Of a stretch of 64,000 nt of DNA, positions 1 through 64,000 are shown piece by piece. The first letter of the stretch is position 1. Each line of letters begins with the position of its first letter. Made by a program: the position numbers and the translations under genes. The notes under the pieces are model-generated. The model did no database searches. It saw only the letters and a program-made list of their open reading frames with translations, and was not told the DNA's origin. Where the stretch lies: assembly GCA_964036045.1 (NCBI GenBank), contig OZ038379.1, forward strand, positions 20,708,001-20,772,000. The letters are read 5' to 3'. The stretch is from Eutreptiella sp. 'Long Island Sound 2002' (taxonomy: Eukaryota > Protista > Euglenida).

Positions 1-470
1 CTCAAAAATCGAAGTTTTCGAAACTTGTTTTTTTGATATCGTCACCACTTAAAATGACCATCCAAGGTATGTAAAGCATTTTTTAGGCCGTATTTATGTA
101 GTTTTCACCCTATTTAGGGTGTGTTTGGCTTGGGGTAGATTCTCTGCGAGGTGGACTTGCCGAAGGCAATAGAATTGCCATTTTTCATCCAAAAATGGCC
201 ATTTTTGGGTCAAAAATGGTGCTGTTGGCCCTTGGATCCACAGTCCAGGACCCCCCTCACATACGGCTGATTTTAGACGGTATCAAGCCTGCATTCATGA
301 TGTGGGGGCCAGAATTTTTCCACTTTTGTAGGTCCGGGGAGGGGGGGGGGGAAACAGCAGAAAATGAACTCTTTATAGTATGATTTACCAAAAAAAGTGG
401 TAGTTTCATCTGTCGCTGGTTTGGGGATTTTTGGACCCGTATGGACCAAAATGTGCCAGCAGTGTTACTG
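1..470. repeat. Probable dispersed non-coding repeat element (T/A runs, G tract)
   Basis: Composition and motifs (ccaaaaatggccatttttgggtcaaaaatgg) resemble the repeat family at 24000-24900 and 51000-51900; no convincing ORF. Confidence 0.3.
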
Positions 471-1561
471 CTGCGTTGGACCCCTGCATTGGACCTTCAA
501 ATTAGATTCCTACATTGGACCACTGCGTCACAACCCGGGTATGTTTCACCCGTGCATTAAACTCCTGTGTTGCCCTCCTGCCCAGCCCCCCCCCCCCCCT
601 TCTGCCCTGCCCCTGGAACCCCTGCAGCACTATTGGACCAACTACATGGCCAGCGCTCAGAACTTATCCAACGCAAAATTGCTGCCATGAGCTCCCCCTG
701 ACATGCAAATGGGTTTGTACTGTTGGGCGACCCTACTTTTGCACCAGGCAGAATACAACGTACGCTAGCACAGGGCTGAAAATCTTTCCCATTCCAATAA
801 TTTTCCGCGATTCGGTGCTGGACATAGGTCGATGCATGCCATGCAGAGAGAGCATACACTGCTCAGCGTTGTATCCATATAGTGGTGCAATACCGCTTCA
901 AAGATCACCTGACATCTGTATCAGGACTGCACATTACGTTGCATCTCGCGAGAATTGACGAAGCACTTAAGATATGCCGGCAGCCTTAAAGCCGCAGGAA
1001 AGCCTGGCGTGCCAGCCTTTTTCTCTTCCCTGTCTTGCGCGTCTGGTCTCCTTTTTTCCCCTATTTTTTCGGCGATTTCTTTCAGTGCTCCGTTGGTCTA
1101 CCGCACATTCACTTATGCTTCACTATGGAACCCATATTTACAGCCCAAATTCAGCCTGAGCCTCTGGTTTCCACGGGAAGTGCAACAGCACCTCAAGCAG
1201 AAAATTGGTCTTCCTTTTGTAAATATGCATTGATGAACCTCACATGTGGAATATTGTTTCGTATGGATTTGGGCGGGAAACCGCCATGCATAAAAAAAGG
1301 AACCTGGCCTACCACGGCCCACACAAAAACTGGCCATCCAACCAATTGGACCTCTGAAGCCTGTCAGGGCGAAGGTGGGGGCACTGCCACAGATGTTGTG
1401 GCATCCTTTGCACATCGCAACAGATGTTGTGTGGACCAGGACAAGATGCCAACGTGCTGCAGCACTACTCTGTTTCTTTTGGAGGGCTTTGTGAGAGGCC
1501 CTGGAGATTGGACACAGTACAAATGAGACAAAACAGAACTGCCCAATGAAAATGGCGATAC

Positions 1562-4500
1562 TCATTCCGCATGCACCGTCAGAGTGGCAGACCTCCCGAA
1601 CACCTCTGGGCTGAGCACCTCCTCAGCAGTCGCAGGGGGTGCTATGAATTCTCCAAGGCCTGTGACCTGCGCCACATACGAATATGTGTGTGCGCCCTCC
1701 CAGACTCGCCCTGCAAACGCCTCAACCCGCTCGTCTCGGAGGTTGTCATGATCGTACCACCGCCAATAACAGCAGCGGCCGGCAGCAGGCGGCGTGCCCC
1801 CCAACTCCGGAGTTCCAGCCAAGGCCGGATTCAGAGGCTCCAGACAGGCCGGCAGCTTGTCCACAAGAGCCACCCTGTGCCGCACCATGCGGGTCTCAAG
1901 GGTCAGCGTGACCTCTATCAGGCGCCCAGACTTCAGCTTGTAGCCCTGGGCCGTGGTCTGCACGTCCTCGGGGTCCTGAAGGGCTTTGTACGTGCGCTGC
2001 ACGATGAAGCCTGCATCATGGGCGGGCAGAATGTTGCTCTTGGGCGCGTACTTCAACCCCAAGCGGTAGTACAGCCGCCCCGGCCCCACTTTGTGGATGT
2101 GCAGCGGTTGCGGCGCAGCGCCTGCAGTGTCCACAAGGTATTTCATGGGCACATCCGTGACCTTTGTGACGGTGCTGCGGCCCTTGTGCTCGTGGTCCGC
2201 GACGAGGGACGTGCTCAGCCAACTGTGGGCCGTGAACGCGGGGGTGGCGGCCTCATACGTGTTGAAGTAGCGGTCCACCGCCAGCAACGCAAAGACGTTC
2301 TCCTGCGTGTTGCCCCAGCGGCCCCTTTGGCGCACCCCCAACAGCCCCTTCATCAGCTTTGGGATGATGGCATTGGACGGGTCCATCACCTGCAGCGCCT
2401 CCAGCACAATCGCATCGGTACGCGGGCTTGAACGCAGGAGCACCAGGGTGTCCGCCCCCGCATCCTCGTACCCGGTGCAGCAATGCGCAGCCCCTGCGGT
2501 CTCCACCGTCTGATTGGCAAAATACTTCAGCACGCTCTGCACGATGGAGTGGGTTGCCTTGAGGGGACTGGTGCCGTGCACCGCCAGCGCCAGCCAGGCT
2601 GCAGCGTCGAGCCCCAACTTGTGCACGCCACCTGCCGCATTGTACAGCTCCGCCGCCTCCGACGCCATCTCCGCCTTCTCGAACAAAGACAACACGTAAC
2701 ATCGGAGGCACTGCAGCGTGCGGCGCGTAGACTCCGAGTACTTGTCCCAATGCGGAAAAGCACTGAGGTCCCGCAGCGCCTCAATCAGCCTCCCGACCGC
2801 ATGCGCGCTCACCTTGTGGCCCTTGCGCTGCACCTGGGCGAAGCAGTGGGCCACATGCAGAGTGACAAAGACGTCAGCTTCGGTGTCCTGGGCCCAGAAG
2901 CCGAAACCTCCGCACGGCAACTGTGCCTTCAACAACTTCTGTACCAGGATACTGCCCAGCGTCGTCAGCTCCGGATCTTTGGGGATGGTCGGCGATGCGA
3001 ACGCGGTCTGGATGTCCTTCAGTAACGCAAAAGCCAAGACCCTGGACGCCATGCTCTCGACGTACTCGAACGGGTACTCCACAAGATACTCAAAGGCGTC
3101 GGTGACGGTCTGCAAAATGGTGGAGGAGGACCCGATCTGCAGCCCCCCGTACGCGGGGTACACGTCTGCGGGCGGCTGCAGAGCATGCGTGGCCACAGCG
3201 CCGTCGGGGTCCAGTTCACCGTAGGCGGCAAAGGCCTCCGCTGTGGCCGGCGTCCAAACGGGGACCTCTGCATCGGCCGCGTCCGCCACGCCTCCGGCGG
3301 CGGCACCCACCATCTCCGCGCCGACCTGGACCTTGGCCTTGCCGGGCAGCACGGTCTTTGCCTCGAAACGCACTTCCAGGCGCTGCTGAGGCTCCAAATG
3401 GATCCGGAAGCCACCGACGCCGGGCCCCACCAGCTCCAAATTGGAGGTCCGGGCGACCACCGCCACATCGGCGGCACGGGACGTCTGGTTCTGGACCACG
3501 ACCGTCAACTTGGCGTGGTCCCCGACGTTCAGGAACCGCGGCAGCGATGGCCGGACCATGAGCGGCAGCGCGACCTCGACCGCGCTCTCCCCCATTCCGA
3601 ACGCAGACTGCGCAGTGCACGCGACGGCGATCACGCGGTACTTCGTGAGGCTGTCCGGCAGCGGGACCGGGACGGTACACGCGCCGGCGGCGTCGGTGCG
3701 GACGTTCCCGTGGAAGCACGCGAGGGCGTCGAAGTTGGTGCGCACGGCGATGGGCATGTCTGCGCCGCCGGGGCCACCCATTCCGTTCGCGGCCATGCCC
3801 ATGCAGCGGGCCATACCCATACCATACGCACGATAGCCACACTCGTCATAGATCTCATCTCCGATGGCCTCGAACAAGAGCTCGCGCCAATTCCGCGAAA
3901 GCAGACTCACCCTCGTGTCACAGCGGAATGAATGCCGCGCGTAGCCCTCTATGCGCGTTCCATCGCCGTAGAAGTAGCCTTGAGGGGTCGGCGAAATGAA
4001 GTACTCCGCGGCCTCAGGCTCGTCTTCGGGCATCGGATTCCGGGGGCACATGCCGCGGGCGAGCGCGAGCACAGCCTCGTCCACGACCCAAATCGCGACG
4101 TCGGCTGCAGCAGCCGGCGCCTTCGTGGCGGCGTTGTGCACCGAGACGGACACGTCGGTCTTCGACCCCGGCGTCAGATGTGTGGCCCCTGGTCGCACAT
4201 CCACCGTCAAACACTTGATCTTGTAGCTGATCTCCAAATCCATTCCCGCCTGGGCCCCCACGAGGCCTTCGCCCGTGCCTGAAGCGCTTCGATCCACCAC
4301 GACGTCCACATTCAATCTCTTTTTGGCACCCGGAATCCACTCCTCTTTGACGTCGAAGCGCAGGTCATGACTCCCGCCCGGCGGGATAGCAAAGCACTCG
4401 GTGTACAGCAGCCCGCGGCCCTGCAGCTGCGCCACGGCCTGGCACGGGTCACTCAGCAGCGACTGCACCGTCACCACTGCGCAGTCCCCGGCCTCGTAGC

Positions 4501-7500
4501 GCTCTTTGTTTGGGATCAGCTTCAGAGGCTCTGCGTTCTGGTCCTTCGCAGACGCACGCGGCAGCCGTCCCACGACCAAAAGGGACGCACTGCAGGTGTT
4601 GACGAGCCCTGTGGGGTCCGCCACTCGGGCCTCCAGCGTGTACTCGCCGCCCTCGTCGAACAGCAAATCGAGGCACATTGTACCCGGGGCAGAGGTGTAC
4701 TCCTTGACCCACCGCTCGATCACCTCCACATCGTTTCCAAATCGCTTCCTTTGAGTCGACGTGCACCGCACAGTGAGCGGGACGTCCGCGATGGCCTTGC
4801 CTGCGACGTCGCACACCACGAGCTCCACCTCCACTGACGTATTCGCCCGGGCCCACGGAAGGGTCTTTATCCCCACGTAGTACTTCGAGGGATGCACCGT
4901 GAAACTGGCGCTGGAGGACATGGTCTGGCGGTTGATGTCGGTGACGGTGCCGTTGGCCTTGACTTGAACGGGGTATTTGCGCTTTTGCGACGCGTTTGCC
5001 TTGAAGTCAATGCACAGGCGGTGCTGCCCTTTGGAGTTCGTGTTGCTCTTGTGCCGCAGCACTGGGCCCGAGTCATCGTCTTGAAAGCCCCGGAACCCGA
5101 AACAGCCCCAGACCGGGGCGTCCTGGAAGTGGAAGGCCGGCCAGCCCGCAGGGCTGAAGGTGGTTTTCTGGGAGTCCACGGTCCACTCGACGTTGGCCTG
5201 CGTCAGAGGGCCCCCGGCGAAGTAGCTGGCGTGCACGGCCACGATGGCACTGCCCCCCGTCACCAGCGGCGGGCCTGAGGGCGCTGTACAGGACACGTTG
5301 AACTCAGGGCGCCGGAATTCTTGCACCTGAAATTCATGGTAGTGATGGCCGCCCTCCCCCATTTCGCAGGACACGCCGTACCACCCCAAACCGCACTCCG
5401 TGGGCAACGGAATCTCTGCGTAGAACGTGCCGTACTCGCTCGTGGTGACCACCTGCTTCCAAATCGGCTGACCACTGCCGGGGTCGAAGCACTGAAGCGT
5501 TACCGGTACGCCGCCGGGGCTCCACAGTTCCACCAGCTTGTTGTCAGTGGTGGGGCGGCAGCCGCGGGCGATGCCTTTCAAATGCACGGTCTCGCCCGGG
5601 CGGTACAATTTGCGGTCGTCGAAGGTGTACAATGACATACCCTTGGCATACTTTTTTTCTCGCATTTCGCTGATGAGTGCAAAGCAGCAGTCATCCCCCA
5701 CCTTCACTACAATCAGGCAGTCACGTTGCGAAAGGCCATCGGCGCCGCGAGTGATCATGCCGTTGGCGCCGGTGGTGCCACTCCAGTTCGCGGACCATTG
5801 TTCCCCGTCACCATCACAATCGTACGGGGAGCCCACGACACCGTACGCCACTTCAGCACCGGGGATGGGCTTCCCAGTCTCCAGGGACGTCACCCAGACC
5901 ATATCCTCAGTCCTCGTCCGCAATGCATTTGCCGCCAGAGCCGTGGCCTGGACCCATACGGTGCTTGCCCTCAGGTCAGGCACGTAGCGGCTGGGGTAGT
6001 GCTCTGTGGCCTCTATGACGGGCGGCAAACTCTGTGGGGCAGGCGCGGGCTCCGTCACGTTCGGGTCGACAAACACGATGATGTTCCCCGCCGGGGCACC
6101 ATCCGGGCCGTGGTTCCGGAACGCACTCTTCAGGTCCACATGGACGATGGTGGGCACATCCGGCTCGCAATTCGTCGGAATGGTCCCACTGGCAACGGCC
6201 TGCCCCAAGCGCTTCAGTTCGTCGACGTAACTCTGGAGCGCCTCGTCCATGCCATGCAGGCCCTTCATGTACAAGTTCAGGTACACAGGCCACATCGACG
6301 GCTCAATGGACACAATGCACACGTCCACCCGTGGAACGTTGACGACCACCACCGAGTGGTCGTAGGGTGCGGGGGGGCCCCCTGTGGCATGGCTGATGCC
6401 ATTCGTGTTGGACTTGGGCACAACATCGGGAGGGGTCTTGCTCATGGGGTCCAGAACCCACATGCTCTGCAGGGGGCTGCACTCAGAACCGTTCACGGCC
6501 TTCTGTCCAGCGGCGTTCCCCAGCACACTGAACATCTTCGCAGCAGCCCCAATTTCACACTCCACCGTGTGGGACTGGCCCAGCCTCTGGCCGTAGACGT
6601 CCTTCACTGCGGCATCCACAGTCACCGTGTACTTGGTGCGGGCACGGGTGCGACCGCTGATGTTGACCTCGCACTCGGAAACGCTCAGTTCCATGTCTTC
6701 AATGGGGGGCTGCACGCTGATGAACGACTCCAGGAACTCGTCGACATCCAAAGAATTGTTGAAGGTCAGGCGCAACGGCGTCTGAGGGGGGGACCGCGAT
6801 GCCGCCTGCGGCCCGTGGGCACTAAGCGCCAGCCGATTGTACGTGCAGAACTCGCGGACGCTCGGCTCTGCACTGCACAACGGCCCCTCGGCGGAGGGCA
6901 CGTTTGGGCCGACCGTCAGAGTCCAGTTGGTCCCCTTGGCAAGGGCCTCGCACGGCTTCAGCAGCACGACACGCTCTGGGGGGGTCCGGGAGGTGCAGGC
7001 GCGAATACTCCGGGCCTCAGACACGCCGGCCTTGAGGTAGTAGGGGTCTGAGTCCAGGTGCTGGTGCACTTCCGCGGCGCTCTGGCACTTGAGGGGCACG
7101 GAGCGGTCTGGGCCAGACAACCGCAGCGCGGGGAACACTTTGGCGCCATCCATCGCTTGATCAAACACGAGGGCCATGATGGGCTGCGTGCCAGTGATAC
7201 CGCAGGGCAGAGACCGAATCAGCCTTGGCGTGGCCGTGGACCACTTGTTCTCAAACGTGGCCGCGAGCGGAGTCACCGCAGCGCCCAGCGCTTTTGTGCC
7301 TTGCTTCACGACCGCCGCATATTCCGTCGCTTGTGCGAAGCGGTACTTGGGCTCGAACATCAGCGTGCGGTCCCCGATCCATCGCCAGCGTCCGTCGGTT
7401 TTGGGGCTGAGCTCCACCGGCACCAGGAGCTCATCCACAGCAGCGACACTGGAAATTGGCACCATCGGGTGCGAAAACGTGATGGAGAAATGCGGCGCCA

Positions 7501-7861
7501 AGGAGACCTCCCCTTCCGGTGAGCATCGCACAACTGTCAACTGTCCACCCTCCGCTGTGGGGGCTACAGCAGCAGGTGCTTCATCAGTGGTCTCTGGAGG
7601 GAAAGGCATCTGCTCTTGTGCTGACGGCGGGGGCGCCGTCGTCGTTGGCCGGGGGGCAAAGTCTACTCCCAGGTCATGCGGCTCCCAAGTTGGAAGCCGC
7701 TGCTCCAAGTGCGCCTTTTCATCAGAGGTCAGGGTTGCAAAGCTCTGCACAGAGGTGGCTGTGACATCCACGTATTGGCCCACCATATCGTCGGAGGCAG
7801 GCTCTCGCACCGAAAGGAAGATGGCCGGGTTGGCCTCCTCAGTGGGATCACCATCATACAT
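1562..7861 (-). CDS. Bacterial-type alpha-2-macroglobulin family protein (Ig-like/MG domains, bait region, thioester-domain fold), single exon; thioester motif lost
   Basis: Uninterrupted ORF (1562..7897, likely ATG at 7861 after a pyrimidine tract and AG at 7877-7878). It carries A2M-family motifs TDRxLYRPGE-like 'DDRKLYRPGETVHLKG', 'EFRRPEF', 'VVDEAVLAL', 'VRTNFDALACF', 'VPLPDSLTKYRV', 'PRFLNVGD', 'GRWGNTQEN', and C-terminal 'PPATAEEVLSPEVFGRS'. The usual YPYGCxEQ position reads YPFEYVES. Strong GC3 bias. Confidence 0.92.
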   Translation of the reverse strand: MYDGDPTEEANPAIFLSVREPASDDMVGQYVDVTATSVQSFATLTSDEKAHLEQRLPTWEPHDLGVDFAPRPTTTAPPPSAQEQMPFPPETTDEAPAAVAPTAEGGQLTVVRCSPEGEVSLAPHFSITFSHPMVPISSVAAVDELLVPVELSPKTDGRWRWIGDRTLMFEPKYRFAQATEYAAVVKQGTKALGAAVTPLAATFENKWSTATPRLIRSLPCGITGTQPIMALVFDQAMDGAKVFPALRLSGPDRSVPLKCQSAAEVHQHLDSDPYYLKAGVSEARSIRACTSRTPPERVVLLKPCEALAKGTNWTLTVGPNVPSAEGPLCSAEPSVREFCTYNRLALSAHGPQAASRSPPQTPLRLTFNNSLDVDEFLESFISVQPPIEDMELSVSECEVNISGRTRARTKYTVTVDAAVKDVYGQRLGQSHTVECEIGAAAKMFSVLGNAAGQKAVNGSECSPLQSMWVLDPMSKTPPDVVPKSNTNGISHATGGPPAPYDHSVVVVNVPRVDVCIVSIEPSMWPVYLNLYMKGLHGMDEALQSYVDELKRLGQAVASGTIPTNCEPDVPTIVHVDLKSAFRNHGPDGAPAGNIIVFVDPNVTEPAPAPQSLPPVIEATEHYPSRYVPDLRASTVWVQATALAANALRTRTEDMVWVTSLETGKPIPGAEVAYGVVGSPYDCDGDGEQWSANWSGTTGANGMITRGADGLSQRDCLIVVKVGDDCCFALISEMREKKYAKGMSLYTFDDRKLYRPGETVHLKGIARGCRPTTDNKLVELWSPGGVPVTLQCFDPGSGQPIWKQVVTTSEYGTFYAEIPLPTECGLGWYGVSCEMGEGGHHYHEFQVQEFRRPEFNVSCTAPSGPPLVTGGSAIVAVHASYFAGGPLTQANVEWTVDSQKTTFSPAGWPAFHFQDAPVWGCFGFRGFQDDDSGPVLRHKSNTNSKGQHRLCIDFKANASQKRKYPVQVKANGTVTDINRQTMSSSASFTVHPSKYYVGIKTLPWARANTSVEVELVVCDVAGKAIADVPLTVRCTSTQRKRFGNDVEVIERWVKEYTSAPGTMCLDLLFDEGGEYTLEARVADPTGLVNTCSASLLVVGRLPRASAKDQNAEPLKLIPNKERYEAGDCAVVTVQSLLSDPCQAVAQLQGRGLLYTECFAIPPGGSHDLRFDVKEEWIPGAKKRLNVDVVVDRSASGTGEGLVGAQAGMDLEISYKIKCLTVDVRPGATHLTPGSKTDVSVSVHNAATKAPAAAADVAIWVVDEAVLALARGMCPRNPMPEDEPEAAEYFISPTPQGYFYGDGTRIEGYARHSFRCDTRVSLLSRNWRELLFEAIGDEIYDECGYRAYGMGMARCMGMAANGMGGPGGADMPIAVRTNFDALACFHGNVRTDAAGACTVPVPLPDSLTKYRVIAVACTAQSAFGMGESAVEVALPLMVRPSLPRFLNVGDHAKLTVVVQNQTSRAADVAVVARTSNLELVGPGVGGFRIHLEPQQRLEVRFEAKTVLPGKAKVQVGAEMVGAAAGGVADAADAEVPVWTPATAEAFAAYGELDPDGAVATHALQPPADVYPAYGGLQIGSSSTILQTVTDAFEYLVEYPFEYVESMASRVLAFALLKDIQTAFASPTIPKDPELTTLGSILVQKLLKAQLPCGGFGFWAQDTEADVFVTLHVAHCFAQVQRKGHKVSAHAVGRLIEALRDLSAFPHWDKYSESTRRTLQCLRCYVLSLFEKAEMASEAAELYNAAGGVHKLGLDAAAWLALAVHGTSPLKATHSIVQSVLKYFANQTVETAGAAHCCTGYEDAGADTLVLLRSSPRTDAIVLEALQVMDPSNAIIPKLMKGLLGVRQRGRWGNTQENVFALLAVDRYFNTYEAATPAFTAHSWLSTSLVADHEHKGRSTVTKVTDVPMKYLVDTAGAAPQPLHIHKVGPGRLYYRLGLKYAPKSNILPAHDAGFIVQRTYKALQDPEDVQTTAQGYKLKSGRLIEVTLTLETRMVRHRVALVDKLPACLEPLNPALAGTPELGGTPPAAGRCCYWRWYDHDNLRDERVEAFAGRVWEGAHTYSYVAQVTGLGEFIAPPATAEEVLSPEVFGRSATLTVHAE

Positions 7862-7923
7862 TATGGACAAGAGGTACTTGCAGAGGAAAACAGACACTCA
7901 GAAAGTGAATGCAAGGTGTTGAT

Positions 7924-8270
7924 GTTGTGGTGACTTTCTAATGGGCTGGCCACAAAGACTAAACCCAGCCCACCTTGTGGGCTGTGGTGTTGTGAAATTG
8001 ATGATTGACGCAGCACCAAAATTCATTCAAGACACGACCTAGACCACTGCAAGGTTTCCAGGTTGTGAATTTTCTTGTGGGCGGACCACCAAAGGCTCCA
8101 CCACTGTGTGAGATTATGGTGTTGTGGACTTTCTGAAAAGCGGACCACCAATGTGTTCCCAATGAATGCCAGTCTGTGACGCTTGTTGTTAATTTTCTTC
8201 TGCGTGAACCACCAAATTGTCCCACATCATGGCAAGGTTGTACAGTCCCCAAGTGTTTGGCCCGAGCCTC
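7924..8270 (+). repeat. Degenerate ~52-73 bp periodic repeats (GTTGTG...CCACCAA), probably an eroded protein-repeat (ankyrin-like) coding remnant
   Basis: Units start at 7924, 7989, 8062, 8121, 8185 and 8237. They translate as VVKLMIDAAPK, VVNFLVGGPPK, VVDFLKSGPPM and VVNFLLREPPN, with frameshifts between units. Confidence 0.4.
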
Positions 8271-9179
8271 CGCTGCCAGTTTCATGGGAGCACATGTTTG
8301 CAACTCTTGTACTTTTGCACACACACACACACACATCCCTGTCAGGCATCTCCAAACTGTTGGGGATGCAGCCTAGGTGCACTGATCCGACATTCACATC
8401 ATCCCTGCGCCACCTCCTTGGGTTCCTCCGGTGGCATGGGGTGAGCAACACAGTATGGTGTTAAAGTTGTGGCAGATAGAAATTCTGGTCATGCTCATTG
8501 GGGTTGCCCCATTCCCAGGCTCATTGACCAAGCGGGACCAAAATTGCTCCAAGGGGTGGGAGTGGCACGGAGGCATCTCCGCTCCTAGCTTTATTGTACC
8601 TCGACGTTTCAAGGAACCACCCTCCACCAGACTTTCAAGCATTTCAGGAAGACCACATCTTTTATTTTCCACTATTCCTCCGGTGTCGGCTAGCCACCAC
8701 ACTGACCTCTCCCACATCGTCTTGCACAAACCCACACTCACTCAAACCTTTGGATGCTAGTGTCACATCCACTTCATCCTCGCATTCTTCATCCGAGTAA
8801 TACGAGTCACCCTCCCCATCCACCCACTTACTGTCCGCGACATCTGCCAAACTTTGCAAGACACTCGACACCTAGGCCTCCGCACCGCTCCGTGCCAGAT
8901 TCGCAACTGCCAACAATAGCACCCACGCTACAGCCTGCAATCTCTATGTATCCTCTCCCGTCTGCTGAATGAACTTACGCACCACCGCATCCACATCCAC
9001 ATCATAAATTGCCTTCATCTTGCGCAACCTCTCCTTCATTTGGTGAATCACCTGCTTCTTCCGGATTCCAAACCCTCTCCACATCTCCTACTCCGTGTCG
9101 CCTTCTCCTCTTCTTCCTCTCATTAGGGGGCCGAAGTACTTTACTATCCTCGGCTTCTCCGATCTTGAGCTCCCTGATG

Positions 9180-10330
9180 TTGCATCGGATCCAGAGTGTC
9201 CACCACTGCGTCGCTCCCCACATCCTATACGCGACCGAGAATATGCCGTCCTTTCTCTTGGGAATCGGCGCCTCCTTCTGGCCTAGAATATCAATGAATG
9301 TGTTGGGTGTGCATACGCCAGTGCTACGCTGGGCATCTGCCATCCTCCCATGAGCTATAGCGGCGGCCCTCTTGCGCCTGCCGCCCACGCTTGTGCAGCC
9401 CCACACCCGCAGTGTCCTAGAATATCAATGAATGTGTTGGGTGTGCATACGCCAGTGCTACGCTGGGCATCTGCCATCCTCCCATGAGCTATAGCGGCGG
9501 CCCTCTTGCGCCTGCCGCCCACGCTTGTGCAGCCCCACACCTGCAGTGTGCGCATGCCATCGGAGGGCATGCTTCTTTTCTCGTGCCACCAACTCAACCA
9601 ACTAGGCCTCAAACTCGCTAGGGGACTAGAAATTATGTGGGACATTCGGGTTTCCCGCCTTGCTCCTCCACTCTACGCCCACGGGTATGAGCCACCTTTG
9701 GGCCATGCACCGACATTTTGCACTTGCACAGCTAGGCTATTGTTTTCGCTCATGAAGATCAACTTCCCCAGACCATTTCTGTATGCACTCCAAGCTTCAC
9801 CGATGGCGCAACAGGTCGGACCCGGATAACACTGCTAACAGTAAGTATTCCATTTCTAGCCACGTGAAGTGCCGTTTTTGCACCGTGATGTCATAGATGA
9901 CGTCAGATGGCGCATATTGTATCCATCGGCCACCTCTCCTCTTTTTCAGCTTCTCCAAACTTCTCGCGAATACCCAATCTCACTCCTGGACCACCAGTTC
10001 GATGACCTTCGATTTCTCTGCCAATCGAAGTGCCAACAACAACTTCTTGACTAGCCCTTCATAAGAACTTTCTCTTGTGATTTGCAGCAGCCTGCTCTCA
10101 ACTGCTTCTCTCAGCGCAAGCCATCCCTCGATCTTCGTGTAGCCCACGAAAGTGTGCATTGCTCCCACATATCCATCCCTCTTCTCCTTTTCCAATCACG
10201 CCCACATCACTGACGCGTAACTGCGTCGAAACCCCGCATTGTCTTCGGCTGTACAATCCTCCAATCTTTTCTGCATCCTCCTCGCTTCCTCAATACCCCA
10301 CCCACGTAGTCACCTGCTTCCAAACTCCTT
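9180..10330 (-). pseudogene. Tyrosine recombinase pseudogene (stops and frameshifts)
   Basis: R...HxxR...GGW...Y catalytic pattern is recognisable across frames. The C-terminal extension 'LGQKEAPIPKRKDG...MWG' parallels 'LAPLQLPWPESEG...VWG' in the second copy. Confidence 0.6.
9282..9549. repeat. 134-bp tandem duplication (2 copies, about 1 mismatch)
   Basis: cctagaatatcaatg...ccacacc(c/t)gcagtgt at 9282-9415 and 9416-9549. Confidence 0.9.
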
Positions 10331-11399
10331 GGCCTGAAAAGCCCAGTGCTTTCGGTTGTAGTACCTACATGGTTCATTCACGGGCACTTAGGAGTCTTGC
10401 CACGTTTGTGCTCTTGTTTTAAAATGCCTACGCCCATTTAGCTTGGACAGGTCTTGAGTGTCTCCCATCCCCTCCCTTAGCGTTAGCGGTACCTCTGCCC
10501 ATTCGCGGGCAGTCAGAACTCACTGAGCTAGAAGATTCCAATCTTGATGTCACACTACTTACAAACAACGACACGGTGGACGTGCTAGATGCGCTGGACG
10601 TGCAGTTAGTGAAAACAAACAGATATATCAGTCAGTATTACCTTTGTCAAGGTTTCCATTCAAATTCAAAACCTCTATTCCCATGCGGAACATCAAAACA
10701 CCTACACGCATGGTATAGCGCCAAAATGCTCAAACAACGACACCTCGCCCTCCACGGGTGAACGGCGTGTTTATTCAACAAACCTTCGTACCCATTACTT
10801 GTGTGGGTGGGACAAGAAAGATTAGGTGACGGACCTAAACGAAGTAGTGTGAGTGCCGACAATTGTACTAATAGTATATGGTGCAGCTAAAGAGGAAAAG
10901 GTCCCAGTAAAATTCGAACCACCCCACACGGCGCAAAGCAATGTGTTAAACATGTGTGATCTGCCTATTGGGACATGGGCAAACGTTTAGGCAACAATCT
11001 ATGGGGGCGCCCTTGCACTGTGCGCTACTTGTTAGACCAAGTTCTCCCGAAAGAGCCCCCAAGCATACCCCTTCCAAACGCCCTTGCATCATTGCCGCCT
11101 CACGGCCATGTCCGGCTGTAGACCATGGGAGACCTCCTTCGGTGGGGGCGAGAGGTGGTCCATCTTCCACGAATGGGGCTGGGAGGATGGACCCGGGGGT
11201 GCTGGGTATGGCCGTCCATCATAGCCTGGCTGCCGACTGTATCGGGATGACGGCATGGTACGTCTTGGCTAGCACGAAGGATCCTTGGCGTTCATCAAGC
11301 CCATGAGGTCACCTTCGATTATAGTACTTGGACGTAATACAACACTCGGAGAGGATGCTAAATTGTCCCTCGGCCTAGATTATGATCCTGGAGTCCAAC

Positions 11400-11480
11400 A
11401 TCAGCCATGCCTGCTCGGGGTCCCCATGATGGGGAGAAAACAACATGGATACACCACCTCTGCCTTCTCGAGGTCCCATG
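11400..11480 (+). repeat. Copy of dispersed 'CACCCCTGCCTTCTCGGGGTCCCC' repeat family
   Basis: Two degenerate units (cctgctcggggtcccca; ccacctctgccttctcgaggtccca), related to 12463, 36760-37135, 53440 and 63670. Confidence 0.55.
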
Positions 11481-12098
11481 GTGGGGAGAAATCAACTTAG
11501 AAAAGAGCGGATGTGGTAGAAATGAGCAAAAAACAAAGTGTGGAAACGGGTGGAAATGAGTGAAACTAGGTGAAAATCCTAAAATGCCATATCCCCAATG
11601 TGTAAGAAGCATAAAAACCTACTCTCAAACAACAATGATGCCCCTAGTATCGCAAAGTACGGGTCTCTAGGACGGCCACAGGACCAAATAGTGCTGCGCT
11701 TGCACTGCGCTAAGTGTGCCCCCTATACGCACATCCCAATCCCATGCAGCCAACTTTAATAAGCGGACCCATGTGCAGGGTCACACATCAGATGCTAGGT
11801 GGTTTTCTCCCTTCGTCCCCGCCTAGGTGGCATTGCATGCACACGCACATAGTGCGCACGCAGTACATAGACATTCCCCCATTTTCAACGTCGAAGTGGA
11901 GTTGTGCTACGCCTTGTCTCATTGAAGTGTCTCCGTTATCTATCTCCATGCATCCGCCAGAGGCCCCCTTTGGAGGGAAGGGGGGCTGCGGCCCCTCCTT
12001 TGCAATTCACAAAGAGTCGATTGCCTTGTTTGCACCCATTCCAACCCGTAGGATCTCTAGAATCATGCATCATCATGACATATCTTTTTCTTTCTAAG

Positions 12099-12435
12099 CT
12101 GCGAAATTGTCATTTGATACAAGAATATATTCCAATGATGATGACCAAGATGGATCCATCGCAATACAGCAAGACAGAAGGTGCGTTACCATCCCTTGAT
12201 ATTGATGGCGATGGAGTGCTAGGTGGGAGTAATTTTATGACCAAGTGTTCTTGCAGAATGCGTCAGAGGCTTGGCAACATAGTGTTTCATGCCCTTGAGG
12301 CAAAGGACTGTGGGAATGTCTTGCTATATGATTTCATCAAAGGCGCTTCAGTGCTCTCCGACGGGACTCTGCAAGAGAGGTTGGCCTTCTGTTTCAAGCT
12401 ATTTCACACCAAAAGGAACCGCACCATTCCTATGC
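12099..12435 (+). pseudogene. EF-hand (calcineurin B-like / neuronal calcium sensor type) fragment, degenerate and truncated by a repeat
   Basis: After an AG acceptor at 12097-12098: 'SLDIDGDGVLGGSNF...IVFHALEAKDCGNVLLYDFIKGASVLSDGTLQERLAFCFKLF', matching the CBL/NCS 'LS.L..GT.EEKL.F.FKL' pattern. EF loops are degenerate; no clear donor site. Confidence 0.55.
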
Positions 12436-12462
12436 ACCCTGTTGTCTTGGGCAAAACTGAAA

Positions 12463-12523
12463 TGGCTATATCACCCCTGCCTTTTTGGGGTCCCCAAAGC
12501 GAAGAGCAATCGCAGTGGTTGCT
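12463..12523 (+). repeat. Copy of 'AAATGGCTATATCACCCCTGCCTT' dispersed repeat
   Basis: Near-identical core to 37115-37135 and 63670-63710. Confidence 0.65.
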
Positions 12524-14625
12524 TAGTGTAATATTGGTCGCGGGCATCGTTGGCCGAAAACAATGGCCCACGTGCGCCCGGCGCACTAACTTTCCCTCTA
12601 ATGGTATCTCTGCTTTACTGATGTTGCCGCTGTCATGAACCACACGTTCCAACCATCAATCACGTTGTGTCATGGGGGTTGTCACCCTCATTTGTCACAC
12701 TAGAATCGTGTTGTGCACACACAGAATCTTCAGGTGCCCAAATTGGATTTTTGACTGAAGACCCACATGGTCTTATCTGTGGTGCAGCAGCCAGGGTCAC
12801 ATGGGTGCAGATCGGCCCCGGCTCAGCAAGAGGAGTTGTACAGAATTCAAGTGTTCAAGCGAATGCAGCAATGCTGCTGCCCCTCAAAACAATGGGGACC
12901 ATCACTGTGCGCACCCCTTGAGTTCAAAGCAGGGCCTGTACAAATTATATATCAGGCTGCAAATCTTTCGATTAGGAGAAAACCGCCGAACAGTCTCAGG
13001 AACTATATACAAGGGGCATGGCTGCACGCATGCAACACAACTTGTGGTCACAGTTCTCACTCAGTGTGTAAGCCCCCTGTCCCAATGAATTTCTGGCTCA
13101 TCGTATGGGGACCGGACACGGTGGTCACTCGTTGCAGAGAGGCACACCCCGAAAAAGGCACCAGCACAAGGCTGCACATGACCCGCCGCTCGTGTGTTTG
13201 TTACAAGGCTGAGTAGCCATAGGTGCAAAAAAAAAAAAAGCAGTGAGGAACTGAAATGCTGTCGCTGCCAGTGAACTAGCATGGGTGAGACTGGAGTGGA
13301 AATGTCCGCGCAAATGCTTACTGATTGCGCAAGCGCGTCTGTGCCCTGCTTCATCCTACGTGTGAGACAACGCGACATAAACTGTCTCCATATCCCACAC
13401 GCTGTGCAACACGTAGTGTGCGGGCTGCAGGGAAACCACCGGTAGCCGTGAAGCAGGAAGTGCCCACCACACCAAGGGCCAGGCACAGTGTACGTTTCGC
13501 TGCAACAGCGTGGTTGTGGAGGCAATTGACTGGCTGAGTGAACGAGTGGCCAAATGGCTGATTGATTTGGTGGTCAAATGGGTAAATTACTGTGTCACAA
13601 CAATTGCTGTGGCGGTGGTGTTCCCCACACGCCAAAGTATTGCTGTATGCACACATACGAAGTGCAGGTTTAGGGGTGGGTTTTAAAAAAGGTTTTGCAC
13701 CAGCGTTGCCACAGCTTTGATAGTGCAATGAAGGGCATGAGAATCAAAGTGCGTGTTTCAACTAGTGAACCAGGCATTGGCCTTGGGAGCGCCGGGCTGG
13801 GGGCGGCTGGGGGGCAATGCCGGTCTTCCTCTGCTTCAAAGGGACCAAGCAGGGTGCATCGCTGAAGCCATAGTGCTGCTCCAGCTTGCACAGTGATGTG
13901 CCTACCCACGGTGGGGGGGGCAGAGACCCACGCCACCCGGACTTTGGGGGAAACCCAGGGACCCAAAAACCGCCGTTCCCGGTCATTGGCATCAGCTCTG
14001 AGCTTTTTTGGCTTCAAGGTCAAAAGTCGGCTTGCTTGGCACCGCTACAGTGCTGTCGGTTGATGCTGCATTCTTGGCCCCCTCAAACTGTCAGTCAAGT
14101 GTAAATTGGGTCTCGGAAATTGGCAAAAACCTGGTGTCCCCCCCCGTCTGCACAGACTTGACTGGCCGTCATCCAGCATCTTAGACGTCACCTTCAAACC
14201 ACCATCAGCCCATGCCCTCAACATTTGGTGGCACAGGCATACTGTACAATGCGACCGCACAGTCGTGTGTACTCGTCGGACAGATGCTGATGCCCAAGCG
14301 ACGTAATACCCCTTCCGTCATGAAGCAGACCCCACGCTCCAAAGCCTAACATGGTCAAAACCATAATCGAGGGCTGGGTGGTGCATGGTACAGGGATAGC
14401 ATCAGCGCCTGCATTTTTTCAAGGTCATGCATGACGCAGGATAGAATCGACGCCGTGTTGGATCATACCGCATGCGGTGCGACGCAGCATGAGTAGAACA
14501 CAGGGTTAGTGTGTGCCCTCAGTTGGGCGCGGACTGGTTCGTCGTCGGCTGGGAGTTAGCCACAGTACCCGCTTCCCTTGGCTGCATGGAATGCGTGCGG
14601 GTACACGAGAGGTCTGATGGGTTAC

Positions 14626-14819
14626 CAGGCAGCCAGCCCGCTGGACTCGGGTTAAGGCCCGTGTGTGGGGACAGAAAGGGACGATAAGGTTCGTCGGTCA
14701 TGAAGCTCAGTGCAGGAGTCCAAAGGCGTTGTTGTTCTGCAGAGAAAATTTTGGTCACGTCTTCAAGATACTTTGGTCCGATAACTTTCTCTTGCTTGGC
14801 CCCACGGCGGCAGTGCGTC
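14626..14819 (-). CDS. Candidate exon of an unidentified gene
   Basis: AG acceptor (14820-14821) and GTAAC donor (14625) bracket an open frame 'THCRRGAKQEKVIGPKYLEDVTKIFSAEQQRLWTPALSFMTDEPYRPFLSP...' (194 nt, phase 2 to phase 1). No family recognised. Confidence 0.3.
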
Positions 14820-16488
14820 CTAATGTACGCCACCCCATTGCAGCCCATTGCAGGCGCACGGTGCCGTGGGATGCACGTACTCTCCACTGGCCTTGCACCC
14901 CCTCCCACATCTTTCCACAGGCGTGACGTCGGAATATAGGGCGGAGGACACAGGGTGTGGGTGATTGAAATGGTGGACTTGTACAAACTGGCACACATGT
15001 TGTCCGTGTGAGTTTGTTCCTTGCCCAATGCACCAACACACAACACACGCAATGAGGAAACGCAAGGTGTGAGTCAAGACGACGTAGATTCATAGCGATG
15101 TGGTAATTGTCGAGAGAAACTTACAAAATTGGGATGGCCGCATGGAATGTTGCGGGTAACATCCGAACACTGACTTCTCGATGACCGTCCTGCGTCACAA
15201 CTACTGGTGACCTCTCCAGCAGGAAGCGGGGGGGGGGGGGGCGAAAACCGGGGGATTCCGGGCTCAATTGACTGGACCATCAACCAATCACCATGAAAAC
15301 CGGCGCCGACGGAAGGGCCGAATCGTCGAAAAACGTGTGCCCTGGCCAGCGATGCTTTTCTGGACCCCCGCGTCCCATTTTCATTTGTGCGGAATCCGGG
15401 TCAACTCCGGGGCCGTCCCAGTGGCTTCAGGGGTCCAGTCGATTGAGCCCCCTTCGAAGGAAGGGGGCAGCGCCGGCGAGGGAGCTCTACCGACACCCCA
15501 ACCCCACTTCCCGCGATGGTAAATCCGCCTCCCCCCGGGTGTACGAAAGGCCCTACTACCCCCGGTGTGCCCGCCGAGGGGTGGATGGGGCAAGAAGCAT
15601 CCACCTCCCCACCCCCCACCGCAATTTCAGACGGAAAAAAAAAAGAACAATGGGTCCATCCACTGCACTTCGGGAAAGCAGAGGGATGCTGATGACCGGC
15701 GGGCCCGTGCGCATGTCCGGGATGATGTCCGCCATTACTGGGCGCCCACCTACACCGGGCCACATTCGGCCCATTCCGTCGCCTCACGGGAAGCAACGAC
15801 TGCATCACAGGAACCTCGCTTTTACACCACCGGGGGGGGGGGGGGGTGCCCAAAATGAGCAGAACCGAATTCCATAGGGAAGGGGTGTGTGATACATATG
15901 TGTGAAGAAGGACGGCATCGGTCAGACTTAGGCCCGATCGGAGAGCGTCTGAATCCCAATGCTGGTGCTCTTCGCAAGCTGATCCCTCGAAATGATATAA
16001 TACACGCACGACGAAAGATGCATTCCAAGGCTTTCCTGCCATGAACAAATGTCGCAACCTTTCTTGTCACAAGGATCACCTCATGGTCCACAAAATAAAT
16101 GGCAACAATCCTTCCATACCACCCGAACAATGACATGACAAACTCGTGACTAGGCCGCCACTCCAAAAAGGGAGGCTTGTACAACATGTGTGCAGACCAT
16201 AAATTGTAAAGACCGAGGCTGAATGATTATAATTACGGTTTGTTCTTGTTGGAAAACAAAAGGGTATTTATTCAATTGTTTGAGAAATTGGTATCAAGAT
16301 GTGGATCGCGCGTTTGGGGGTAAAAAGATGTGCTCTGAAATCTCGCACTCTACAGGTATGCACACAGCCAATCACCGAACGCACTGCCAAAATGACCTGC
16401 AGACACTTGCTGTGCTGTGGGCACAATGCCCGGCATGACAATGCCATCGCTGACAAGCAAAGGGCGTGGCAGGCAGGGGTGCCCTTCA

Positions 16489-16611
16489 TCATCGAGGCAT
16501 CTCCATATGTTGGCAGACGAGGCGGCCAAACTCAGAGCAGGGGACCTCCTTAACGCTGGTTTTGCTCTGCAACTTCAGATCGAATGTGTAACACCCGTTG
16601 TCAATGGTCCT
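16489..16611 (-). CDS. icd: IDH-like last exon ([12 protein letters not shown]...[19 protein letters not shown])
   Basis: CAG acceptor; matches Icd C-terminus TVTYDF...EVKCSEFG; TGA at 16489-16491. Confidence 0.85.
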   Translation of the reverse strand, partial: RTIDNGCYTFDLKLQSKTSVKEVPCSEFGRLVCQHMEMPR

Positions 16612-19600
16612 CTGCACACGGAGAAGTGCCCTTGTGTGGGAATTTCAGGGAAAGAGAGTCGGCGCCAGGCCCTTCCATAAGGGAGAGGCCAGGGAATGGG
16701 GACCGCACATTGGCACGTATGCCTGGCGCCTACCATACCGTTCCCCCATGCAGTGCGCATCACCACCACATTGCACACCTCCCAACCCTCTCCCTGCCTG
16801 CCCTTTGTGAGTCCTGTCTGCACATGCCTGAACCTCTCTCTTGGTCGGAGCACACCTGCACAGCCTGTGCCACCATTGCAGCCGCCTCACTCCAACCGAT
16901 CTGCTGCAGCATCATGGAACCCGCCAGTATAAGACCACTCGGGTTCACTTTGTCGAGTCCTGCATATCTGAACATTGACAAAAGATACTTCAAAACGTAA
17001 CTTGAAGGCGCCATTCCTCACGCGACAGCATGGGGTGGGCCACTCAGCATACTGCATACCCTCTGAAAACGGCGTCAGCGTCTTAAACCGGAGAAAAGGT
17101 GAAGCATATTTCCGGAAAGCCCTTTGGCATCTCCTGTCAACACTGGACTTGATGACTTCTTGCGCGCGGAGATGTTCGGAGGAAGTCCCTTGGGGGCAGG
17201 TTTTCCGTAAAGCACGTGGAACACCGTCGAAAGATGTTCGCCGGGATGCATTTTCACTGCAATGTTCACAGATGAAGGCCAAACAGCGGTCATTTGGTGT
17301 CTCCCAGCGCTAATGCAATTCTGACCCTTTATGTGCTGAGAACTGCAAAATGCACTCGTTCTCATGGATACTCTTTCTTTGTGTTGGTCACCACTTTGCA
17401 ATGCCCAATGTGTCCCGTTTGAATGCTCGCCTGGGGGTCTCGCGGATGAAGATGGCTTGGCAACGGTGCTCGTAGCTACGGGGGGTTCAGACGTGAGGTT
17501 GCGCCTGCATTTCCAGGATTCAGTACTGGTGAACAGGGCGAACCTACTTTTTTGGAGGCAGGGATTCATGTGAGGGTACATCACAAGGCAGGCATGTGGG
17601 CAGCCTCCGCCCATTGGGAGGTTGTGTGGTGCTTGACATGAACCCCTGCTCGTGAATCCGCCCGTGTTGCAGGCCGCCGGAGCACGTTTAAATCTACCTG
17701 TAGTCTGGGTTAGCACTCAGTATCAACGGGTAAATGCGACGTCTAAGAGGCTGTGGAGGACCCATCCAGTGCGAAGGGGGGCTTAGCCAGGGGCCAATAT
17801 CGCGAGGGGGAATTTTCGCCATTTGGAAACCCACAAATTTGTCCACAGCACACGCTTGAAAAAAGGCAGCGTATGCAAATGGCACAAGGCAAAACCATGG
17901 GCGGAGTTGGATCAGCAGATGCGGATGCGGAGTTACTTCATCTACGGAGACCTATGAACCATTGCACAAGTGCGTTTCAAGATCCAGCAGCATTCCTTTG
18001 GGCATCAGGCTGAAAGGAGCAGCAAACGACGGCACTGCAGGCAAAGGGATTGCCGCTCCTGCAGCACTGCATCAGCCCCACCGGGGACCACTGGGATCCG
18101 CTCTCAGTAGGTTTATACCTAATCGCATCCGCACCATCTTGGGGCCCGGAGGGCCCGGTGGGTGGAGGGCCGTTGGCCCGGTAGAGGAGGGCTGCGGGGA
18201 GAGGAGGGGATTGGCCGTTGGACTGGAGGAAAGGGGGGGGGGGGTTGGCAAGTGGCGTCACTCCACAGCCACTGCGCCACCCAGCGGTGACAGCGGTTGC
18301 CCCGTGGGTGGCAATTGTTGTGTTGTACGTTGCAGTTCTGGTTCAACCGGAAACCACAACTCAGTTCAACAGCTGCATCCAAAAGTGTCCCAGTTCAAAC
18401 CAACTGCCAATATCACTGTTGAGCAACCATGGACCATGGGCCATCGACCATGGGCCATGGGCCAACCCATCAGCAGGCGGACCTAAAGCGAGAAATGGCA
18501 GTCTATGCACACTCATGAACAACAAAGGGCGTGCGCTACAAACACTGGAAAGATATTTCTCGTGGTGCCTCGCCGAAACACTCAATGCAGATCAATGGGT
18601 TCAGGGAGGGGGGGGGGGGGGGGGGAGGGGTTGGCGGATGGCGGATCGCCGTGACCTGAGATCTCTCAAAAACGGAAGCGCATGTGACGGCCTTGACGAA
18701 GGGCAGCACCAGAGGGCCCAACACACATGCTCTTGCAGGACAAATGTCCGCCAGTTTTCTAAGCAGCGAGAGCCTCCCCTGGCAATCCCCTCCCCTGCAG
18801 TGCCACAATGAAGCCTGTTGCAGGCGCAATGAAAATGTGCCGAAAATGCCGTCTGTTACGCCGCTGTGCGGCTCAGCAGCACAGGCCAAAGGATGAGGGC
18901 ACCGGGGCCTTGGCCCTCCATGTGAAGAATCGGAAGGGCTGGGGCTAGAACAATGGCGTTGTGCCGGGACAATGCACACCTTGGAGCGGTGCCATGGATG
19001 GCCTCAAATACGGCATGTCCAGTTTGGAAATTGTAGTTGCCGCACGGAGACATGCCAAGGCCGCCCACTTGTGCCGCCAGGGCGTGGGTGATGTACGCGC
19101 CGTTCAAATTCATAGTAACAATGACATCAAAATCGCTCGGACGCAACATGCTCTGGGACCAAGGGGCCAACAGGAAAGCAGAGGCTGTACGAAGCCAGAA
19201 CAGGTTCACGGTTCAGAGGAGGAATGGGAACAACGACCCAATCCTTCAGGGGCAGGTGCGCTGCACAGCACTGTACTGTCCGCAGCAATACTGTGTTGCA
19301 CTGTACTGGAGTGTACCGCACTGCACTGCACTCACTGTACCGTCCCATCCCCTACCATACAGGATTGAATTGTACTGGACTGCTGCAATGTACGGCACTT
19401 TACCGCACTGCACTGTACTATCCTGTACTGTACTGTACTGTACTGTGCTGTGCTGTACTGTACTGTACTGTACTGTCTTCTGGTGGTGGTGCTGGTACTG
19501 GCCCCTCTGGCACCACTTGCACCTCTTCCGGTGCCGTTGTACTGTGAAATTTGCGTACGTTTCAGTAATCAATATACTGGGAGGTATGGTAGGCCAGTGC

Positions 19601-22600
19601 ATTCTTGGAGACAAGCGGGCTGTTAAAAAAGCAAAGCATGATACATCAAGGTACAATTGCCCCCTGTTCCATGATAATTATCCAAATTGCGCGCCGCAGG
19701 TGCCGAAACCAAATATGCATAAAAAAAGGGTTTACCTGGCAACATTTATCTGCAAAATCTGCCAAAAGCTAACACAGCAAGTTTCTGGTTCAGGGCAGTT
19801 TTCAACTACATTGTTCCAATCGCCGAGTGGATAACATCCCAAATGTTATCCTCCCACATTTCAACCCAATATGCACTGTTTCTGAAGTTGCACATTGTCC
19901 AAAAAGAGCTCAAAGATTATGGAACGCATGAACGTTGTTCAAATCGGTGGACAACTGCATGTGTGGCAACGAAACATACACGGGCTGATTGGCCAAACAT
20001 GTCACTGCACTACGTGACGTGCTCTGATTGGGCTGAGATGGGTGGTTTAGGGTCTACTTGCAAAAGGACCGCAAGCCCAGTCTCTCTTTCGGCCAAGGAC
20101 CAGAGGTGGTGCTAATCCTGAAACCCATGATTGGAACCAAAGAGACAAATACTACATACTGGCGGGCTTTACGCACCAACAAAGCTAAAATGCATGGTGT
20201 AGTCACCCGCATAGCTAAAATGCATGGCAAGCAGCAAAGCCCTTAAGGGGCATCCGCTAAAACTGGAACAACACAAAGAAGATTCCCACGGTCTCTGTAC
20301 AATATGACATACATCAAATGAGCCAGATCTCAGGTGCCGGATCGAATTTCGCCGATTGCCCCACCACATACTCGCAGGCGCACCGTAGGGAAAGGGTTAT
20401 TAGCTTTAGGGTCATTGGCACCGCATTAACTTTTCTGAATTCATGCATGACGATGGTCATCACCCTCCAGCTTCCGCTGGACTTCAACAACAGTTGGGAC
20501 CAAGGAGTTCGGTTGAAAGAATGTACACGTGTCCATCCAACGTGGTCAAGAAAGTGGCACCTTTTTATGCAGTCTAAGACATCAAAGGTGTCCCCGTCTC
20601 TCCTTGCATAAGCAGCCACTCATCTGCCCCTATTTCTAGAGGGACAATTGGTAACACCTACCGATCCCTCAACCTAACCCAAGATGAACAGATCGTCAAA
20701 TCTGTGATCCTTTGTACTCATTTTTCCTTCATATTGATATGAAGGAGAGATGAAGGAGAGCACTTATTGCGCGCCGCAGGTGCCGCAGGGTAAGGGTAAT
20801 TAGCAAGTATGAACTTTGAGTCGTCCCCGCTTTGGGCACTCCTGAGATGGCAAGGGTTAGGGTGGTTGCGAGCGAGGACCTGACCCCAAGGGGGGAGGGG
20901 GGGGCCTCTACGGACCCCATAATGGTTCTACGGGCTAATGGCTTTTGTGGGCTTTGGAGGTAATCTGATGAACTCAGCTAAAGGAAACCTATGGCGGTGT
21001 GTAAGAGTGCTTTGAGCCCCACATCGGGCAAGACGAGGTGCCATACAAATGTCGTTTGTTGCTCATTGAAGATCCCACCCTCGAGCTCAGCCCCGGCTCG
21101 ATGTGGTGGTGCTGCAGTCTCTCCTCTATAGAGAGCGATGGTGTGAATAGATCAGCGTGCGCGGAACTTTTTTGTTCCGGTGTATATTTCGTGGACGGCC
21201 CAGTACATATTGAGGACGGGCAACAATTGCACCATTTGTGGGGGGAAGAGGCCCAGAAAGGTATAAATAGCAACATGAACGGGAGTACGCAATTTGGGTG
21301 GTTGATTTTCTTTGGAGGTGCTTGTCTAGTGGCGTGCCCTGGGGCGCACCCTGCGGTGCAAAATTTGGTTAATTATCCTAGAACAGAGGCAATATAGTGG
21401 TGCATACACACATACTCCTATACATTCTTTCCCCCCTATTTTTGCAATGCGATCATCGGCACAGTGCGGCCAAAAGAACACAAAGCCTCACACCCTGGGA
21501 AGTGAGTTTCAACTCATCTTGGTAGTTGTATATTGGTACTGTTGGAGTGAGAGACAGTTCTCAGGTACCTCCTCAAGAAATGATCCTTGTGCAGCAAAAT
21601 CCTCCCGAACATCTAGTGGTTGCAAATTGGTTTCTCAACCTTTTCACTAGCAAATTGTTGTGTGCTGAATGCCGTGTTTTTGGAGTTGTAGGAGGGCGCA
21701 AACAGCATAATATGGTTTCCATAGATTATAATACCATCATGTTGGAGTCTGCAATAATTGTGGCTTATGAGAACTCTAGCCCCCTGCCCCTCTCAGAGCC
21801 CCGCCCCCCCCCCCTCAAGGGCCTGAAACCCATATCATCGCTTTTGGCACCTCACACAGTGGCGGCGCTTCGCACCTTACAAGTGATTATTTGTGCATGG
21901 GTAAACGTTGTTAGCAGCCCGTTTTTTTTGGCGAAGATGGCCTTCCCAATGTTGGCACTATGCATCTACAACATGCATATAGCGTCCACAGGTAAACGGG
22001 GATGGTACACAGGTAAACAGAGTGGCATTTGGTGTAAAATGTGCCACATGGGGCGCTTAGTGCCCACCCCCCCCCAAAGGGGGGGGGGATCTAATGCGTT
22101 GGGAGGGGGTTAGAGTTCTCATATACCGTATTTATTTATCTCTGTTACACCTACCCTTTATGTTGGGGGGCCATAAACCCATCTTTTTCTCCTCCTATTC
22201 CTTGCTTTTTTGCTCCTTGCCGCCTGATGAAAGTATGTTTGCTCCGGAACTGCGGAGAGAATCTTGGAAAGCATTACTATACCTTCACCCAGAGCTACAT
22301 GTGTACATGTCGTTAGCAACTGTGCCATTCAACGATGGAACTGTCCACAGGTGCTGGCTGGAGCAGAACCCGACCAAGACAAAGGAGAATGGTTGCTCCA
22401 AGAAATCATCACGCAGGCGTCTGCGGTCCTCATTTGCAGAACTCGGCTGTCGTCCCTCAAATGCTCCGAAGGCCAAAAGTGTCCAAGCCGAATCAGGGCT
22501 ACCCAACCCGTAGAGTATGAGGACGTAGCCCCCATTGCCCCATCCCGATACGGAAGCTTCTAGGGTACATTATGGGGCCTGAACAGTCCCCTAGCTTCTT

Positions 22601-25600
22601 CCCCAACGCCCACCCACCTTCACTGGGCCCTTTTCCTTTCTGACCCAGGTTCCCCTCAGACCGTTCAGGCCTCGTCTACCAAGACAAACTGCCGCCGCCC
22701 TTGATCACGCAAGAGCAATCCTTGGGAGACCTGTTGTAGCAAAGTCGGCACCAGCATGTCCTTCACCAACAGTTTTGACTTCCACTTGTCGTCCCCGTGG
22801 GTGTCCCACAAAGAATCAACCACAGACTCTATTTCCTCGACCACCTCCGCCTGCTCGTCCTGAGAATGCAGACGACAAAATGGCTCAGTGGGGTAAAGAG
22901 ATCAGACCAGAACCAGAGAGCAGCCCACCCCAAACACACTGCAAGAGGAGCCCAGGGCGTTGCTTGAGCGGAGGGGGGAGGAGGGGAGGGGGTCCAGGGG
23001 AGGGGCGGAGGGGGGCCAAGGGGGGGGGGGGGTGACCTAATTAAAAAACAGACAAATGCAAACCAGAGGTAATGCACTCCACAGTCCGGGGGGGGGGGAG
23101 GCCCCCCCCTCTGCCGGAATAAACTATATCGACCAGGAATTGCAAAAATGCACCACATTGACCCATTCAGTATATACATTTGACCTAATGTCTGAACACA
23201 GGTAATCAAATCATCTTTTTGGGTCCATACATTGTGCCCTCACCTAACCACCACCAGGCAACACAAACAGGAAACACAGTGGAATGCTCATTGTTATCAA
23301 GTTGTTTGCCGAAGATCAATCAGAGTTGGACTCACCTGAGCTGGACTCACCAATGTCATCCTCCTCTGAACTGGAAGAGGAACCAGGACTTGGCGTGCTA
23401 TTACGGCTGCTTGTGTTATAAACTCACGCAGAGTTGCCATTGGAGTGTTCAGAAACAGTGTGGAACATGCTTTCTGTGCCACATTATACGCTTCTTGCCT
23501 TTTCTTCCCGGTCCATCTATCTTGGAAACGAAAATAGAGGATCGCATGTACAACGTCGTCGCATTTTACGCAGGGACACAGTTGGACCGGGGTGCCGAAG
23601 AACGCACTTATGGGACGCTGGGACATGGTGTCTGCAACAAAGGGAAGAAAGGATACAGTGAAGTGACCAAAGAACCCTGCTATAAGTGCGCCCAAGGCGC
23701 GGGAGGGCAAAATTGGCCCAAACAAAAAAAGTTCCCAAAACCCTGATTCTCAGGTGAATTAGAGTGGAGGGGGGAGGGGGGGAGGGGGTCCAGGGGAGGG
23801 AGGGAGGTGGTCCAAGGGGGAAGCCCCCCCCTGCCGGAATGAAAATTAAAGCAACGCCCTGGGGCGGGGGGAGGATGGTGTGTGGGCCATAAAGGCTGCG
23901 TGAGTCTGCCGGTTGGTACCTCTGGGTGTACGTACTCACCCTAACCCTAACCCTAACAAGGATTGAATATTGGGACCGAGCTGGTGGAGGAAGGAACATC
24001 GTCTAGGAGACTTCAACGCCAAATGAGGTACGCGCTGGAAAGTGCATGAGAGTGTCCAAAAAGGGGGTCAAAATGAGCTGTATTCATCCGTTTGGGCACC
24101 ACAACTGGACTAGGATCATGTTTGGAAAACCATGATTTTGACCCGTTTTTGAGCCATTTGTGGTCCCAAATTGGCCCGATTTCAAGGCCCTTTCGGCTTT
24201 GAGAGGGGCCAAAATTGCTCAAATTGGGCTCAAAAATAGGCTCATTCCACTTGTCTGTGCACCCCAAATAGTCCAAAAGTATCTTTGCAAAAACACATTT
24301 TTGATCCATTTTTACAGATTTTTGGTCCCAAAACAGCCCACTTTCAATACATTTCGTGACTTTGGAGTGCAAACTGGCTTGCTATGGGCTCCAAAAGGGC
24401 TCATTGCACTTTTTTAGGCACCCCAAATGGTCTAGGATCATTTTGGAAAAACACTTTTTTGACCCATTTTTGACCCATTTTTGGTTGCAAAACAACCCAT
24501 TTTCAAGGCATTTTGGGATTTTAGGAGGGCCAAAACGGGCCACAACAAGCTCAAAACGCGCCAAAAAAACTTGTATTGGCATTCCATGTGGTGCATGATC
24601 ATTTTTGGAAAAAAGGTTTTTGCTCCCGGTGGACCTTGTTGACCCATTTTGGCACCCACCTCTTTGGGCAACCTCTTGCAGCTTGCTACTGCCCACTGGG
24701 CCTAGGTACAGGGGTCTAGGCGTCGGTAAGGGCAATTTTGAGGGGTGGAAATCACCAAAAGTGGGTGGTTGCGGGTGGATTAGGTGCGCTCGAAATCGCG
24801 TTTTGAGCCACGTAGCCCAAGATATGGTCTGTTTTTGGTTTGGGGCTGTCGGCGCCAAATGTGCACAAATTCTGGGGCTTTTGGGGGCCTTTTGGTAGAC
24901 GGTGTTCACCAGGCACAGTATTTCCATACCATGTTGGCTGCATGGTGGGAGTGGAACAATCAACAGTCCTTGATATGAATGTGTTGGTGGAGTTGCCCTG
25001 CATGCGCATCAGAACTCCCCAATTCGTATGGGTGGTGTCATCCCAAGGGAAGTCACTTGTCACACCAGCGGAAGAACCCGCAGCGATGTCTTGTACTGTG
25101 GCTGGACACAAAGCTTCGAGGTACACACTGTACAGGTGCACTGCTTGTGGCAAAGTTGAGTGTGGCTTGTTGTTGAGGGGAACGGGGGGTTTCCATTGTT
25201 AATTTCCAATGGAGAGTTCAGAGAAGAAACAAACCTCTCACACTGAATTTACTCACTGGCGAACCCTGGGTGGGTGTGCATTCATGAAATGAGACATAAC
25301 ACCCGAGAGCCTGGAAATGGACACAACCATACTGGACAATCTCCCTGATTAATATCCTGGCCCATGGGAGATTTCGGAGAAGCTGGAGAGGGGGGGGGGG
25401 GGGGTAGGGGCCCTTGAGGCGATTGGGGCCAACCCTTTGCTGGAAAACAACGCAGTGCAGTCGCCCACGTCGTGCTGGAAATGAAATTTGTCAGACAAGG
25501 AAAAAAAGCGCCCTTCGCACTAACAAAATGTTGCGGTTGCTGGGGGAAAACGCGTTCTTTCGGAGGTGCAACTTTCATGCACAGATTCAGAGGACCAATG

Positions 25601-28600
25601 CAAGTAGGGAAGCCATTATAAAGCAAATAGGAAAGTCAATAGCTTCGGATACCATGTCCATTGCACTGGGTTAAGGTCGGGACGCAGGGACAGGGGCCAG
25701 AACTGCCAGAAGCAGGCAAAAGGGCAGACGCAGACTGCTCCATGGCCTGAGAAAGCCTGGCTGAATCTGTCGAAGGCGCCAAAAAACAAGCAGCGGCAAA
25801 GGTTCCGAGCACACAAGCCACCTGAAGTCGCACAAATCGGCACCAGGCTGCATACCTCAGGCTTCAGATCAAAGGTAGGCTCCACCTCCTGCGCAATTTC
25901 CTGAAACGTCTGTCCAACCGCCCGTTTGCCCAGGATTACGCTTTCCCTCTCTGTGACACATTCCTCCCTGAAATTTTCAGTGGCTACCTGGCAGACAGTC
26001 GTGGCACACGTCAACTGAAGCATCTCCGGAGCCCTTCTTCCCTTAGACGGAAATTCAGTGTGGACCAACTACCGATTCCGTAAAAATTAGGGCGTACCAT
26101 TTCACATCGCGGAAATCCCTATGCCAGCCAAGGGACAACGATTGGAAGCCATAGCAAACCCAAGCCAACCAGTGCTTGATACATCAAGTTTGGAAACGGG
26201 AACTCAGGATGCCTGCTGACAGTATTCATCCCAGGGTTTCCCATCGCGCCCACAGAGGCAGATCAATGCAGGACGGAAGGGAAAATGCTTTGGATCAACG
26301 TGTGGGAATTTTTCTGGCATTCCCAGCCTGCGGATGGCAACGTCAAAGCGTACCCATCAAATGGTGGGTTACTGGGTATTGTATGTTTTGACGGTTGGTG
26401 CAAGATTCGCCTCAGATGCCACCGATTGAGTACGTGCTGCACGGATTTCCCAGAGGAACGGGCCTTTGAGTCAGCAGCTCCACATTGGGGGCCACGGCTG
26501 TGGAGGGACCCAACAGAAATTGGCGAAGCGGATAGAAGAAACACTAAGACCCACGAGCTACGGAAGAGGACAAACCTGATACCCCGTTGCTTTAAAGAGA
26601 CCCTCGGTGTGTTGCATAATGTTCGCCGTGTGGGCAAACACCACGTTCCGCTTGTTGTGTGCTAATGCGAACTCGATGGCTGCCTCCCCCAAGCGCTCGG
26701 TCCCCTGAGCGGAGATGTTCTTGATCTGGAAGCTGGTAGTCTGGGGCCCGCTCCGCAGTGTCCCGGTGTCTTTCGATTGGATGAACTTGTGCAATGCAGC
26801 GGCCTGCGACGATGTCCAGAAATGTTGGGGAACCCACATCAGGAGTGTCCAACCGCAGGATCAAATTTCTCATGCGGGGCAAGGCCATGCAGCTATCTGA
26901 ATGGTCCTGTCTGAGCAGCCATTGCAATGAGACATTTTTTCGCCGCTCGGTTGCTGCCTTGAGGTTCCTTGGGCATCCGAGCCCAATCTTCCTTCATGCT
27001 CTTGAGGGTGCTCCTCTGGCAGAACACAACTCGCTTTGCCATATTTTGTGGTTCATCTTTATCATGTCGGGGGAGCAGAGAGATGGTAATGAGCTGCGCC
27101 CACCCCCCTCTCCCCCCTGAGCTCAGGATCATGACTGTCCGTTTTTCGTCGTTGTTGTGGGCGTTTGGCGGGTTTCTTTTCGGAAGCCTCAATTGGCATT
27201 TCCGGAAAGCTGCAACACACACTCTGAACACAGAAATCTGTAGTCTGGGCGTTTCCGGAAAATGGTGATATTCCGAACCTGTTTTTGTAGCGTAATGCTT
27301 TTATGCTAGAAGCCTGCTATTGCGAGGATGTCAAGGACTGGTTGCAAAAAGATCTGAGGCTGGATCATGTTGAGGGCCAAGGATGACTATTACCCTGAGT
27401 CATGCTAAAGTGCAGTCAGGGCGTCTCTCGTTGTGCATCTGTGTAACGTACAAGACTGAGTAGAGCAGATAGCCTGGCAGCACAGTGTTCTGATTGAGCG
27501 ATACAATGCAAAGCACAGCAAACGCCAACAGCAATCCATCAGGCAAGAATTTACACAATTGCAATATAGGACAAGGATACCACAACACATACAAGAAATC
27601 ACTGAAAATTGAGTCGTTTACTGACTGCAAAACTTCTCAATACTTGGATACTGGTCAGCGCATGTGATGCATTTCACTGTACAACCCCCAACGGTTCTGC
27701 ATGAAGAAGTACAGCGGTTAAAGGCAAACAAACCAGAATGACATTTGATCTTGCCCTCCCCAGGATGGAGCTTGCACACTTTCAATTCAGCCGGAGGAGA
27801 AGCAGTTTGTCACCCTATTTACTGAAAGTATTCCACTGAGAAATCAGAAGTCAAGAATTGGGTGAGAGTCCGCACAACACAGCAGCAAACCTGCCTGTGA
27901 TTCCAGGAGGAAACCTGGTGAACACTGCCCTTTGTAGCAAGCATGCCCTGCCTACTCCCCTAATTTCGCCAGGGGAAAATTTTGCCATCTCCTTAAAGAC
28001 GAAAGTATCCCCGCCTGAAATTCTCCTCTGGCCCTGTTCGGTGCAAGAAGCACGGGGGAGAGATAATGACTTGAGCCTGGTTTTCACGTTTCTGGTGCTT
28101 GCCACAAAGGGGTGAAGATGCCAATGGCAATGCATTCTCTGGGTCCTTAGTTTTGGAGCAATTGTTTGGAACAGCAGGTTCTTTCAGATGTGTGAACCAA
28201 TGCTGCTTTCATGGGCAGTTTTGATTTGCAAATCTCTCTGACTCTGAACGGAGCATGCGCTTGCATGTCACGCGCGCGTCTTTGCATTAACGTACTGTGT
28301 GCGGTGTGTTAGGCAGAGAGCAGTCCAATGGGATGGGGAGCCATTCGGTCGATGCCTCCCTCCACTTCTGTGCTCGAACAGCAGACAAAATGCCAAAATC
28401 AATATGAGAGGGAGAAGTTTTTCTGTACACCTGGTGGCTTTGTGACGCAAGTTGGAGCTTTGGGAAGACAAGCGTGGCGAGAATCCCCCCCCCGCAATTT
28501 TCCCTCGCGAAATAATCCCGCAAAAAAATTTCCCCCTCCTGTACAATCCGCTGATACCAGGCTCTCAAGGGAGCAGCAAACGCGAGGGAAGAGGGAAGCA

Positions 28601-31600
28601 TGCCAGCAGGGCTGTGGGCAGTGCCCAGCGTTTCACTGGATTCGATTGTCGGATGCTCGACTCGTCTGTTGCCTCATCCATGAGAGATCCTAAGGGCTGC
28701 AATCGACGTATTTCTCAATTGCTGCAGCTCATGGGAGACCGGCAGGCATACATTTGTGTCGTTTCAAGAGAGCTTTTGGAGCAAATATCCAGTGCACATG
28801 CGAGTTTGAACGTAGGGTTCGACCGTCGTGAGACGGATTCTCAAATCGCCTCACTGCTTTTTGAGGAGATCAAGACAATAGGCACCAAGGGTCTTCCGAT
28901 GCATGATTTGAAAGAAATTGGTTCGAGAATGGATGCGATGGAGATCGGATACAATTCGCTGCACTGCGAAGTGGGTCCATTCATGCAGGTGAGTTTTCTG
29001 GCAAAATTATCGACGAACATGAGGATCTGACGCTAAGCGCTAATCCAGCATGCATTTGCGCGCATTCATGCTCATGTTGGGCAAACGCACTTTCCTACAC
29101 TCCAGGAACTCGAAGCAGTGCAAGTTTCTATTGCTCGTTTTCTCAGCGTCCGAAAGTGGTGCTCGGAGAACACAGTGGAATACAGTCGCTTCCCCATCTA
29201 CAACGCTGGATACGTTGCACATGTCCCCGGCAATCTGGAGGGGTGCAAGTGATACTGACTGAAAGGCCTGGCTGCCACAACCCACCCACCATGTATTCAT
29301 TCATGCCTCGATCTACAACACGCCACTGCCCTGTCTGCATCCATATCGCTGGGCTTGTGGGCGCACTTTGCCATTCCTGCCATTCCTGCCTCTTCGAACT
29401 GCGGCCATCTACCTCCATATGCCACCCCTGCCACACCCTCTTGCACGGGAGTGGGTGAGGTTGGCAGCAGATGAATGCTGCGAGGCGGGCGTTGCAAACA
29501 CGTGTCAATTGTGATAAAACCTTGCGAATTTACTGGTTTTGACCCCCTCCTGTGCTCCAATCAAGGCCTGTATGACAGACACATGGGCGACTTCCTGCCG
29601 GCTGGGGCATCAAAGGGAGACACGCGAACACATTGAAAAGAAGCAAAGCGGACCTGCGGTGATGCAGCTCGAAACTCGATGTCACTGTAGACGTCTTCCG
29701 TTGTCTCCCTATCCATGAACGTATGTGGGCATGACGCCAGCACACACGGTCATCGCACTGGGCTTCACCAACCGCATTTCCACACATTGTCCGCACCATC
29801 CAGGCATACTGCAATATCAACGGGGGCCCAGCGTGAGGGGTGTGGGCATAGCAGAACGCTTTAGAGGAAACAAATGCGCTGCCCCTCTCGTTTGTCCTCC
29901 CGGGCATATCGTCGTTGCATGCCACCCCAAATGCGCCAGAGTCACCCACCACCCCGCACCCCTACACAAAGAGACCGCCCCCGCGACCCGCACCGGATTT
30001 TTGAAATCTTTTTCTGTCAAAGAGTGTATTGAGACGGGGAGTTAAGTCAGGAGTAGGCCGGGTATTCGCAGATGAGGAGTTTTGATTGAAGCAGTCCTGG
30101 TTCGGTGCGTTCTTGTTGTCGAGCAAAATTGATGGTGCGCTGCTTTTAGGCAGGGGGATTTCTGGGTCCATCATCCCCCCGAAACCCATAGAGGAGGCGC
30201 GGCGTCATGTTTGGTAGGCCGCAAGGGCGTGAGCATATGTTGGGCCTTTGCAAGGCGTGAGGGGTGTGCGGAGGTCTTGCAGGGTGTAGGGGGTGTGGGG
30301 GCGTGACAAGGTGGCAACGGAGCACTTGGCACGCTGCGAGGACATAGCACCTGAAGATAGTCACGTTCATCAACTCGGGGCGCTTCATCGGGGAAGGAAC
30401 CCCTTCGATATACCAGATGGGTTGCATACAACAATACAAATCCAAGATCCAACGCAATTCATGCGTGAGGCTTCGTCCTTGCTGATGAAGAAGAGGAATC
30501 TGCATTGGACACTATCACGGTTCTCAGTGGACAGAGGGCGTGCTTGGAGAAGGACAGGCTCCACGGATGGGAGCCCGCCAAGCAAAGCGAACCAGGACTG
30601 CCAAACTCCCTCCCGGAACGGACCCCGGCCAACCTCGCCCTCCCCCCTCTATGCGCTCGGTGAAAATGGAAATGGAAAGCGAAACCTGCCCCGCAGGGGA
30701 GTAGGTGCCACCATTGGGGTAGAAGGCGGTGTACATGAGCAACGGTGCAAAACAGGTCTTCTATGTTGCTCCCCCTTACTCCCCTGGTATGCCAATAAGC
30801 TTTGTGCATGGTGGAGTATACCTCTGTCTATACACCGTAAAATAACTTCGCTGCGCCCTTCAGCCAAATTACCAAAGCAAACACCCTGCAAGATGCCAGT
30901 TCCGTATTCATGGCAGAGCTACACCACCACATCCGATGCATTGCACCAGTGCAAACGCTTCAGTGCGCCACTGCTACATTCGCTGCCATGTGCCACTGCC
31001 ACATCGACTACATTGCCCCAAAAAAACCAACACCACCACCGCCAGGACGGAGAAATGGGATGGTTTTGTGTCAACCAAAGTGTGCCCATGTGTGCAACAA
31101 CGAAGCAACACGAATGGTGGGCACCCAAACAAAACATCTGGTTTATAGTTTGTATTTTTCTGCTCCTTCTGCTGCTTCTGTGTCCCCTCCATTGCAGTTT
31201 TCCGTGCTGTTTCAATCGGCCACACTCATAATGACACCATTACAAGTCCTGGCCGCAACATTGCACCCTAAATCGCCCCTGGTGCCACCCCTGGTAATGG
31301 CTTGCGGCCACTGGGATCCAAAATGGCTCCATTGGTTTGTATGGGTCTCATACCCGCGGCCGTCTTTCGATGGACCTCGCAATGTGTGCAATTTGGATTG
31401 GATTTCGGCGGGAAACTCCAAAAAAAAAAGGCTAAAAAAAAACATCCACAATCGTTGAAAAATCCAACATGCAAAGGAGGGTTCAACAGAAGTATTCATC
31501 AACGGTCCATGCATTGTGAAAAAAAGTGACTTTCCGTTTCATGGAACGAGGAGCCCCGAAAAAAAAAAAAGCAACGGAGCGGCACGCAGAAAAGAGCGTC

Positions 31601-32351
31601 CGGAGTTGTGCCAAGTGAAGCTATGCCTTTGTCGCTTGCGAGATTGCGGCACAAGTCGAAAGGTGAAACGTCCGCCAGCACCCCAATGCTCGCCACCAAC
31701 TCTCCATCTGGCAAACTTGTAGCATGTGGCAACACGTATCACAACCATTGCCATGTGCGAGACCTTTGGAGCTTGCAATGGTCCCTTCATTCCGACCATG
31801 TACTTCTTGAATGCGTCGATGGTTTCTTGGGGCAACCATTCTCCTTTATTTTGGTAGGATTTTGCACCAGCCGGTACCTAAGGACAATCCCATCGTCGAA
31901 CACCGCGGTTGCTCAGTGCAGGTGTGCACATAGCTCTTCCTAAAATCAATCTTTCCACGAAGGCACGCGAAGGCATCATCATAACATGAAAGCTCCCAAG
32001 GGTGCAATCTGGCAGCAAACATACTTCCATCCATTGAATCTTCCGAGTCCCATCATATGCGTTGAACACGGCGGCATCTAGAACTTGTTGTGTTGCACCC
32101 CACAACTCAACACCGGTTCCATCCCCCACGATAAATGGAATGATGGGTGTGTGCGGAACCTAAGGCATACAAGTGCAACTAGGCCCTGCAACACACCCAA
32201 GATGGAGTGCGAGCACTTTGAGCACGCGCAATACCTCAAGAGCACCGTGCTCGTTTTGGGTAATTTGACCTTGGGATGCAAAACAGTGTTGGAGACAACG
32301 GCTTTGTGAAATCGATAGTCGGAGAAGGTGTCGGCGAGCCAACATGGACAT
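16489..32351 (-). CDS. icd: Isocitrate dehydrogenase homolog (bacterial Icd type, mitochondrial presequence), multi-exon, predicted catalytically dead
   Basis: Phase-consistent GT-AG exons: 32235-32351, 32025-32159, 31764-31877, 30351-30481, ~26576-26910 (internal frame break), 25856-25987, ~23428-23503/23520, 21569-21612, 18980-19152, 16856-16967, 16489-16611. They give [53 protein letters not shown] and KVNP. Confidence 0.9.
16856..16967 (-). CDS. icd: IDH-like exon ([29 protein letters not shown]...)
   Basis: Canonical sites; phase matches the upstream exon. Confidence 0.92.
17090..17330 (+). mobile_element. Possible hAT-like transposase C-terminal remnant
   Basis: Broken frame '[32 protein letters not shown]' loosely recalls the hAT 'ER.FS...MF.D.Q....ALM' tail. 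Confidence 0.25.
18980..19152 (-). CDS. icd: IDH-like exon ([31 protein letters not shown]...[10 protein letters not shown])
   Basis: Canonical sites; core IDH/IPMDH signature region. Confidence 0.92.
19262..19478. repeat. Degenerate pentanucleotide (TACTG/CACTG)n simple repeat
   Basis: actgtactgtactgtgctgtgctgtactgtactg runs. Confidence 0.85.
21569..21612 (-). CDS. icd: Probable IDH-like micro-exon ([14 protein letters not shown])
   Basis: 44 nt between TAG and GTACC. It joins to SMLRP to give SFLEESMLRP, compared with Icd AFLQQILLRP. Confidence 0.6.
22226..22415 (+). pseudogene. Inverted, diverged duplicate of IDH exon 2 end, intron 2 and exon 3, inside a downstream IDH intron
   Basis: gatgaaa|gtatgtttgct...cgatggaactgtccacag|gtgctggctggagcag...aaaggagaatggttgctccaagaaatcatc aligns to the reverse complement of ~31810-32030. 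Confidence 0.8.
23428..23520 (-). CDS. icd: Probable IDH-like exon ([25 protein letters not shown])
   Basis: Strong GTGAG donor in phase 1 that fits the next exon. Acceptor is uncertain (23503 keeps phase; 23520 is stronger but phase 1). Confidence 0.45.
23938..24900 (+). mobile_element. Non-coding repeat element starting at (CCCTAA)3; inverted relative at 50790-52110
   Basis: ccctaaccctaaccctaacaaggattgaatattgggaccgagctggtgg... matches the reverse complement of 52105 down to 50815, including internal ~170-bp units. Confidence 0.75.
25856..25987 (-). CDS. icd: IDH-like exon ([21 protein letters not shown]...FDLKPE)
   Basis: Canonical sites, phase 0/0. 'VTERES.ILG' resembles an insertion I recall from one bacterial Icd subfamily. 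Confidence 0.8.
26576..26910 (-). CDS. icd: IDH-like exon(s) 5 (…AAALHKFI…[13 protein letters not shown]…[20 protein letters not shown]); 5' part has a frame discontinuity
   Basis: The 3' part matches Icd GTKRLVRAAIEYA...[20 protein letters not shown]. The 5' boundary is uncertain. Confidence 0.7.
30351..30481 (-). CDS. icd: IDH-like exon 4 ([21 protein letters not shown]...NVTIFR)
   Basis: Matches Icd RSLNVALRQELDLY...IFR. An alternative in-frame acceptor gives a start at 30499. Confidence 0.85.
31764..31877 (-). CDS. icd: IDH-like exon 3 (VPAGAK...[27 protein letters not shown])
   Basis: Canonical splice sites; Icd motif. Confidence 0.9.
32025..32159 (-). CDS. icd: IDH-like exon 2 ([16 protein letters not shown]...KIQWME)
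   Basis: Canonical splice sites; strong Icd N-terminal motif. Confidence 0.9.
32235..32351 (-). CDS. icd: IDH-like exon 1 (mitochondrial targeting peptide [24 protein letters not shown]...)
   Basis: TTTTTAG|C ATG start; Arg/Ser/Leu-rich presequence with no acidic residues; GTATT donor; phase 0. Confidence 0.8.
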
Positions 32352-32489
32352 GCTAAAAAGGAAGCATGGGTGAAGGATCGCCAAGATCACCTCCCAAAAC
32401 ACAAATGGCAAGGTACAATTACACATTGATGAACCTATGCATGTGTAGATGCGTAGTTGTGCATGTGGATGTTTGGCGCCCTTGAAGGC

Positions 32490-32625
32490 CCTTGAAGGCA
32501 TTTTCATTGTTCTCATGTGGGCTGCTTCGCCGTGCTACTAGAAAGGTGACAGGTATTCTTGGGTGCGTATCCCAGCCTCTGCGCACGCAGTGCCCACGCA
32601 GTGCGCACGCAAAGCAAGAACTTGG
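32490..32625 (-). repeat. Dispersed repeat, partner at 63225-63380 (+)
   Basis: Shared gctttgcgtgcgcact...gggatac(g/t)cacccaagaatacctgtcacct...cccacatgagaacaa. Confidence 0.8.
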
Positions 32626-32759
32626 CCTTAGAATTGGGAGCACAATCATTCTGCTCATTCCCAACAGTCCGAGGGCTACCGCCATCCGCACCCGGCTCAC
32701 CCACGTCAGCAGACGGGCGAAGTTCTGCCGGACAAGGAGGCAGATGGACCGGACCCAAT

Positions 32760-34540
32760 ATCAAATTGTCTCCTAGGACGGCCTCCACACCGAACATGGC
32801 TGTTCCCCATACGGCAATGCAATTGCACAACTGCCCAGTCGCGCCCTCGGACTCGGGCCAAGGGAGCTGCAGGGGGGCGAGGACCTCCGCGTCGGCAAAG
32901 GCCGTCGCAAAGCGCATGGCTGTGCGCATGTCGGACCACTCTCCCCACCATTTAAAGAAAGCGAGGTTGGGTTTGTGGCCCCAGGCCGCCCCGACACTGC
33001 CTCAGCGGAAATAGTGCCAAGCGAGCCCTTTCCATCGGAACCCCTTGAGCAGGTCCACCAAAGCTCTCTCGAGGACAACGCTTACGGCCTCGACGAAAGG
33101 GGCGTGCCATGGTAGGCCGTGGGCAACGGCGTAGTCATAAAGCCACCGCGCCCAGACACACGGGTACTTGGCCAACGGTCTCCGGTGCCAACCTTGCTGC
33201 TTGGGCTTGCTGCGGAAGAAAGTGAGGACCGCTTGCACGACGTCACAAGGCCGGATAGTGGCCGTCTCTCCCGGCCGCAGAAAGCAGAACCCAAGACAAC
33301 ATAGCGAGTGCCGTGACGAGCTACTAGCGAGACGTTTTAGCCGCGCTCCACATGAAACGCAAGCATGGGGGTGTGGTGTAGTGCTGGGCTTTGGCCTGGG
33401 TCCCTCTGCCCGCGATGCGGCGGTGCAGGGGGAGGACGGTGGGCGGCAGGGCCCGCACGTCCTGAAGGGCCCGGACGGCAGCACGCCCGATGCAGATTGG
33501 CGGCCGATGGCTCCGCCAGGCACTGGGCCAAAACACCTTGGACCCCAAGTCCCGGGAAGCGATCCTCCGTCTCAACCAGCGGCGTGATGGTTGACCAGTA
33601 GTGGGCCCGGGTGCTGGGCTGCCAATCTAGGACAGCCTGTGCCCGCACCGACCCTTCCCCGTCAGCTCATGCCGCTGCATCCCCGATAGCACGGGCCTCG
33701 CGGTACAACCCCGCCTCTGGCCCCCAAAACAGCTCACGACCCCCCTGGGCACCAACAGCCAGGGGGGTTGCATCCCATAAATCAGCCTGTGGGCACGTTG
33801 GGTGAGCGCCGGCAGGCGATTTGGGCCACACCAGGTGGGCCCCGGGGAACATGCAACTCCAATAGGGGCGCTCGAAGTGCCAGTGCCTCCTCTCCGCCTC
33901 AGGCTTGCGCTCGTCGGTGCACCGACGCCAGTCCCCCGATGGTGTGGTTGCGACGGGGATATGGTTCCCATTGCTGGCAACCCACTTCACGACTCCCCCT
34001 TGGGTGCTGAAGGTGACTCCCCTATAAAAGAACTCAACACATCCTTGCTATGCAGCTTGTTCCCACTGCAGCTTGTCGAGGGTATCTCGGGCCCGGGTGC
34101 TTTGCTCCTGGGCCTTGTACCTATTGTACACCTAGTGGCTTTGGAGCATATTGGCCCACAAGCGATAAGCAAAGGCCTCACCCGGCGACACCTGGGCCCC
34201 GATTGATCCACCCATGTCCGCTGGGCGATGGGGTTGCAGAAGCGACACAACAAATTGCCGTAGGGCGCCAGAGACATCCCGCATCCATTGCGGAAGGCGA
34301 GACCTCCCTTGGAACTCGATGAGGGCGCCGTAGTGGAGGTCACGGACCACTGCCCGGTCGGCTATCTTCTGCGCTTCCAGCTCGGAGGCCCTCCATTTCC
34401 AGACGCTGGCGGTCCAGGAGGGCCCCGAGTTCGTCCGGGGAGGCATTGTCCGGAACAATGGACGGGGCCGCTGGCTGGGCGTCACTAGGAGCCGTCCCAG
34501 TAGGGTCACCGGGTGCCTTGGCTAGGGGTCGTGTGAACAT
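32760..34540 (-). mobile_element. Decayed gag + tyrosine-recombinase retroelement relic 2 (VIPER/TATE-like order)
   Basis: Gag-like ORF from ATG 34540 with a degenerate zinc-knuckle-like 'WRRCTDERKPEAERRHWHFERP'. It is followed by YR: 'VLDWQPSTRAHYW', box I 'FCFLRPGE', 'FRSKPK', box II 'WHYFR*GSVGAAW...FKWWGEWSDMRTAMRFATAF'. Confidence 0.7.
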
Positions 34541-34779
34541 TGTACAATAAAATCATAAAGACCTTGAAGCAAAACAGTAAATAGTGTTTGTGGTGACAAA
34601 CACAGGTTACGCACCCGGTTGCAACCCGTAACACACGTCGGGTTACAGACGGTTACATACCCTGTTACGATTATGATAACAAATTGCTTTTGCGGCATTT
34701 ATTGGCATTTAGTTGTAGAGGAGGAGCTGCCGACTATGAAGAAGTTTGAGCATTGTATTGCCTATGCCAACGCACCACA

Positions 34780-35360
34780 ATCGTAGGAGGGGGGGGGGTT
34801 GCCAGTGTTGCCGCACGTGCAGCATCATTAGCCGCAAAGTGACATGAACTCGAAGGAGCCTTGCGGAGCCTTGTTGAAGAAGAAAGAGGAGGAAAGTTTG
34901 TGAAAATGCAAATCGATTTGTGCAATGTTGTCCCCGCTCGAAGCATGTTGATTTGGGAAGAAGTTGGCCATTACAATGCATCCAAAGGCACAAGACATCG
35001 TTGACGTGCCCCTGGAGGATTTGGATAGGCAAGTGGAGAAGGTGTTGAAGCACGTGAATTTGATGTTGAATTCGATGTTGACCCCACGGTAGGCGAATGC
35101 GGAAACGGGGCCGCGAGAGTTCATTGGCCATTGCACTGCAATGGAGAGGCCGACAGCATTGGACAAGGACAACTTGGTCAGGAAGCGCAAGCTGCAAAAG
35201 TTGCAAGAAAGGGCTAGACATGAAGCTGTTGTGGCATCCGATGAGACAAGCGACACCCCTACATAAGAGGATGAGGAGGAGAAAGCGCGATGCAAGGCAA
35301 GTACATGGAAGATGCGACGTTGCGCAAGCAGAGGACAAAGAGAAGCAAGAATGACTAATG
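34780..35360 (+). pseudogene. Eroded, charged/coiled-coil-like coding remnant of unknown (probably TE) origin
   Basis: Broken frames 'HELEGALRSLVEEERGGKFVKMQIDL' and 'DVPLEDLDRQVEKVLKHVNLML...RKRKLQKLQERAR' with internal stops. Confidence 0.25.
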
Positions 35361-35749
35361 GACGAGCTTGCACACTATTGGTGGCTCAAACAAGAGAGGA
35401 GGTTGGATGAGGAGACTGCGGGTACAACCAAGGCAACGGCGGCAGCAAGATTGACATAGCGAATGATGCCCATGGACACGAGCCAACAATCATTGCCGTG
35501 GTGGGCAGAGGTGTGTGTTATTATGTTGATATTGTGGTGGGGTAATGTGAGGTTATGCATCCGGTTGTGCGTGCGATTACATGATTCTGTGCGCATTTGT
35601 TTTGGTTACACAGGGCAAGGGTACATCCTACAGGCTTTTTAAAACCCACATGTCGTGCCAAAACCGCCTCGTGTGGCTCCATTTGTAACAAACCGCTCTT
35701 TCCCCTTACAGTTTACAATGCACAAACAGGGATATGAGTTTCCGCCTGG

Positions 35750-35890
35750 AGTTTCCGCATATCGTGTTTTGGCCAATGGTGTGGATTTCGCCAACTAAAT
35801 GGCCTTAGAACAATGGGAAACCCGTCATCTCAAGTCATGGGGGCGTGCAGTACTCGCCTTCATAGAATGCCATTCAATTGTGAATACTTT
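35750..35890 (+). mobile_element. piggyBac-like transposase remnant
   Basis: 'AYRVLANGVDFAN*MALEQWETRHLKSWGRAVLAFIECHSIVNTF' resembles piggyBac 'Y...GGVD..DQ...R...W...F......N.Y'. Confidence 0.4.
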
Positions 35891-36759
35891 CACATTTTGT
35901 CGACGAAGCGGTCTTGTCCTAGAGACGAGTTGCCTTTGGGATTGTTGAGGAAGCTGTGCCGAGCTATTTGTGCTCAACCATTTCAATAGGAAAGGTGAAG
36001 ACATACATTTCTCGATTCCCATGGCGGCATGTGGTCGTTGTTGCGTGTGCGTGGGTGCACCTATTTCCATTGTGCCCTATGTGGCACCCTTATGCACAAG
36101 AGATGTTTTGACAGCAAGTACTGTCAAAAATGGCCCATCACTGTGTGTTTTTTGTGCTGCACATGGTGGTTACCGTGTCTATTAATTCTGATTGGTGCTG
36201 CATTTACATGCAGTGCATTTACATGCAGAAGACTCGTACAAGTGTGGCGGTAAATTAACTGGATGGATATCCACAACCTTTCTTCTCAGAGCTGTGAATT
36301 ACACTCTGGCTACTAGCACAGGAACTGAAATTTTTCCTTTGATTCCTTGTGTACTCAATTTGAAAACTTTGGTTGCTCACGCCCTTGTACTGGTGCTCAT
36401 GATTGAACCGAGGCACGCACTAAAACTTGAGAACTTTGACAACGCAGTGAATTTTAGCTGACTTCAGCATTGGGCACTAGAAATTGTGCCAAATGGGCTT
36501 CTAAGTGGGTGTCTTGTTTGATAGTGAAAAGACAAGATGGCTGCGCTTTGTCGGGTATTGGATACAGTTGGTGGCTGATCGTTAAATGACATTTTTGACC
36601 TGGAATGTCCTCAGGCTGCATATCTTACTCAAAACAGCAGTTCCTACAGTACAAGCAAAGAAGCTACATCACAGTTGCCGTCTGAGATTCCTCAACGCTC
36701 AACGCGGCGGCAATATCACAAACGCCTCCCTCAGCCTTGCCGTCTCGGGGACTGACACG

Positions 36760-37135
36760 TGGGCAAAATGGCTACATGGCCCCTCCTGTCTGGGTGGTCC
36801 GTGGCGCTCATCGAGGGGATAACATCAGAAATGGCTACTTCTACCATGTTTCGGAGGACCACATATGGGCAAAGCGGCTGCATCACCCTTGCCATCAAAA
36901 GAGTCCCCAACGCTTAGCATGGGACAAACATCAGACATGGCTGCCTCAGCCATGCCGTCTTGAAATGGCTGCCTTCCCCCTGCCATCTTGGGGTGGCCGA
37001 TGTAGGTACAGTGGCTGCATCATGCTGCCGTTTGGGGTCACCAACACTCAGCATGGGGAGAGCCCGAGACCTGGCTACCTCATCCCTACGTCTTGGGAGC
37101 CCACATGTGGGCAAAATGGCTATATCACCCCTCCC
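36760..37135 (+). repeat. Cluster of 'GTGGGCAAAATGGCTA' repeat units (same family as 12463 and 63670)
   Basis: cacgtgggcaaaatggctacatggcccctcc, catatgggcaaagcggctgcatcaccc and catgtgggcaaaatggctatatcacccctcc. Confidence 0.65.
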
Positions 37136-39980
37136 GTATGACCCTGGATACTTGTCTATCGCACATTAATCAAATGATTGCAAAAGATGCTGAGATGGTA
37201 ACAAAAAAAGGTAGTTCAAAAAACGCAGTGGAAATGGAAACAAAACTTCACCTGTGGCATTTCAAATTTCGATCCACATGGTGCATTTACTGTGTACATG
37301 GTGGTGGCAATCCACTGGGCCACTGTGCCGGATCATGCATACCCAATTTCATTGACATACCCCATTTCTTTCCTTGGTAACAGTAATTGGAACAATTCCT
37401 GTGTAGACCTGTTGCAGGTGCCAGATATTTTACATGCAAACAACATTCACTCTCAATTGACTCTAGATACCATGTAAATCCCCAAATGCAACTCCCTTTT
37501 CTGGCCATGATCCAACAACCATTCTGAATTGACGAATGCATCAAACAGCAAGAGCAAACTTTGTTCTGTCCAACTCCGCCGGCCAAATTAAATGAAACCA
37601 CAGCAAAATCATGTTGCAGCATGGACATATGTGCAGAATACTTGGTGATGACACTGACTTGCATTGCAAAGAGTGAAATGTGTTTTGCTACCAAGCACAG
37701 CTGAACATCACATTTCTTTCTGCATTCCAACCAATAAAGGGTGTTTAACAATCAAAATGGTGTCAAAAATAATCATCTGACAATTGCGACCCCACTATTG
37801 CACGCACCATTGCCCACTAGTGTAGGAGTGAAATGAAAATGCGGACCCAGAGCTGAAATGATCATCACAAGGCACGATTCAAATCGGAAAATAGTATATG
37901 CAGGGAAGATTTCTGGGGGGCAAACCCGGTGCATGCAGATACCTGTCATTATATTTGGCTGCTTCTTTCATCCCTGGTGGTGGGGATGACGAATTGCCAA
38001 TATTGGAAGTGGAGGGGCAAGTGGCCATAAAATGTACGTCAACTGACTGAATTGCTGCCATTGAACAGAAAACACACATGACCTTGTCATTTGAAAGCAT
38101 TACATTACAAGCAGATGTGCATTGAATCGACGTGGCACGACTATGCAAACATAAGAATGGCAGTCTTCAGAGAAAAAAAAGAACTATCTGCAATCCAGAA
38201 AAGCCTCCCATCTGGCAGAAAGAAAGCTTGACAAAAGCGACCACTACCAGGAATGCTGCATGTCCTCACTTGTGGTGTCACAACAGACTGGGACAGAATG
38301 TAATTGTTGCAAACTGGCAAAGGTGAGGAAGCTGGAACAGGGGGAATCCAGCGGCGCAGAGAGTGAAAATATCTTTAATTCAGGTGTTTGTTGCTACGGC
38401 CTTTCTTGTGTGAGCTGTCTGTGCGAATGGAGACATGCTGATGCTGGTGCTGATGCTGCTGTTGCTTGCTTACTTCTTGTTTAATGGATTTGAGGGCAGA
38501 AATGCGTAGTCAATATAAATCCACCTGTCCAGTTTTAAGACCCTTTGCTATCACCATACCTATCTGTGAGAACATAATATTCATTCATTCATTGGGTGGC
38601 AGCTTAGGCCCACCATATTCTCTGGACAACTTCCAAGTGAAGACGGAGGGAGGGCATGGGCATCCCCATGATTATACATGCCATCATGAAAGCTGCATTG
38701 CGATGATTTGCACCGTGCACATTTGCCGACGAAGGACCACCGAAAGTAATAATGGCATCCATTGGACTACTCATAATCCCAGTGGGTCAAAATAACAGAT
38801 ACAGAGCCTTGACAACCACCACAGACCACATACACAAGTGCGCGCATACACCCCCCGACACATACACACAGGCAATGCTTCCCCACACCTGTGCGAGAAG
38901 CTTTGCATAGAACTGCACTTTGTACCATTGTACTATTTGTTGGCCCCTTTCTGGCTCACCAATCAGAAGTGCAAACGCACTAAGCATTCACTGTTTCATG
39001 GATTGCAATCATGCATCATCCTTTGAATTTCTGTTGTCACTGTGAAATCTGTATGCACAGTGGAGCAATGTTGCGTCGATTTGAGGGGGAGTTTAGGGGG
39101 AGATACAGACTTGCAGCCTCCGAAAAAGCGCTAGCCACAGTGAGATCAGTGCAATTCCTTCGGTCACTGAGAGGCTGCACGATATCTACATAATAAATAC
39201 TCTTATCGTCCACAACATGAAAACTATCACACTTGCAAATTGTTTTGACAAAAGCAGGTGCACGCATGCAGCCCTGTATGCCCCTCTGTGCAGGAGCAAC
39301 AGTGGGGTGCAAACACTGTAACTTCTACAGGGTGGTTGTCAGTATTTCAGACTGGAAATTGTTTCTGTGACAGTACAATGTTGCCGCAGCCTGGGTAAGG
39401 TAGGCAATGACATTGCACTGGGCTGTTCAGAGGCTGGTTTGGAGGGGGGGGGGGTTGGCGTTTGGAAGGGGGGAATATGTTCCAAAGCAGTGCAGTGCGC
39501 ATGTAGCCTAAGGATTCCCTGCACCTTTGCTACTGGGCCCTTCTGGTTGTCTGCCCACATCATATTAGCAACGATCACCTGCCAAAATTCCCCCGCTGGT
39601 TCTTGGTGAGGGCGAGTTGTACATTGCGGCGGCCTTGTGGATGCGAGTGGTGGGGAAACACAGGTGGCGCAAACTACGGATGCCTAAAAAAAATTTTGCA
39701 CTCCCTGTGCACTGCGCTCCCCCCGAAGCAGGTGCTTTGGCATGTATGAAATACAATGCGAATCGATTTCAGAGCGAATCACTTGTGCAATGTCCTTTCC
39801 AGTTATATCGGATGGGCAGCAGGAGGAAAGCAAGAAGCGAGCTGTAGATGTTTTCGATCCAATCCAATCTCGGGCTCATTGTATGCAGCCGAGGCAAAAA
39901 TTAGCAAATGACAAAACCGGATCCGTTTCACTGGTACCCAGTGTCAGTGCCAGTGTGCAATCCCTGTGTCATTTGATGTT

Positions 39981-40305
<325 letters not shown>

Positions 40306-42769
40306 CATGATGGCTGTTGGCAAAATCCATTCAGGTTTGCAGGGGTTCAACAGCTGGCGACTGCGTCACCCCAGATATCATTTCCACCGTTTTCGGGCAA
40401 GCAGCACACCTTTCATTCTGGACTGGCAAGCCCCACGCCTCGGATTTTTTTGTGCTGTTGTTTTGGTGGTCGTTTTTGGTGATATTTTGGCTTGTTAATT
40501 TTTGCCTAGACTGCAATACATTTGGAACCACATCAAAACCCTGCCGAGATCTGTCTCTACTCAGTTCCGCTGCTGTTCATGATGCATTTCAGAGTTGAGC
40601 CTGTCGTCCAGGCCCATGTGTGCGGGACCAAGGACATCTCAGATACACAGTGACATCAAACGGGAAGCTCCTGGCGCAGGCCCCGTCCCTGCTGAAATTT
40701 GGCATGACGACGCGGCACTGATAGTGGGCTCGGCTAATAACGGACAGCGCTCCTGGCATTGAAGTGGAAATTTGACCAAATTCGTTGGCCGTTGATGACG
40801 AGGTGGATGGAGATGCTCTTGGTATTCAGACGGCCGAACCTGACGAGCGCTTTGTGCCACAAAATGGATTGGAGTGGGTTCAACCACAGAAACTCCTGCA
40901 CGTCAGCTCCCGGTTCCAGGAAGCAAAGCAGCCCAACCCGCGCTGCCACGTCTGCTAGGACTGAAACTCAAAGCATTGCTCATCGGTGACTGGAAATGCA
41001 AACTCTTCTCAAACATTCGGCCCCCATCAACATCCAGAAGGCCTTTCAAGCTTCCATCAAACACTGCATGTCGGGGGTGGCAATGGACGACACAAGCATT
41101 TGCAGCCCACATCAATCTTGCATGCCTTGTAGTCACAACACGATCGTGTCCGCACATTCAACCTGGGATCCAACTCTCTTCGGCCCACCCAGCCCTCCAG
41201 ACCCTCCCGATGCCCCCAGCCCCACCCACCCAGCCACGCGCACGCACAGACACACACAAAGACCAACGGCGTCCTTCCCAAAGCATCCTCAGTGGCACTC
41301 TGGTCGGAAAAATGGGAGAAACGTGGAGAGTCGGTATGGGAAATGACATCAACCAGGTGCCCCGTTTTCCACCCAACATCCACCTGAATCTCCACTGCAG
41401 AACCCTGGAAAATGGGGCGGAAAAGGGGGGGGGGGCAAGGGGTTGGGTTCTGGCTGTTTCTGTTGTCCCCAGTTCTCCCATTTTCACTCCCCATTCCTCT
41501 CCCCTTCCCGGTTTTCACGCATTTCAGGGTATCCCAGGGTTTTGTCAACACCGGTTCCTGCTCTTCATCTCTTGGTAATCCTCTGAGACCCTGCAACTCT
41601 CCAGCGCAGGTCCAGGAGCAAGACCAAACCCAACCCCATGCCTCCCAAGAACTGCCCATCAGCCTTACACTCGCCCCAGACTGCCAGCACATGCATGACC
41701 AACGGGATGCTTCCTTGAGTAGGAGTGCCACATTGACGCAGGACGAAAATGCAGGCGAAGGGGAGCAGGCACACCTGAATTACCGAGGGACATGGCAAGG
41801 TTTCCTGGTGACATGAGGGTGGCAGTGTTCATTTCAGCCGCATGGAAGAATGCGCTCTGAAGTGCCTGAGAGGGAAACATTGATTGAATGGAAAACACAC
41901 AGACACTGCCCACAATGACGCTTGGAAAGGGTTGCAGAGGAAGCAAAACCTTTCAATAAACCACCTGCACAACACTGCGTCTGCGTGTGTTGCTACGGGT
42001 ACCCGACATGCACGTCACATAGTCAGGGCTTGCTGTCTGAAGTGCCCTGGCTGCACACATTGCTACACGCTCCATACTACCTCCCTGCCCGTCGGTTACT
42101 ACGCGACGGCGCGTGCAATTGTTAATCAGAAACGGACCAGCTTTTCACGCAGGCGCTCTTAGCCCGAGCCCCTGTTTGTCAGGATCAGGGCGATGAGAAA
42201 GGAAGAACTCTGCCGAGCCCAGAGGCCCGAGAAGCCTGCAGGGCTCCCACTTGAGGCGCCCCTGCACGCCTAGCAGCAGGGCCGGCAATGCAGGAGCGAG
42301 CTGGTATTGAGACACAGACACTGGAGAAGGCAGCAAAGATGTTGCAACAAGTAACCGACTGCTGCCCTCCAGCCACTCAGAAGGTCTCCAGGCTGTGAGT
42401 ACACATCGGCACCTTGGAGAGAGATTCCTTTGCGGGTCAAAACCGGCTAAAATTGACAGCTGAGCGGGCACGAACTGAAACACGGCGTGTGCAGGTGTGT
42501 ACATGGAGGAGAGGGCAAGAGGGCAGAGGTTCAGGGCCGCAAGGGGTTCGGGGGGAGGGGGGGGGGTCCCGGCTACAAAAGTCGGCGCCGCCCCCCCCCC
42601 CCACACACACAACATGTCCCAGTGTCACAACAACTTTCGGATGGTGGCAGCAGGTGTCACACAAGTGTTTGGCAGGTGTCAGCACGTGTACGCAAGCATC
42701 TTGGCAGGTGTGAGTGCCACCCAGTTGCGCAATACACCATCGACAAAGCGGCCCAGGCAGTGGACAAAC

Positions 42770-42859
42770 CTCAGCAGCAGTTGGCCTCTTCTCTGCCACC
42801 AGGTTCATCATCTGCTTGACCAGCGCTTTCGCTTCATGCGACACTTGCTTCCACTCGGG
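42770..42859 (-). CDS. Kinase subdomain XI exon (PEWKQVSHEAKALVKQMMNLVAEKRPTAAE)
   Basis: CAMK-type PEW..VS..AK.L...KRPTA motif; canonical sites. Confidence 0.88.
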
Positions 42860-45800
42860 CTGTGGGGATGTGCAGAACGGACCCTTTCTGTCAGCCATCA
42901 AGCAGCGCGCGCAGCCAACAAGAGCAGCTACAGACCAAAACATCACTGAGGCACCACTGACGTCACCTATATTGGGAAGGTTTGCACGTCTCCTGAAACT
43001 GGGGGGGGAAAGAACGTGCGCTGCTTGTAAGGGTCACGGCGTGCTGCCATGACCATTTTGCCATTCCTGTTGCAATGATGCCCCATCGAAGCCTCTTTGA
43101 GGCAGGTGGACGGCCAACCGGAGTCTGCCACTCTCATTGACATCTGTGCTCTATTGCTGTCCTGTGCATTCACGCCGTTATGATAACCTTTGGGAACTGA
43201 TGTGCAGAAATAGCATTTGCCAACATGGCGAAGTTCCAGATGTAATAGGGTTGCATTCAAATGGAAGAAGTGAGTCAAGGACTACCACATTGCGATGGCA
43301 AAGGGTTGTATTTTGCATTGACCCAATGCTATTGAACATTGCAAGAAGAAACGGATGAAGCGAGGTGGTCCAATATGTCGCAATGAGGGAGCCTAGTGCA
43401 CCGTGCACACGGTGCATCGCACCGCGTGCTATGTTTCGTGTGCTGTTTCTCACATGTTCCAGGAATTTTCAGGCTGGTAAGGACGTGGTGGCCTAAGAGG
43501 TAAGCATACAACAAGGGAGGCCTCCACTCCACCTCCTCACCAATGCAATGGTGGTTGTAGCCGCCCACACCCCCTGCCAAGGCCCCTGCCAAGGGAGAGC
43601 CGCAGGATGATGATGAGAGGAGAGAATGCACTCTTTGGCACGGCCGTCACACCAAAGAGGCACATACCTTACAGGGTGCCCAATCCTGCAAGGTAATGTT
43701 TCGGTCGTTTCGTGTTTCGCATCGCTACCATGCGCGGTGCCCAGTCCCACAAGGCAACAGTATTGGCAGGGAGGCCATAGCTTGATGATGAGAGGAGAGA
43801 GATGCGCTCTTTGGCACGGCCGTTTGTGCCTCTGATTGTGGGTTACTGCTTTCCAAAAGGGGAGGGGTTGAGGGACCTGTGGCTATTGTCCACCACCATG
43901 ACAGCCATCGCAACCAGGCTTGGCGCCCTATCCCGCAGCCACGGCAGACGGACTCACCAGGGGGTTTCATGGCCGGTGAGGTGCTGAGAAAAAACACAAA
44001 GGGTAGATATACAAGTGCTACCCGAACAAGAGAAAAAGGCAGCACCCAAAAAACAGCGTACCGCACCCTAGGCTACCCCAATGCAAAGGGTAACATTTGC
44101 ATGCTGCTCAGTCCCAAACATAATGCTGCATTTGCTGCATGATGGAAAGAAAACTGGCGCCGATTTGTACAAAGACAACGATAAATCTGTGGCACCGAGA
44201 TTATGGGGCAGCACACTTCGCAAAAGAGTGGGGGGGCTCTCCAAAGTGTTTGCGGAGGGCAATCTGAGCTCTGATGAAGGGCTCCAATGACAGAGGCAGA
44301 AAAAGCCATCGGGCATCTCCAAAACGTCAGAGTTTGCTGTTCTGCTCGCTCCACCACTTGTGGGAGCAAGCGGCAGTGGCTATCCCCCATACCAATGCGC
44401 TTCCAAGCCCTCTCTCCAAGTGGCAGCCACCGACCAAATGGCAGCGGCCCGGCAAATGGTGCGACTGGTAGTGTTGTGTTGTGGGCTTATGTTACACCCT
44501 GATTAAGCTGTTTCCTGAGGCTTATTGAAGTTTTACCCAATATACCACGCATAATCGACACTGGGGATGAAGTGATCCATATGCCCGTGTAATCCATTAT
44601 CCCCGTTTTTGCAGTTATAATGAAGATGATGGGTGCTGCAGCCTTGCCCTTTTCAAGCAAGCGCCCCATTTACGACCCGACAGCACTCAAACACAATACA
44701 TTTTTATTCGTGCAGACAAGCCTGTGCCAGCATCTACACATCGGCACAAGCACCCAAACAAACCTGATCGTTAGGTAAATCTGGGACTCCAGGGAAATGA
44801 TGGGTGCGCATATGCAAAATTTGGGTTGATGAAAAGGGCAGAGTGCCCACCAACAGCACATACATTAGCACGCCGGCAGAGAAGATATCCATCTTTGGCA
44901 GCTGCTGACTGGAGCGGGCAAAAGAATGCTGCGCCACCACTGCCCGCACAACCTGTGTAGGTTTCAGCAAAGCATTCTCCAACAATGTCCGATCCTCGGC
45001 TGATCAACCAACGCAAAAAAAACCAATAAATACTCTCCCAATCAATAAAGACACTTCACTCTGTCATCATGAGGAACAACAATGATGAACTCCATTGAGC
45101 CTCTGAGGACCTCAGAAAGGTATCAAGCCACGACTGGCATCTGGGATCTGGGGTGGGCGGCTCTTCCCCTCGTCCGCCCCCCCCCCCCCCCGCCCGCTCA
45201 AGGGGCGAAAAATGACAGGACCCCTGAAAAACCAGGTCATTGATTTGCAAGGTGGCAACGGTGGTGGCATTGGTGTCTGTGGCCATTGCCCTATTCGGCT
45301 GCTTTGTAGGGGCAACCAAAATCGTATGACACTGAAAATTCTTCTACTCAAAAATTGGACAGTCTGATCCCCCAAACCCTTTGCCAGTGGATCGTGGAGG
45401 GCACGCTGCACACAGCGGACCAAAAACTGCACTATATATCTTGCACACTACACACTGTGGACTCTGCACATCGCACATTGCACTGCGCACAGAGCATACC
45501 ATGGACCTTGCATACCTCACACGCGGCACATGACGCATGGCACATTGCGCAGTGCCCACTCTGCCCTCTGCATCTTGCATCGCGCTCTGCAACCCGATGA
45601 TACCTGATGCCTTTAGGGAACACGTTATCTTTGACCCGTACATGACCCTGAGGGACGCCCCTCTACCCCTTTCTCCCAGCAGGTGCCAAAAAGCGTCGAA
45701 TGTGCACACTGCCCAGGGCACTACCTGTAAAATGTGCGGGGCAATGTGCAGAGAACTCGGTGTGCGGTGCGCGCAGCGTGTGGTGTGTTGTGGGATGGCA

Positions 45801-48800
45801 AAAACAGCATGCCCAAGTAGTGACTCCCCATCTTGGGCCACTTGCGTCCTTGCAACGTGCCGGCACGCCTCGAACAAAGACCACGCTTCACAATGTGTGT
45901 GCACTGCATGGGAACTACGTGCATGTGCAGAATCCACCAGATACGAAGCCCCCTAGCTGAAACCACCTTTGTACACCAGGGCAGCAGGGCAATGTAGCAA
46001 CACAAACAGGTAGAAGATTCTGCTATCTCCGTACACCAGGCTTATCATGATGCAACATGCCTGTTGTCGACACACGCATTCTCTGTTTGCCAAGCAAGGA
46101 TTCTCAATATTCAATGCGTTCCACGTCGAGTAAAGTGATGCCCCAACACCAGACCGCAAATGCACAATGAAGCAGCAAAGAATGGAGAACAACAAAATTC
46201 CTCGGCACCTGCGCGGTGCAGCCATGCACACACACAAACACAAACAATTGTACAATATCCCAGACAGACATAAACAGAGGCATGTACCCTGAGAAATGCC
46301 CAGACAGATGGGATCATGGAACACATAATGAGCAAACAATCAGGGCAAGAGGATGTGGTGGTTGATGTACCTCTGGTGCTGAGTACAAAATGCTACCACA
46401 CGGCGTATTATTGAGCGGATTGTCCTTGCAGAATGTCGTAACATCAGCTGCACTCCAGCGAGTGGCTGAAGTCTGTTCTCCAGTGCAACGGGTGTAGATA
46501 TCGGCCATGATACTGGAAGTGATCCTGATGTATATGGCAAAATGTTGGGTCTAAGACTTGACCCTTCAGCGTTTTCAGCGACCAGCAAACTGGTGTGTGT
46601 CGCATTACAGCAGCAAATAGTGCCGATTTTCTATGCACCACCCGTAACCCTATTTCTGTGGTTCTCATGGATATTATTTTTTGGGGACCTCATGTATCAC
46701 CGGTGTTAAACGCCCAACCACGCACTGATGATGATCAACGCAGGCGCAGATTCGGTACGGGGCGATCATTTTCAAAGGGAGGGCGGGGGGTGACCTAAAG
46801 GGATTGGGGGGGGGGGGGGAGCTGAGGACGAACGAACTGTTTGTGTTTGTGAACGCCAAAGACCGAACCTGCAATGGTCCCCGGGCCAAACTTGGTAACC
46901 ACTTGTGAGATCTGTAGTTAGCAAGGGAGGGGCCAGGTTCACATCGTGAGTAACCCATATTTGAGTGCCTGTCACTCAGTTACAGACTCGGGTTTGTTTG
47001 AGAGGGTACAAGTGCGGTCTTGGTTTCAGTAAATACTTCTGCACTTATCTCACGATTCTGAGAGCCAGGGCAAAAGAATGGGAAGAGCATGGGCCACAGT
47101 GGCAAAAGATAAGGGGGGCATGGGGGCCACACCCCACAAATTTCCCCTGGTCATTTGCTCCTGCTGTGCCTCACATCCCTCCTCTCCAGTCCTTTGCTGC
47201 AGCTGTGCACCACATAATTTCCCCTGCCCTATGTCCGGCCAAAATGAAAAATTGGCTGAGACAAGAGGCCCAACGTGTGCCCAAAATGGACAGATCATCA
47301 ACAGCGAACGCAAACCAACAATGTGGAGCGATCCCAAGCCATCCAGCACGTTTCCGTTTCCTTTCCACTGCAGCATATGATGTGGATCGAACAATGCAGA
47401 TACCACCCAGATAGTGCCAACAGCCACTTTGCTGGCGGACGGTGGTTGACACAAGCGTTCAGCCACCCGCAGACATGGTATGCGATAGCGCAGGCAACAA
47501 GCATCATTCATATTCTCAAACAACCGTCTCTGACTGCTGCAGCCATGGGACCAACCAACAACGCCCGCGCCTGCTGCTGCATGCTGCAGCATACTGCCGC
47601 ATGCTTCAACTCGTTGGTGGAGGACTATGAGATTCCCCAAAAAGCTGCAGAGGTGCAAACCAGCACACTCGACCCCTGAATGCGTCCCCAACACAATGCA
47701 AAGATACAATATCGCAAAATTAATCCTGATCCTGACATTCCCTCACTCCGCTTCAGATTTGTTTTGTCCATTTCGTTGATATACGTTAGGACCCAATGGC
47801 GCTAGGTTTCATTCCGCAAGCAGCAGATATGATTGTTGGCAGACAGTGGGGAGTAGGTAGTACCTTGCATTGCTCCCCACTCGCTGCGAGGGATTTCAGA
47901 TATGCACGGGCTAATCTCATTGTGTGGGAGCACATTGGGAGTGAGTAAAAAAAAAAAAAGCACCTCGGCGTTGGAAAAGTCCATTGCTTTCTGTGTCTCT
48001 GCTGGGTTGTTGCTGGTTATCTGGTACCCCCCGCCCCTGTGCCCAAAGAACACTAAAATCACGGAGTATTGCGGTTCAAACAGTACTGTTCGTCAGACAC
48101 AGGGTTTCGTTGCGCGCGTGCTGCCCGTAGGGTCACAACTACAGGGACTTCCTTCCCCTTGAGCACCAGATGTAAATCACCAGCACATGAGGCGTTCTTG
48201 TGCCTCACAACCATGAACCACGGAGCCAGTCCCAGAGACACATGCCAAGGCGTGCCACAACATGCCACAGCACTGGATTCTTGCAGCCATCCTTGGAGGG
48301 GGGTTGCAGCATGCTGCAGCCCCAGCGGCCTAGAATTTCGAGGTGCGGGTGCCTTCAACTGCACACACCGACCGCTGTGAGCCCAAATTGATGGGCAGCA
48401 ACGTTGACTGTTGAAAAGTGTCCAACGGACCCCCTCTGTCCAACGAACGTCGGGTCTTTGAATTTTCTCAATTTGGGACCCAGTTTAGTAAAAACCCAAA
48501 TCTGAAGTGGGCCGAAGAACGGGGAAACGTAGGGGAGAGTGTGTTGAGGGCACCATCATTAAGTAAACGGTGTGAACAGGCTTCTTGCATCTGCAGCCGT
48601 ATGCTAGGGGCTCCGAACCCAGAAATGACCCGTCCCTTGTATAGATTTTGGGATGTGAGTGCCCAATAGTCAGCATCACAAAACCCGCTAACACAAATGA
48701 TTGGTGCCGTCTCAATCAACTAAAATTGGAGCAGAAGAAACATTTTCTGAGAAGATCAATGGCTGACTAAACAAACGTGGGTTGTGCGGGCACTTGGGTG

Positions 48801-49358
48801 AGGGTGTCATGAGACATTGAAAGGAACCAACGTTGCATCCATTAAACACACAGCGAGTTTGGGACAGATCAAGAGGGCACAAAACATCACCGGTTCATAG
48901 ATTCACGGGGCCCAATGTACTTGGCAAGACCAAAATCCACCAGCTTGAGGGGTAATGAAAGATCTGGAGCCACAATGATATTCTGTGACAAACAGGAGGA
49001 CGGCATCGAGACTTGAAATTGAAGCTAACAAAGGCGGCAGCACAGGAGGAAGCAAATGCTTGGGGTCAGCCAAAATGGGCAAAGCCCACACACATGCACC
49101 AGCCAAAGAGGAGTATGACTACAAATCTCATCAGGCCGACACTCGAGCATAGCATGTCAGACATGATTCAGCGCCTACAACAACTTCATTGCAGCGCCCC
49201 TCAGGCAAGGGATAGGCAACCCTCTTTGGTCCGGACCAACCCACTTTGGAGGCAACTCTGTAAAAAGCTTGCATGTTGTAATGCACTGACGGGCCCTGTC
49301 ACCACAGTTGCACGTACAGCACACCCCACACCACCAATAGTTGAGCACTGCAGCAGCA

Positions 49359-49410
<52 letters not shown>

Positions 49411-52400
49411 ACACATACACACACACATGCACACACACACACACACACATGCACAAAAACTAGTCGTTTGCTGACGGGCAAACGGGGGCGGGAGGGGGGT
49501 AAATGGCCCCTCGTGGGACCCACCCAAAGTAGCCAAGACCCACCCACCCTTGGGGGGGGGGGGGGCATCACCTTTGAGAAATTAAGAAACAGGCAAACAG
49601 AATGAAGCGAAAGCTGGTTCCACACAACATTTAGACTGTCCACACAATGACAGCACTTGAGAGTAATCATGTGTCTCCCTATGGGTTCTGTCCAACGCAA
49701 TTATCATGAGCTGTGAAACTAAACTTGATGCCCACACCGAGCATTTGGATTGTCTGACACAACCTTCCCACAAGGACATTGAGGCATTACCACAAAAAGG
49801 CCTTATTTGTGCAAGACAAACACGGTGGGATTGGCCATCCCATGCCTTGCAGTCGTGGGGTGGCTTGGGAGCATGTCCCTCTGACATGGAGGTTGTGAGC
49901 CCTCCTGGGGTGGGGGGGGGGCTTTGCGGGTCCTAGGGCGCGCACCCGTGCTCCTCCCCCCAAGGGGCCTCAGGCCAACAGTTGGTTGCCAAAGGTGCCG
50001 GCCTCAGGAGTCCACGGGCGCCAAAGGTGCCCGATTCTCCATGGGCACCAAAGGCGCCCAAAGGAATTTTTTGTCCACTTTATACCCTAACACTATTCTT
50101 AAACCCAACCCTTACCCTTACACCCACCCCAACCCTAAGCCTAGTCCTAACCCTACCCCTACCCCTAAGCCTGGCCCTAACCTTGACCATGGCGCTAACC
50201 CTAACCTCAGCTCTAACCCTCGGCTAGGGTTAGAGTTGGTGTTGGGGTCCAAAATGGAGAGCAATGATGCACCAAAAAGCAGCCATGAACAAAATTTTGA
50301 AGATCTTGTTCAAGAAAACTAACATGGCTAGCATGTCTAAATCAGCTTGGTGCAAAGGTTAGGGTTAGGTTCACCGAGCTGGTGGAACCAGTCTTGGTTT
50401 TATAACCCTCTTTAGTGTCTAGGGGGGACCCACTAGGTTTAGCAAGCAAGCAGCAAGCAGCAAGCAAGCAGCAAGCACACGCGAAATGGGCAAAAATCAC
50501 AGCTCCGTCGTGGTGCTTCGGATTCAGCCAAAATTTTGGTGGATGCTACCTATGGGTGTGAGGGACAACCACACACAGTATGAGCAAGAAACTCAACGGT
50601 GGCGGCCGGGAACGGGCGTTGCAAGTGCCGGACCTCCATTTCAAAATCTGCAATTTAGGGCCAAAATTAGCGTTTTTTTGCCCAAAACGACCCTAGAACT
50701 TGCTGAAAACAGCCAAATGAAGGAAAATATTGGCTACTCTACACATACAGCTAGACTTCCCTGTGCCGAAGGGCCCTCTAGGGCCCTCTAACTCCACAAT
50801 ATGTCCGCGAACCGCCCCCAAAAGGCCACCAAAAGCCCCAGAATTTGTGCACATTGGCCGCCGATAGCCCCAAACCAAAACCAGACCGTATCTTGGGCTA
50901 CGTGGCTCAAAACCCGATTTCGATCCCGCCCGCACCCACCCACTTTTGGTGGTTTCCACCCCTCAAAATTGCCCTAACCGACGCCTAGAACCCCGTACCT
51001 AGGCCCGGTGGGCTGCGGCAAGCTGCAGGAGGTAACCCAAAGAGGCGGGTGCCAAAATGGGTCAACAAGGTCCACTAGGGGCAAAAAAATTTTCAAAGAT
51101 GATCTTGGACCACATGGAATGCCAAAACAAGTGTTTTTGGCGCATTTTGAGCCCGTGGTGGCCCCGTTTTGGCCCTCCTAAAATCCAAAAATGCCTTGAA
51201 AATGGGCTGTTTGGGACAAAAAATGGGTCAAAAATGGGTCAAAAATGGGCCAAAAATGGGTCAAAATGGGTTTTTCCAAAAATGATTCCAGACCATTTGG
51301 GGTGCCTAAACAACTGAAGTGAGCCCTTTTTGAGCCCACTGCAAGCCATTTCGGCCCCTCCAAAGTCACAAAATGCCTTGAAAATGGGTTGTTTTGCGAC
51401 AAAAAATGGGTCAAAAATGTGTCAAAAATGGGTTTTTCCAAAAATGATCCCAGACCATTTGGGGTGCACAAACAAGTGAAATGAGCCCATTTTGAGCCAC
51501 TGCAAGCCATTTTGGCCACGCCAAAGTCACAAAATGCCTTGAAAATGGGTTGTTTTGCGACAAAAAATGGGTCAAAATAAGTGAAAAATGGGTCAAAAGG
51601 GTGTTTTTCCAAAAGTGATCCTACACCATTTGGGGTGCCTGAACAAGTGAAATGAGCCCTTTACGAGCCCATTGCAAGCCATTTCGGCCCGTCCAAAGTC
51701 ACAAAATGCCTTGAAAATGGGCTGTTTTGGGACGAAAAATCAGTCTAAAATGGATCAAAAATGTGTTTTTCCAAACATACTTTTGGACTATTTGGGGTGC
51801 AGAAACAAGTGGAATGAGTCCATTTTGAGCCCATGTTGAGCAATTTTGGCCCCTCTCAAGGCCGAAAGGGCCTTGAAATGGGCCACTTTGGGACCACAAA
51901 TGGCTCAAAAACAGGTCAAAACCATGGTGTTCCAAACATGATCCTAGTCCAATTGTGGTGCCCAAACGGATGAATACAGCTCATTTTGAGCCCCATTTGA
52001 GCCCCTCTCGTCCACTTTCCAGTGCGTACCTCATTTGTTGTTAAAGTCTCCTGGACAATGTTCCTTCCCCCACCAGCTCGGTCCCAATATTCAATCCTTG
52101 TTAGGGTTATGGTGTGGGTAGAGGGAGGGCAAAGGGAATTAAGGGGAGCTTGTGAGTAACCAATGCATGGCCTTGTGGGCATGCCATGGACCTCCCCCCT
52201 CAATTGACCCTCATGGACCCCCCACCCCACCCCTATTGCCCCTCCCGCATCCCCCCCCCTAGGGGGCCTTTGTCCAACAGTTAGTGGGGGGGTAAACCCA
52301 AAGCCCCCCCCCCCCCCCCCCCCCCCGGGGAGCCCTAGCCCACTACTCCACAGTGGGCTGAGCGTCAAGCTCCCAAGCCTGCCCACGGCCCTGTAGCACA

Positions 52401-53829
52401 AGGCACACACAACCTTGACAAAAACAAAATGTGGAGCGAGCACATCTGCCACCATGCCCCCCCATCCCCCTGCGACCCCACCACCTTGCCCTACCCTTTT
52501 GCACAAGTGAGAGTGAGGGGAGCACGACCCGACGGTGGCCTGCAAGAGGATGGTTTTCACTTACCAGAACACACACAAGCACAGTGGTGTCTCCCACCCG
52601 CTAGCACCACCGCAAGGTTTGGGGGCGGTCATTAGTCCAGCAAGCCTTGTGACCGGACACCCGCGTACGTTGGTCCAAGTTGAGTCTCATAGGAAAGGTA
52701 GCACAGAGCATGGGACGTTGTCGAACGAGAGAGGCCTTATCCCAACCCAAGGCTGTTGGAGTGGGTGGGTGGGTGCTAGCAAATCCCACCGTGTTTGTCT
52801 TGCACGAGAAAGGCTTTTTTGTGGGCATGCCTAAATGTCCTTGCGGGTTGTGTCACACAATCCAAATGCTCGGCGTGGGCATCAAGTTTCGTTTCACAGC
52901 TCATGATCGTGGAGGACCCACACTCCTTGACTGCCACTCGGCGCAGGTGGTGCGGCCATACCAATTGGGTCTAGCATCTACCGGCTTGGGAACGTGCTTT
53001 GGGCAATTGGAGGGTCCCAAGGGCTTTCAAAGCACTTCTCTGCCCTAGGACCTACCCGGGAAAGCTCCCCGGCTGCGGCGCTGAAGCCGTGCTAGCCAAG
53101 GAGGCAACGAGGGCACAACACAAGGTTGCCCCCTCTGCGCCCCCCCTTGGTGGGGGGAGGGGGGCAATCTATCCCAAATCCACCAAAAACCCACCTCTAC
53201 AGCATGGGGGGGACGTCTCCTCGCTTTTGTACGTGACTCTCCCCCAGTAGAAGTGGGCCGAAGGCCCCCAAGGGGGGGCTTGGGGCGGGGGGGCTAGCCG
53301 CCGAGGGCTTTTTGGGGGAATTGGCTAAAGTCACTAAAGGGGGGGGGGGTGCTCGGGTGAGAGGGTTAGCAGAGGTCTAGACCCGTCTCACAGAGACGCG
53401 GTGGCCTAAGGGGTTACTCTACAACAACACAAAATTGGTTGTCTCACCCCTGCCTTCTTGGGGGCCCACAAGTGGGTGGAAGTGCTACGCAACCCTTGCA
53501 TTCTCGGGGATCCCCAAACAAGGGGACAAAATCAGAAGTGGTTGCCTCGCCCCTGCCTTCTCGCTGCCTCCCATCCACGCTCCGGCGCATGGGCAGGGAG
53601 GGGTGCCACATGGGCAAGGGGAATGCAAAAAAAAAATTTTGGGTGCTTTTGGCACCACTATATGTATGGCCCAGTAGCTATTGACCCTTGGTAACTAAGT
53701 GGGCCCGGAGGGCAGGGAGGGGGGGCGGGTCGCGTACCCGAACTGAGGAGACGGCCCCCGTGCTCTACAGACCCACCCACCTTGGCTGACCCGCCCCCCA
53801 AGATGGGGTAGACCCCACCTTGATTGACG

Positions 53830-53868
<39 letters not shown>

Positions 53869-54118
53869 TAGGGTTAGGGTTAGGGTACCCGAACTGAGGA
53901 GACGGCCCCCGTGCTCTACAGACCCACCCACCCTGGCTGACCCGCCCCCCCGGGACGGGGTAGACCCCATTTTGATTGACAAACACACACTTGGTGAAGG
54001 GGAAACCACGGAAGCGCACCGTCAATGAGGGCAAGAGTACACGGGCACGACACTGATCACAAAAAACAAACTCATCAGGCCATTGAAGACAAAAAGTAGG
54101 CAAGGTCCTTTCGAAAAA

Positions 54119-54161
<43 letters not shown>

Positions 54162-56077
54162 CGTGCACACACATAGATGCACAAGCACACAAAAACGTTC
54201 GCATGCACGATCATTTCCAAGGGATTCCAACAGTGATGATACAAATATCACATGAGAGGAGAGATTGTGCTACAATCATCTCCAAGAGGTGCTGATCGAG
54301 AGCAGATCGAGAGCAGGTGTGTGCAAACCATAGACCCCCTTTTGGGGATTATTTGCATGGCATACCCCAGAGGGTCAACATCGTCACCCCAAGAGACAAG
54401 ATTATCCACCCAAGATTTTTTCAGTCCGCTGGACCCCCCCTCAAACAGTAGAACACCCCATCTTTTGGCAATGGTAGGCGCTATGAACTATTGAAAGGGC
54501 TTTGCTGTGGCCCCTTGTGTATGCATCTTTTGTGGCCATGTCGAAACGGACCCAGGCCTTTGACATCGGCCCCTGTAATCAATGGTAGGGTTCCGGAACT
54601 TTCCATGTAGCTGGGATGGGCTGCCCTGGGCCCAGTGGTGAGGAGTTTCAAGCCCGCAGCAGCTGGCTGAAAAATCACAACTGTAGGGTCAATTGCCACC
54701 CACCTTTAAGGAGGCTGAAAGCAAGTTCCGGGTCAAGGGTTGATGACAACGTGAGCATACGCATTGGGCCACAAAACACTAATTCTGCTTTGGGAGGCGA
54801 GAACCAAACCCCACGAGCCTGGAAACAGCCAAGTGCACAACAGGAGGGACCAGCCGATAGGAGGGCTGATCTCGGGAGCCTGGAGGATGAACGCATAGTG
54901 ACCACGGTGACCAACCCAAATGCTGGGCCCAGATGTGCAGTTTTGCAGGTTTGGGTGGGGGTCACATTTTCTGGTACCCACCACAGCTTTTCCATGTGGC
55001 ACTTTCTGCTGTGGTACAATTTGCCTCCCTTCAAGCGGAGGTCAGCCGTGGGGGCTAGCCCAGGCAGCTCAAGGGCCGTGGGGGGATGAGGGGTGGGCGC
55101 AGCGCTCGGGCAATCTTACGTCCATATTGGCTTCTTGGGCCGCCCTTACCCCCCACGGCCGACCGCCCCCAGGAGAAGCGGCAGGACCGGCTCCACATGA
55201 TCAGCCACATCTGTCCCAAGCCCCCCCAAGGGGTGTCCAGGGCCCCCTTCAACCACAGTCTCCGGCCGTTTTCAGACCGGTCTGAAACCAAAACTCTGTA
55301 CCGACAGGGAGAGGGGCGTGCAATGCCTCAGCATAGTGCCAACCCCACTTCTTGAAATGCACTGCTGCAGAACATGTGAACGTCCCCATTGAACCAGCCA
55401 ACATGGACAGTTCACTGTGGTCAGACCTAAGCCTGGCACCCAAAGCACCGGAAATTACCTTTTTCCGGCCGTTGAGGATGGGTGGGGAGGCACCCCAAAT
55501 CAATCAAAATCAACATCTATCAACATCTGCCATGTGGTGTGCGTCAAAGTACCCAAAGATTTGGCGTTAGCCACAGCAGCTTTCTTCATCGCGGCTTCGG
55601 CGTTTCGAGTGTACTCCCTTAGCGTACTCCCTTGGAGAGCACTGATTCCCTCCCTGGGGACCTGTGGCACACACCCAGTGCACCTCCAACATGCAACAAT
55701 CAGATGCACAGCCCCATGGCAACAACAGGGCACAGACACCTCAGGCTTCACATCCCGGTGCACAATGAACGCCTCGGTGTGCAAATAATGCAAGGCATGC
55801 AGAAGCTGCGATATGATGCTTGCCACATCAGCCTCTGAAAGATGCCCACGGCTGACCACTGCCTCAAAAAGGCTCTCGCCCTGGTGATTGCAGGGGAAAG
55901 TAGCCGGAAAGTGGCAGGCCGGATTGCGGGGAAATGACGGATCTCAGAGGTGCTGCACCACCAAATGTCACCCGATGTCAAAACACCCTCCAATATGAAC
56001 TGCTGATAAATGGCACTTTTGCCTCCAAGATCTACCAATCACCGCATGCTGTTTCAACCTTGGCCAATTACTCACCT

Positions 56078-56154
<77 letters not shown>

Positions 56155-59100
56155 CACACACACAATGCCCACCCTACTTAGCACCATGCTACTGAGGCAG
56201 CACGACACACACCACTCCAACACATTTATTTTCTTTGGTACTGCGAGTCATGGAGACAGGCTTAGAAAGGGGAACGGAGTCATTGCAAAACCATAGACTG
56301 AGGATACATCAGGGAATACTGCGAGGCGTGAAATACCGCATGAGAACCCAGTCCAAGTCACCACCAAAACTGAGGGAAAGGAAAAAATGAACATGATCAG
56401 CCCGAACGGTCACCCACCAGATAGATGTCCATGCTAAAAGAGAAGAAGAAGAAGCTCGAAGACACAAGGATAGAAGGCTAACACCATTAATTCCTACGCC
56501 AAAGCAAGGTTCCTACGCAGCTCACCTACGCCGCTCTTGGCTGCATGCTCCTCAGATGAGGACTTCGCTGCGTCACCCATTTCCTGCTTCCGTTCATTTA
56601 ATGCCTGTTCACTGAGGCTGTGGTCATTGCTAGCTTGGCTCCAAAGCCTTGTGCTGCCATCACTCGCCATCCGTCCTTATCTTCATTCTCTGTGTACTGA
56701 CGTATGGTTCTTGTCAAGCATTATGGGTGAACGCCTCAGTTCCACAGGTCCACCTGTGGTTTCAAGATCCAGACCATCACAGAACACTAAGGACGCAAAT
56801 CTGCCCATACTCCACACCCAAACTTGTTCATCAGTGCACAAAGATTTTGTCACAACCGGAGTTCCTTGTCACAACGTTCTGTTGGAGCTAAACTATTTTG
56901 GAAACCTGAGTGAACAACGCTTCTTCCAAGAAAATAATGGGGCAGGAAGGTTGTCCCTTATGCCGAACAGTGGCGAAGAACTTGCGCTGCGTGCGCACTG
57001 CAGGTACCCAGTTGCCCTAGTAATTGAGCCCACCTGGGGACATCCAGCTCCAAGGCACTGAAAATATCTGTCTCTTCTAGGGGCTGTTCTTGCATTGAGC
57101 TGTGGCCAGCTCAGAATTATCCATGGCGCACCAGCTACCAAGCCTTCCAGGGCTTGGCCTTGTGCGGGCTTCTCGAACACAGCTCATGCAGCAGCCTGTA
57201 CTGCGCAGGTCTTCAACCACCCCTCCAGTGACCGGATGCCGCCAACACACAGACAGTGACAATGGTGATGGCTCAAACCGGCACACCACAAAGCTTATCC
57301 CGCCCCATTGGAAGGCCAACCCATCATTGGATGTGATTGGTGGGTAGCGGCGGGCAGTAGAGGGTAGTGATCTGGGCTTCTCAGGGACAGGTTTTAGCAC
57401 CGGCGGAATGGCGACTCAGGAGAGGGCGTGGGAACGAGGGGATGCCAATGAGCACCCGCACGGGGGCAAAAAGTGTCGAGGGCCATATCACAAGGGGACC
57501 ACCCAACCATAACCACCAAATAGCCTCCGCTTTCGGGGCCTCCTAACCCCCAAAACGTGGCCGCCCGGCACGACAAAATGCGCAGGTTTCGGTGGGAAAG
57601 GCGAGGGACATGGGCTTGACCTTTGCCAGATCCATACAGATGTACACTTTCTGCTGCGTCTGCACAGCAATGTGCAGCTTCACGCAGCATGGATGGTCTA
57701 AACTCATGAGGGTGTAGATCTCCCGCAGTACATAATCCCACATTTTGGTGGATCCGATCGCCCGCTTTTCGATCACCTTCAGTGCGGCCTGCACGATGAC
57801 AAAGAAGAAAGGGGGGGGGGGGGCGATCGGGAGAAAGAGAGACGCCGGCCTTTTCCTGCCCTAAGGCCACGTATTAGTTCCCCTGCCATGCCCTTGCTTC
57901 GGAGACAGGGGCATACAAGCACATGGGCAGCCTAAGCTGCTCGTCACAGAAAGCGCACACAGACCTTCTTGGGAAGATGCTTGTAAGTGCACGCATGCAC
58001 GCCACCGAATCCGCCTCGCCCCTGAGACAAAATGCAGATTGCGCTGGCACAGGGCTCTTGTCTGGGGGGGGGGGGGGCGAGGATAGGAATGAAAAGAAAT
58101 GGCTCCCGGTCCGCTTCAGCAGAAAAGGGGGCTCTCAACTGACAGCGATTGGCTGCCGACAACAGTCGGCAGGTGACCACAAAGTTGCGGGGCTGTACTT
58201 CAAGGTCTGTCCTTTACATAGAAAGGGGGGATCAGGATCAGACACAACCCCAACCAAAACAAACAACTGAAGCACGTTCCACTGAATGTTGATTAAAAAT
58301 GACCCAGCCTGAACCGAGGCGGATGAAATCCTGCTCCCTTTGGACGGTTACGGCCCCCAGCAACTGGATCTGCAGGTCTCACTGGCCAGCCCATTGGGAG
58401 CTGCCTTAGGTGAGTGTCGTCTGGTCCATGAATCGTGGGTATCCACAGAAGGCACCTCGACTGCGACTATGCAGGGGAAGTCAGCCCTGATCTGTCCCAC
58501 AGCTTGCCAACTGCGTGGCAACGAACAGACTTTGCCAGCAACATCCAGCCAATTCAGGGAAGCATCCAGGGCCATCCAGCCGGAAGAAATGGTGGCCTCC
58601 CCTCACTGCAGCTGGCTTCCGACTACCGAAGGCAATCTTCTTAGTGCTCTCGATTGCCCTTTGACTTTCATCGGAAGACAGTGCATTGAGGCACGATGAG
58701 GGTCGTTGAGTGAAGCTTTGAGAACCTTCAGAGTCCACCTCCAGAGCCTGCCTCCGGAGCACACCTCCAAAGTCTACCCCAGTGTCTATCTCGGCGGCAG
58801 GCACAGCACAGTGCTGTGCTCATGACCGTGGGGTTTGCAAACATTGGCACACAGGAAGTAAGCTTGTGATAGCTTTTGATGATCCGAATCCAACCCAAAC
58901 GCCCTCAAGATCGGGTGTACAGAACACTCACACGCCCTCAGCCTTTATTGAGAGGAATCCATACCAAAATGTGCGACTGCTGGAAGTTGAACACCGTTTC
59001 GATGTCCCGCAAGTTCGCGATGGGAAGCAGGGGTCGCAAGTGGAAAGTTTGGCACGTCCAAAGCAGCGCGTTGTGCTCAATGCGCGGAAGATATTCAACA

Positions 59101-60834
59101 ATTTTCAGATAGACGAGGTAATGGACCCGGAAAATGTCGGGAAAGGAGCAGCCGAGGCACACGCGCCGGGCCGGCTCGTTGGAGCGCATCACCTAGAAAT
59201 TGAGGGAACGGAATTACCGTATTCACTTGCCCAGTCCTAATGCGATGTGCAATGCACCTACATCTCTCGGCACAACGTGCCACCGTGCCGCACTTACCGC
59301 ATGTTCGCGTTGTTTGTGCCGCACGGCTGCCCTGTGTTTGCAGAGTGGGGACACCCCCCCCCCTCTTATTTGCATGTGGAAACCTAAAAACGGGTTGAGG
59401 GGACGGTGGGGTTGCTGTGTGGCTGCTGCAATTGCTGAGCTTCTGTTCTCTGCTGTGTCCAGACGTACCAAATGCCAAGTATCATCTCCCGTTGATGGTG
59501 ACGACTCCCCATCGGAACCGTTAGTGAAGGAACCGGAGTCCGAGGAGTGGGTTCGAGCGACCAGGAGGAAGGAGCCCCCGTAGAGTCACCGCCATGGATA
59601 TGCCCCAGCGTCGACACACTGAACACCACCTGCTGACCAAAAACGGAGGGTGTCCAGTTTCGGACAGAGTTTCGAGACATGCCGAAGCGCCCCACTTGAG
59701 CTGCCCAACACGTTTTTATGGGGGGCTGCATTGACGCAGACCTTGAGGGAAAGGTGAAACAGGAGGGTTTTTGGTACGGCAGTCGGAAAAGAGGTCACCA
59801 AACACGGGATTTTGTGCCATTTTGGGGAGTGCGGATTTGCAAAACGCACTTTTTGCGCCACGTCAATGTCCAACTGCAGTTTTTGCATCACTTCTCCACG
59901 AGGACTGTGGAACGATTGGCCTGTGCGGCTGTTGCTTTGTTGAAGACGCGCATTGTGCAGGGTTTTCTTGTCGCACCGCATGGCGGTCCTCCGAAGGCGC
60001 AGGGCTGGTCACCGTAAAATGGGTGAGCACTAGCAGACTGATAACACCCAGCAGCAGCAGCAGCAGGTAACCGCAACACAAAAAGACCGCAGATGCAGAG
60101 CAGAGAGTAGCTCATCTTCAGGAGTCAATGGGAGGTGTGCAGCGACTTGGGCACAGACGTCATTATGTGCATCACAACACAAGGTACAATCAGCCAAAGA
60201 GGGCAGTGGACAACTGGACCTCGTGGCGTTGGCTCGGAGCCTCGTGGCACACGCGCATCGTCGCAAGCCGTTATGCTTTGCGGCAGAGCAGTTGCCAGGT
60301 AACGTTATGCTATGCTCACGATTTAACCAGAAGTCAGGTATCCTGCCATCCGAGCACTTCAGCACTTTTGCAGACACACCAAGAGACTCCATGAAAACAA
60401 TATCACACAGCATCGGATGCACACATCCCTCCCGCATGCCACATCCCGCATTCCCTTATGCATGTGCACACCCTGCCCTCACGCCTGCTGCGCACAGGCT
60501 TCCCCAGTGTACACACACACACACCTCCCTGTGCATACACCCACACACACCCTTTCCTCATACGTGTGTGCACATGGCTATCCCTCATGCCAAATCTCAA
60601 TTCAGAAACGGACCAGGTGTGAGTGGGAATGAAAGGCAGAGGGCAATTTGGGTGAAGCACCTGCCACTTGCACGAGCACTCGGCACAGAAAATGCGACCG
60701 CACTTACGGCAGTGGTGCCGTCGTGTCCAAAACCCAAAGCCCGTTGCACAGCACGTGCACTCGCTGGTGCTGTCATCAGGCTGCCACAGAACACCTTCAG
60801 GCAGGCACAGTTGTTTGCTGGTACTGAAGCCCAT
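42770..60834 (-). CDS. Multi-exon CAMK-group Ser/Thr kinase with N-terminal FYVE zinc finger, predicted myristoylation site and possible F-box-like segment; C-terminal exon(s) not located
   Basis: Exons: 60661-60834 (FYVE), 58965-59192, 57965-58021 (GRGGFG), 57621-57788 (AALK...E), 55740-55880 (HRDVKPE), 48907-48982 (NII...DFG), 46371-46447 (TPCGSILYSAPE), 44764-~44994 (DIFSAG...LPF), 42770-42859 (PEW...KRPTAAE). Kinase exons are phase-consistent; linkage of FYVE to kinase is inferred. Confidence 0.8.
44764..44994 (-). CDS. Kinase subdomain IX-X exon (…MDIFSAGVLMYVLLVGTLPF…)
   Basis: Subdomain IX motif; 5' boundary uncertain. Confidence 0.8.
46371..46447 (-). CDS. Kinase activation-loop exon (DVTTFCKDNPLNNTPCGSILYSAPE)
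   Basis: TxCGS..Y.APE motif; GTAC donor. Confidence 0.88.
48907..48982 (-). CDS. Kinase DFG exon (NIIVAPDLSLPLKLVDFGLAKYIGP)
   Basis: CACAG acceptor in phase 0. A GTGAAT donor (phase 1) fits the next exon; an alternative donor lies at 48921. Confidence 0.85.
49060..49260 (+). mobile_element. Possible LINE reverse-transcriptase remnant
   Basis: Broken frame 'SQRGV*LQISSGR..IACQT*FSAYNNFIAAPLRQ' loosely recalls RT 'Q.GF....S....A.QTDFS.AYD'. Confidence 0.25.
49360..49454. repeat. (CA)n microsatellite
   Basis: Directly visible. Confidence 0.98.
49700..49840 (+). repeat. Repeat with an inverted partner at 52770-52905
   Basis: atcatgagctgtgaaac(t/g)aaacttgatgcccac(a/g)ccgagcatttggattgt...gcaagacaaacacggtgggatt in both orientations. 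Confidence 0.85.
50085..50235. repeat. Degenerate interstitial telomeric (CCCTAA)n array
   Basis: ccctaa, cccaac, ccttac, cctaag and cctaac variants in 6-bp register. Confidence 0.8.
50480..52110 (-). mobile_element. Longer copy of the telomere-anchored non-coding element, with ~160-180 bp internal tandem units (51194-51800)
   Basis: Units starting ccttgaaaatggg at 51194, 51376, 51537 and 51709; reverse-complement similarity to 23958-24900. Confidence 0.75.
53440..53560 (+). repeat. Copy of 'CCCCTGCCTTCT' repeat family
   Basis: ctcacccctgccttcttggggg...ctcgcccctgccttctcg. Confidence 0.6.
53734..53990. repeat. Two ~97-bp direct repeats separated by (CA)n and (TTAGGG)3
   Basis: gtacccgaactgaggagacggcccccgtgctctacagacccacccacc... 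at 53734 and 53885; (CA)n 53831-53865; gttagggttagggttagggt 53867-53886. Confidence 0.9.
54121..54180. repeat. (CA)n microsatellite
   Basis: Directly visible. Confidence 0.97.
55740..55880 (-). CDS. Kinase catalytic-loop exon (GESLFEAV...HRDVKPE)
   Basis: Canonical sites; HRD motif. Confidence 0.93.
56079..56164. repeat. (CA)n microsatellite
   Basis: Directly visible. Confidence 0.98.
57621..57788 (-). CDS. Kinase subdomains II-V exon (AALKVIEK...REIYTLMSLDHPCCVKL...YICMDLAK)
   Basis: Canonical sites; catalytic Lys and alphaC Glu. Confidence 0.92.
57965..58021 (-). CDS. Kinase Gly-loop exon (GRGGFGGVHACTYKHLPKK)
   Basis: TCTCAG acceptor, GT donor, GxGxxG. Confidence 0.85.
58965..59192 (-). 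CDS. Probable exon with an F-box-like segment (YLKIVEYLPRIEHNALLWTCQTF)
   Basis: TTTCTAG acceptor, GTATGG donor, 76 open codons in phase 0/0. F-box resemblance is by eye only. Confidence 0.5.
60661..60834 (-). CDS. FYVE-domain exon (MGFSTSK...WQPD...RRHHCRKCGRIFC..CS)
   Basis: WxxD and R(R/K)HHCR motifs with Cys ligands; AG directly before ATG; MGxxxS/K myristoylation consensus. Confidence 0.85.
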
Positions 60835-62072
60835 CTTGGTCCACAAGAGCCCAGGTCATCAGCTGGGCACCGGCATCCTGACCCAACAGGAAAACAGCCT
60901 GGAACAGAGACATTGTGCAATCCAGGCAAACGGCAGAATGTTGACATTGAATATTGCAACACCACTTGTCATCAAACACCAGAAGATAAAATGGACCTGC
61001 TGCGGCATACTTCCACCACATAGGCCAAGGGGTATGGTGAAGGTTTCCCAGTTGCCGAGTACGTCCCCGATACAATGCAAAGATACAATATGGCGAAATC
61101 AATGCGTATTGCCTTTCTTTTGCATCCGCCAGTCCAAAGTTCGGCCCCATGCGGGAATGGGAACCATGGCTAAGCCACGGTCCGTAATGGCTTGACATGC
61201 CGGTCTGTCGAGGCGTTAACAAACAAACCCACAGATTTCCCTCGAGATCAATGTGCATGTGTCATTTCCTCACCCCTTTTCTTCAGGTTTATTGACACAT
61301 TTGTTGCCAAACAACAGGTCTCAATTTGCGTTGCAGATGAGCATCGGCCAGGATGTGTGATGCCCATATTGAATGCCCTGCTGAACTGCTCCCATTCAGT
61401 TTAAGAGAATTCAGGTATACAGATGCTAATCTCATTGTTTGGGAACACATTGAGAATTTGTAAAACCTCCGGATTCAAGCGTTCAATTGCTTTCTGTGTC
61501 TTTTGCTGAGTTGGTTTTCTGGGGCAAATTCTCAAAGTGCTGCACATCAAGTTAGCAGCTTCCTAGGGCTGTGCGCGGTAGTTGTAGCCACCCCAAGTCC
61601 AAGGTCACAGCATATAAACGACATTCAATCGAGCTTGTGAATGGCTGAATGGCCGAATGTTTTTGTTGTTTTAAAAGCGGTCTTTTGTTTCAAGAATTTG
61701 TTCTCTATACATCTGGGGCTTGCCAAATATTCTGTTTTTTTTTTATGCCTAGCACCCCCCCTCCGCCGCCCTTGGTCTGATTGCATGCTAAAGAGACAGT
61801 GCAATCCAAATGACGTCCCACAAGGTTTGTTGTTAAACTGGGAATTTCCAATTTCTATTTTGATTCATGCTACGACATACCATAGCCAAATATTCTATTT
61901 TTTCCCCCCTTTGTTCACCCAATGAATTCCCCTTACTCCTACCACACCACCTTGAACACACTTTTGACATGTGCATTGCACCTAACATGATGAAGAAGCT
62001 AAATTTGTGTGTAGCCTCACTTGTTTAAATGCAATTTTTGGACCAGACACAACACCAAACAAATGAGTCGTA

Positions 62073-62494
62073 CCCCGCCCCCCCCTTGTCTAAGCTACGC
62101 CAAAGTACCAAATTAATACGGTCCCTACGCCTACTGTAGCTTAGACACGGCCGTAGCTTGCGCGCGACATATACAACTACCGACACACACGTGGAACGTG
62201 TGAAAATAACCGGGCGTCCGGGTTCAAAAAGAGAAGATTGCATGGTGAGCTAGTGCAAGAAGGGGGAATATAATCCACAAATACCCCCAAAATCAGAGTT
62301 ATGTGGGTTCAAGTGGGCAAACACTCACAACAAATGTGTACATGACCCTATGTACCTGGCAAATTCGTCAAACCCATGTCTTATGTGGTTGCACTAAATT
62401 TGGTACCGAATTAAAATTAGGTACCAAATTAATACGGTCCCTACGCCTACTGTAGCTTAGACACGGCCGTAGCTTAGACAAGGGGGGGGGGTGG
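62073..62494. mobile_element. MITE-like non-autonomous DNA transposon (~420 bp) with ~28-bp TIRs, TA target duplication and 55-bp internal direct repeats
   Basis: TA|ccccgccccccccttgtctaagctacg ... cgtagcttagacaagggggggggtgg|TA. gtaccaaattaatacggtccctacgcctactgtagcttagacacggccgtagctt occurs at ~62105 and ~62421. Confidence 0.75.
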
Positions 62495-63224
62495 TACATC
62501 CTTTCCTTCGCCGTGCCACATCTGCTGTCGAGGGCTGTGGCAGCAAGCAACCTAGGGCAGCAAGCAGATTGTGAGCTGCTGTAGCTCCGCATCCTCAATC
62601 TCAGGAACAAACTCTGGACTAGAGGTGCAAACAAGGGATGTTGCACATGTGAAAAACCAAGGCTCTTGTCTCATTGCGTCACTCAGTGCCTCTTGGAGGT
62701 TTGGCAGCAACACAGCGATATGATTGTTACCCCCATGTACTTTGCACAGTTGAAAATCATGGCACCCACAACAGCCAAAGACTCCAAATGCAGCTCCCAT
62801 TCCTGTGGGTTGTCATTATATGCATTCCTGTAACTGCACAACTCCTTACAAGAGGCACATTTTTTTCGGGTCCTTTCAAGCGTACATCACATTTCATAGT
62901 TGCTGTGGGAGTGAAACATAGATAGTACTCCTGCACTCCTGCATTTTGGGGGGGGGCAGACAGGAGCTTGTGGCACAGACAAAACTGGGTCTTTGATGAT
63001 AAAACACCAGCCCGCCTTTCGGCCATTTTTGCCCACCTCCTGCGATATGTATGTGTCCCACAGCTGTGGTGCTTGGCCCAAGCAGCACCCTTAGCATCTT
63101 GCCTCAACCACACAAGGGGCACAAAAAAAAAGTAAGAGGCCACGAAAAGGTAAAACCTGGAACATGGGGGGGGGGGGGGCGGAGAGAAGGGGTTAAACAC
63201 CAAACACAACACAACGACCAAGTT

Positions 63225-63380
63225 GTTGCTTTGCGTGCGCACTGTGTGCATACTGCGCACGCAGTATGCATGCTGCGCACGCAGAGGCCGGGATACTCAC
63301 CCAAGAATACCTGTCACCTGACTGGTTGCACCGCGAAGCAGCAAAGCCCACATGAGAACAACAAAACTGCCTTCAACTTG
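63225..63380 (+). repeat. Dispersed repeat, partner at 32490-32625
   Basis: See partner. Confidence 0.8.
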
Positions 63381-63669
63381 GTACTCCACTGTCCCTATGA
63401 ACAAACCACTCAGCCTTGTAAAGTCCGCTTGCTTTGAGCGTTTCGGTGCCCGTGGCTTCGCTCTTGGAGGCGGCAATGAGGTGTCCATTGACTCAGAGCG
63501 CGGGGAATGTGTTGTCCGTGGTCTCTTGGGTGATGGGGACCGCGAATAGGGTGAAGGGGAGGGCAGTGGTGATTCTGAGCGTGGACGCGACACACTTGTT
63601 AATGGCAAGCGAGGACAGTGATGTGGTGGGGATGAAGGCCGTACCACAAACTCCTCAAGGTCCGCGGGC

Positions 63670-63725
63670 TATGTATGGCTACATCACCCCTGCCTTCTCG
63701 GGGTCCCCACAGTGGGGAGAGTTCA
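63670..63725 (+). repeat. Copy of 'TGGCTACATCACCCCTGCCTTCTCGGGGTCCCCA' family
   Basis: Clean core of the family seen at 11400, 12463, 37115 and 53440. Confidence 0.7.
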
Positions 63726-64000
63726 ATATGGGGGATGGAAAATGGGTGAAAATGGTTGACATTGGGCAACAAAGGGTGACAATTCAAATGTGCCACATCC
63801 CAAATGCATAGAAAGCTAAAAAAAAACCTCCGGTATGGAACCAAAAACTTGTCAAAAGGGGCCAAAAGTAGGGTCCGAGTATTTGCCGACATCCAAAACT
63901 TCGCACTGCGTGCACGGCATTCCCAATGCAACCCCAAAACCACTCACAAAAAACAATGCCTTGGCTCCACCTTAAAATTGCATAAATGAGTGAACCCACC

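Follow-up and report, generated by a model that had tools for sequence, protein, structure and literature searches.

Among the bacterial alpha-2-macroglobulins (A2Ms), Escherichia coli YfhM (ECAM) and the Salmonella A2M represent type I and are periplasmic lipoproteins of about 1,650 amino acids with a working thioester. A larger form (COG2373), of about 2,030 amino acids, combines Big_5, bMG3, MG2, A2M_BRD, A2M, thioester, and bMG10 domains and occurs in Chloroflexota, Acidobacteriota, Myxococcota, Acidimicrobiia, and Planctomycetota; in the examples we inspected, the N terminus opens with a hydrophobic membrane anchor, and the CxEQ thioester motif is retained in most. Type II bacterial A2Ms (MagD of Pseudomonas aeruginosa and YfaS of E. 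coli) are described as macroglobulin folds that lack the CxEQ thioester, with MagD acting in a membrane-associated multiprotein operon complex (PMC5764988). Among eukaryotes, the COG2373-like protein CPRas2 of Dictyostelium is a published precedent (PMC2430557); it carries an inserted GTPase domain. From another direction, dinoflagellates have spliced-leader-tagged retrogenes, in which a DNA-encoded leader remnant stands directly before an expressed, intron-free gene (PMC6050394, PMC5585692, and PMC12014239).

In the window (the whole 64-kb stretch of DNA analyzed here), a single open reading frame (ORF) of 6,300 nt runs uninterrupted over 2,099 codons with no internal stop, as read from the ORF list and the translation. 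The first ATG is at 7861, and a GTG at 7897 also lies within the open frame. The coding sequence is identical to an ENA gene call (P0121) and, from residue 237, to a UniRef entry (P0001). The gene is intact, as had been proposed in a first-pass annotation that described a 6.3-kb uninterrupted, GC3-rich ORF; the frame, the translation, and a GC3 of 0.78 agree with that description, and the peptide strings quoted there are all present in the translation. The gene and its Pfam domains are as follows.

1562..7861, minus strand: macroglobulin coding sequence, 2,099 amino acids (ATG at 7861, stop codon at 1562-1564; ORF list and translation)
6566..6811, minus strand: Big_5 bacterial Ig-like domain, residues 351-432 (Pfam, E 3.4e-15)
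5324..5632, minus strand: MG2 domain, residues 744-846 (Pfam, E 6.3e-14)
4061..4525, minus strand: A2M bait-region domain (A2M_BRD), residues 1113-1267 (Pfam, E 3e-08)
3458..3715, minus strand: A2M domain, residues 1383-1468 (Pfam, E 5e-16)
1604..2011, minus strand: bMG10, bacterial-type C-terminal macroglobulin domain, residues 1951-2086 (Pfam, E 2.7e-26)

These five domains stand in canonical order, and all exceed the Pfam gathering scores; neither A2M_recep nor the complement-type TED signature gave a Pfam match in the protein at E values up to 0.01. An AlphaFold2 model of residues 1380-2099 (mean pLDDT of 84.8) was matched by Foldseek most closely to 4u48, 5a42, 4ziu, 4ziq, and 4rtd (E 5.8e-34 to 1e-31). 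The best fold matches are the A2Ms of Salmonella and E. coli, with animal proteins appearing only as more distant matches, and the modeled region is predicted to have the MG7-CUB-TED-MG10 fold of the solved bacterial A2Ms. Among solved structures, those of YfhM and the Salmonella A2M (PDB 5a42, 4ziq, 4rtd, and 4u48) are closest in sequence as well (E 4.5e-23). The identity in the fold alignment is about 20%, and the euglenid protein differs from them in being about 450 amino acids longer and in having neither an anchor nor a thioester. With the bacterial proteins of about 2,030 amino acids, it shares domain order, length, and an N-terminal PEGE(I/V) arm that is among the 330 invariant columns of a 15-sequence alignment including it. 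It is colinear over 95 to 100% of its length with such proteins from Chloroflexota, Myxococcota, and Acidobacteriota, at an identity of only 30 to 38%. Judged by its domains, the protein is of the bacterial COG2373/bMG10 architecture and not of the animal A2M/C3 type; on this point, the Pfam domains and the full-length colinearity with bacterial proteins support what the first-pass annotation had recognized.

The placement of the gene among its relatives is a different matter. The word-search matches listed, the gene's own fragments apart, were all bacterial or unlabeled, and the best bacterial matches had 33 to 36% identity in BLASTP, over 95 to 100% of the query for most, and about 1,000 bits in HMMER. 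In an exhaustive search, the closest relative was EG_transcript_3979 of Euglena gracilis (P0123; 57% identity), followed by a diplonemid; the names of the source records served to identify the remaining relatives, and the best 150 cluster representatives were sampled. In an unrooted IQ-TREE phylogeny (LG+C20+F+G4, 48 rows by 777 columns), all 31 sampled bacteria (30 to 36% identity) lie on one side of a split with 100/100 support, and on the other side lie eukaryotic and unlabeled rows, 9 of these 17 being without an organism name. The macroglobulin pairs with E. gracilis at 100/100, a group that is again supported at 100/100 when Sulcionema and P0251 are added, and a FastTree phylogeny of 151 rows agrees. 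The eukaryote group spans Euglenozoa, Heterolobosea, and Amoebozoa (the euglenids, a diplonemid, Naegleria, Willaertia, and two amoebozoans). Its members include, besides EG_transcript_3979, proteins of Sulcionema specki, Naegleria lovaniensis (XP_044543987, XP_044553805, and XP_044553821), Willaertia magna (KAL9653554), Sappinia pedata, and Cavostelium apophysatum, and those of Naegleria, Sappinia, E. gracilis, and Sulcionema have the same Pfam domains as the macroglobulin. The heteroloboseans also cluster together, Amoebozoa do not separate cleanly from Discoba, and the deep branches are weak. Because the two labeled amoebozoan rows derive from transcriptomes of bacterivorous organisms, they could conceivably be contaminants; the Naegleria and Willaertia rows, being genome contigs, could not.

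The protein has changed at the thioester.

3053..3076, minus strand: former thioester site, residues 1596-1603, YPFEYVES (alignments)

The macroglobulin has YVES where most of its relatives have an intact motif: YPFECSEQ in bacterial relatives, YPFDCVEQ in E. gracilis, and YPFECCEQ in Naegleria. Nearly all of the protist members named above keep CxEQ, the heteroloboseans as well as E. gracilis and the diplonemid; YPxxCxEQ occurs in 100 of 120 proteins among the matches listed (own fragments excluded), and CxEQ occurs in most genome loci. Judging from these alignments, the loss is specific to the lineage of this copy, and since the branch to which the copy belongs keeps the thioester, it would be independent of the loss in type II A2Ms. 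The 203 conserved C-terminal columns show only 27 departures, the replacements Cys1600 to Tyr and Gln1603 to Ser included; 176 of the 203 (87%) are kept, compared with 160 of 184 in E. gracilis, and the terminal branches in the IQ-TREE phylogeny are 0.86 for the macroglobulin and 0.73 for E. gracilis. The N terminus also differs from that of the bacterial proteins. A hydrophobic anchor at about residues 15 to 40 is present in 13 of 14 aligned bacterial relatives, and the alignment has none in the macroglobulin or in any full-length member of the eukaryote group. The N terminus of the macroglobulin is hydrophilic and aligns downstream of the bacterial anchor, the highest 19-residue Kyte-Doolittle mean is 0.68, and neither hydropathy nor alignment gave a signal peptide, lipobox, or membrane anchor. 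Lacking a signal peptide and a thioester, the protein would be expected neither to enter classical secretion nor to bind covalently. It does have the bait-region domain and, C terminal to it, a variable Met/Gly-rich stretch in the translation; protease capture through a conformational change on bait cleavage would be a putative activity.

The gene is set within host DNA. The ORF sits in a 1.27-Mb contig with isolated exon pieces of ordinary genes on both sides.

About 26559-26840, minus strand: Iso_dh exon piece, profile positions 146-199 of 348 (profile match)
Outside the window, about 7.7 kb from its start: H+-PPase exon piece, profile positions 196-286 of 645 (profile match)

The Iso_dh and H+-PPase genes are present only as such pieces, in line with the split host genes seen in the first-pass annotation, whereas the macroglobulin frame is continuous for 6.3 kb. 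The locus fits an intron-rich eukaryotic setting, and the gene belongs to the nuclear genome of a euglenid alga other than E. gracilis. Its borders and untranslated regions are as follows.

7881..7907, minus strand: spliced-leader relic, 27-mer CACTTTCTGAGTGTCTGTTTTCCTCTG (sequence compared with the published Eut-SL)
7862..7880, minus strand: former 5' untranslated region (UTR), 19 nt between leader relic and ATG (sequence)
784..1561, minus strand: likely 3' UTR, at least 778 nt past the stop codon (covered by JGI contig L001)

The published Eut-SL is the 28-nt euglenid leader ACACUUUCUGAGUGUCUAUUUUUUUUCG, and typical euglenid 5' UTRs measure 21 ± 25 nt (PMC3621762). The first 16 nt of the relic match Eut-SL positions 3 to 18 exactly, with five transitions toward the T-tract end. 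The relic is in sense orientation, its exact 13-mer core occurs only once in the 64 kb, and it continues directly into UTR-like sequence, not into a GT intron start. We propose that this copy is the reverse transcript of a spliced-leader-capped mRNA, by which any introns would have been removed; the gene would then lack introns because it is a retroposed mRNA, marked by the leader relic. The first-pass annotation had taken intronlessness as a foreign sign, and the relic points to retroposition instead. As in the dinoflagellate retrogenes, a leader remnant stands directly before an intron-free gene; the euglenid gene differs in leader and lineage, and no poly(A) relic was seen. Our literature search found no report of spliced-leader-tagged retrogenes in euglenids.

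The gene is transcribed according to RNA-library contigs, all of them assembled, from which transcript ends and strand cannot be read and in which DNA carry-over is possible. Contigs with 100% identity occur in two estuary metatranscriptome RNA libraries, where they tile much of the ORF, and in one presumed RNA run, and they stop at the 5' UTR. Contig L001 (JGI sample 3300017366; 2,677 nt) is 100% identical to and colinear with 784-3460. Contigs of RNA runs reach no farther upstream than 7877, where one of them terminates in 7 letters unlike the genome; for trans-splicing in the present-day gene, the AG at 7878-7877 is a candidate acceptor, although this is suggestive only.

Could the segment be foreign to the assembly or to the organism? 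Its GC content of 0.63 against about 0.50 to 0.53 in the flanks changes at the ORF borders, as might be seen in a contaminant or a chimeric join. We give this reading almost no credence given the length of the contig, the split host genes flanking both sides, the euglenid relic at the 5' border, the crossing of that border by contigs of other runs and of the 3' border by an independent JGI contig, and the existence of a homologue in E. gracilis. The same GC difference, the missing introns, the bacterial architecture, and the all-bacterial top word-search matches would also favor a recent, private transfer from a bacterium of the Chloroflexota or Myxococcota type, the gene being intron free because it is young. 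However, its 30 to 38% identity to any bacterial protein compares with an average column identity of 57% among the bacterial proteins of the 15-sequence alignment. The closest relatives are E. gracilis and then the diplonemid, bacteria and eukaryotes separate at 100/100, the missing introns are explained by the leader relic, and the GC3 resembles that of the two neighboring host exon pieces measured, so that GC3 too loses the foreign meaning given to it in the first-pass annotation. That annotation had suggested that this organism took up a bacterial gene by lateral transfer, and it had named grouping with a broad, vertically inherited eukaryotic A2M clade as a refutation; such a grouping is what the homologue search and the tree returned, and we regard a private transfer as very improbable. 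A retroposed spliced-leader-capped mRNA, together with thin sampling of protists, explains the gene better than a fresh transfer. An ancient bacterial origin of the whole protist clade is plausible, although the tree is unrooted, and a single ancient transfer might have been followed by spread from eukaryote to eukaryote, in which case the euglenid copy would not have come down vertically from an ancestral euglenozoan or discoban. The patchy known distribution (Euglenida, Diplonemea, Heterolobosea, and some Amoebozoa), the incomplete separation of Amoebozoa from Discoba, and the weak deep branches, as judged on the best 150 cluster representatives, are consistent with such spread. Against it, euglenids and the diplonemid group at 100/100, as the species tree predicts, and the heteroloboseans group too; we consider spread between protists rather unlikely and posit that the gene was inherited within Euglenozoa, with no recent capture.

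Retroposition and continued function have rivals of their own. The leader-like 27-mer might be a chance match or a piece broken from a repeat or a spliced-leader RNA gene, with the gene intron free since its bacterial origin. No poly(A) relic was found near the gene (the sole candidate, at 1018-1083, is a patch rich in A), no target-site duplication was found between the flanks (the best repeat, a 10-mer, is compatible with chance), and no intron-bearing parent copy was found, the 90% cluster of the macroglobulin holding only the 1562-7861 locus and fragments of it, so that the leader relic by itself carries the case for retroposition. The exact 16-nt match, its sense orientation, its distance of 19 nt to the ATG, which is typical of euglenid 5' UTRs, the unique core, and the passage into UTR-like sequence with no GT intron start nevertheless make a nonretroposed origin of the 27-mer improbable in our judgment. 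Retrocopies are often dead on arrival, and the gene might instead be a retropseudogene that lost its function with the thioester and has not yet acquired stop codons; the absence of both the thioester Cys and Gln and a 538-nt skip at 6791-7330 in one DNA-run contig could be taken in this sense. Set against this are 2,099 open codons, a share of conserved columns equal to that of E. gracilis, a similar branch length, 5 changes in the 27 nt of the neutral leader relic compared with an ORF without any stop, and the identical contigs of the two metatranscriptomes. A retropseudogene is, in our view, a quite improbable reading; the kept columns and the branch length suggest that the protein is still under selection.

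Taken jointly, we think it likely that this is a nuclear euglenid macroglobulin on an old protist branch, not recently captured, that was retroposed, lost its thioester, remains under selection, and has a noncovalent, nonsecreted role. In our view, the protein most likely works intracellularly, as a noncovalent steric protease trap or protease-binding scaffold, with MagD and YfaS as the working analogy; a eukaryotic gene, unlike that of MagD, lacks an operon setting of this kind. A broader reading is possible but doubtful: that an old, undescribed family of anchorless, probably intracellular macroglobulins of bacterial architecture, most with a live thioester, is common to free-living protists of at least two eukaryote supergroups (Discoba and Amoebozoa), a family of which the YVES gene would be a retroposed, thioester-less, noncovalent derivative. 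If so, could the family serve as an intracellular protease trap, or as the tagging arm of an immunity directed at prey or intracellular bacteria?

The reviews consulted cover the macroglobulin family for animals and bacteria, and a deep protist clade of bacterial-architecture macroglobulins without the bacterial anchor is little noticed; once rooted, it bears on where eukaryotic thioester proteins came from. E. gracilis, which keeps the thioester, and the present protein, which has lost it with the rest conserved, offer a natural experiment on macroglobulin action without covalent capture. For transfer screens, the locus is a caution, in that an intron-free, GC3-rich ORF whose listed matches are bacterial or unlabeled mimics a fresh horizontal transfer; in euglenid genomes, leader relics are worth checking first. 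Finally, several members of the protist group share an N-terminal motif of the (I/L)xxREP type.

Taken together, the evidence gives us good confidence in an evolutionary reading in which the macroglobulin gene was inherited and retroposed, belongs to a deep protist clade of macroglobulins with bacterial architecture, probably remains functional and has lost its thioester. The gene and the features discussed with it are as follows.

1562-7861, minus strand: macroglobulin CDS; first ATG at 7861, stop codon at 1562-1564; 6,300 nt, 2,099 codons, uninterrupted
7907-7881, minus strand: spliced-leader relic, CACTTTCTGAGTGTCTGTTTTCCTCTG, separated from the ATG by 19 nt
~26559-26840, minus strand: Iso_dh (isocitrate/isopropylmalate dehydrogenase) exon piece, 55 residues, profile positions 146-199 of 348
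25533-25895 of the ENA contig L002, ~7.7 kb beyond the window start: H+-PPase (H+-pyrophosphatase) exon piece, 95 residues, profile positions 196-286 of 645

The first-pass annotation had described a long uninterrupted ORF of bacterial type beside split host genes, and this description holds: the 2,099 codons have isolated host exons on both sides, and Pfam gives a bMG10 architecture (Big_5, MG2, A2M_BRD, A2M and bMG10 in canonical order, each above its gathering score) with no animal-type receptor or complement domains in the protein. An NCBIfam search with the protein gave no match. Among solved structures, E. coli YfhM and Salmonella A2M are the closest in sequence. Residues 1380-2099 were modeled confidently with AlphaFold2 (pLDDT 84.8, pTM 0.72), and in the PDB the model most resembles Salmonella A2M and E. 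coli ECAM, with CD109, C5 and A2ML1 next.

Beyond the window's own fragments, the matches of the word-index search, which sees only proteins of similar length, are all ~2,030-aa proteins; those with names belong to Anaerolineae, Caldilineaceae, Myxococcota and Acidobacteria, most at 33 to 36% identity over 95 to 100% of the query. When prokaryotes were scanned with each species represented by one genome, 464 relatives emerged; the best 80, which belong to Chloroflexota, Acidobacteriota, Myxococcota, Acidimicrobiia, Planctomycetota and other groups, are all 30 to 36% identical to the query. Given that mean column identity is 57% in an alignment of the query with 14 bacterial proteins, the query's low identity to them makes it a long branch about equidistant from all, a pattern that, on sequence comparison, does not point to a recent transfer from any one donor. 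A first tree of bacterial loci only had placed the query beside L031, a MAG labeled “bacterium,” and MAGs of Xenobia and Burkholderiales; this placement was rejected, since L031 falls inside the bacteria once protist sequences are added, and the earlier pairing was thus a long-branch effect.

An exhaustive representative search with query residues 900-2099 was added, and its best match, at 57% identity, is a 715-aa fragment listed in EukProt as Euglena gracilis EG_transcript_3979. In a FastTree of the 150 best representatives from this search, the query and the E. gracilis protein group with support of 100, the two with P0188 and P0251 with 98, and a 17-row group, 9 of whose 17 rows have no organism label, with 96. 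By source name, this group includes the diplonemid Sulcionema specki (P0188), Sappinia pedata (P0141), Cavostelium apophysatum (P0129), Willaertia magna (P0189) and Naegleria lovaniensis, whose P0135 and P0154 are genome proteins on contigs of 778 and 314 kb. The heteroloboseans have several macroglobulin paralogues (P0135, P0284, P0285 and P0154 in N. lovaniensis; P0189 and P0286 in W. magna), and the adjacent N. lovaniensis models C9374_013412 (1,190 aa) and C9374_013413 (891 aa) appear to be parts of a single gene that annotation has divided. Contig look-ups gave no gene record for the E. gracilis protein or P0175, and an 8-kb contig with one neighboring gene for P0125. The Pfam architecture of the query is common to the Naegleria, Sappinia, E. 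gracilis and Sulcionema proteins.

The first-pass annotation had proposed lateral acquisition by this organism and had named grouping with a eukaryotic A2M clade as the outcome that would speak against it. Run as a phylogeny, that grouping is what was obtained, and acquisition by this organism is not supported. In an unrooted IQ-TREE analysis of the 17-row group and 31 taxonomically labeled bacterial proteins (LG+C20+F+G4 by PMSF, 777 columns), one branch splits the group from the bacteria with 100% ultrafast bootstrap and 100% SH-aLRT; within the group, the query pairs with E. gracilis at 100/100, and the two join Sulcionema and P0251 also at 100/100. YfhM was not taken as an outgroup, being so distant that it would probably attach to long eukaryote branches. 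The protist clade as a whole could plausibly have come from bacteria, given that the exhaustive search yielded 14,206 matches in the wider family at an E value of ≤0.001. Our literature search for macroglobulins in Euglena and Naegleria found nothing relevant except one published precedent, a COG2373-like protein of Dictyostelium (PMC2430557).

Does the absence of introns mark the gene as foreign, as had been suggested? The relic upstream of the ATG points instead to retroposition. A spliced leader reaches an mRNA only through trans-splicing, and a leader found in DNA, joined to a UTR, thus marks the reverse transcription of a mature mRNA. We posit that a mature, leader-bearing mRNA would have been reverse transcribed to yield an intron-free genomic copy. 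Relative to the published euglenid leader, ACACUUUCUGAGUGUCUAUUUUUUUUCG, the relic is identical over its first 16 nt and differs by five transitions in the T-tract end, and euglenid 5′ UTRs average 21 ± 25 nt (PMC3621762). The relic's 13-mer core has a single exact occurrence in the 64-kb window. In dinoflagellate retrogenes, a DNA copy of the leader is already known as a mark of reverse-transcribed mRNA (PMC6050394, PMC5585692); for euglenids, our literature search found no report of leader-tagged retrogenes. Around the gene, nothing but an A-rich patch and a 10-mer emerged when a poly(A) relic and a target-site duplication were sought, so that the leader relic carries the case for retroposition. 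The patch (1018-1083, minus strand) lies ~480 to 545 nt past the stop codon, within the likely present-day 3′ UTR, and could be what remains of the poly(A) tail that the retrocopy started with.

Base composition, also offered as a sign of foreignness, turns out to be unremarkable. The ORF has a GC content of 0.63 versus ~0.50 to 0.53 in its surroundings, and its GC3 of 0.78 is what coding sequence in this genome ordinarily shows, the two neighboring host exon pieces having values of 0.76 (Iso_dh, on the same strand and ~19 kb upstream) and 0.65 (H+-PPase). Both pieces are isolated exons of split genes flanking the macroglobulin gene. When stop-to-stop frames were screened by GC3 for additional host exons, a single 84-codon frame came up, such exons being too short for the approach, and Pfam found nothing in eight long ORFs of the window flanks, which are thus probably not genes. 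The gene also lies on an ENA contig of 1.27 Mb. The leader relic, the contigs spanning the borders and the E. gracilis homologue make a contaminant or chimeric join at the locus very unlikely. Over 17.86 kb (window 1-17860), the window and L002 differ by one 1-nt gap (99.994% identity), which lies outside the ORF, since the translations are identical. Two adjoining 137-nt units at 9279-9549, 98.5% identical, form a tandem duplication ~1.4 kb upstream of the gene, and a (GT)n microsatellite, skipped as a repeat in the contig comparison below, occupies 8310-8345.

Two losses set the protein apart from most of its bacterial relatives. A hydrophobic N-terminal segment is present at about residues 15 to 40 in 13 of 14 aligned bacterial relatives; in the query and in all full-length eukaryote-group proteins the start is hydrophilic (highest 19-residue Kyte-Doolittle mean below 1.2), and anchor loss thus looks, from the aligned sequences, like a shared character of the clade. 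Several members of the eukaryote group have an (I/L)xxREP-type motif at the place of the bacterial IRLSEG. The thioester motif YPxxCxEQ is found in 100 of 120 proteins among the matches listed (the window's own fragments excluded) and in most of the best 80 of the 464 bacterial loci. It is retained in E. gracilis (CVEQ), Sulcionema (CTEQ), Naegleria (CCEQ) and Willaertia (CSEQ); the query reads YVES at residues 1600-1603, and the loss is thus specific to its lineage. The Cys or Gln is also lost in ~15 of the 80 bacterial loci (e.g., YRYDSADEY and YPFESSESI), a minority, so that thioester loss recurs within the family. At 203 columns at least 90% conserved among the other 23 aligned C-terminal sequences, the query keeps 176 (87%) and E. 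gracilis 160 of the 184 it covers (87%); Cys1600 and Gln1603 are among the query's few lineage-specific departures. Terminal branches are 0.86 for the query and 0.73 for E. gracilis. Judged by this conservation, the remainder of the protein is not decaying.

What might such a protein do? The query has a complete macroglobulin scaffold, a bait-region domain and a thioester-domain fold, with neither a thioester nor an N-terminal hydrophobic targeting segment. It would stay inside the cell or exit by a nonclassical route; covalent target binding would be impossible, and a steric, noncovalent protease trap or protease-binding scaffold is what we would propose, with low confidence. We know of no member of the protist clade that has been studied. 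The analogy is to bacterial type II macroglobulins without a thioester, such as MagD (PMC5764988, PMC3735191).

The exact protein is in a UniRef entry and on a JGI sample contig, and it recurs at 100% identity in estuary metatranscriptomes, which suggests that the source is a marine or estuarine euglenid; at 57% identity between the two proteins, the window is not from E. gracilis. The 2,677-nt JGI contig is 100% identical to and colinear with window 784-3460, covering the last 632 codons and 778 nt past the stop. The sequence is present in 12 runs from 7 studies, 4 of the runs being estuary metatranscriptomes. A run under a third organism label matched 14% of the sampled words. Contigs of four runs were compared with window 3000-8999; those of two metatranscriptomes and one presumed RNA run cover much of the ORF, though with gaps, at 100% identity, and none extends upstream of 7877, although contigs from RNA libraries cannot prove transcript ends and may include carried-over DNA. 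One metatranscriptome contig stops at 7877 with 7 terminal letters that do not fit the genome, a contig-based result that is suggestive of trans-splicing at the candidate AG at 7878-7877. The fourth run, of unrecorded kind, covers all of 3000-8999, with one contig (7348-8791) across the 5′ border. In run X1, whose kind is not on record but is probably DNA, one contig joins 6791 to 7330, skipping 538 nt within the ORF; this length is not a multiple of 3, the skip is in no RNA contig, and it could be an assembly artifact or a deleted allele or copy.

Follow-up and report, generated by a model that had tools for sequence, protein, structure and literature searches.

Gene structure and transcription

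A gene for a protein of the isocitrate dehydrogenase (IDH) family lies on the minus strand of the window (the whole 64-kb stretch of Eutreptiella DNA analysed here), at 32351-16489, where it was located by tblastn with E. coli K-12 Icd as the query. Its 11 exons are separated by ten introns, all of the GT-AG type, and the splice sites were curated by hand (Table 1). The exons form an open frame of 1449 nt that starts with the ATG at 32351 and ends with the TGA at 16491-16489; these limits equal those of the original prediction, in which the splice sites and the frame were correctly described as retained. The encoded protein (hereafter the window protein) has 482 amino acids and a mass of 53.7 kDa.

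Transcription was confirmed in an estuary metatranscriptome, where spliced contigs with 100% identity to the gene cover four junctions (2/3, 4/5, 5/6 and 6/7), at low depth (2-3x) and in a single environmental run. One of these contigs spans junctions 4/5 and 5/6, skipping 2850 nt with GT..AG ends, and its loose end maps to 25956-25985, within exon 7, which was missed by the homology-only model and exposed by the RNA. Junction 1/2, across a 75-nt GT-AG intron, is based on homology (G.LE/VP in P0006, the closest relative described below, and in bacteria). For exon 4, an alternative in-frame acceptor exists 18 nt upstream, at 30499; the match in length with P0006 favours the acceptor at 30481.

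Exon 1 and the 5' end are predicted from genomic sequence and homology and lie outside the RNA cover. The candidate splice acceptor immediately upstream of the ATG, whose role we infer from its sequence, is the sole site of its kind within 400 nt upstream. The spliced-leader sequence of E. gracilis had no match in the 64-kb window, a result that is informative neither way. The first 33 amino acids of the window protein contain four Arg and no acidic residues, and lack a hydrophobic signal peptide; such an N-terminus fits mitochondrial targeting. Upstream of 32351 the frame also stays open, as far as an ATG at 32516; the intervening sequence includes a hydrophobic stretch which, if translated, would change the targeting prediction.

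Table 1. Exons of the IDH-family gene and the acceptor-like site at its 5' end
Feature	Position	Strand	Remarks
Candidate spliced-leader or cis-splice acceptor	32353..32364	-	Polypyrimidine tract and AG (CTTCCTTTTTAG), 1 base upstream of the ATG
Exon 1	32235..32351	-	ATG, Arg/Ser-rich N-terminal extension of about 17 aa, start of Icd domain
Exon 2	32025..32159	-	Junction to exon 3 confirmed by RNA contig X1 record 4
Exon 3	31764..31877	-	Pfam Iso_dh, E = 1.8e-5
Exon 4	30351..30481	-	Substrate loop: S113 and R119 retained, N115T, R129Q, R153
Exon 5	29654..29708	-	Carries the retained Y160
Exon 6	26576..26803	-	Clasp region, K230T (AHTAN); RNA contig X1 record 1, 100% identity
Exon 7	25856..25987	-	First half of the long-form insert
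Exon 8	22731..22859	-	Second half of the insert and D283P; junctions from homology only
Exon 9	18980..19152	-	D307A, D311H (NGAYITHA), HGTAP; Pfam Iso_dh, E = 3e-14
Exon 10	16856..16967	-	RYAG..VNP and clade-specific conserved helix (E. coli 357-381)
Exon 11	16489..16611	-	Ends with the TGA stop

Active-site residues

The window protein is 45% identical to E. coli Icd, whose numbering is used here. Ten catalytic or substrate-binding positions are invariant, where covered, in 97 intact long-form relatives as well as in E. coli, and six of the ten are replaced in the window protein, in both the pairwise and the family alignments; the losses are therefore beyond chance. All of the Mg2+ ligands (D283', D307 and D311) are gone, being replaced by P, A and H, respectively (NGAYITHA vs NGDYISDA for the latter two). 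Of the catalytic pair, Y160 is kept (EDVYSDIEF) and K230' has become T (AHTAN vs VHKGN), and of the substrate contacts, S113, R119 and R153 are kept and N115 and R129 have become T and Q. The original prediction had named five of these replacements (N115T, R129Q, K230T, D307A and D311H) and had considered D283 and Y160 probably lost; the five and the loss of D283 were confirmed, and Y160 proved to be retained. Because the contributions made to the active site in cis and in trans are both lost, no working IDH site would arise whether the window protein paired with itself or with an intact subunit. Its residues thus support the conclusion that oxidative decarboxylation is no longer catalysed by this protein.

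The nucleotide-binding motif HGTAPRY..NP, previously noted as retained, is present as far as H339, K344R, Y345 and N352 are concerned, and altered at Y391 (F) and at R395, where the alignments disagree between Q and L; this NADP pocket was judged from sequence only.

The non-catalytic subunits of NAD-IDH (human IDH3 beta/gamma and yeast Idh1) are likewise IDH-family proteins that have been kept without catalysing the reaction themselves. These regulatory subunits still bind allosteric ligands and supply their partner in trans with a Lys/Asp pair, whereas both residues of the pair are lost in the window protein (K230T and D283P). As had been proposed, the losses at these two positions, as read from the alignments, exceed those of a NAD-IDH regulatory subunit, and the window protein also falls outside that subfamily, being nested in bacterial long-form Icd in the tree.

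Family placement and origin

Exons 3, 6, 9 and 10 each match PF00180 (Iso_dh), and the best PDB sequence matches are Icd enzymes. The window protein belongs to the same sequence family as the prokaryotic type-I long-form NADP-Icd (NF005610 / TIGR00183; B. subtilis 1HQS, E. coli 3ICD), with up to 50% identity to intact long-form proteins, which are 460-490 aa in length and occur in Acidobacteriota, Phycisphaerae and Verrucomicrobiota. It shares with these bacterial enzymes the clasp region and an insert of about 45 aa; the insert was considered as a lineage-specific feature, an idea that was rejected since the whole bacterial long-form subfamily carries it. In contrast to the bacterial genes, that of the window is a eukaryotic nuclear gene with ten introns, an N-terminal extension and the six replaced residues. 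A profile of the intact members gave 549 bits for the window protein, as against 788-890 for the members themselves.

Among 1.84 billion representatives, searched exhaustively, there was a sole sister, P0006, which is 48% identical to the window protein. The two group together (SH-aLRT 100), nested in bacterial long-form Icd, on long terminal branches (0.98 and 1.62). Long-branch attraction was rejected as the cause of this grouping, since the two share 46 derived states, compared with at most five for any control. NCBIfam models were scanned with P0006 in place of the whole spliced window protein: P0006 falls below every equivalog cut-off (368 bits on NF005610, with a cut-off of 585), whereas the intact relative P0197 scores 636-695 bits on three models. 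The best family models for P0006 are those of prokaryotic NADP-IDH, and on the NAD-IDH model TIGR00175 it reaches 139 bits, where the cut-off is 432. Among 185,579 prokaryotic species genomes scanned with P0006, no dead form was found, the best matches being intact Icd with 43-45% identity; when metagenome contigs were scanned with exon 6, all matches were bacterial Icd (34-40% identity), and a cDNA from the organism itself was not among them. Because the protein belongs to the long-form prokaryotic NADP-Icd subfamily, a bacterial origin of the gene by horizontal transfer is likely.

The sister protein and the age of the inactivation

P0006 comes from JGI contig Ga0506600_019471 of sample 3300050368; its frame stays open along all 1436 nt of the contig up to a stop codon, with the N-terminus cut off. 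Of the metal ligands and substrate contacts, D283, D307, D311 and N115 are replaced (by S, V, S and T, respectively), and K230 is retained. Y160, S113, R119 and R153 are common to both clade members, and the NADP motif is gone from P0006 (H339, Y345 and N352 lost). Since the inactivation is shared with a sister of only 48% identity, it is old, with the clade of the dead form comprising two known members. Conservation between the two proteins is lowest in the clasp region. An AlphaFold model was obtained for P0006, not for the window protein, from an alignment of intact enzymes (pLDDT 87); among known structures, the model is closest to B. subtilis IDH (1HQS; Z 46.3 over 409 residues), and P0006 is thus predicted to keep the full fold.

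Maintenance of the gene

Of 132 family-invariant columns, 74% are kept in the window protein, while variable columns match the consensus in 36% of cases. The changed invariant columns cluster at the active site, where positions are kept less often than other invariants. None of 300 neutral-drift simulations remained free of stops, even at 75% identity. Synonymous sites are saturated between the window gene and P0006 because of the 48% identity and the difference in GC3 (61% in the window gene vs 97%). In its pattern of retained columns, the scaffold bears the mark of purifying selection. The gene is intact, expressed and spliced, bears signs of purifying selection and has lost catalytic residues, features that together define a maintained pseudoenzyme. 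On these sequence criteria, it is a maintained non-enzyme, not a decaying pseudogene, and the earlier view of a protein that is catalytically dead yet selected is upheld.

Proposed role and alternatives

The best explanation as a whole, which we regard as probable, is that the gene encodes an old, dead long-form Icd of bacterial origin that serves as a non-catalytic scaffold in mitochondria. By this account, a bacterial Icd gene would have been acquired by horizontal transfer; ten spliceosomal introns would then have been inserted and a short Arg-rich presequence added, with which the protein may be imported into mitochondria. There it would act as a non-catalytic, probably dimeric scaffold or adaptor in an assembly, perhaps through conserved surfaces peculiar to the clade, for example the helix at residues 418-442. 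The last step is the weakest of the account, and the scaffold role is our best guess, made by analogy with ATPTB3 of the euglenozoan ATP synthase.

ATPTB3 is an IDH homologue in the Euglena ATP synthase (PMC6930080), in which an isocitrate/homoisocitrate-dehydrogenase fold serves as a soluble structural subunit of mitochondria in Euglenozoa (PMC6930080; bioRxiv 10.1101/2021.10.10.463820). Orthology of the window protein to ATPTB3 of E. gracilis and T. brucei was rejected. ATPTB3 of E. gracilis is of 35 kDa, compared with 53.7 kDa here; no chain named ATPTB3 was present among the PDB sequence matches to exon 6 (all 36, E up to 1) or among the best 60 listed for each of exon 9 and P0006, where IPMDH and HICDH chains were present; and no ATP-synthase entry was found among the 50 best structural matches of the P0006 model. 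ATPTB3 is a functional analogy only for the window protein. The ATPTB3 precedent, the long-form bacterial Icd scaffold and the relative that shares the inactivation were absent from the original prediction.

A more specific version, in which euglenids recruited the IDH fold a second time, independently of ATPTB3, from a transferred bacterial long-form Icd, and in which the helix at 418-442 docks in a respiratory, ATP-synthase or ribosomal assembly, is put forward as a rather doubtful proposal. Inactive relatives of IDH are already known, namely the NAD-IDH regulatory subunits and ATPTB3. Our literature searches gave nothing usable on an IDH pseudoenzyme in protists, and no account was found of a type-I Icd of the bacterial type that is maintained in a eukaryote after inactivation. 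Should the window protein prove to have a structural or regulatory part to play, it would illustrate cleanly how an enzyme gained by horizontal transfer was put to new use once its chemistry was lost. Euglenozoan mitochondria, whose lineage-specific components derived from enzymes are unusually numerous, would then have one more.

A dead subunit could instead form heterodimers with an intact Icd-type enzyme, as a regulatory or 'poison' partner that silences both shared sites or tunes them allosterically. In type-I Icd enzymes, dimerisation is obligatory and the active sites are shared between the subunits; to these sites the window protein would supply neither K230'/D283' nor D307/D311, and the combination of catalytic and non-catalytic subunits has a precedent in eukaryotic NAD-IDH. 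However, a search for a catalytically intact paralog found no long-form Icd of that kind within the 64-kb window, and the organism-named intact relatives that were retrieved are all bacterial. Ordinary eukaryotic IDHs belong to other subfamilies with a different dimer architecture, and the clasp is the very region that is least conserved between the two clade members, so that such a partnership seems unlikely.

Somewhat less likely again is a ligand sensor, in which NADP(H) and/or a carboxylate (isocitrate or citrate) would be bound in the crippled pocket and the signal passed on. The residues kept in the window protein (H339, R344, Y345, N352, R292, K100, S113, R119, R153 and Y160) would be consistent with such binding, although the 2'-phosphate contacts Y391 and R395 are altered and active-site positions are less well kept than other invariant columns. 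Nucleotide sensing had been offered as a possible role by the first reading of the gene; because the only known sister is without H339, Y345 and N352, nucleotide binding is not a shared trait of the clade, and such sensing is improbable as a conserved role.

The gene might also be a functionless relic, still expressed and heading to loss, in which a stop or frameshift has yet to arise. The six lost catalytic residues, the long terminal branches, the low RNA depth and the very small number of relatives in public data would all suit a relic. Against this, the 1449-nt frame and the ten canonical introns are intact, no neutral simulation stayed open, the family-invariant columns were preferentially retained, and the 48%-identical P0006 shares the inactivation with its own frame open to the stop; we consider a relic very unlikely. 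Least probable of all is that the protein is still an enzyme with a chemistry independent of the Asp triad and Lys230, since, although both clade members keep Y160, S113, R119 and R153 and the window protein keeps most of the nucleotide pocket, to our knowledge the metal triad is indispensable in all characterised beta-decarboxylating dehydrogenases, and the replacements within the clade differ (P/S, A/V and H/S), which points to relaxed constraint, not to a new catalytic set.

Gene structure and transcription

Blocks on the minus strand of the window, from 32159 to 16504, matched E. coli K-12 Icd in a tblastn search, and a gene model was built from each of these blocks with its flanks, plus one exon revealed by an RNA contig (see table). 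The resulting model of 11 exons has exactly the limits (16489-32351) given in the original prediction. All 10 introns, which range from 75 to 3578 nt, start with GT and end with AG, and the coding sequence of 1449 nt is in frame and specifies a predicted product of 482 aa (53.7 kDa).

One RNA library, the estuary metatranscriptome X1, shares words with the window. Its contigs, aligned to 26500-32400, are 100% identical to the exons and omit two segments that begin with GT and end with AG on the strand of the gene, namely 31878-32024 (147 nt) and 26804-29653 (2850 nt). In a 391-nt contig, an outlying 12 nt correspond to the end of exon 4 and a further 92 nt map to 25956-25985 and beyond. This contig locates exon 7 and establishes junctions 4/5 and 6/7. 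In total, four of the 10 junctions are supported by RNA, at a low depth (2-3x) in this single environmental run. The whole stretch is present in DNA runs labelled 'organism A'. DNA of run X6, labelled 'organism B', is near-identical over parts of 30007-31996: exons 3 and 4 are the same and the introns differ at a few sites. This run is probably from a close strain.

Features of the IDH-like gene and its surroundings (window coordinates)
Feature	Position	Strand	Evidence or description
Exon 1	32351-32235	-	homology alone
Exon 2	32159-32025	-	junction to exon 3 in RNA
Exon 3	31877-31764	-	exon 3/4 acceptor by homology alone
Exon 4	30481-30351	-	junction 4/5 in RNA; 3/4 acceptor by homology alone
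Exon 5	29708-29654	-	flanking junctions in RNA
Exon 6	26803-26576	-	flanking junctions in RNA
Exon 7	25987-25856	-	placed by RNA contig; junction 6/7 in RNA
Exon 8	22859-22731	-	homology alone
Exon 9	19152-18980	-	homology alone
Exon 10	16967-16856	-	homology alone
Exon 11	16611-16489	-	homology alone; TGA stop at 16491-16489
Upstream open frame	32352-32516	-	continuous with exon 1, to ATG at 32516
Polypyrimidine-AG site	32364-32353	-	candidate spliced-leader acceptor
U3 small nucleolar RNA gene	21414-21603	-	intron 8; Rfam RF00012
Tandem repeat	24090-24535		intron 7; 159-nt unit, 2.8 copies, 70% matches
(TGTAC)n microsatellite	19371-19476		intron 8; ~18 copies
Dispersed repeat	about 27963-28271		intron 5; high copy
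Uninterrupted ORF	1562-7897	-	2111 aa

Loss of the active site

The predicted protein has 45% identity to E. coli Icd, and B. subtilis IDH (1HQS) is its nearest solved structure by sequence. In E. coli numbering, S113, R119, R153 and Y160 are retained, and N115T, R129Q, K230T, D283P, D307A and D311H are substituted. The original prediction had listed all of these losses, that of D283 as probable, together with a probable loss of Y160, which the alignment to E. coli Icd shows to be in place. The ten catalytic or substrate positions are constant in 97 related proteins and E. coli, wherever the sequence covers them. In the nucleotide pocket, H339, Y345, N352, R292 and K100 are retained, K344 is changed to R and Y391 to F, and R395 is lost. 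In the type-I Icd dimer, each site takes K230' and D283' from the opposite chain. Because the contributions in cis and in trans are both missing, the protein, judged from its sequence, could not form a working IDH site in either a homodimer or a mixed dimer.

Relatives and phylogeny

Exon 6 was searched exhaustively with HMMER against 1.84 billion cluster representatives, which yielded 206 matches (E up to 0.001). Among the best 150 of the 206, the window's own ORF fragment was the sole 100% match and the only one in which K230 is replaced by T; the VHKGN motif was found in 137. P0093, a 164-aa Icd fragment also among the best 150, has VHNGD where the family has VHKGN, and may be another Icd, of an unrelated lineage, that has lost the catalytic lysine.

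A further match among the best 150, the full-length protein P0006 of 477 aa with 48% identity to the window protein, is encoded by a JGI contig of 1436 nt. Its frame is open end to end with a terminal stop and spans the entire contig, so the N-terminus is cut off. P0006 has N115T in common with the window protein and its own changes D283S, D307V and D311S; K230 and R129 are unaltered in it, and the HGTAP..Y..N nucleotide motif is gone. Its GC3 is 97%, versus 61% in the window gene, and it thus comes from a quite different organism.

A word-index search with the insert region of P0006 (225-345) retrieved 98 proteins of 266-499 aa, mostly 460-490 aa. Those with a named source belong to Phycisphaerales/Phycisphaeraceae, Bryobacteraceae and Candidatus Acidoferrales, most of the 98 being without an organism name, and all of the retrieved proteins have intact catalytic residues. 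The insert was therefore rejected as a lineage-specific feature and regarded as characteristic of a bacterial subfamily of long-form Icd proteins.

The maximum-likelihood tree joins the window protein to P0006 as its sister (SH-aLRT 100), with the pair nested among these long-form Icd sequences, a stem of 1.24 and tips of 0.98 and 1.62. Because both are long branches of odd composition, we counted shared-derived columns, in which the two agree on a state present in <5% of 87 other sequences. There are 46 such columns, versus at most 5 in any control pair; they include 11 at which the other sequences show almost no variation or none, plus a common one-residue deletion. This excess indicates that the clade is real. 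No bacterial copy of the inactivated form was found in 185,579 prokaryotic species (one genome each), in which the best matches were intact Icd proteins with 43-45% identity from Acidobacteriota, Thermoanaerobaculia, Phycisphaerae and Verrucomicrobiota.

Conservation and fold

The window protein retains 98 (74%), and P0006 90 (68%), of the 132 columns that do not vary among 88 intact enzymes; at the variable columns, the match of the window protein to the consensus is only 36%. The altered invariant columns cluster in the substrate loop (105-116), at 129, 155, 162, 230-235 and 281-283, and further at 305-315, 338-346 and 389-395; on the alignment, they gather around the active site. Window residues 418-442 (E. 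coli 357-381) are near-identical in the window protein and P0006, unlike the bacterial consensus, and could be a clade-specific surface. That the gene is a functionless relic ranks fourth among the five readings considered here. When neutral drift of the coding sequence was simulated to 75% or 50% amino acid identity, 0 of 300 replicates stayed free of stop codons, the means being 6 and 12 stops, respectively.

Whole-protein folding and family scans were run on P0006 and single exons as stand-ins for the window protein. The AlphaFold model of P0006 has a complete Icd fold (pLDDT 87, pTM 0.88), in which the degenerate nucleotide loop is modelled with low confidence, and its top structural matches are type-I Icd enzymes (Z 46.3 to 1HQS). 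P0006 scored below all NCBIfam equivalog cut-offs, and an intact relative above them. Against a profile built from intact members, the window protein scored 549 bits, versus 788-890 for the members.

Origin and targeting

Enzymes of the type-I Icd class belong essentially to prokaryotes, and all of the named relatives retrieved are bacterial; the likeliest history of the window gene is horizontal transfer followed by intron gain. The N-terminus is ~17 residues longer than those of the bacterial proteins, starts with MLARR and has four Arg; acidic residues are absent from its first 33 aa. No hydrophobic signal peptide was found at the N-terminus modelled from the ATG at 32351. Taken together, these traits would suit a mitochondrial presequence of the short euglenozoan type, but not a euglenid plastid signal. 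The exon 1 frame is open further upstream through a hydrophobic stretch, and the polypyrimidine-AG site, one base before the modelled ATG, could be a spliced-leader acceptor, which suggests that this stretch is removed from the mRNA.

Possible role

IDH-family proteins without activity are already known; we found no description in the literature of a eukaryote that retains a type-I Icd in inactivated form. The reading ranked first is that the protein serves as a non-catalytic scaffold or adaptor. ATPTB3, an IDH-fold ATP-synthase subunit of Euglenozoa (PMC6930080), exemplifies the kind of role open to such a scaffold; its knock-down in T. brucei destabilised the complex (bioRxiv 10.1101/2021.10.10.463820). 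However, the window gene was rejected as ATPTB3 itself on size (35 kDa in E. gracilis versus 53.7 kDa), PDB sequence matches and structural matches. No ATPTB3 chain occurs among the 36 PDB sequence matches that exon 6 gave at E up to 1, or among the best 60 each for exon 9 and P0006, although these matches do include IPMDH and HICDH chains. The top 50 structural matches of the P0006 model likewise contain no entry for an ATP synthase.

Second in rank, the protein might silence or regulate an intact Icd partner, but such a partner was not seen. Third, it might be a ligand sensor; the nucleotide motif, however, is not conserved in the sister P0006. An enzyme with changed chemistry is the least favored of the five.

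Other features of the locus

The U3 gene lies on the same strand as its host and is a full-length match (43.9 bits versus a gathering score of 34). The (TGTAC)n microsatellite gives rise to repetitive 'TVLYCTVL' pseudo-ORFs. At the dispersed repeat, the summed contig depth in the DNA run X2 reaches 1245, versus 26-37 beside it, and many of the contigs continue into unlike sequence. The long uninterrupted ORF adjoins the intron-rich IDH-like gene.
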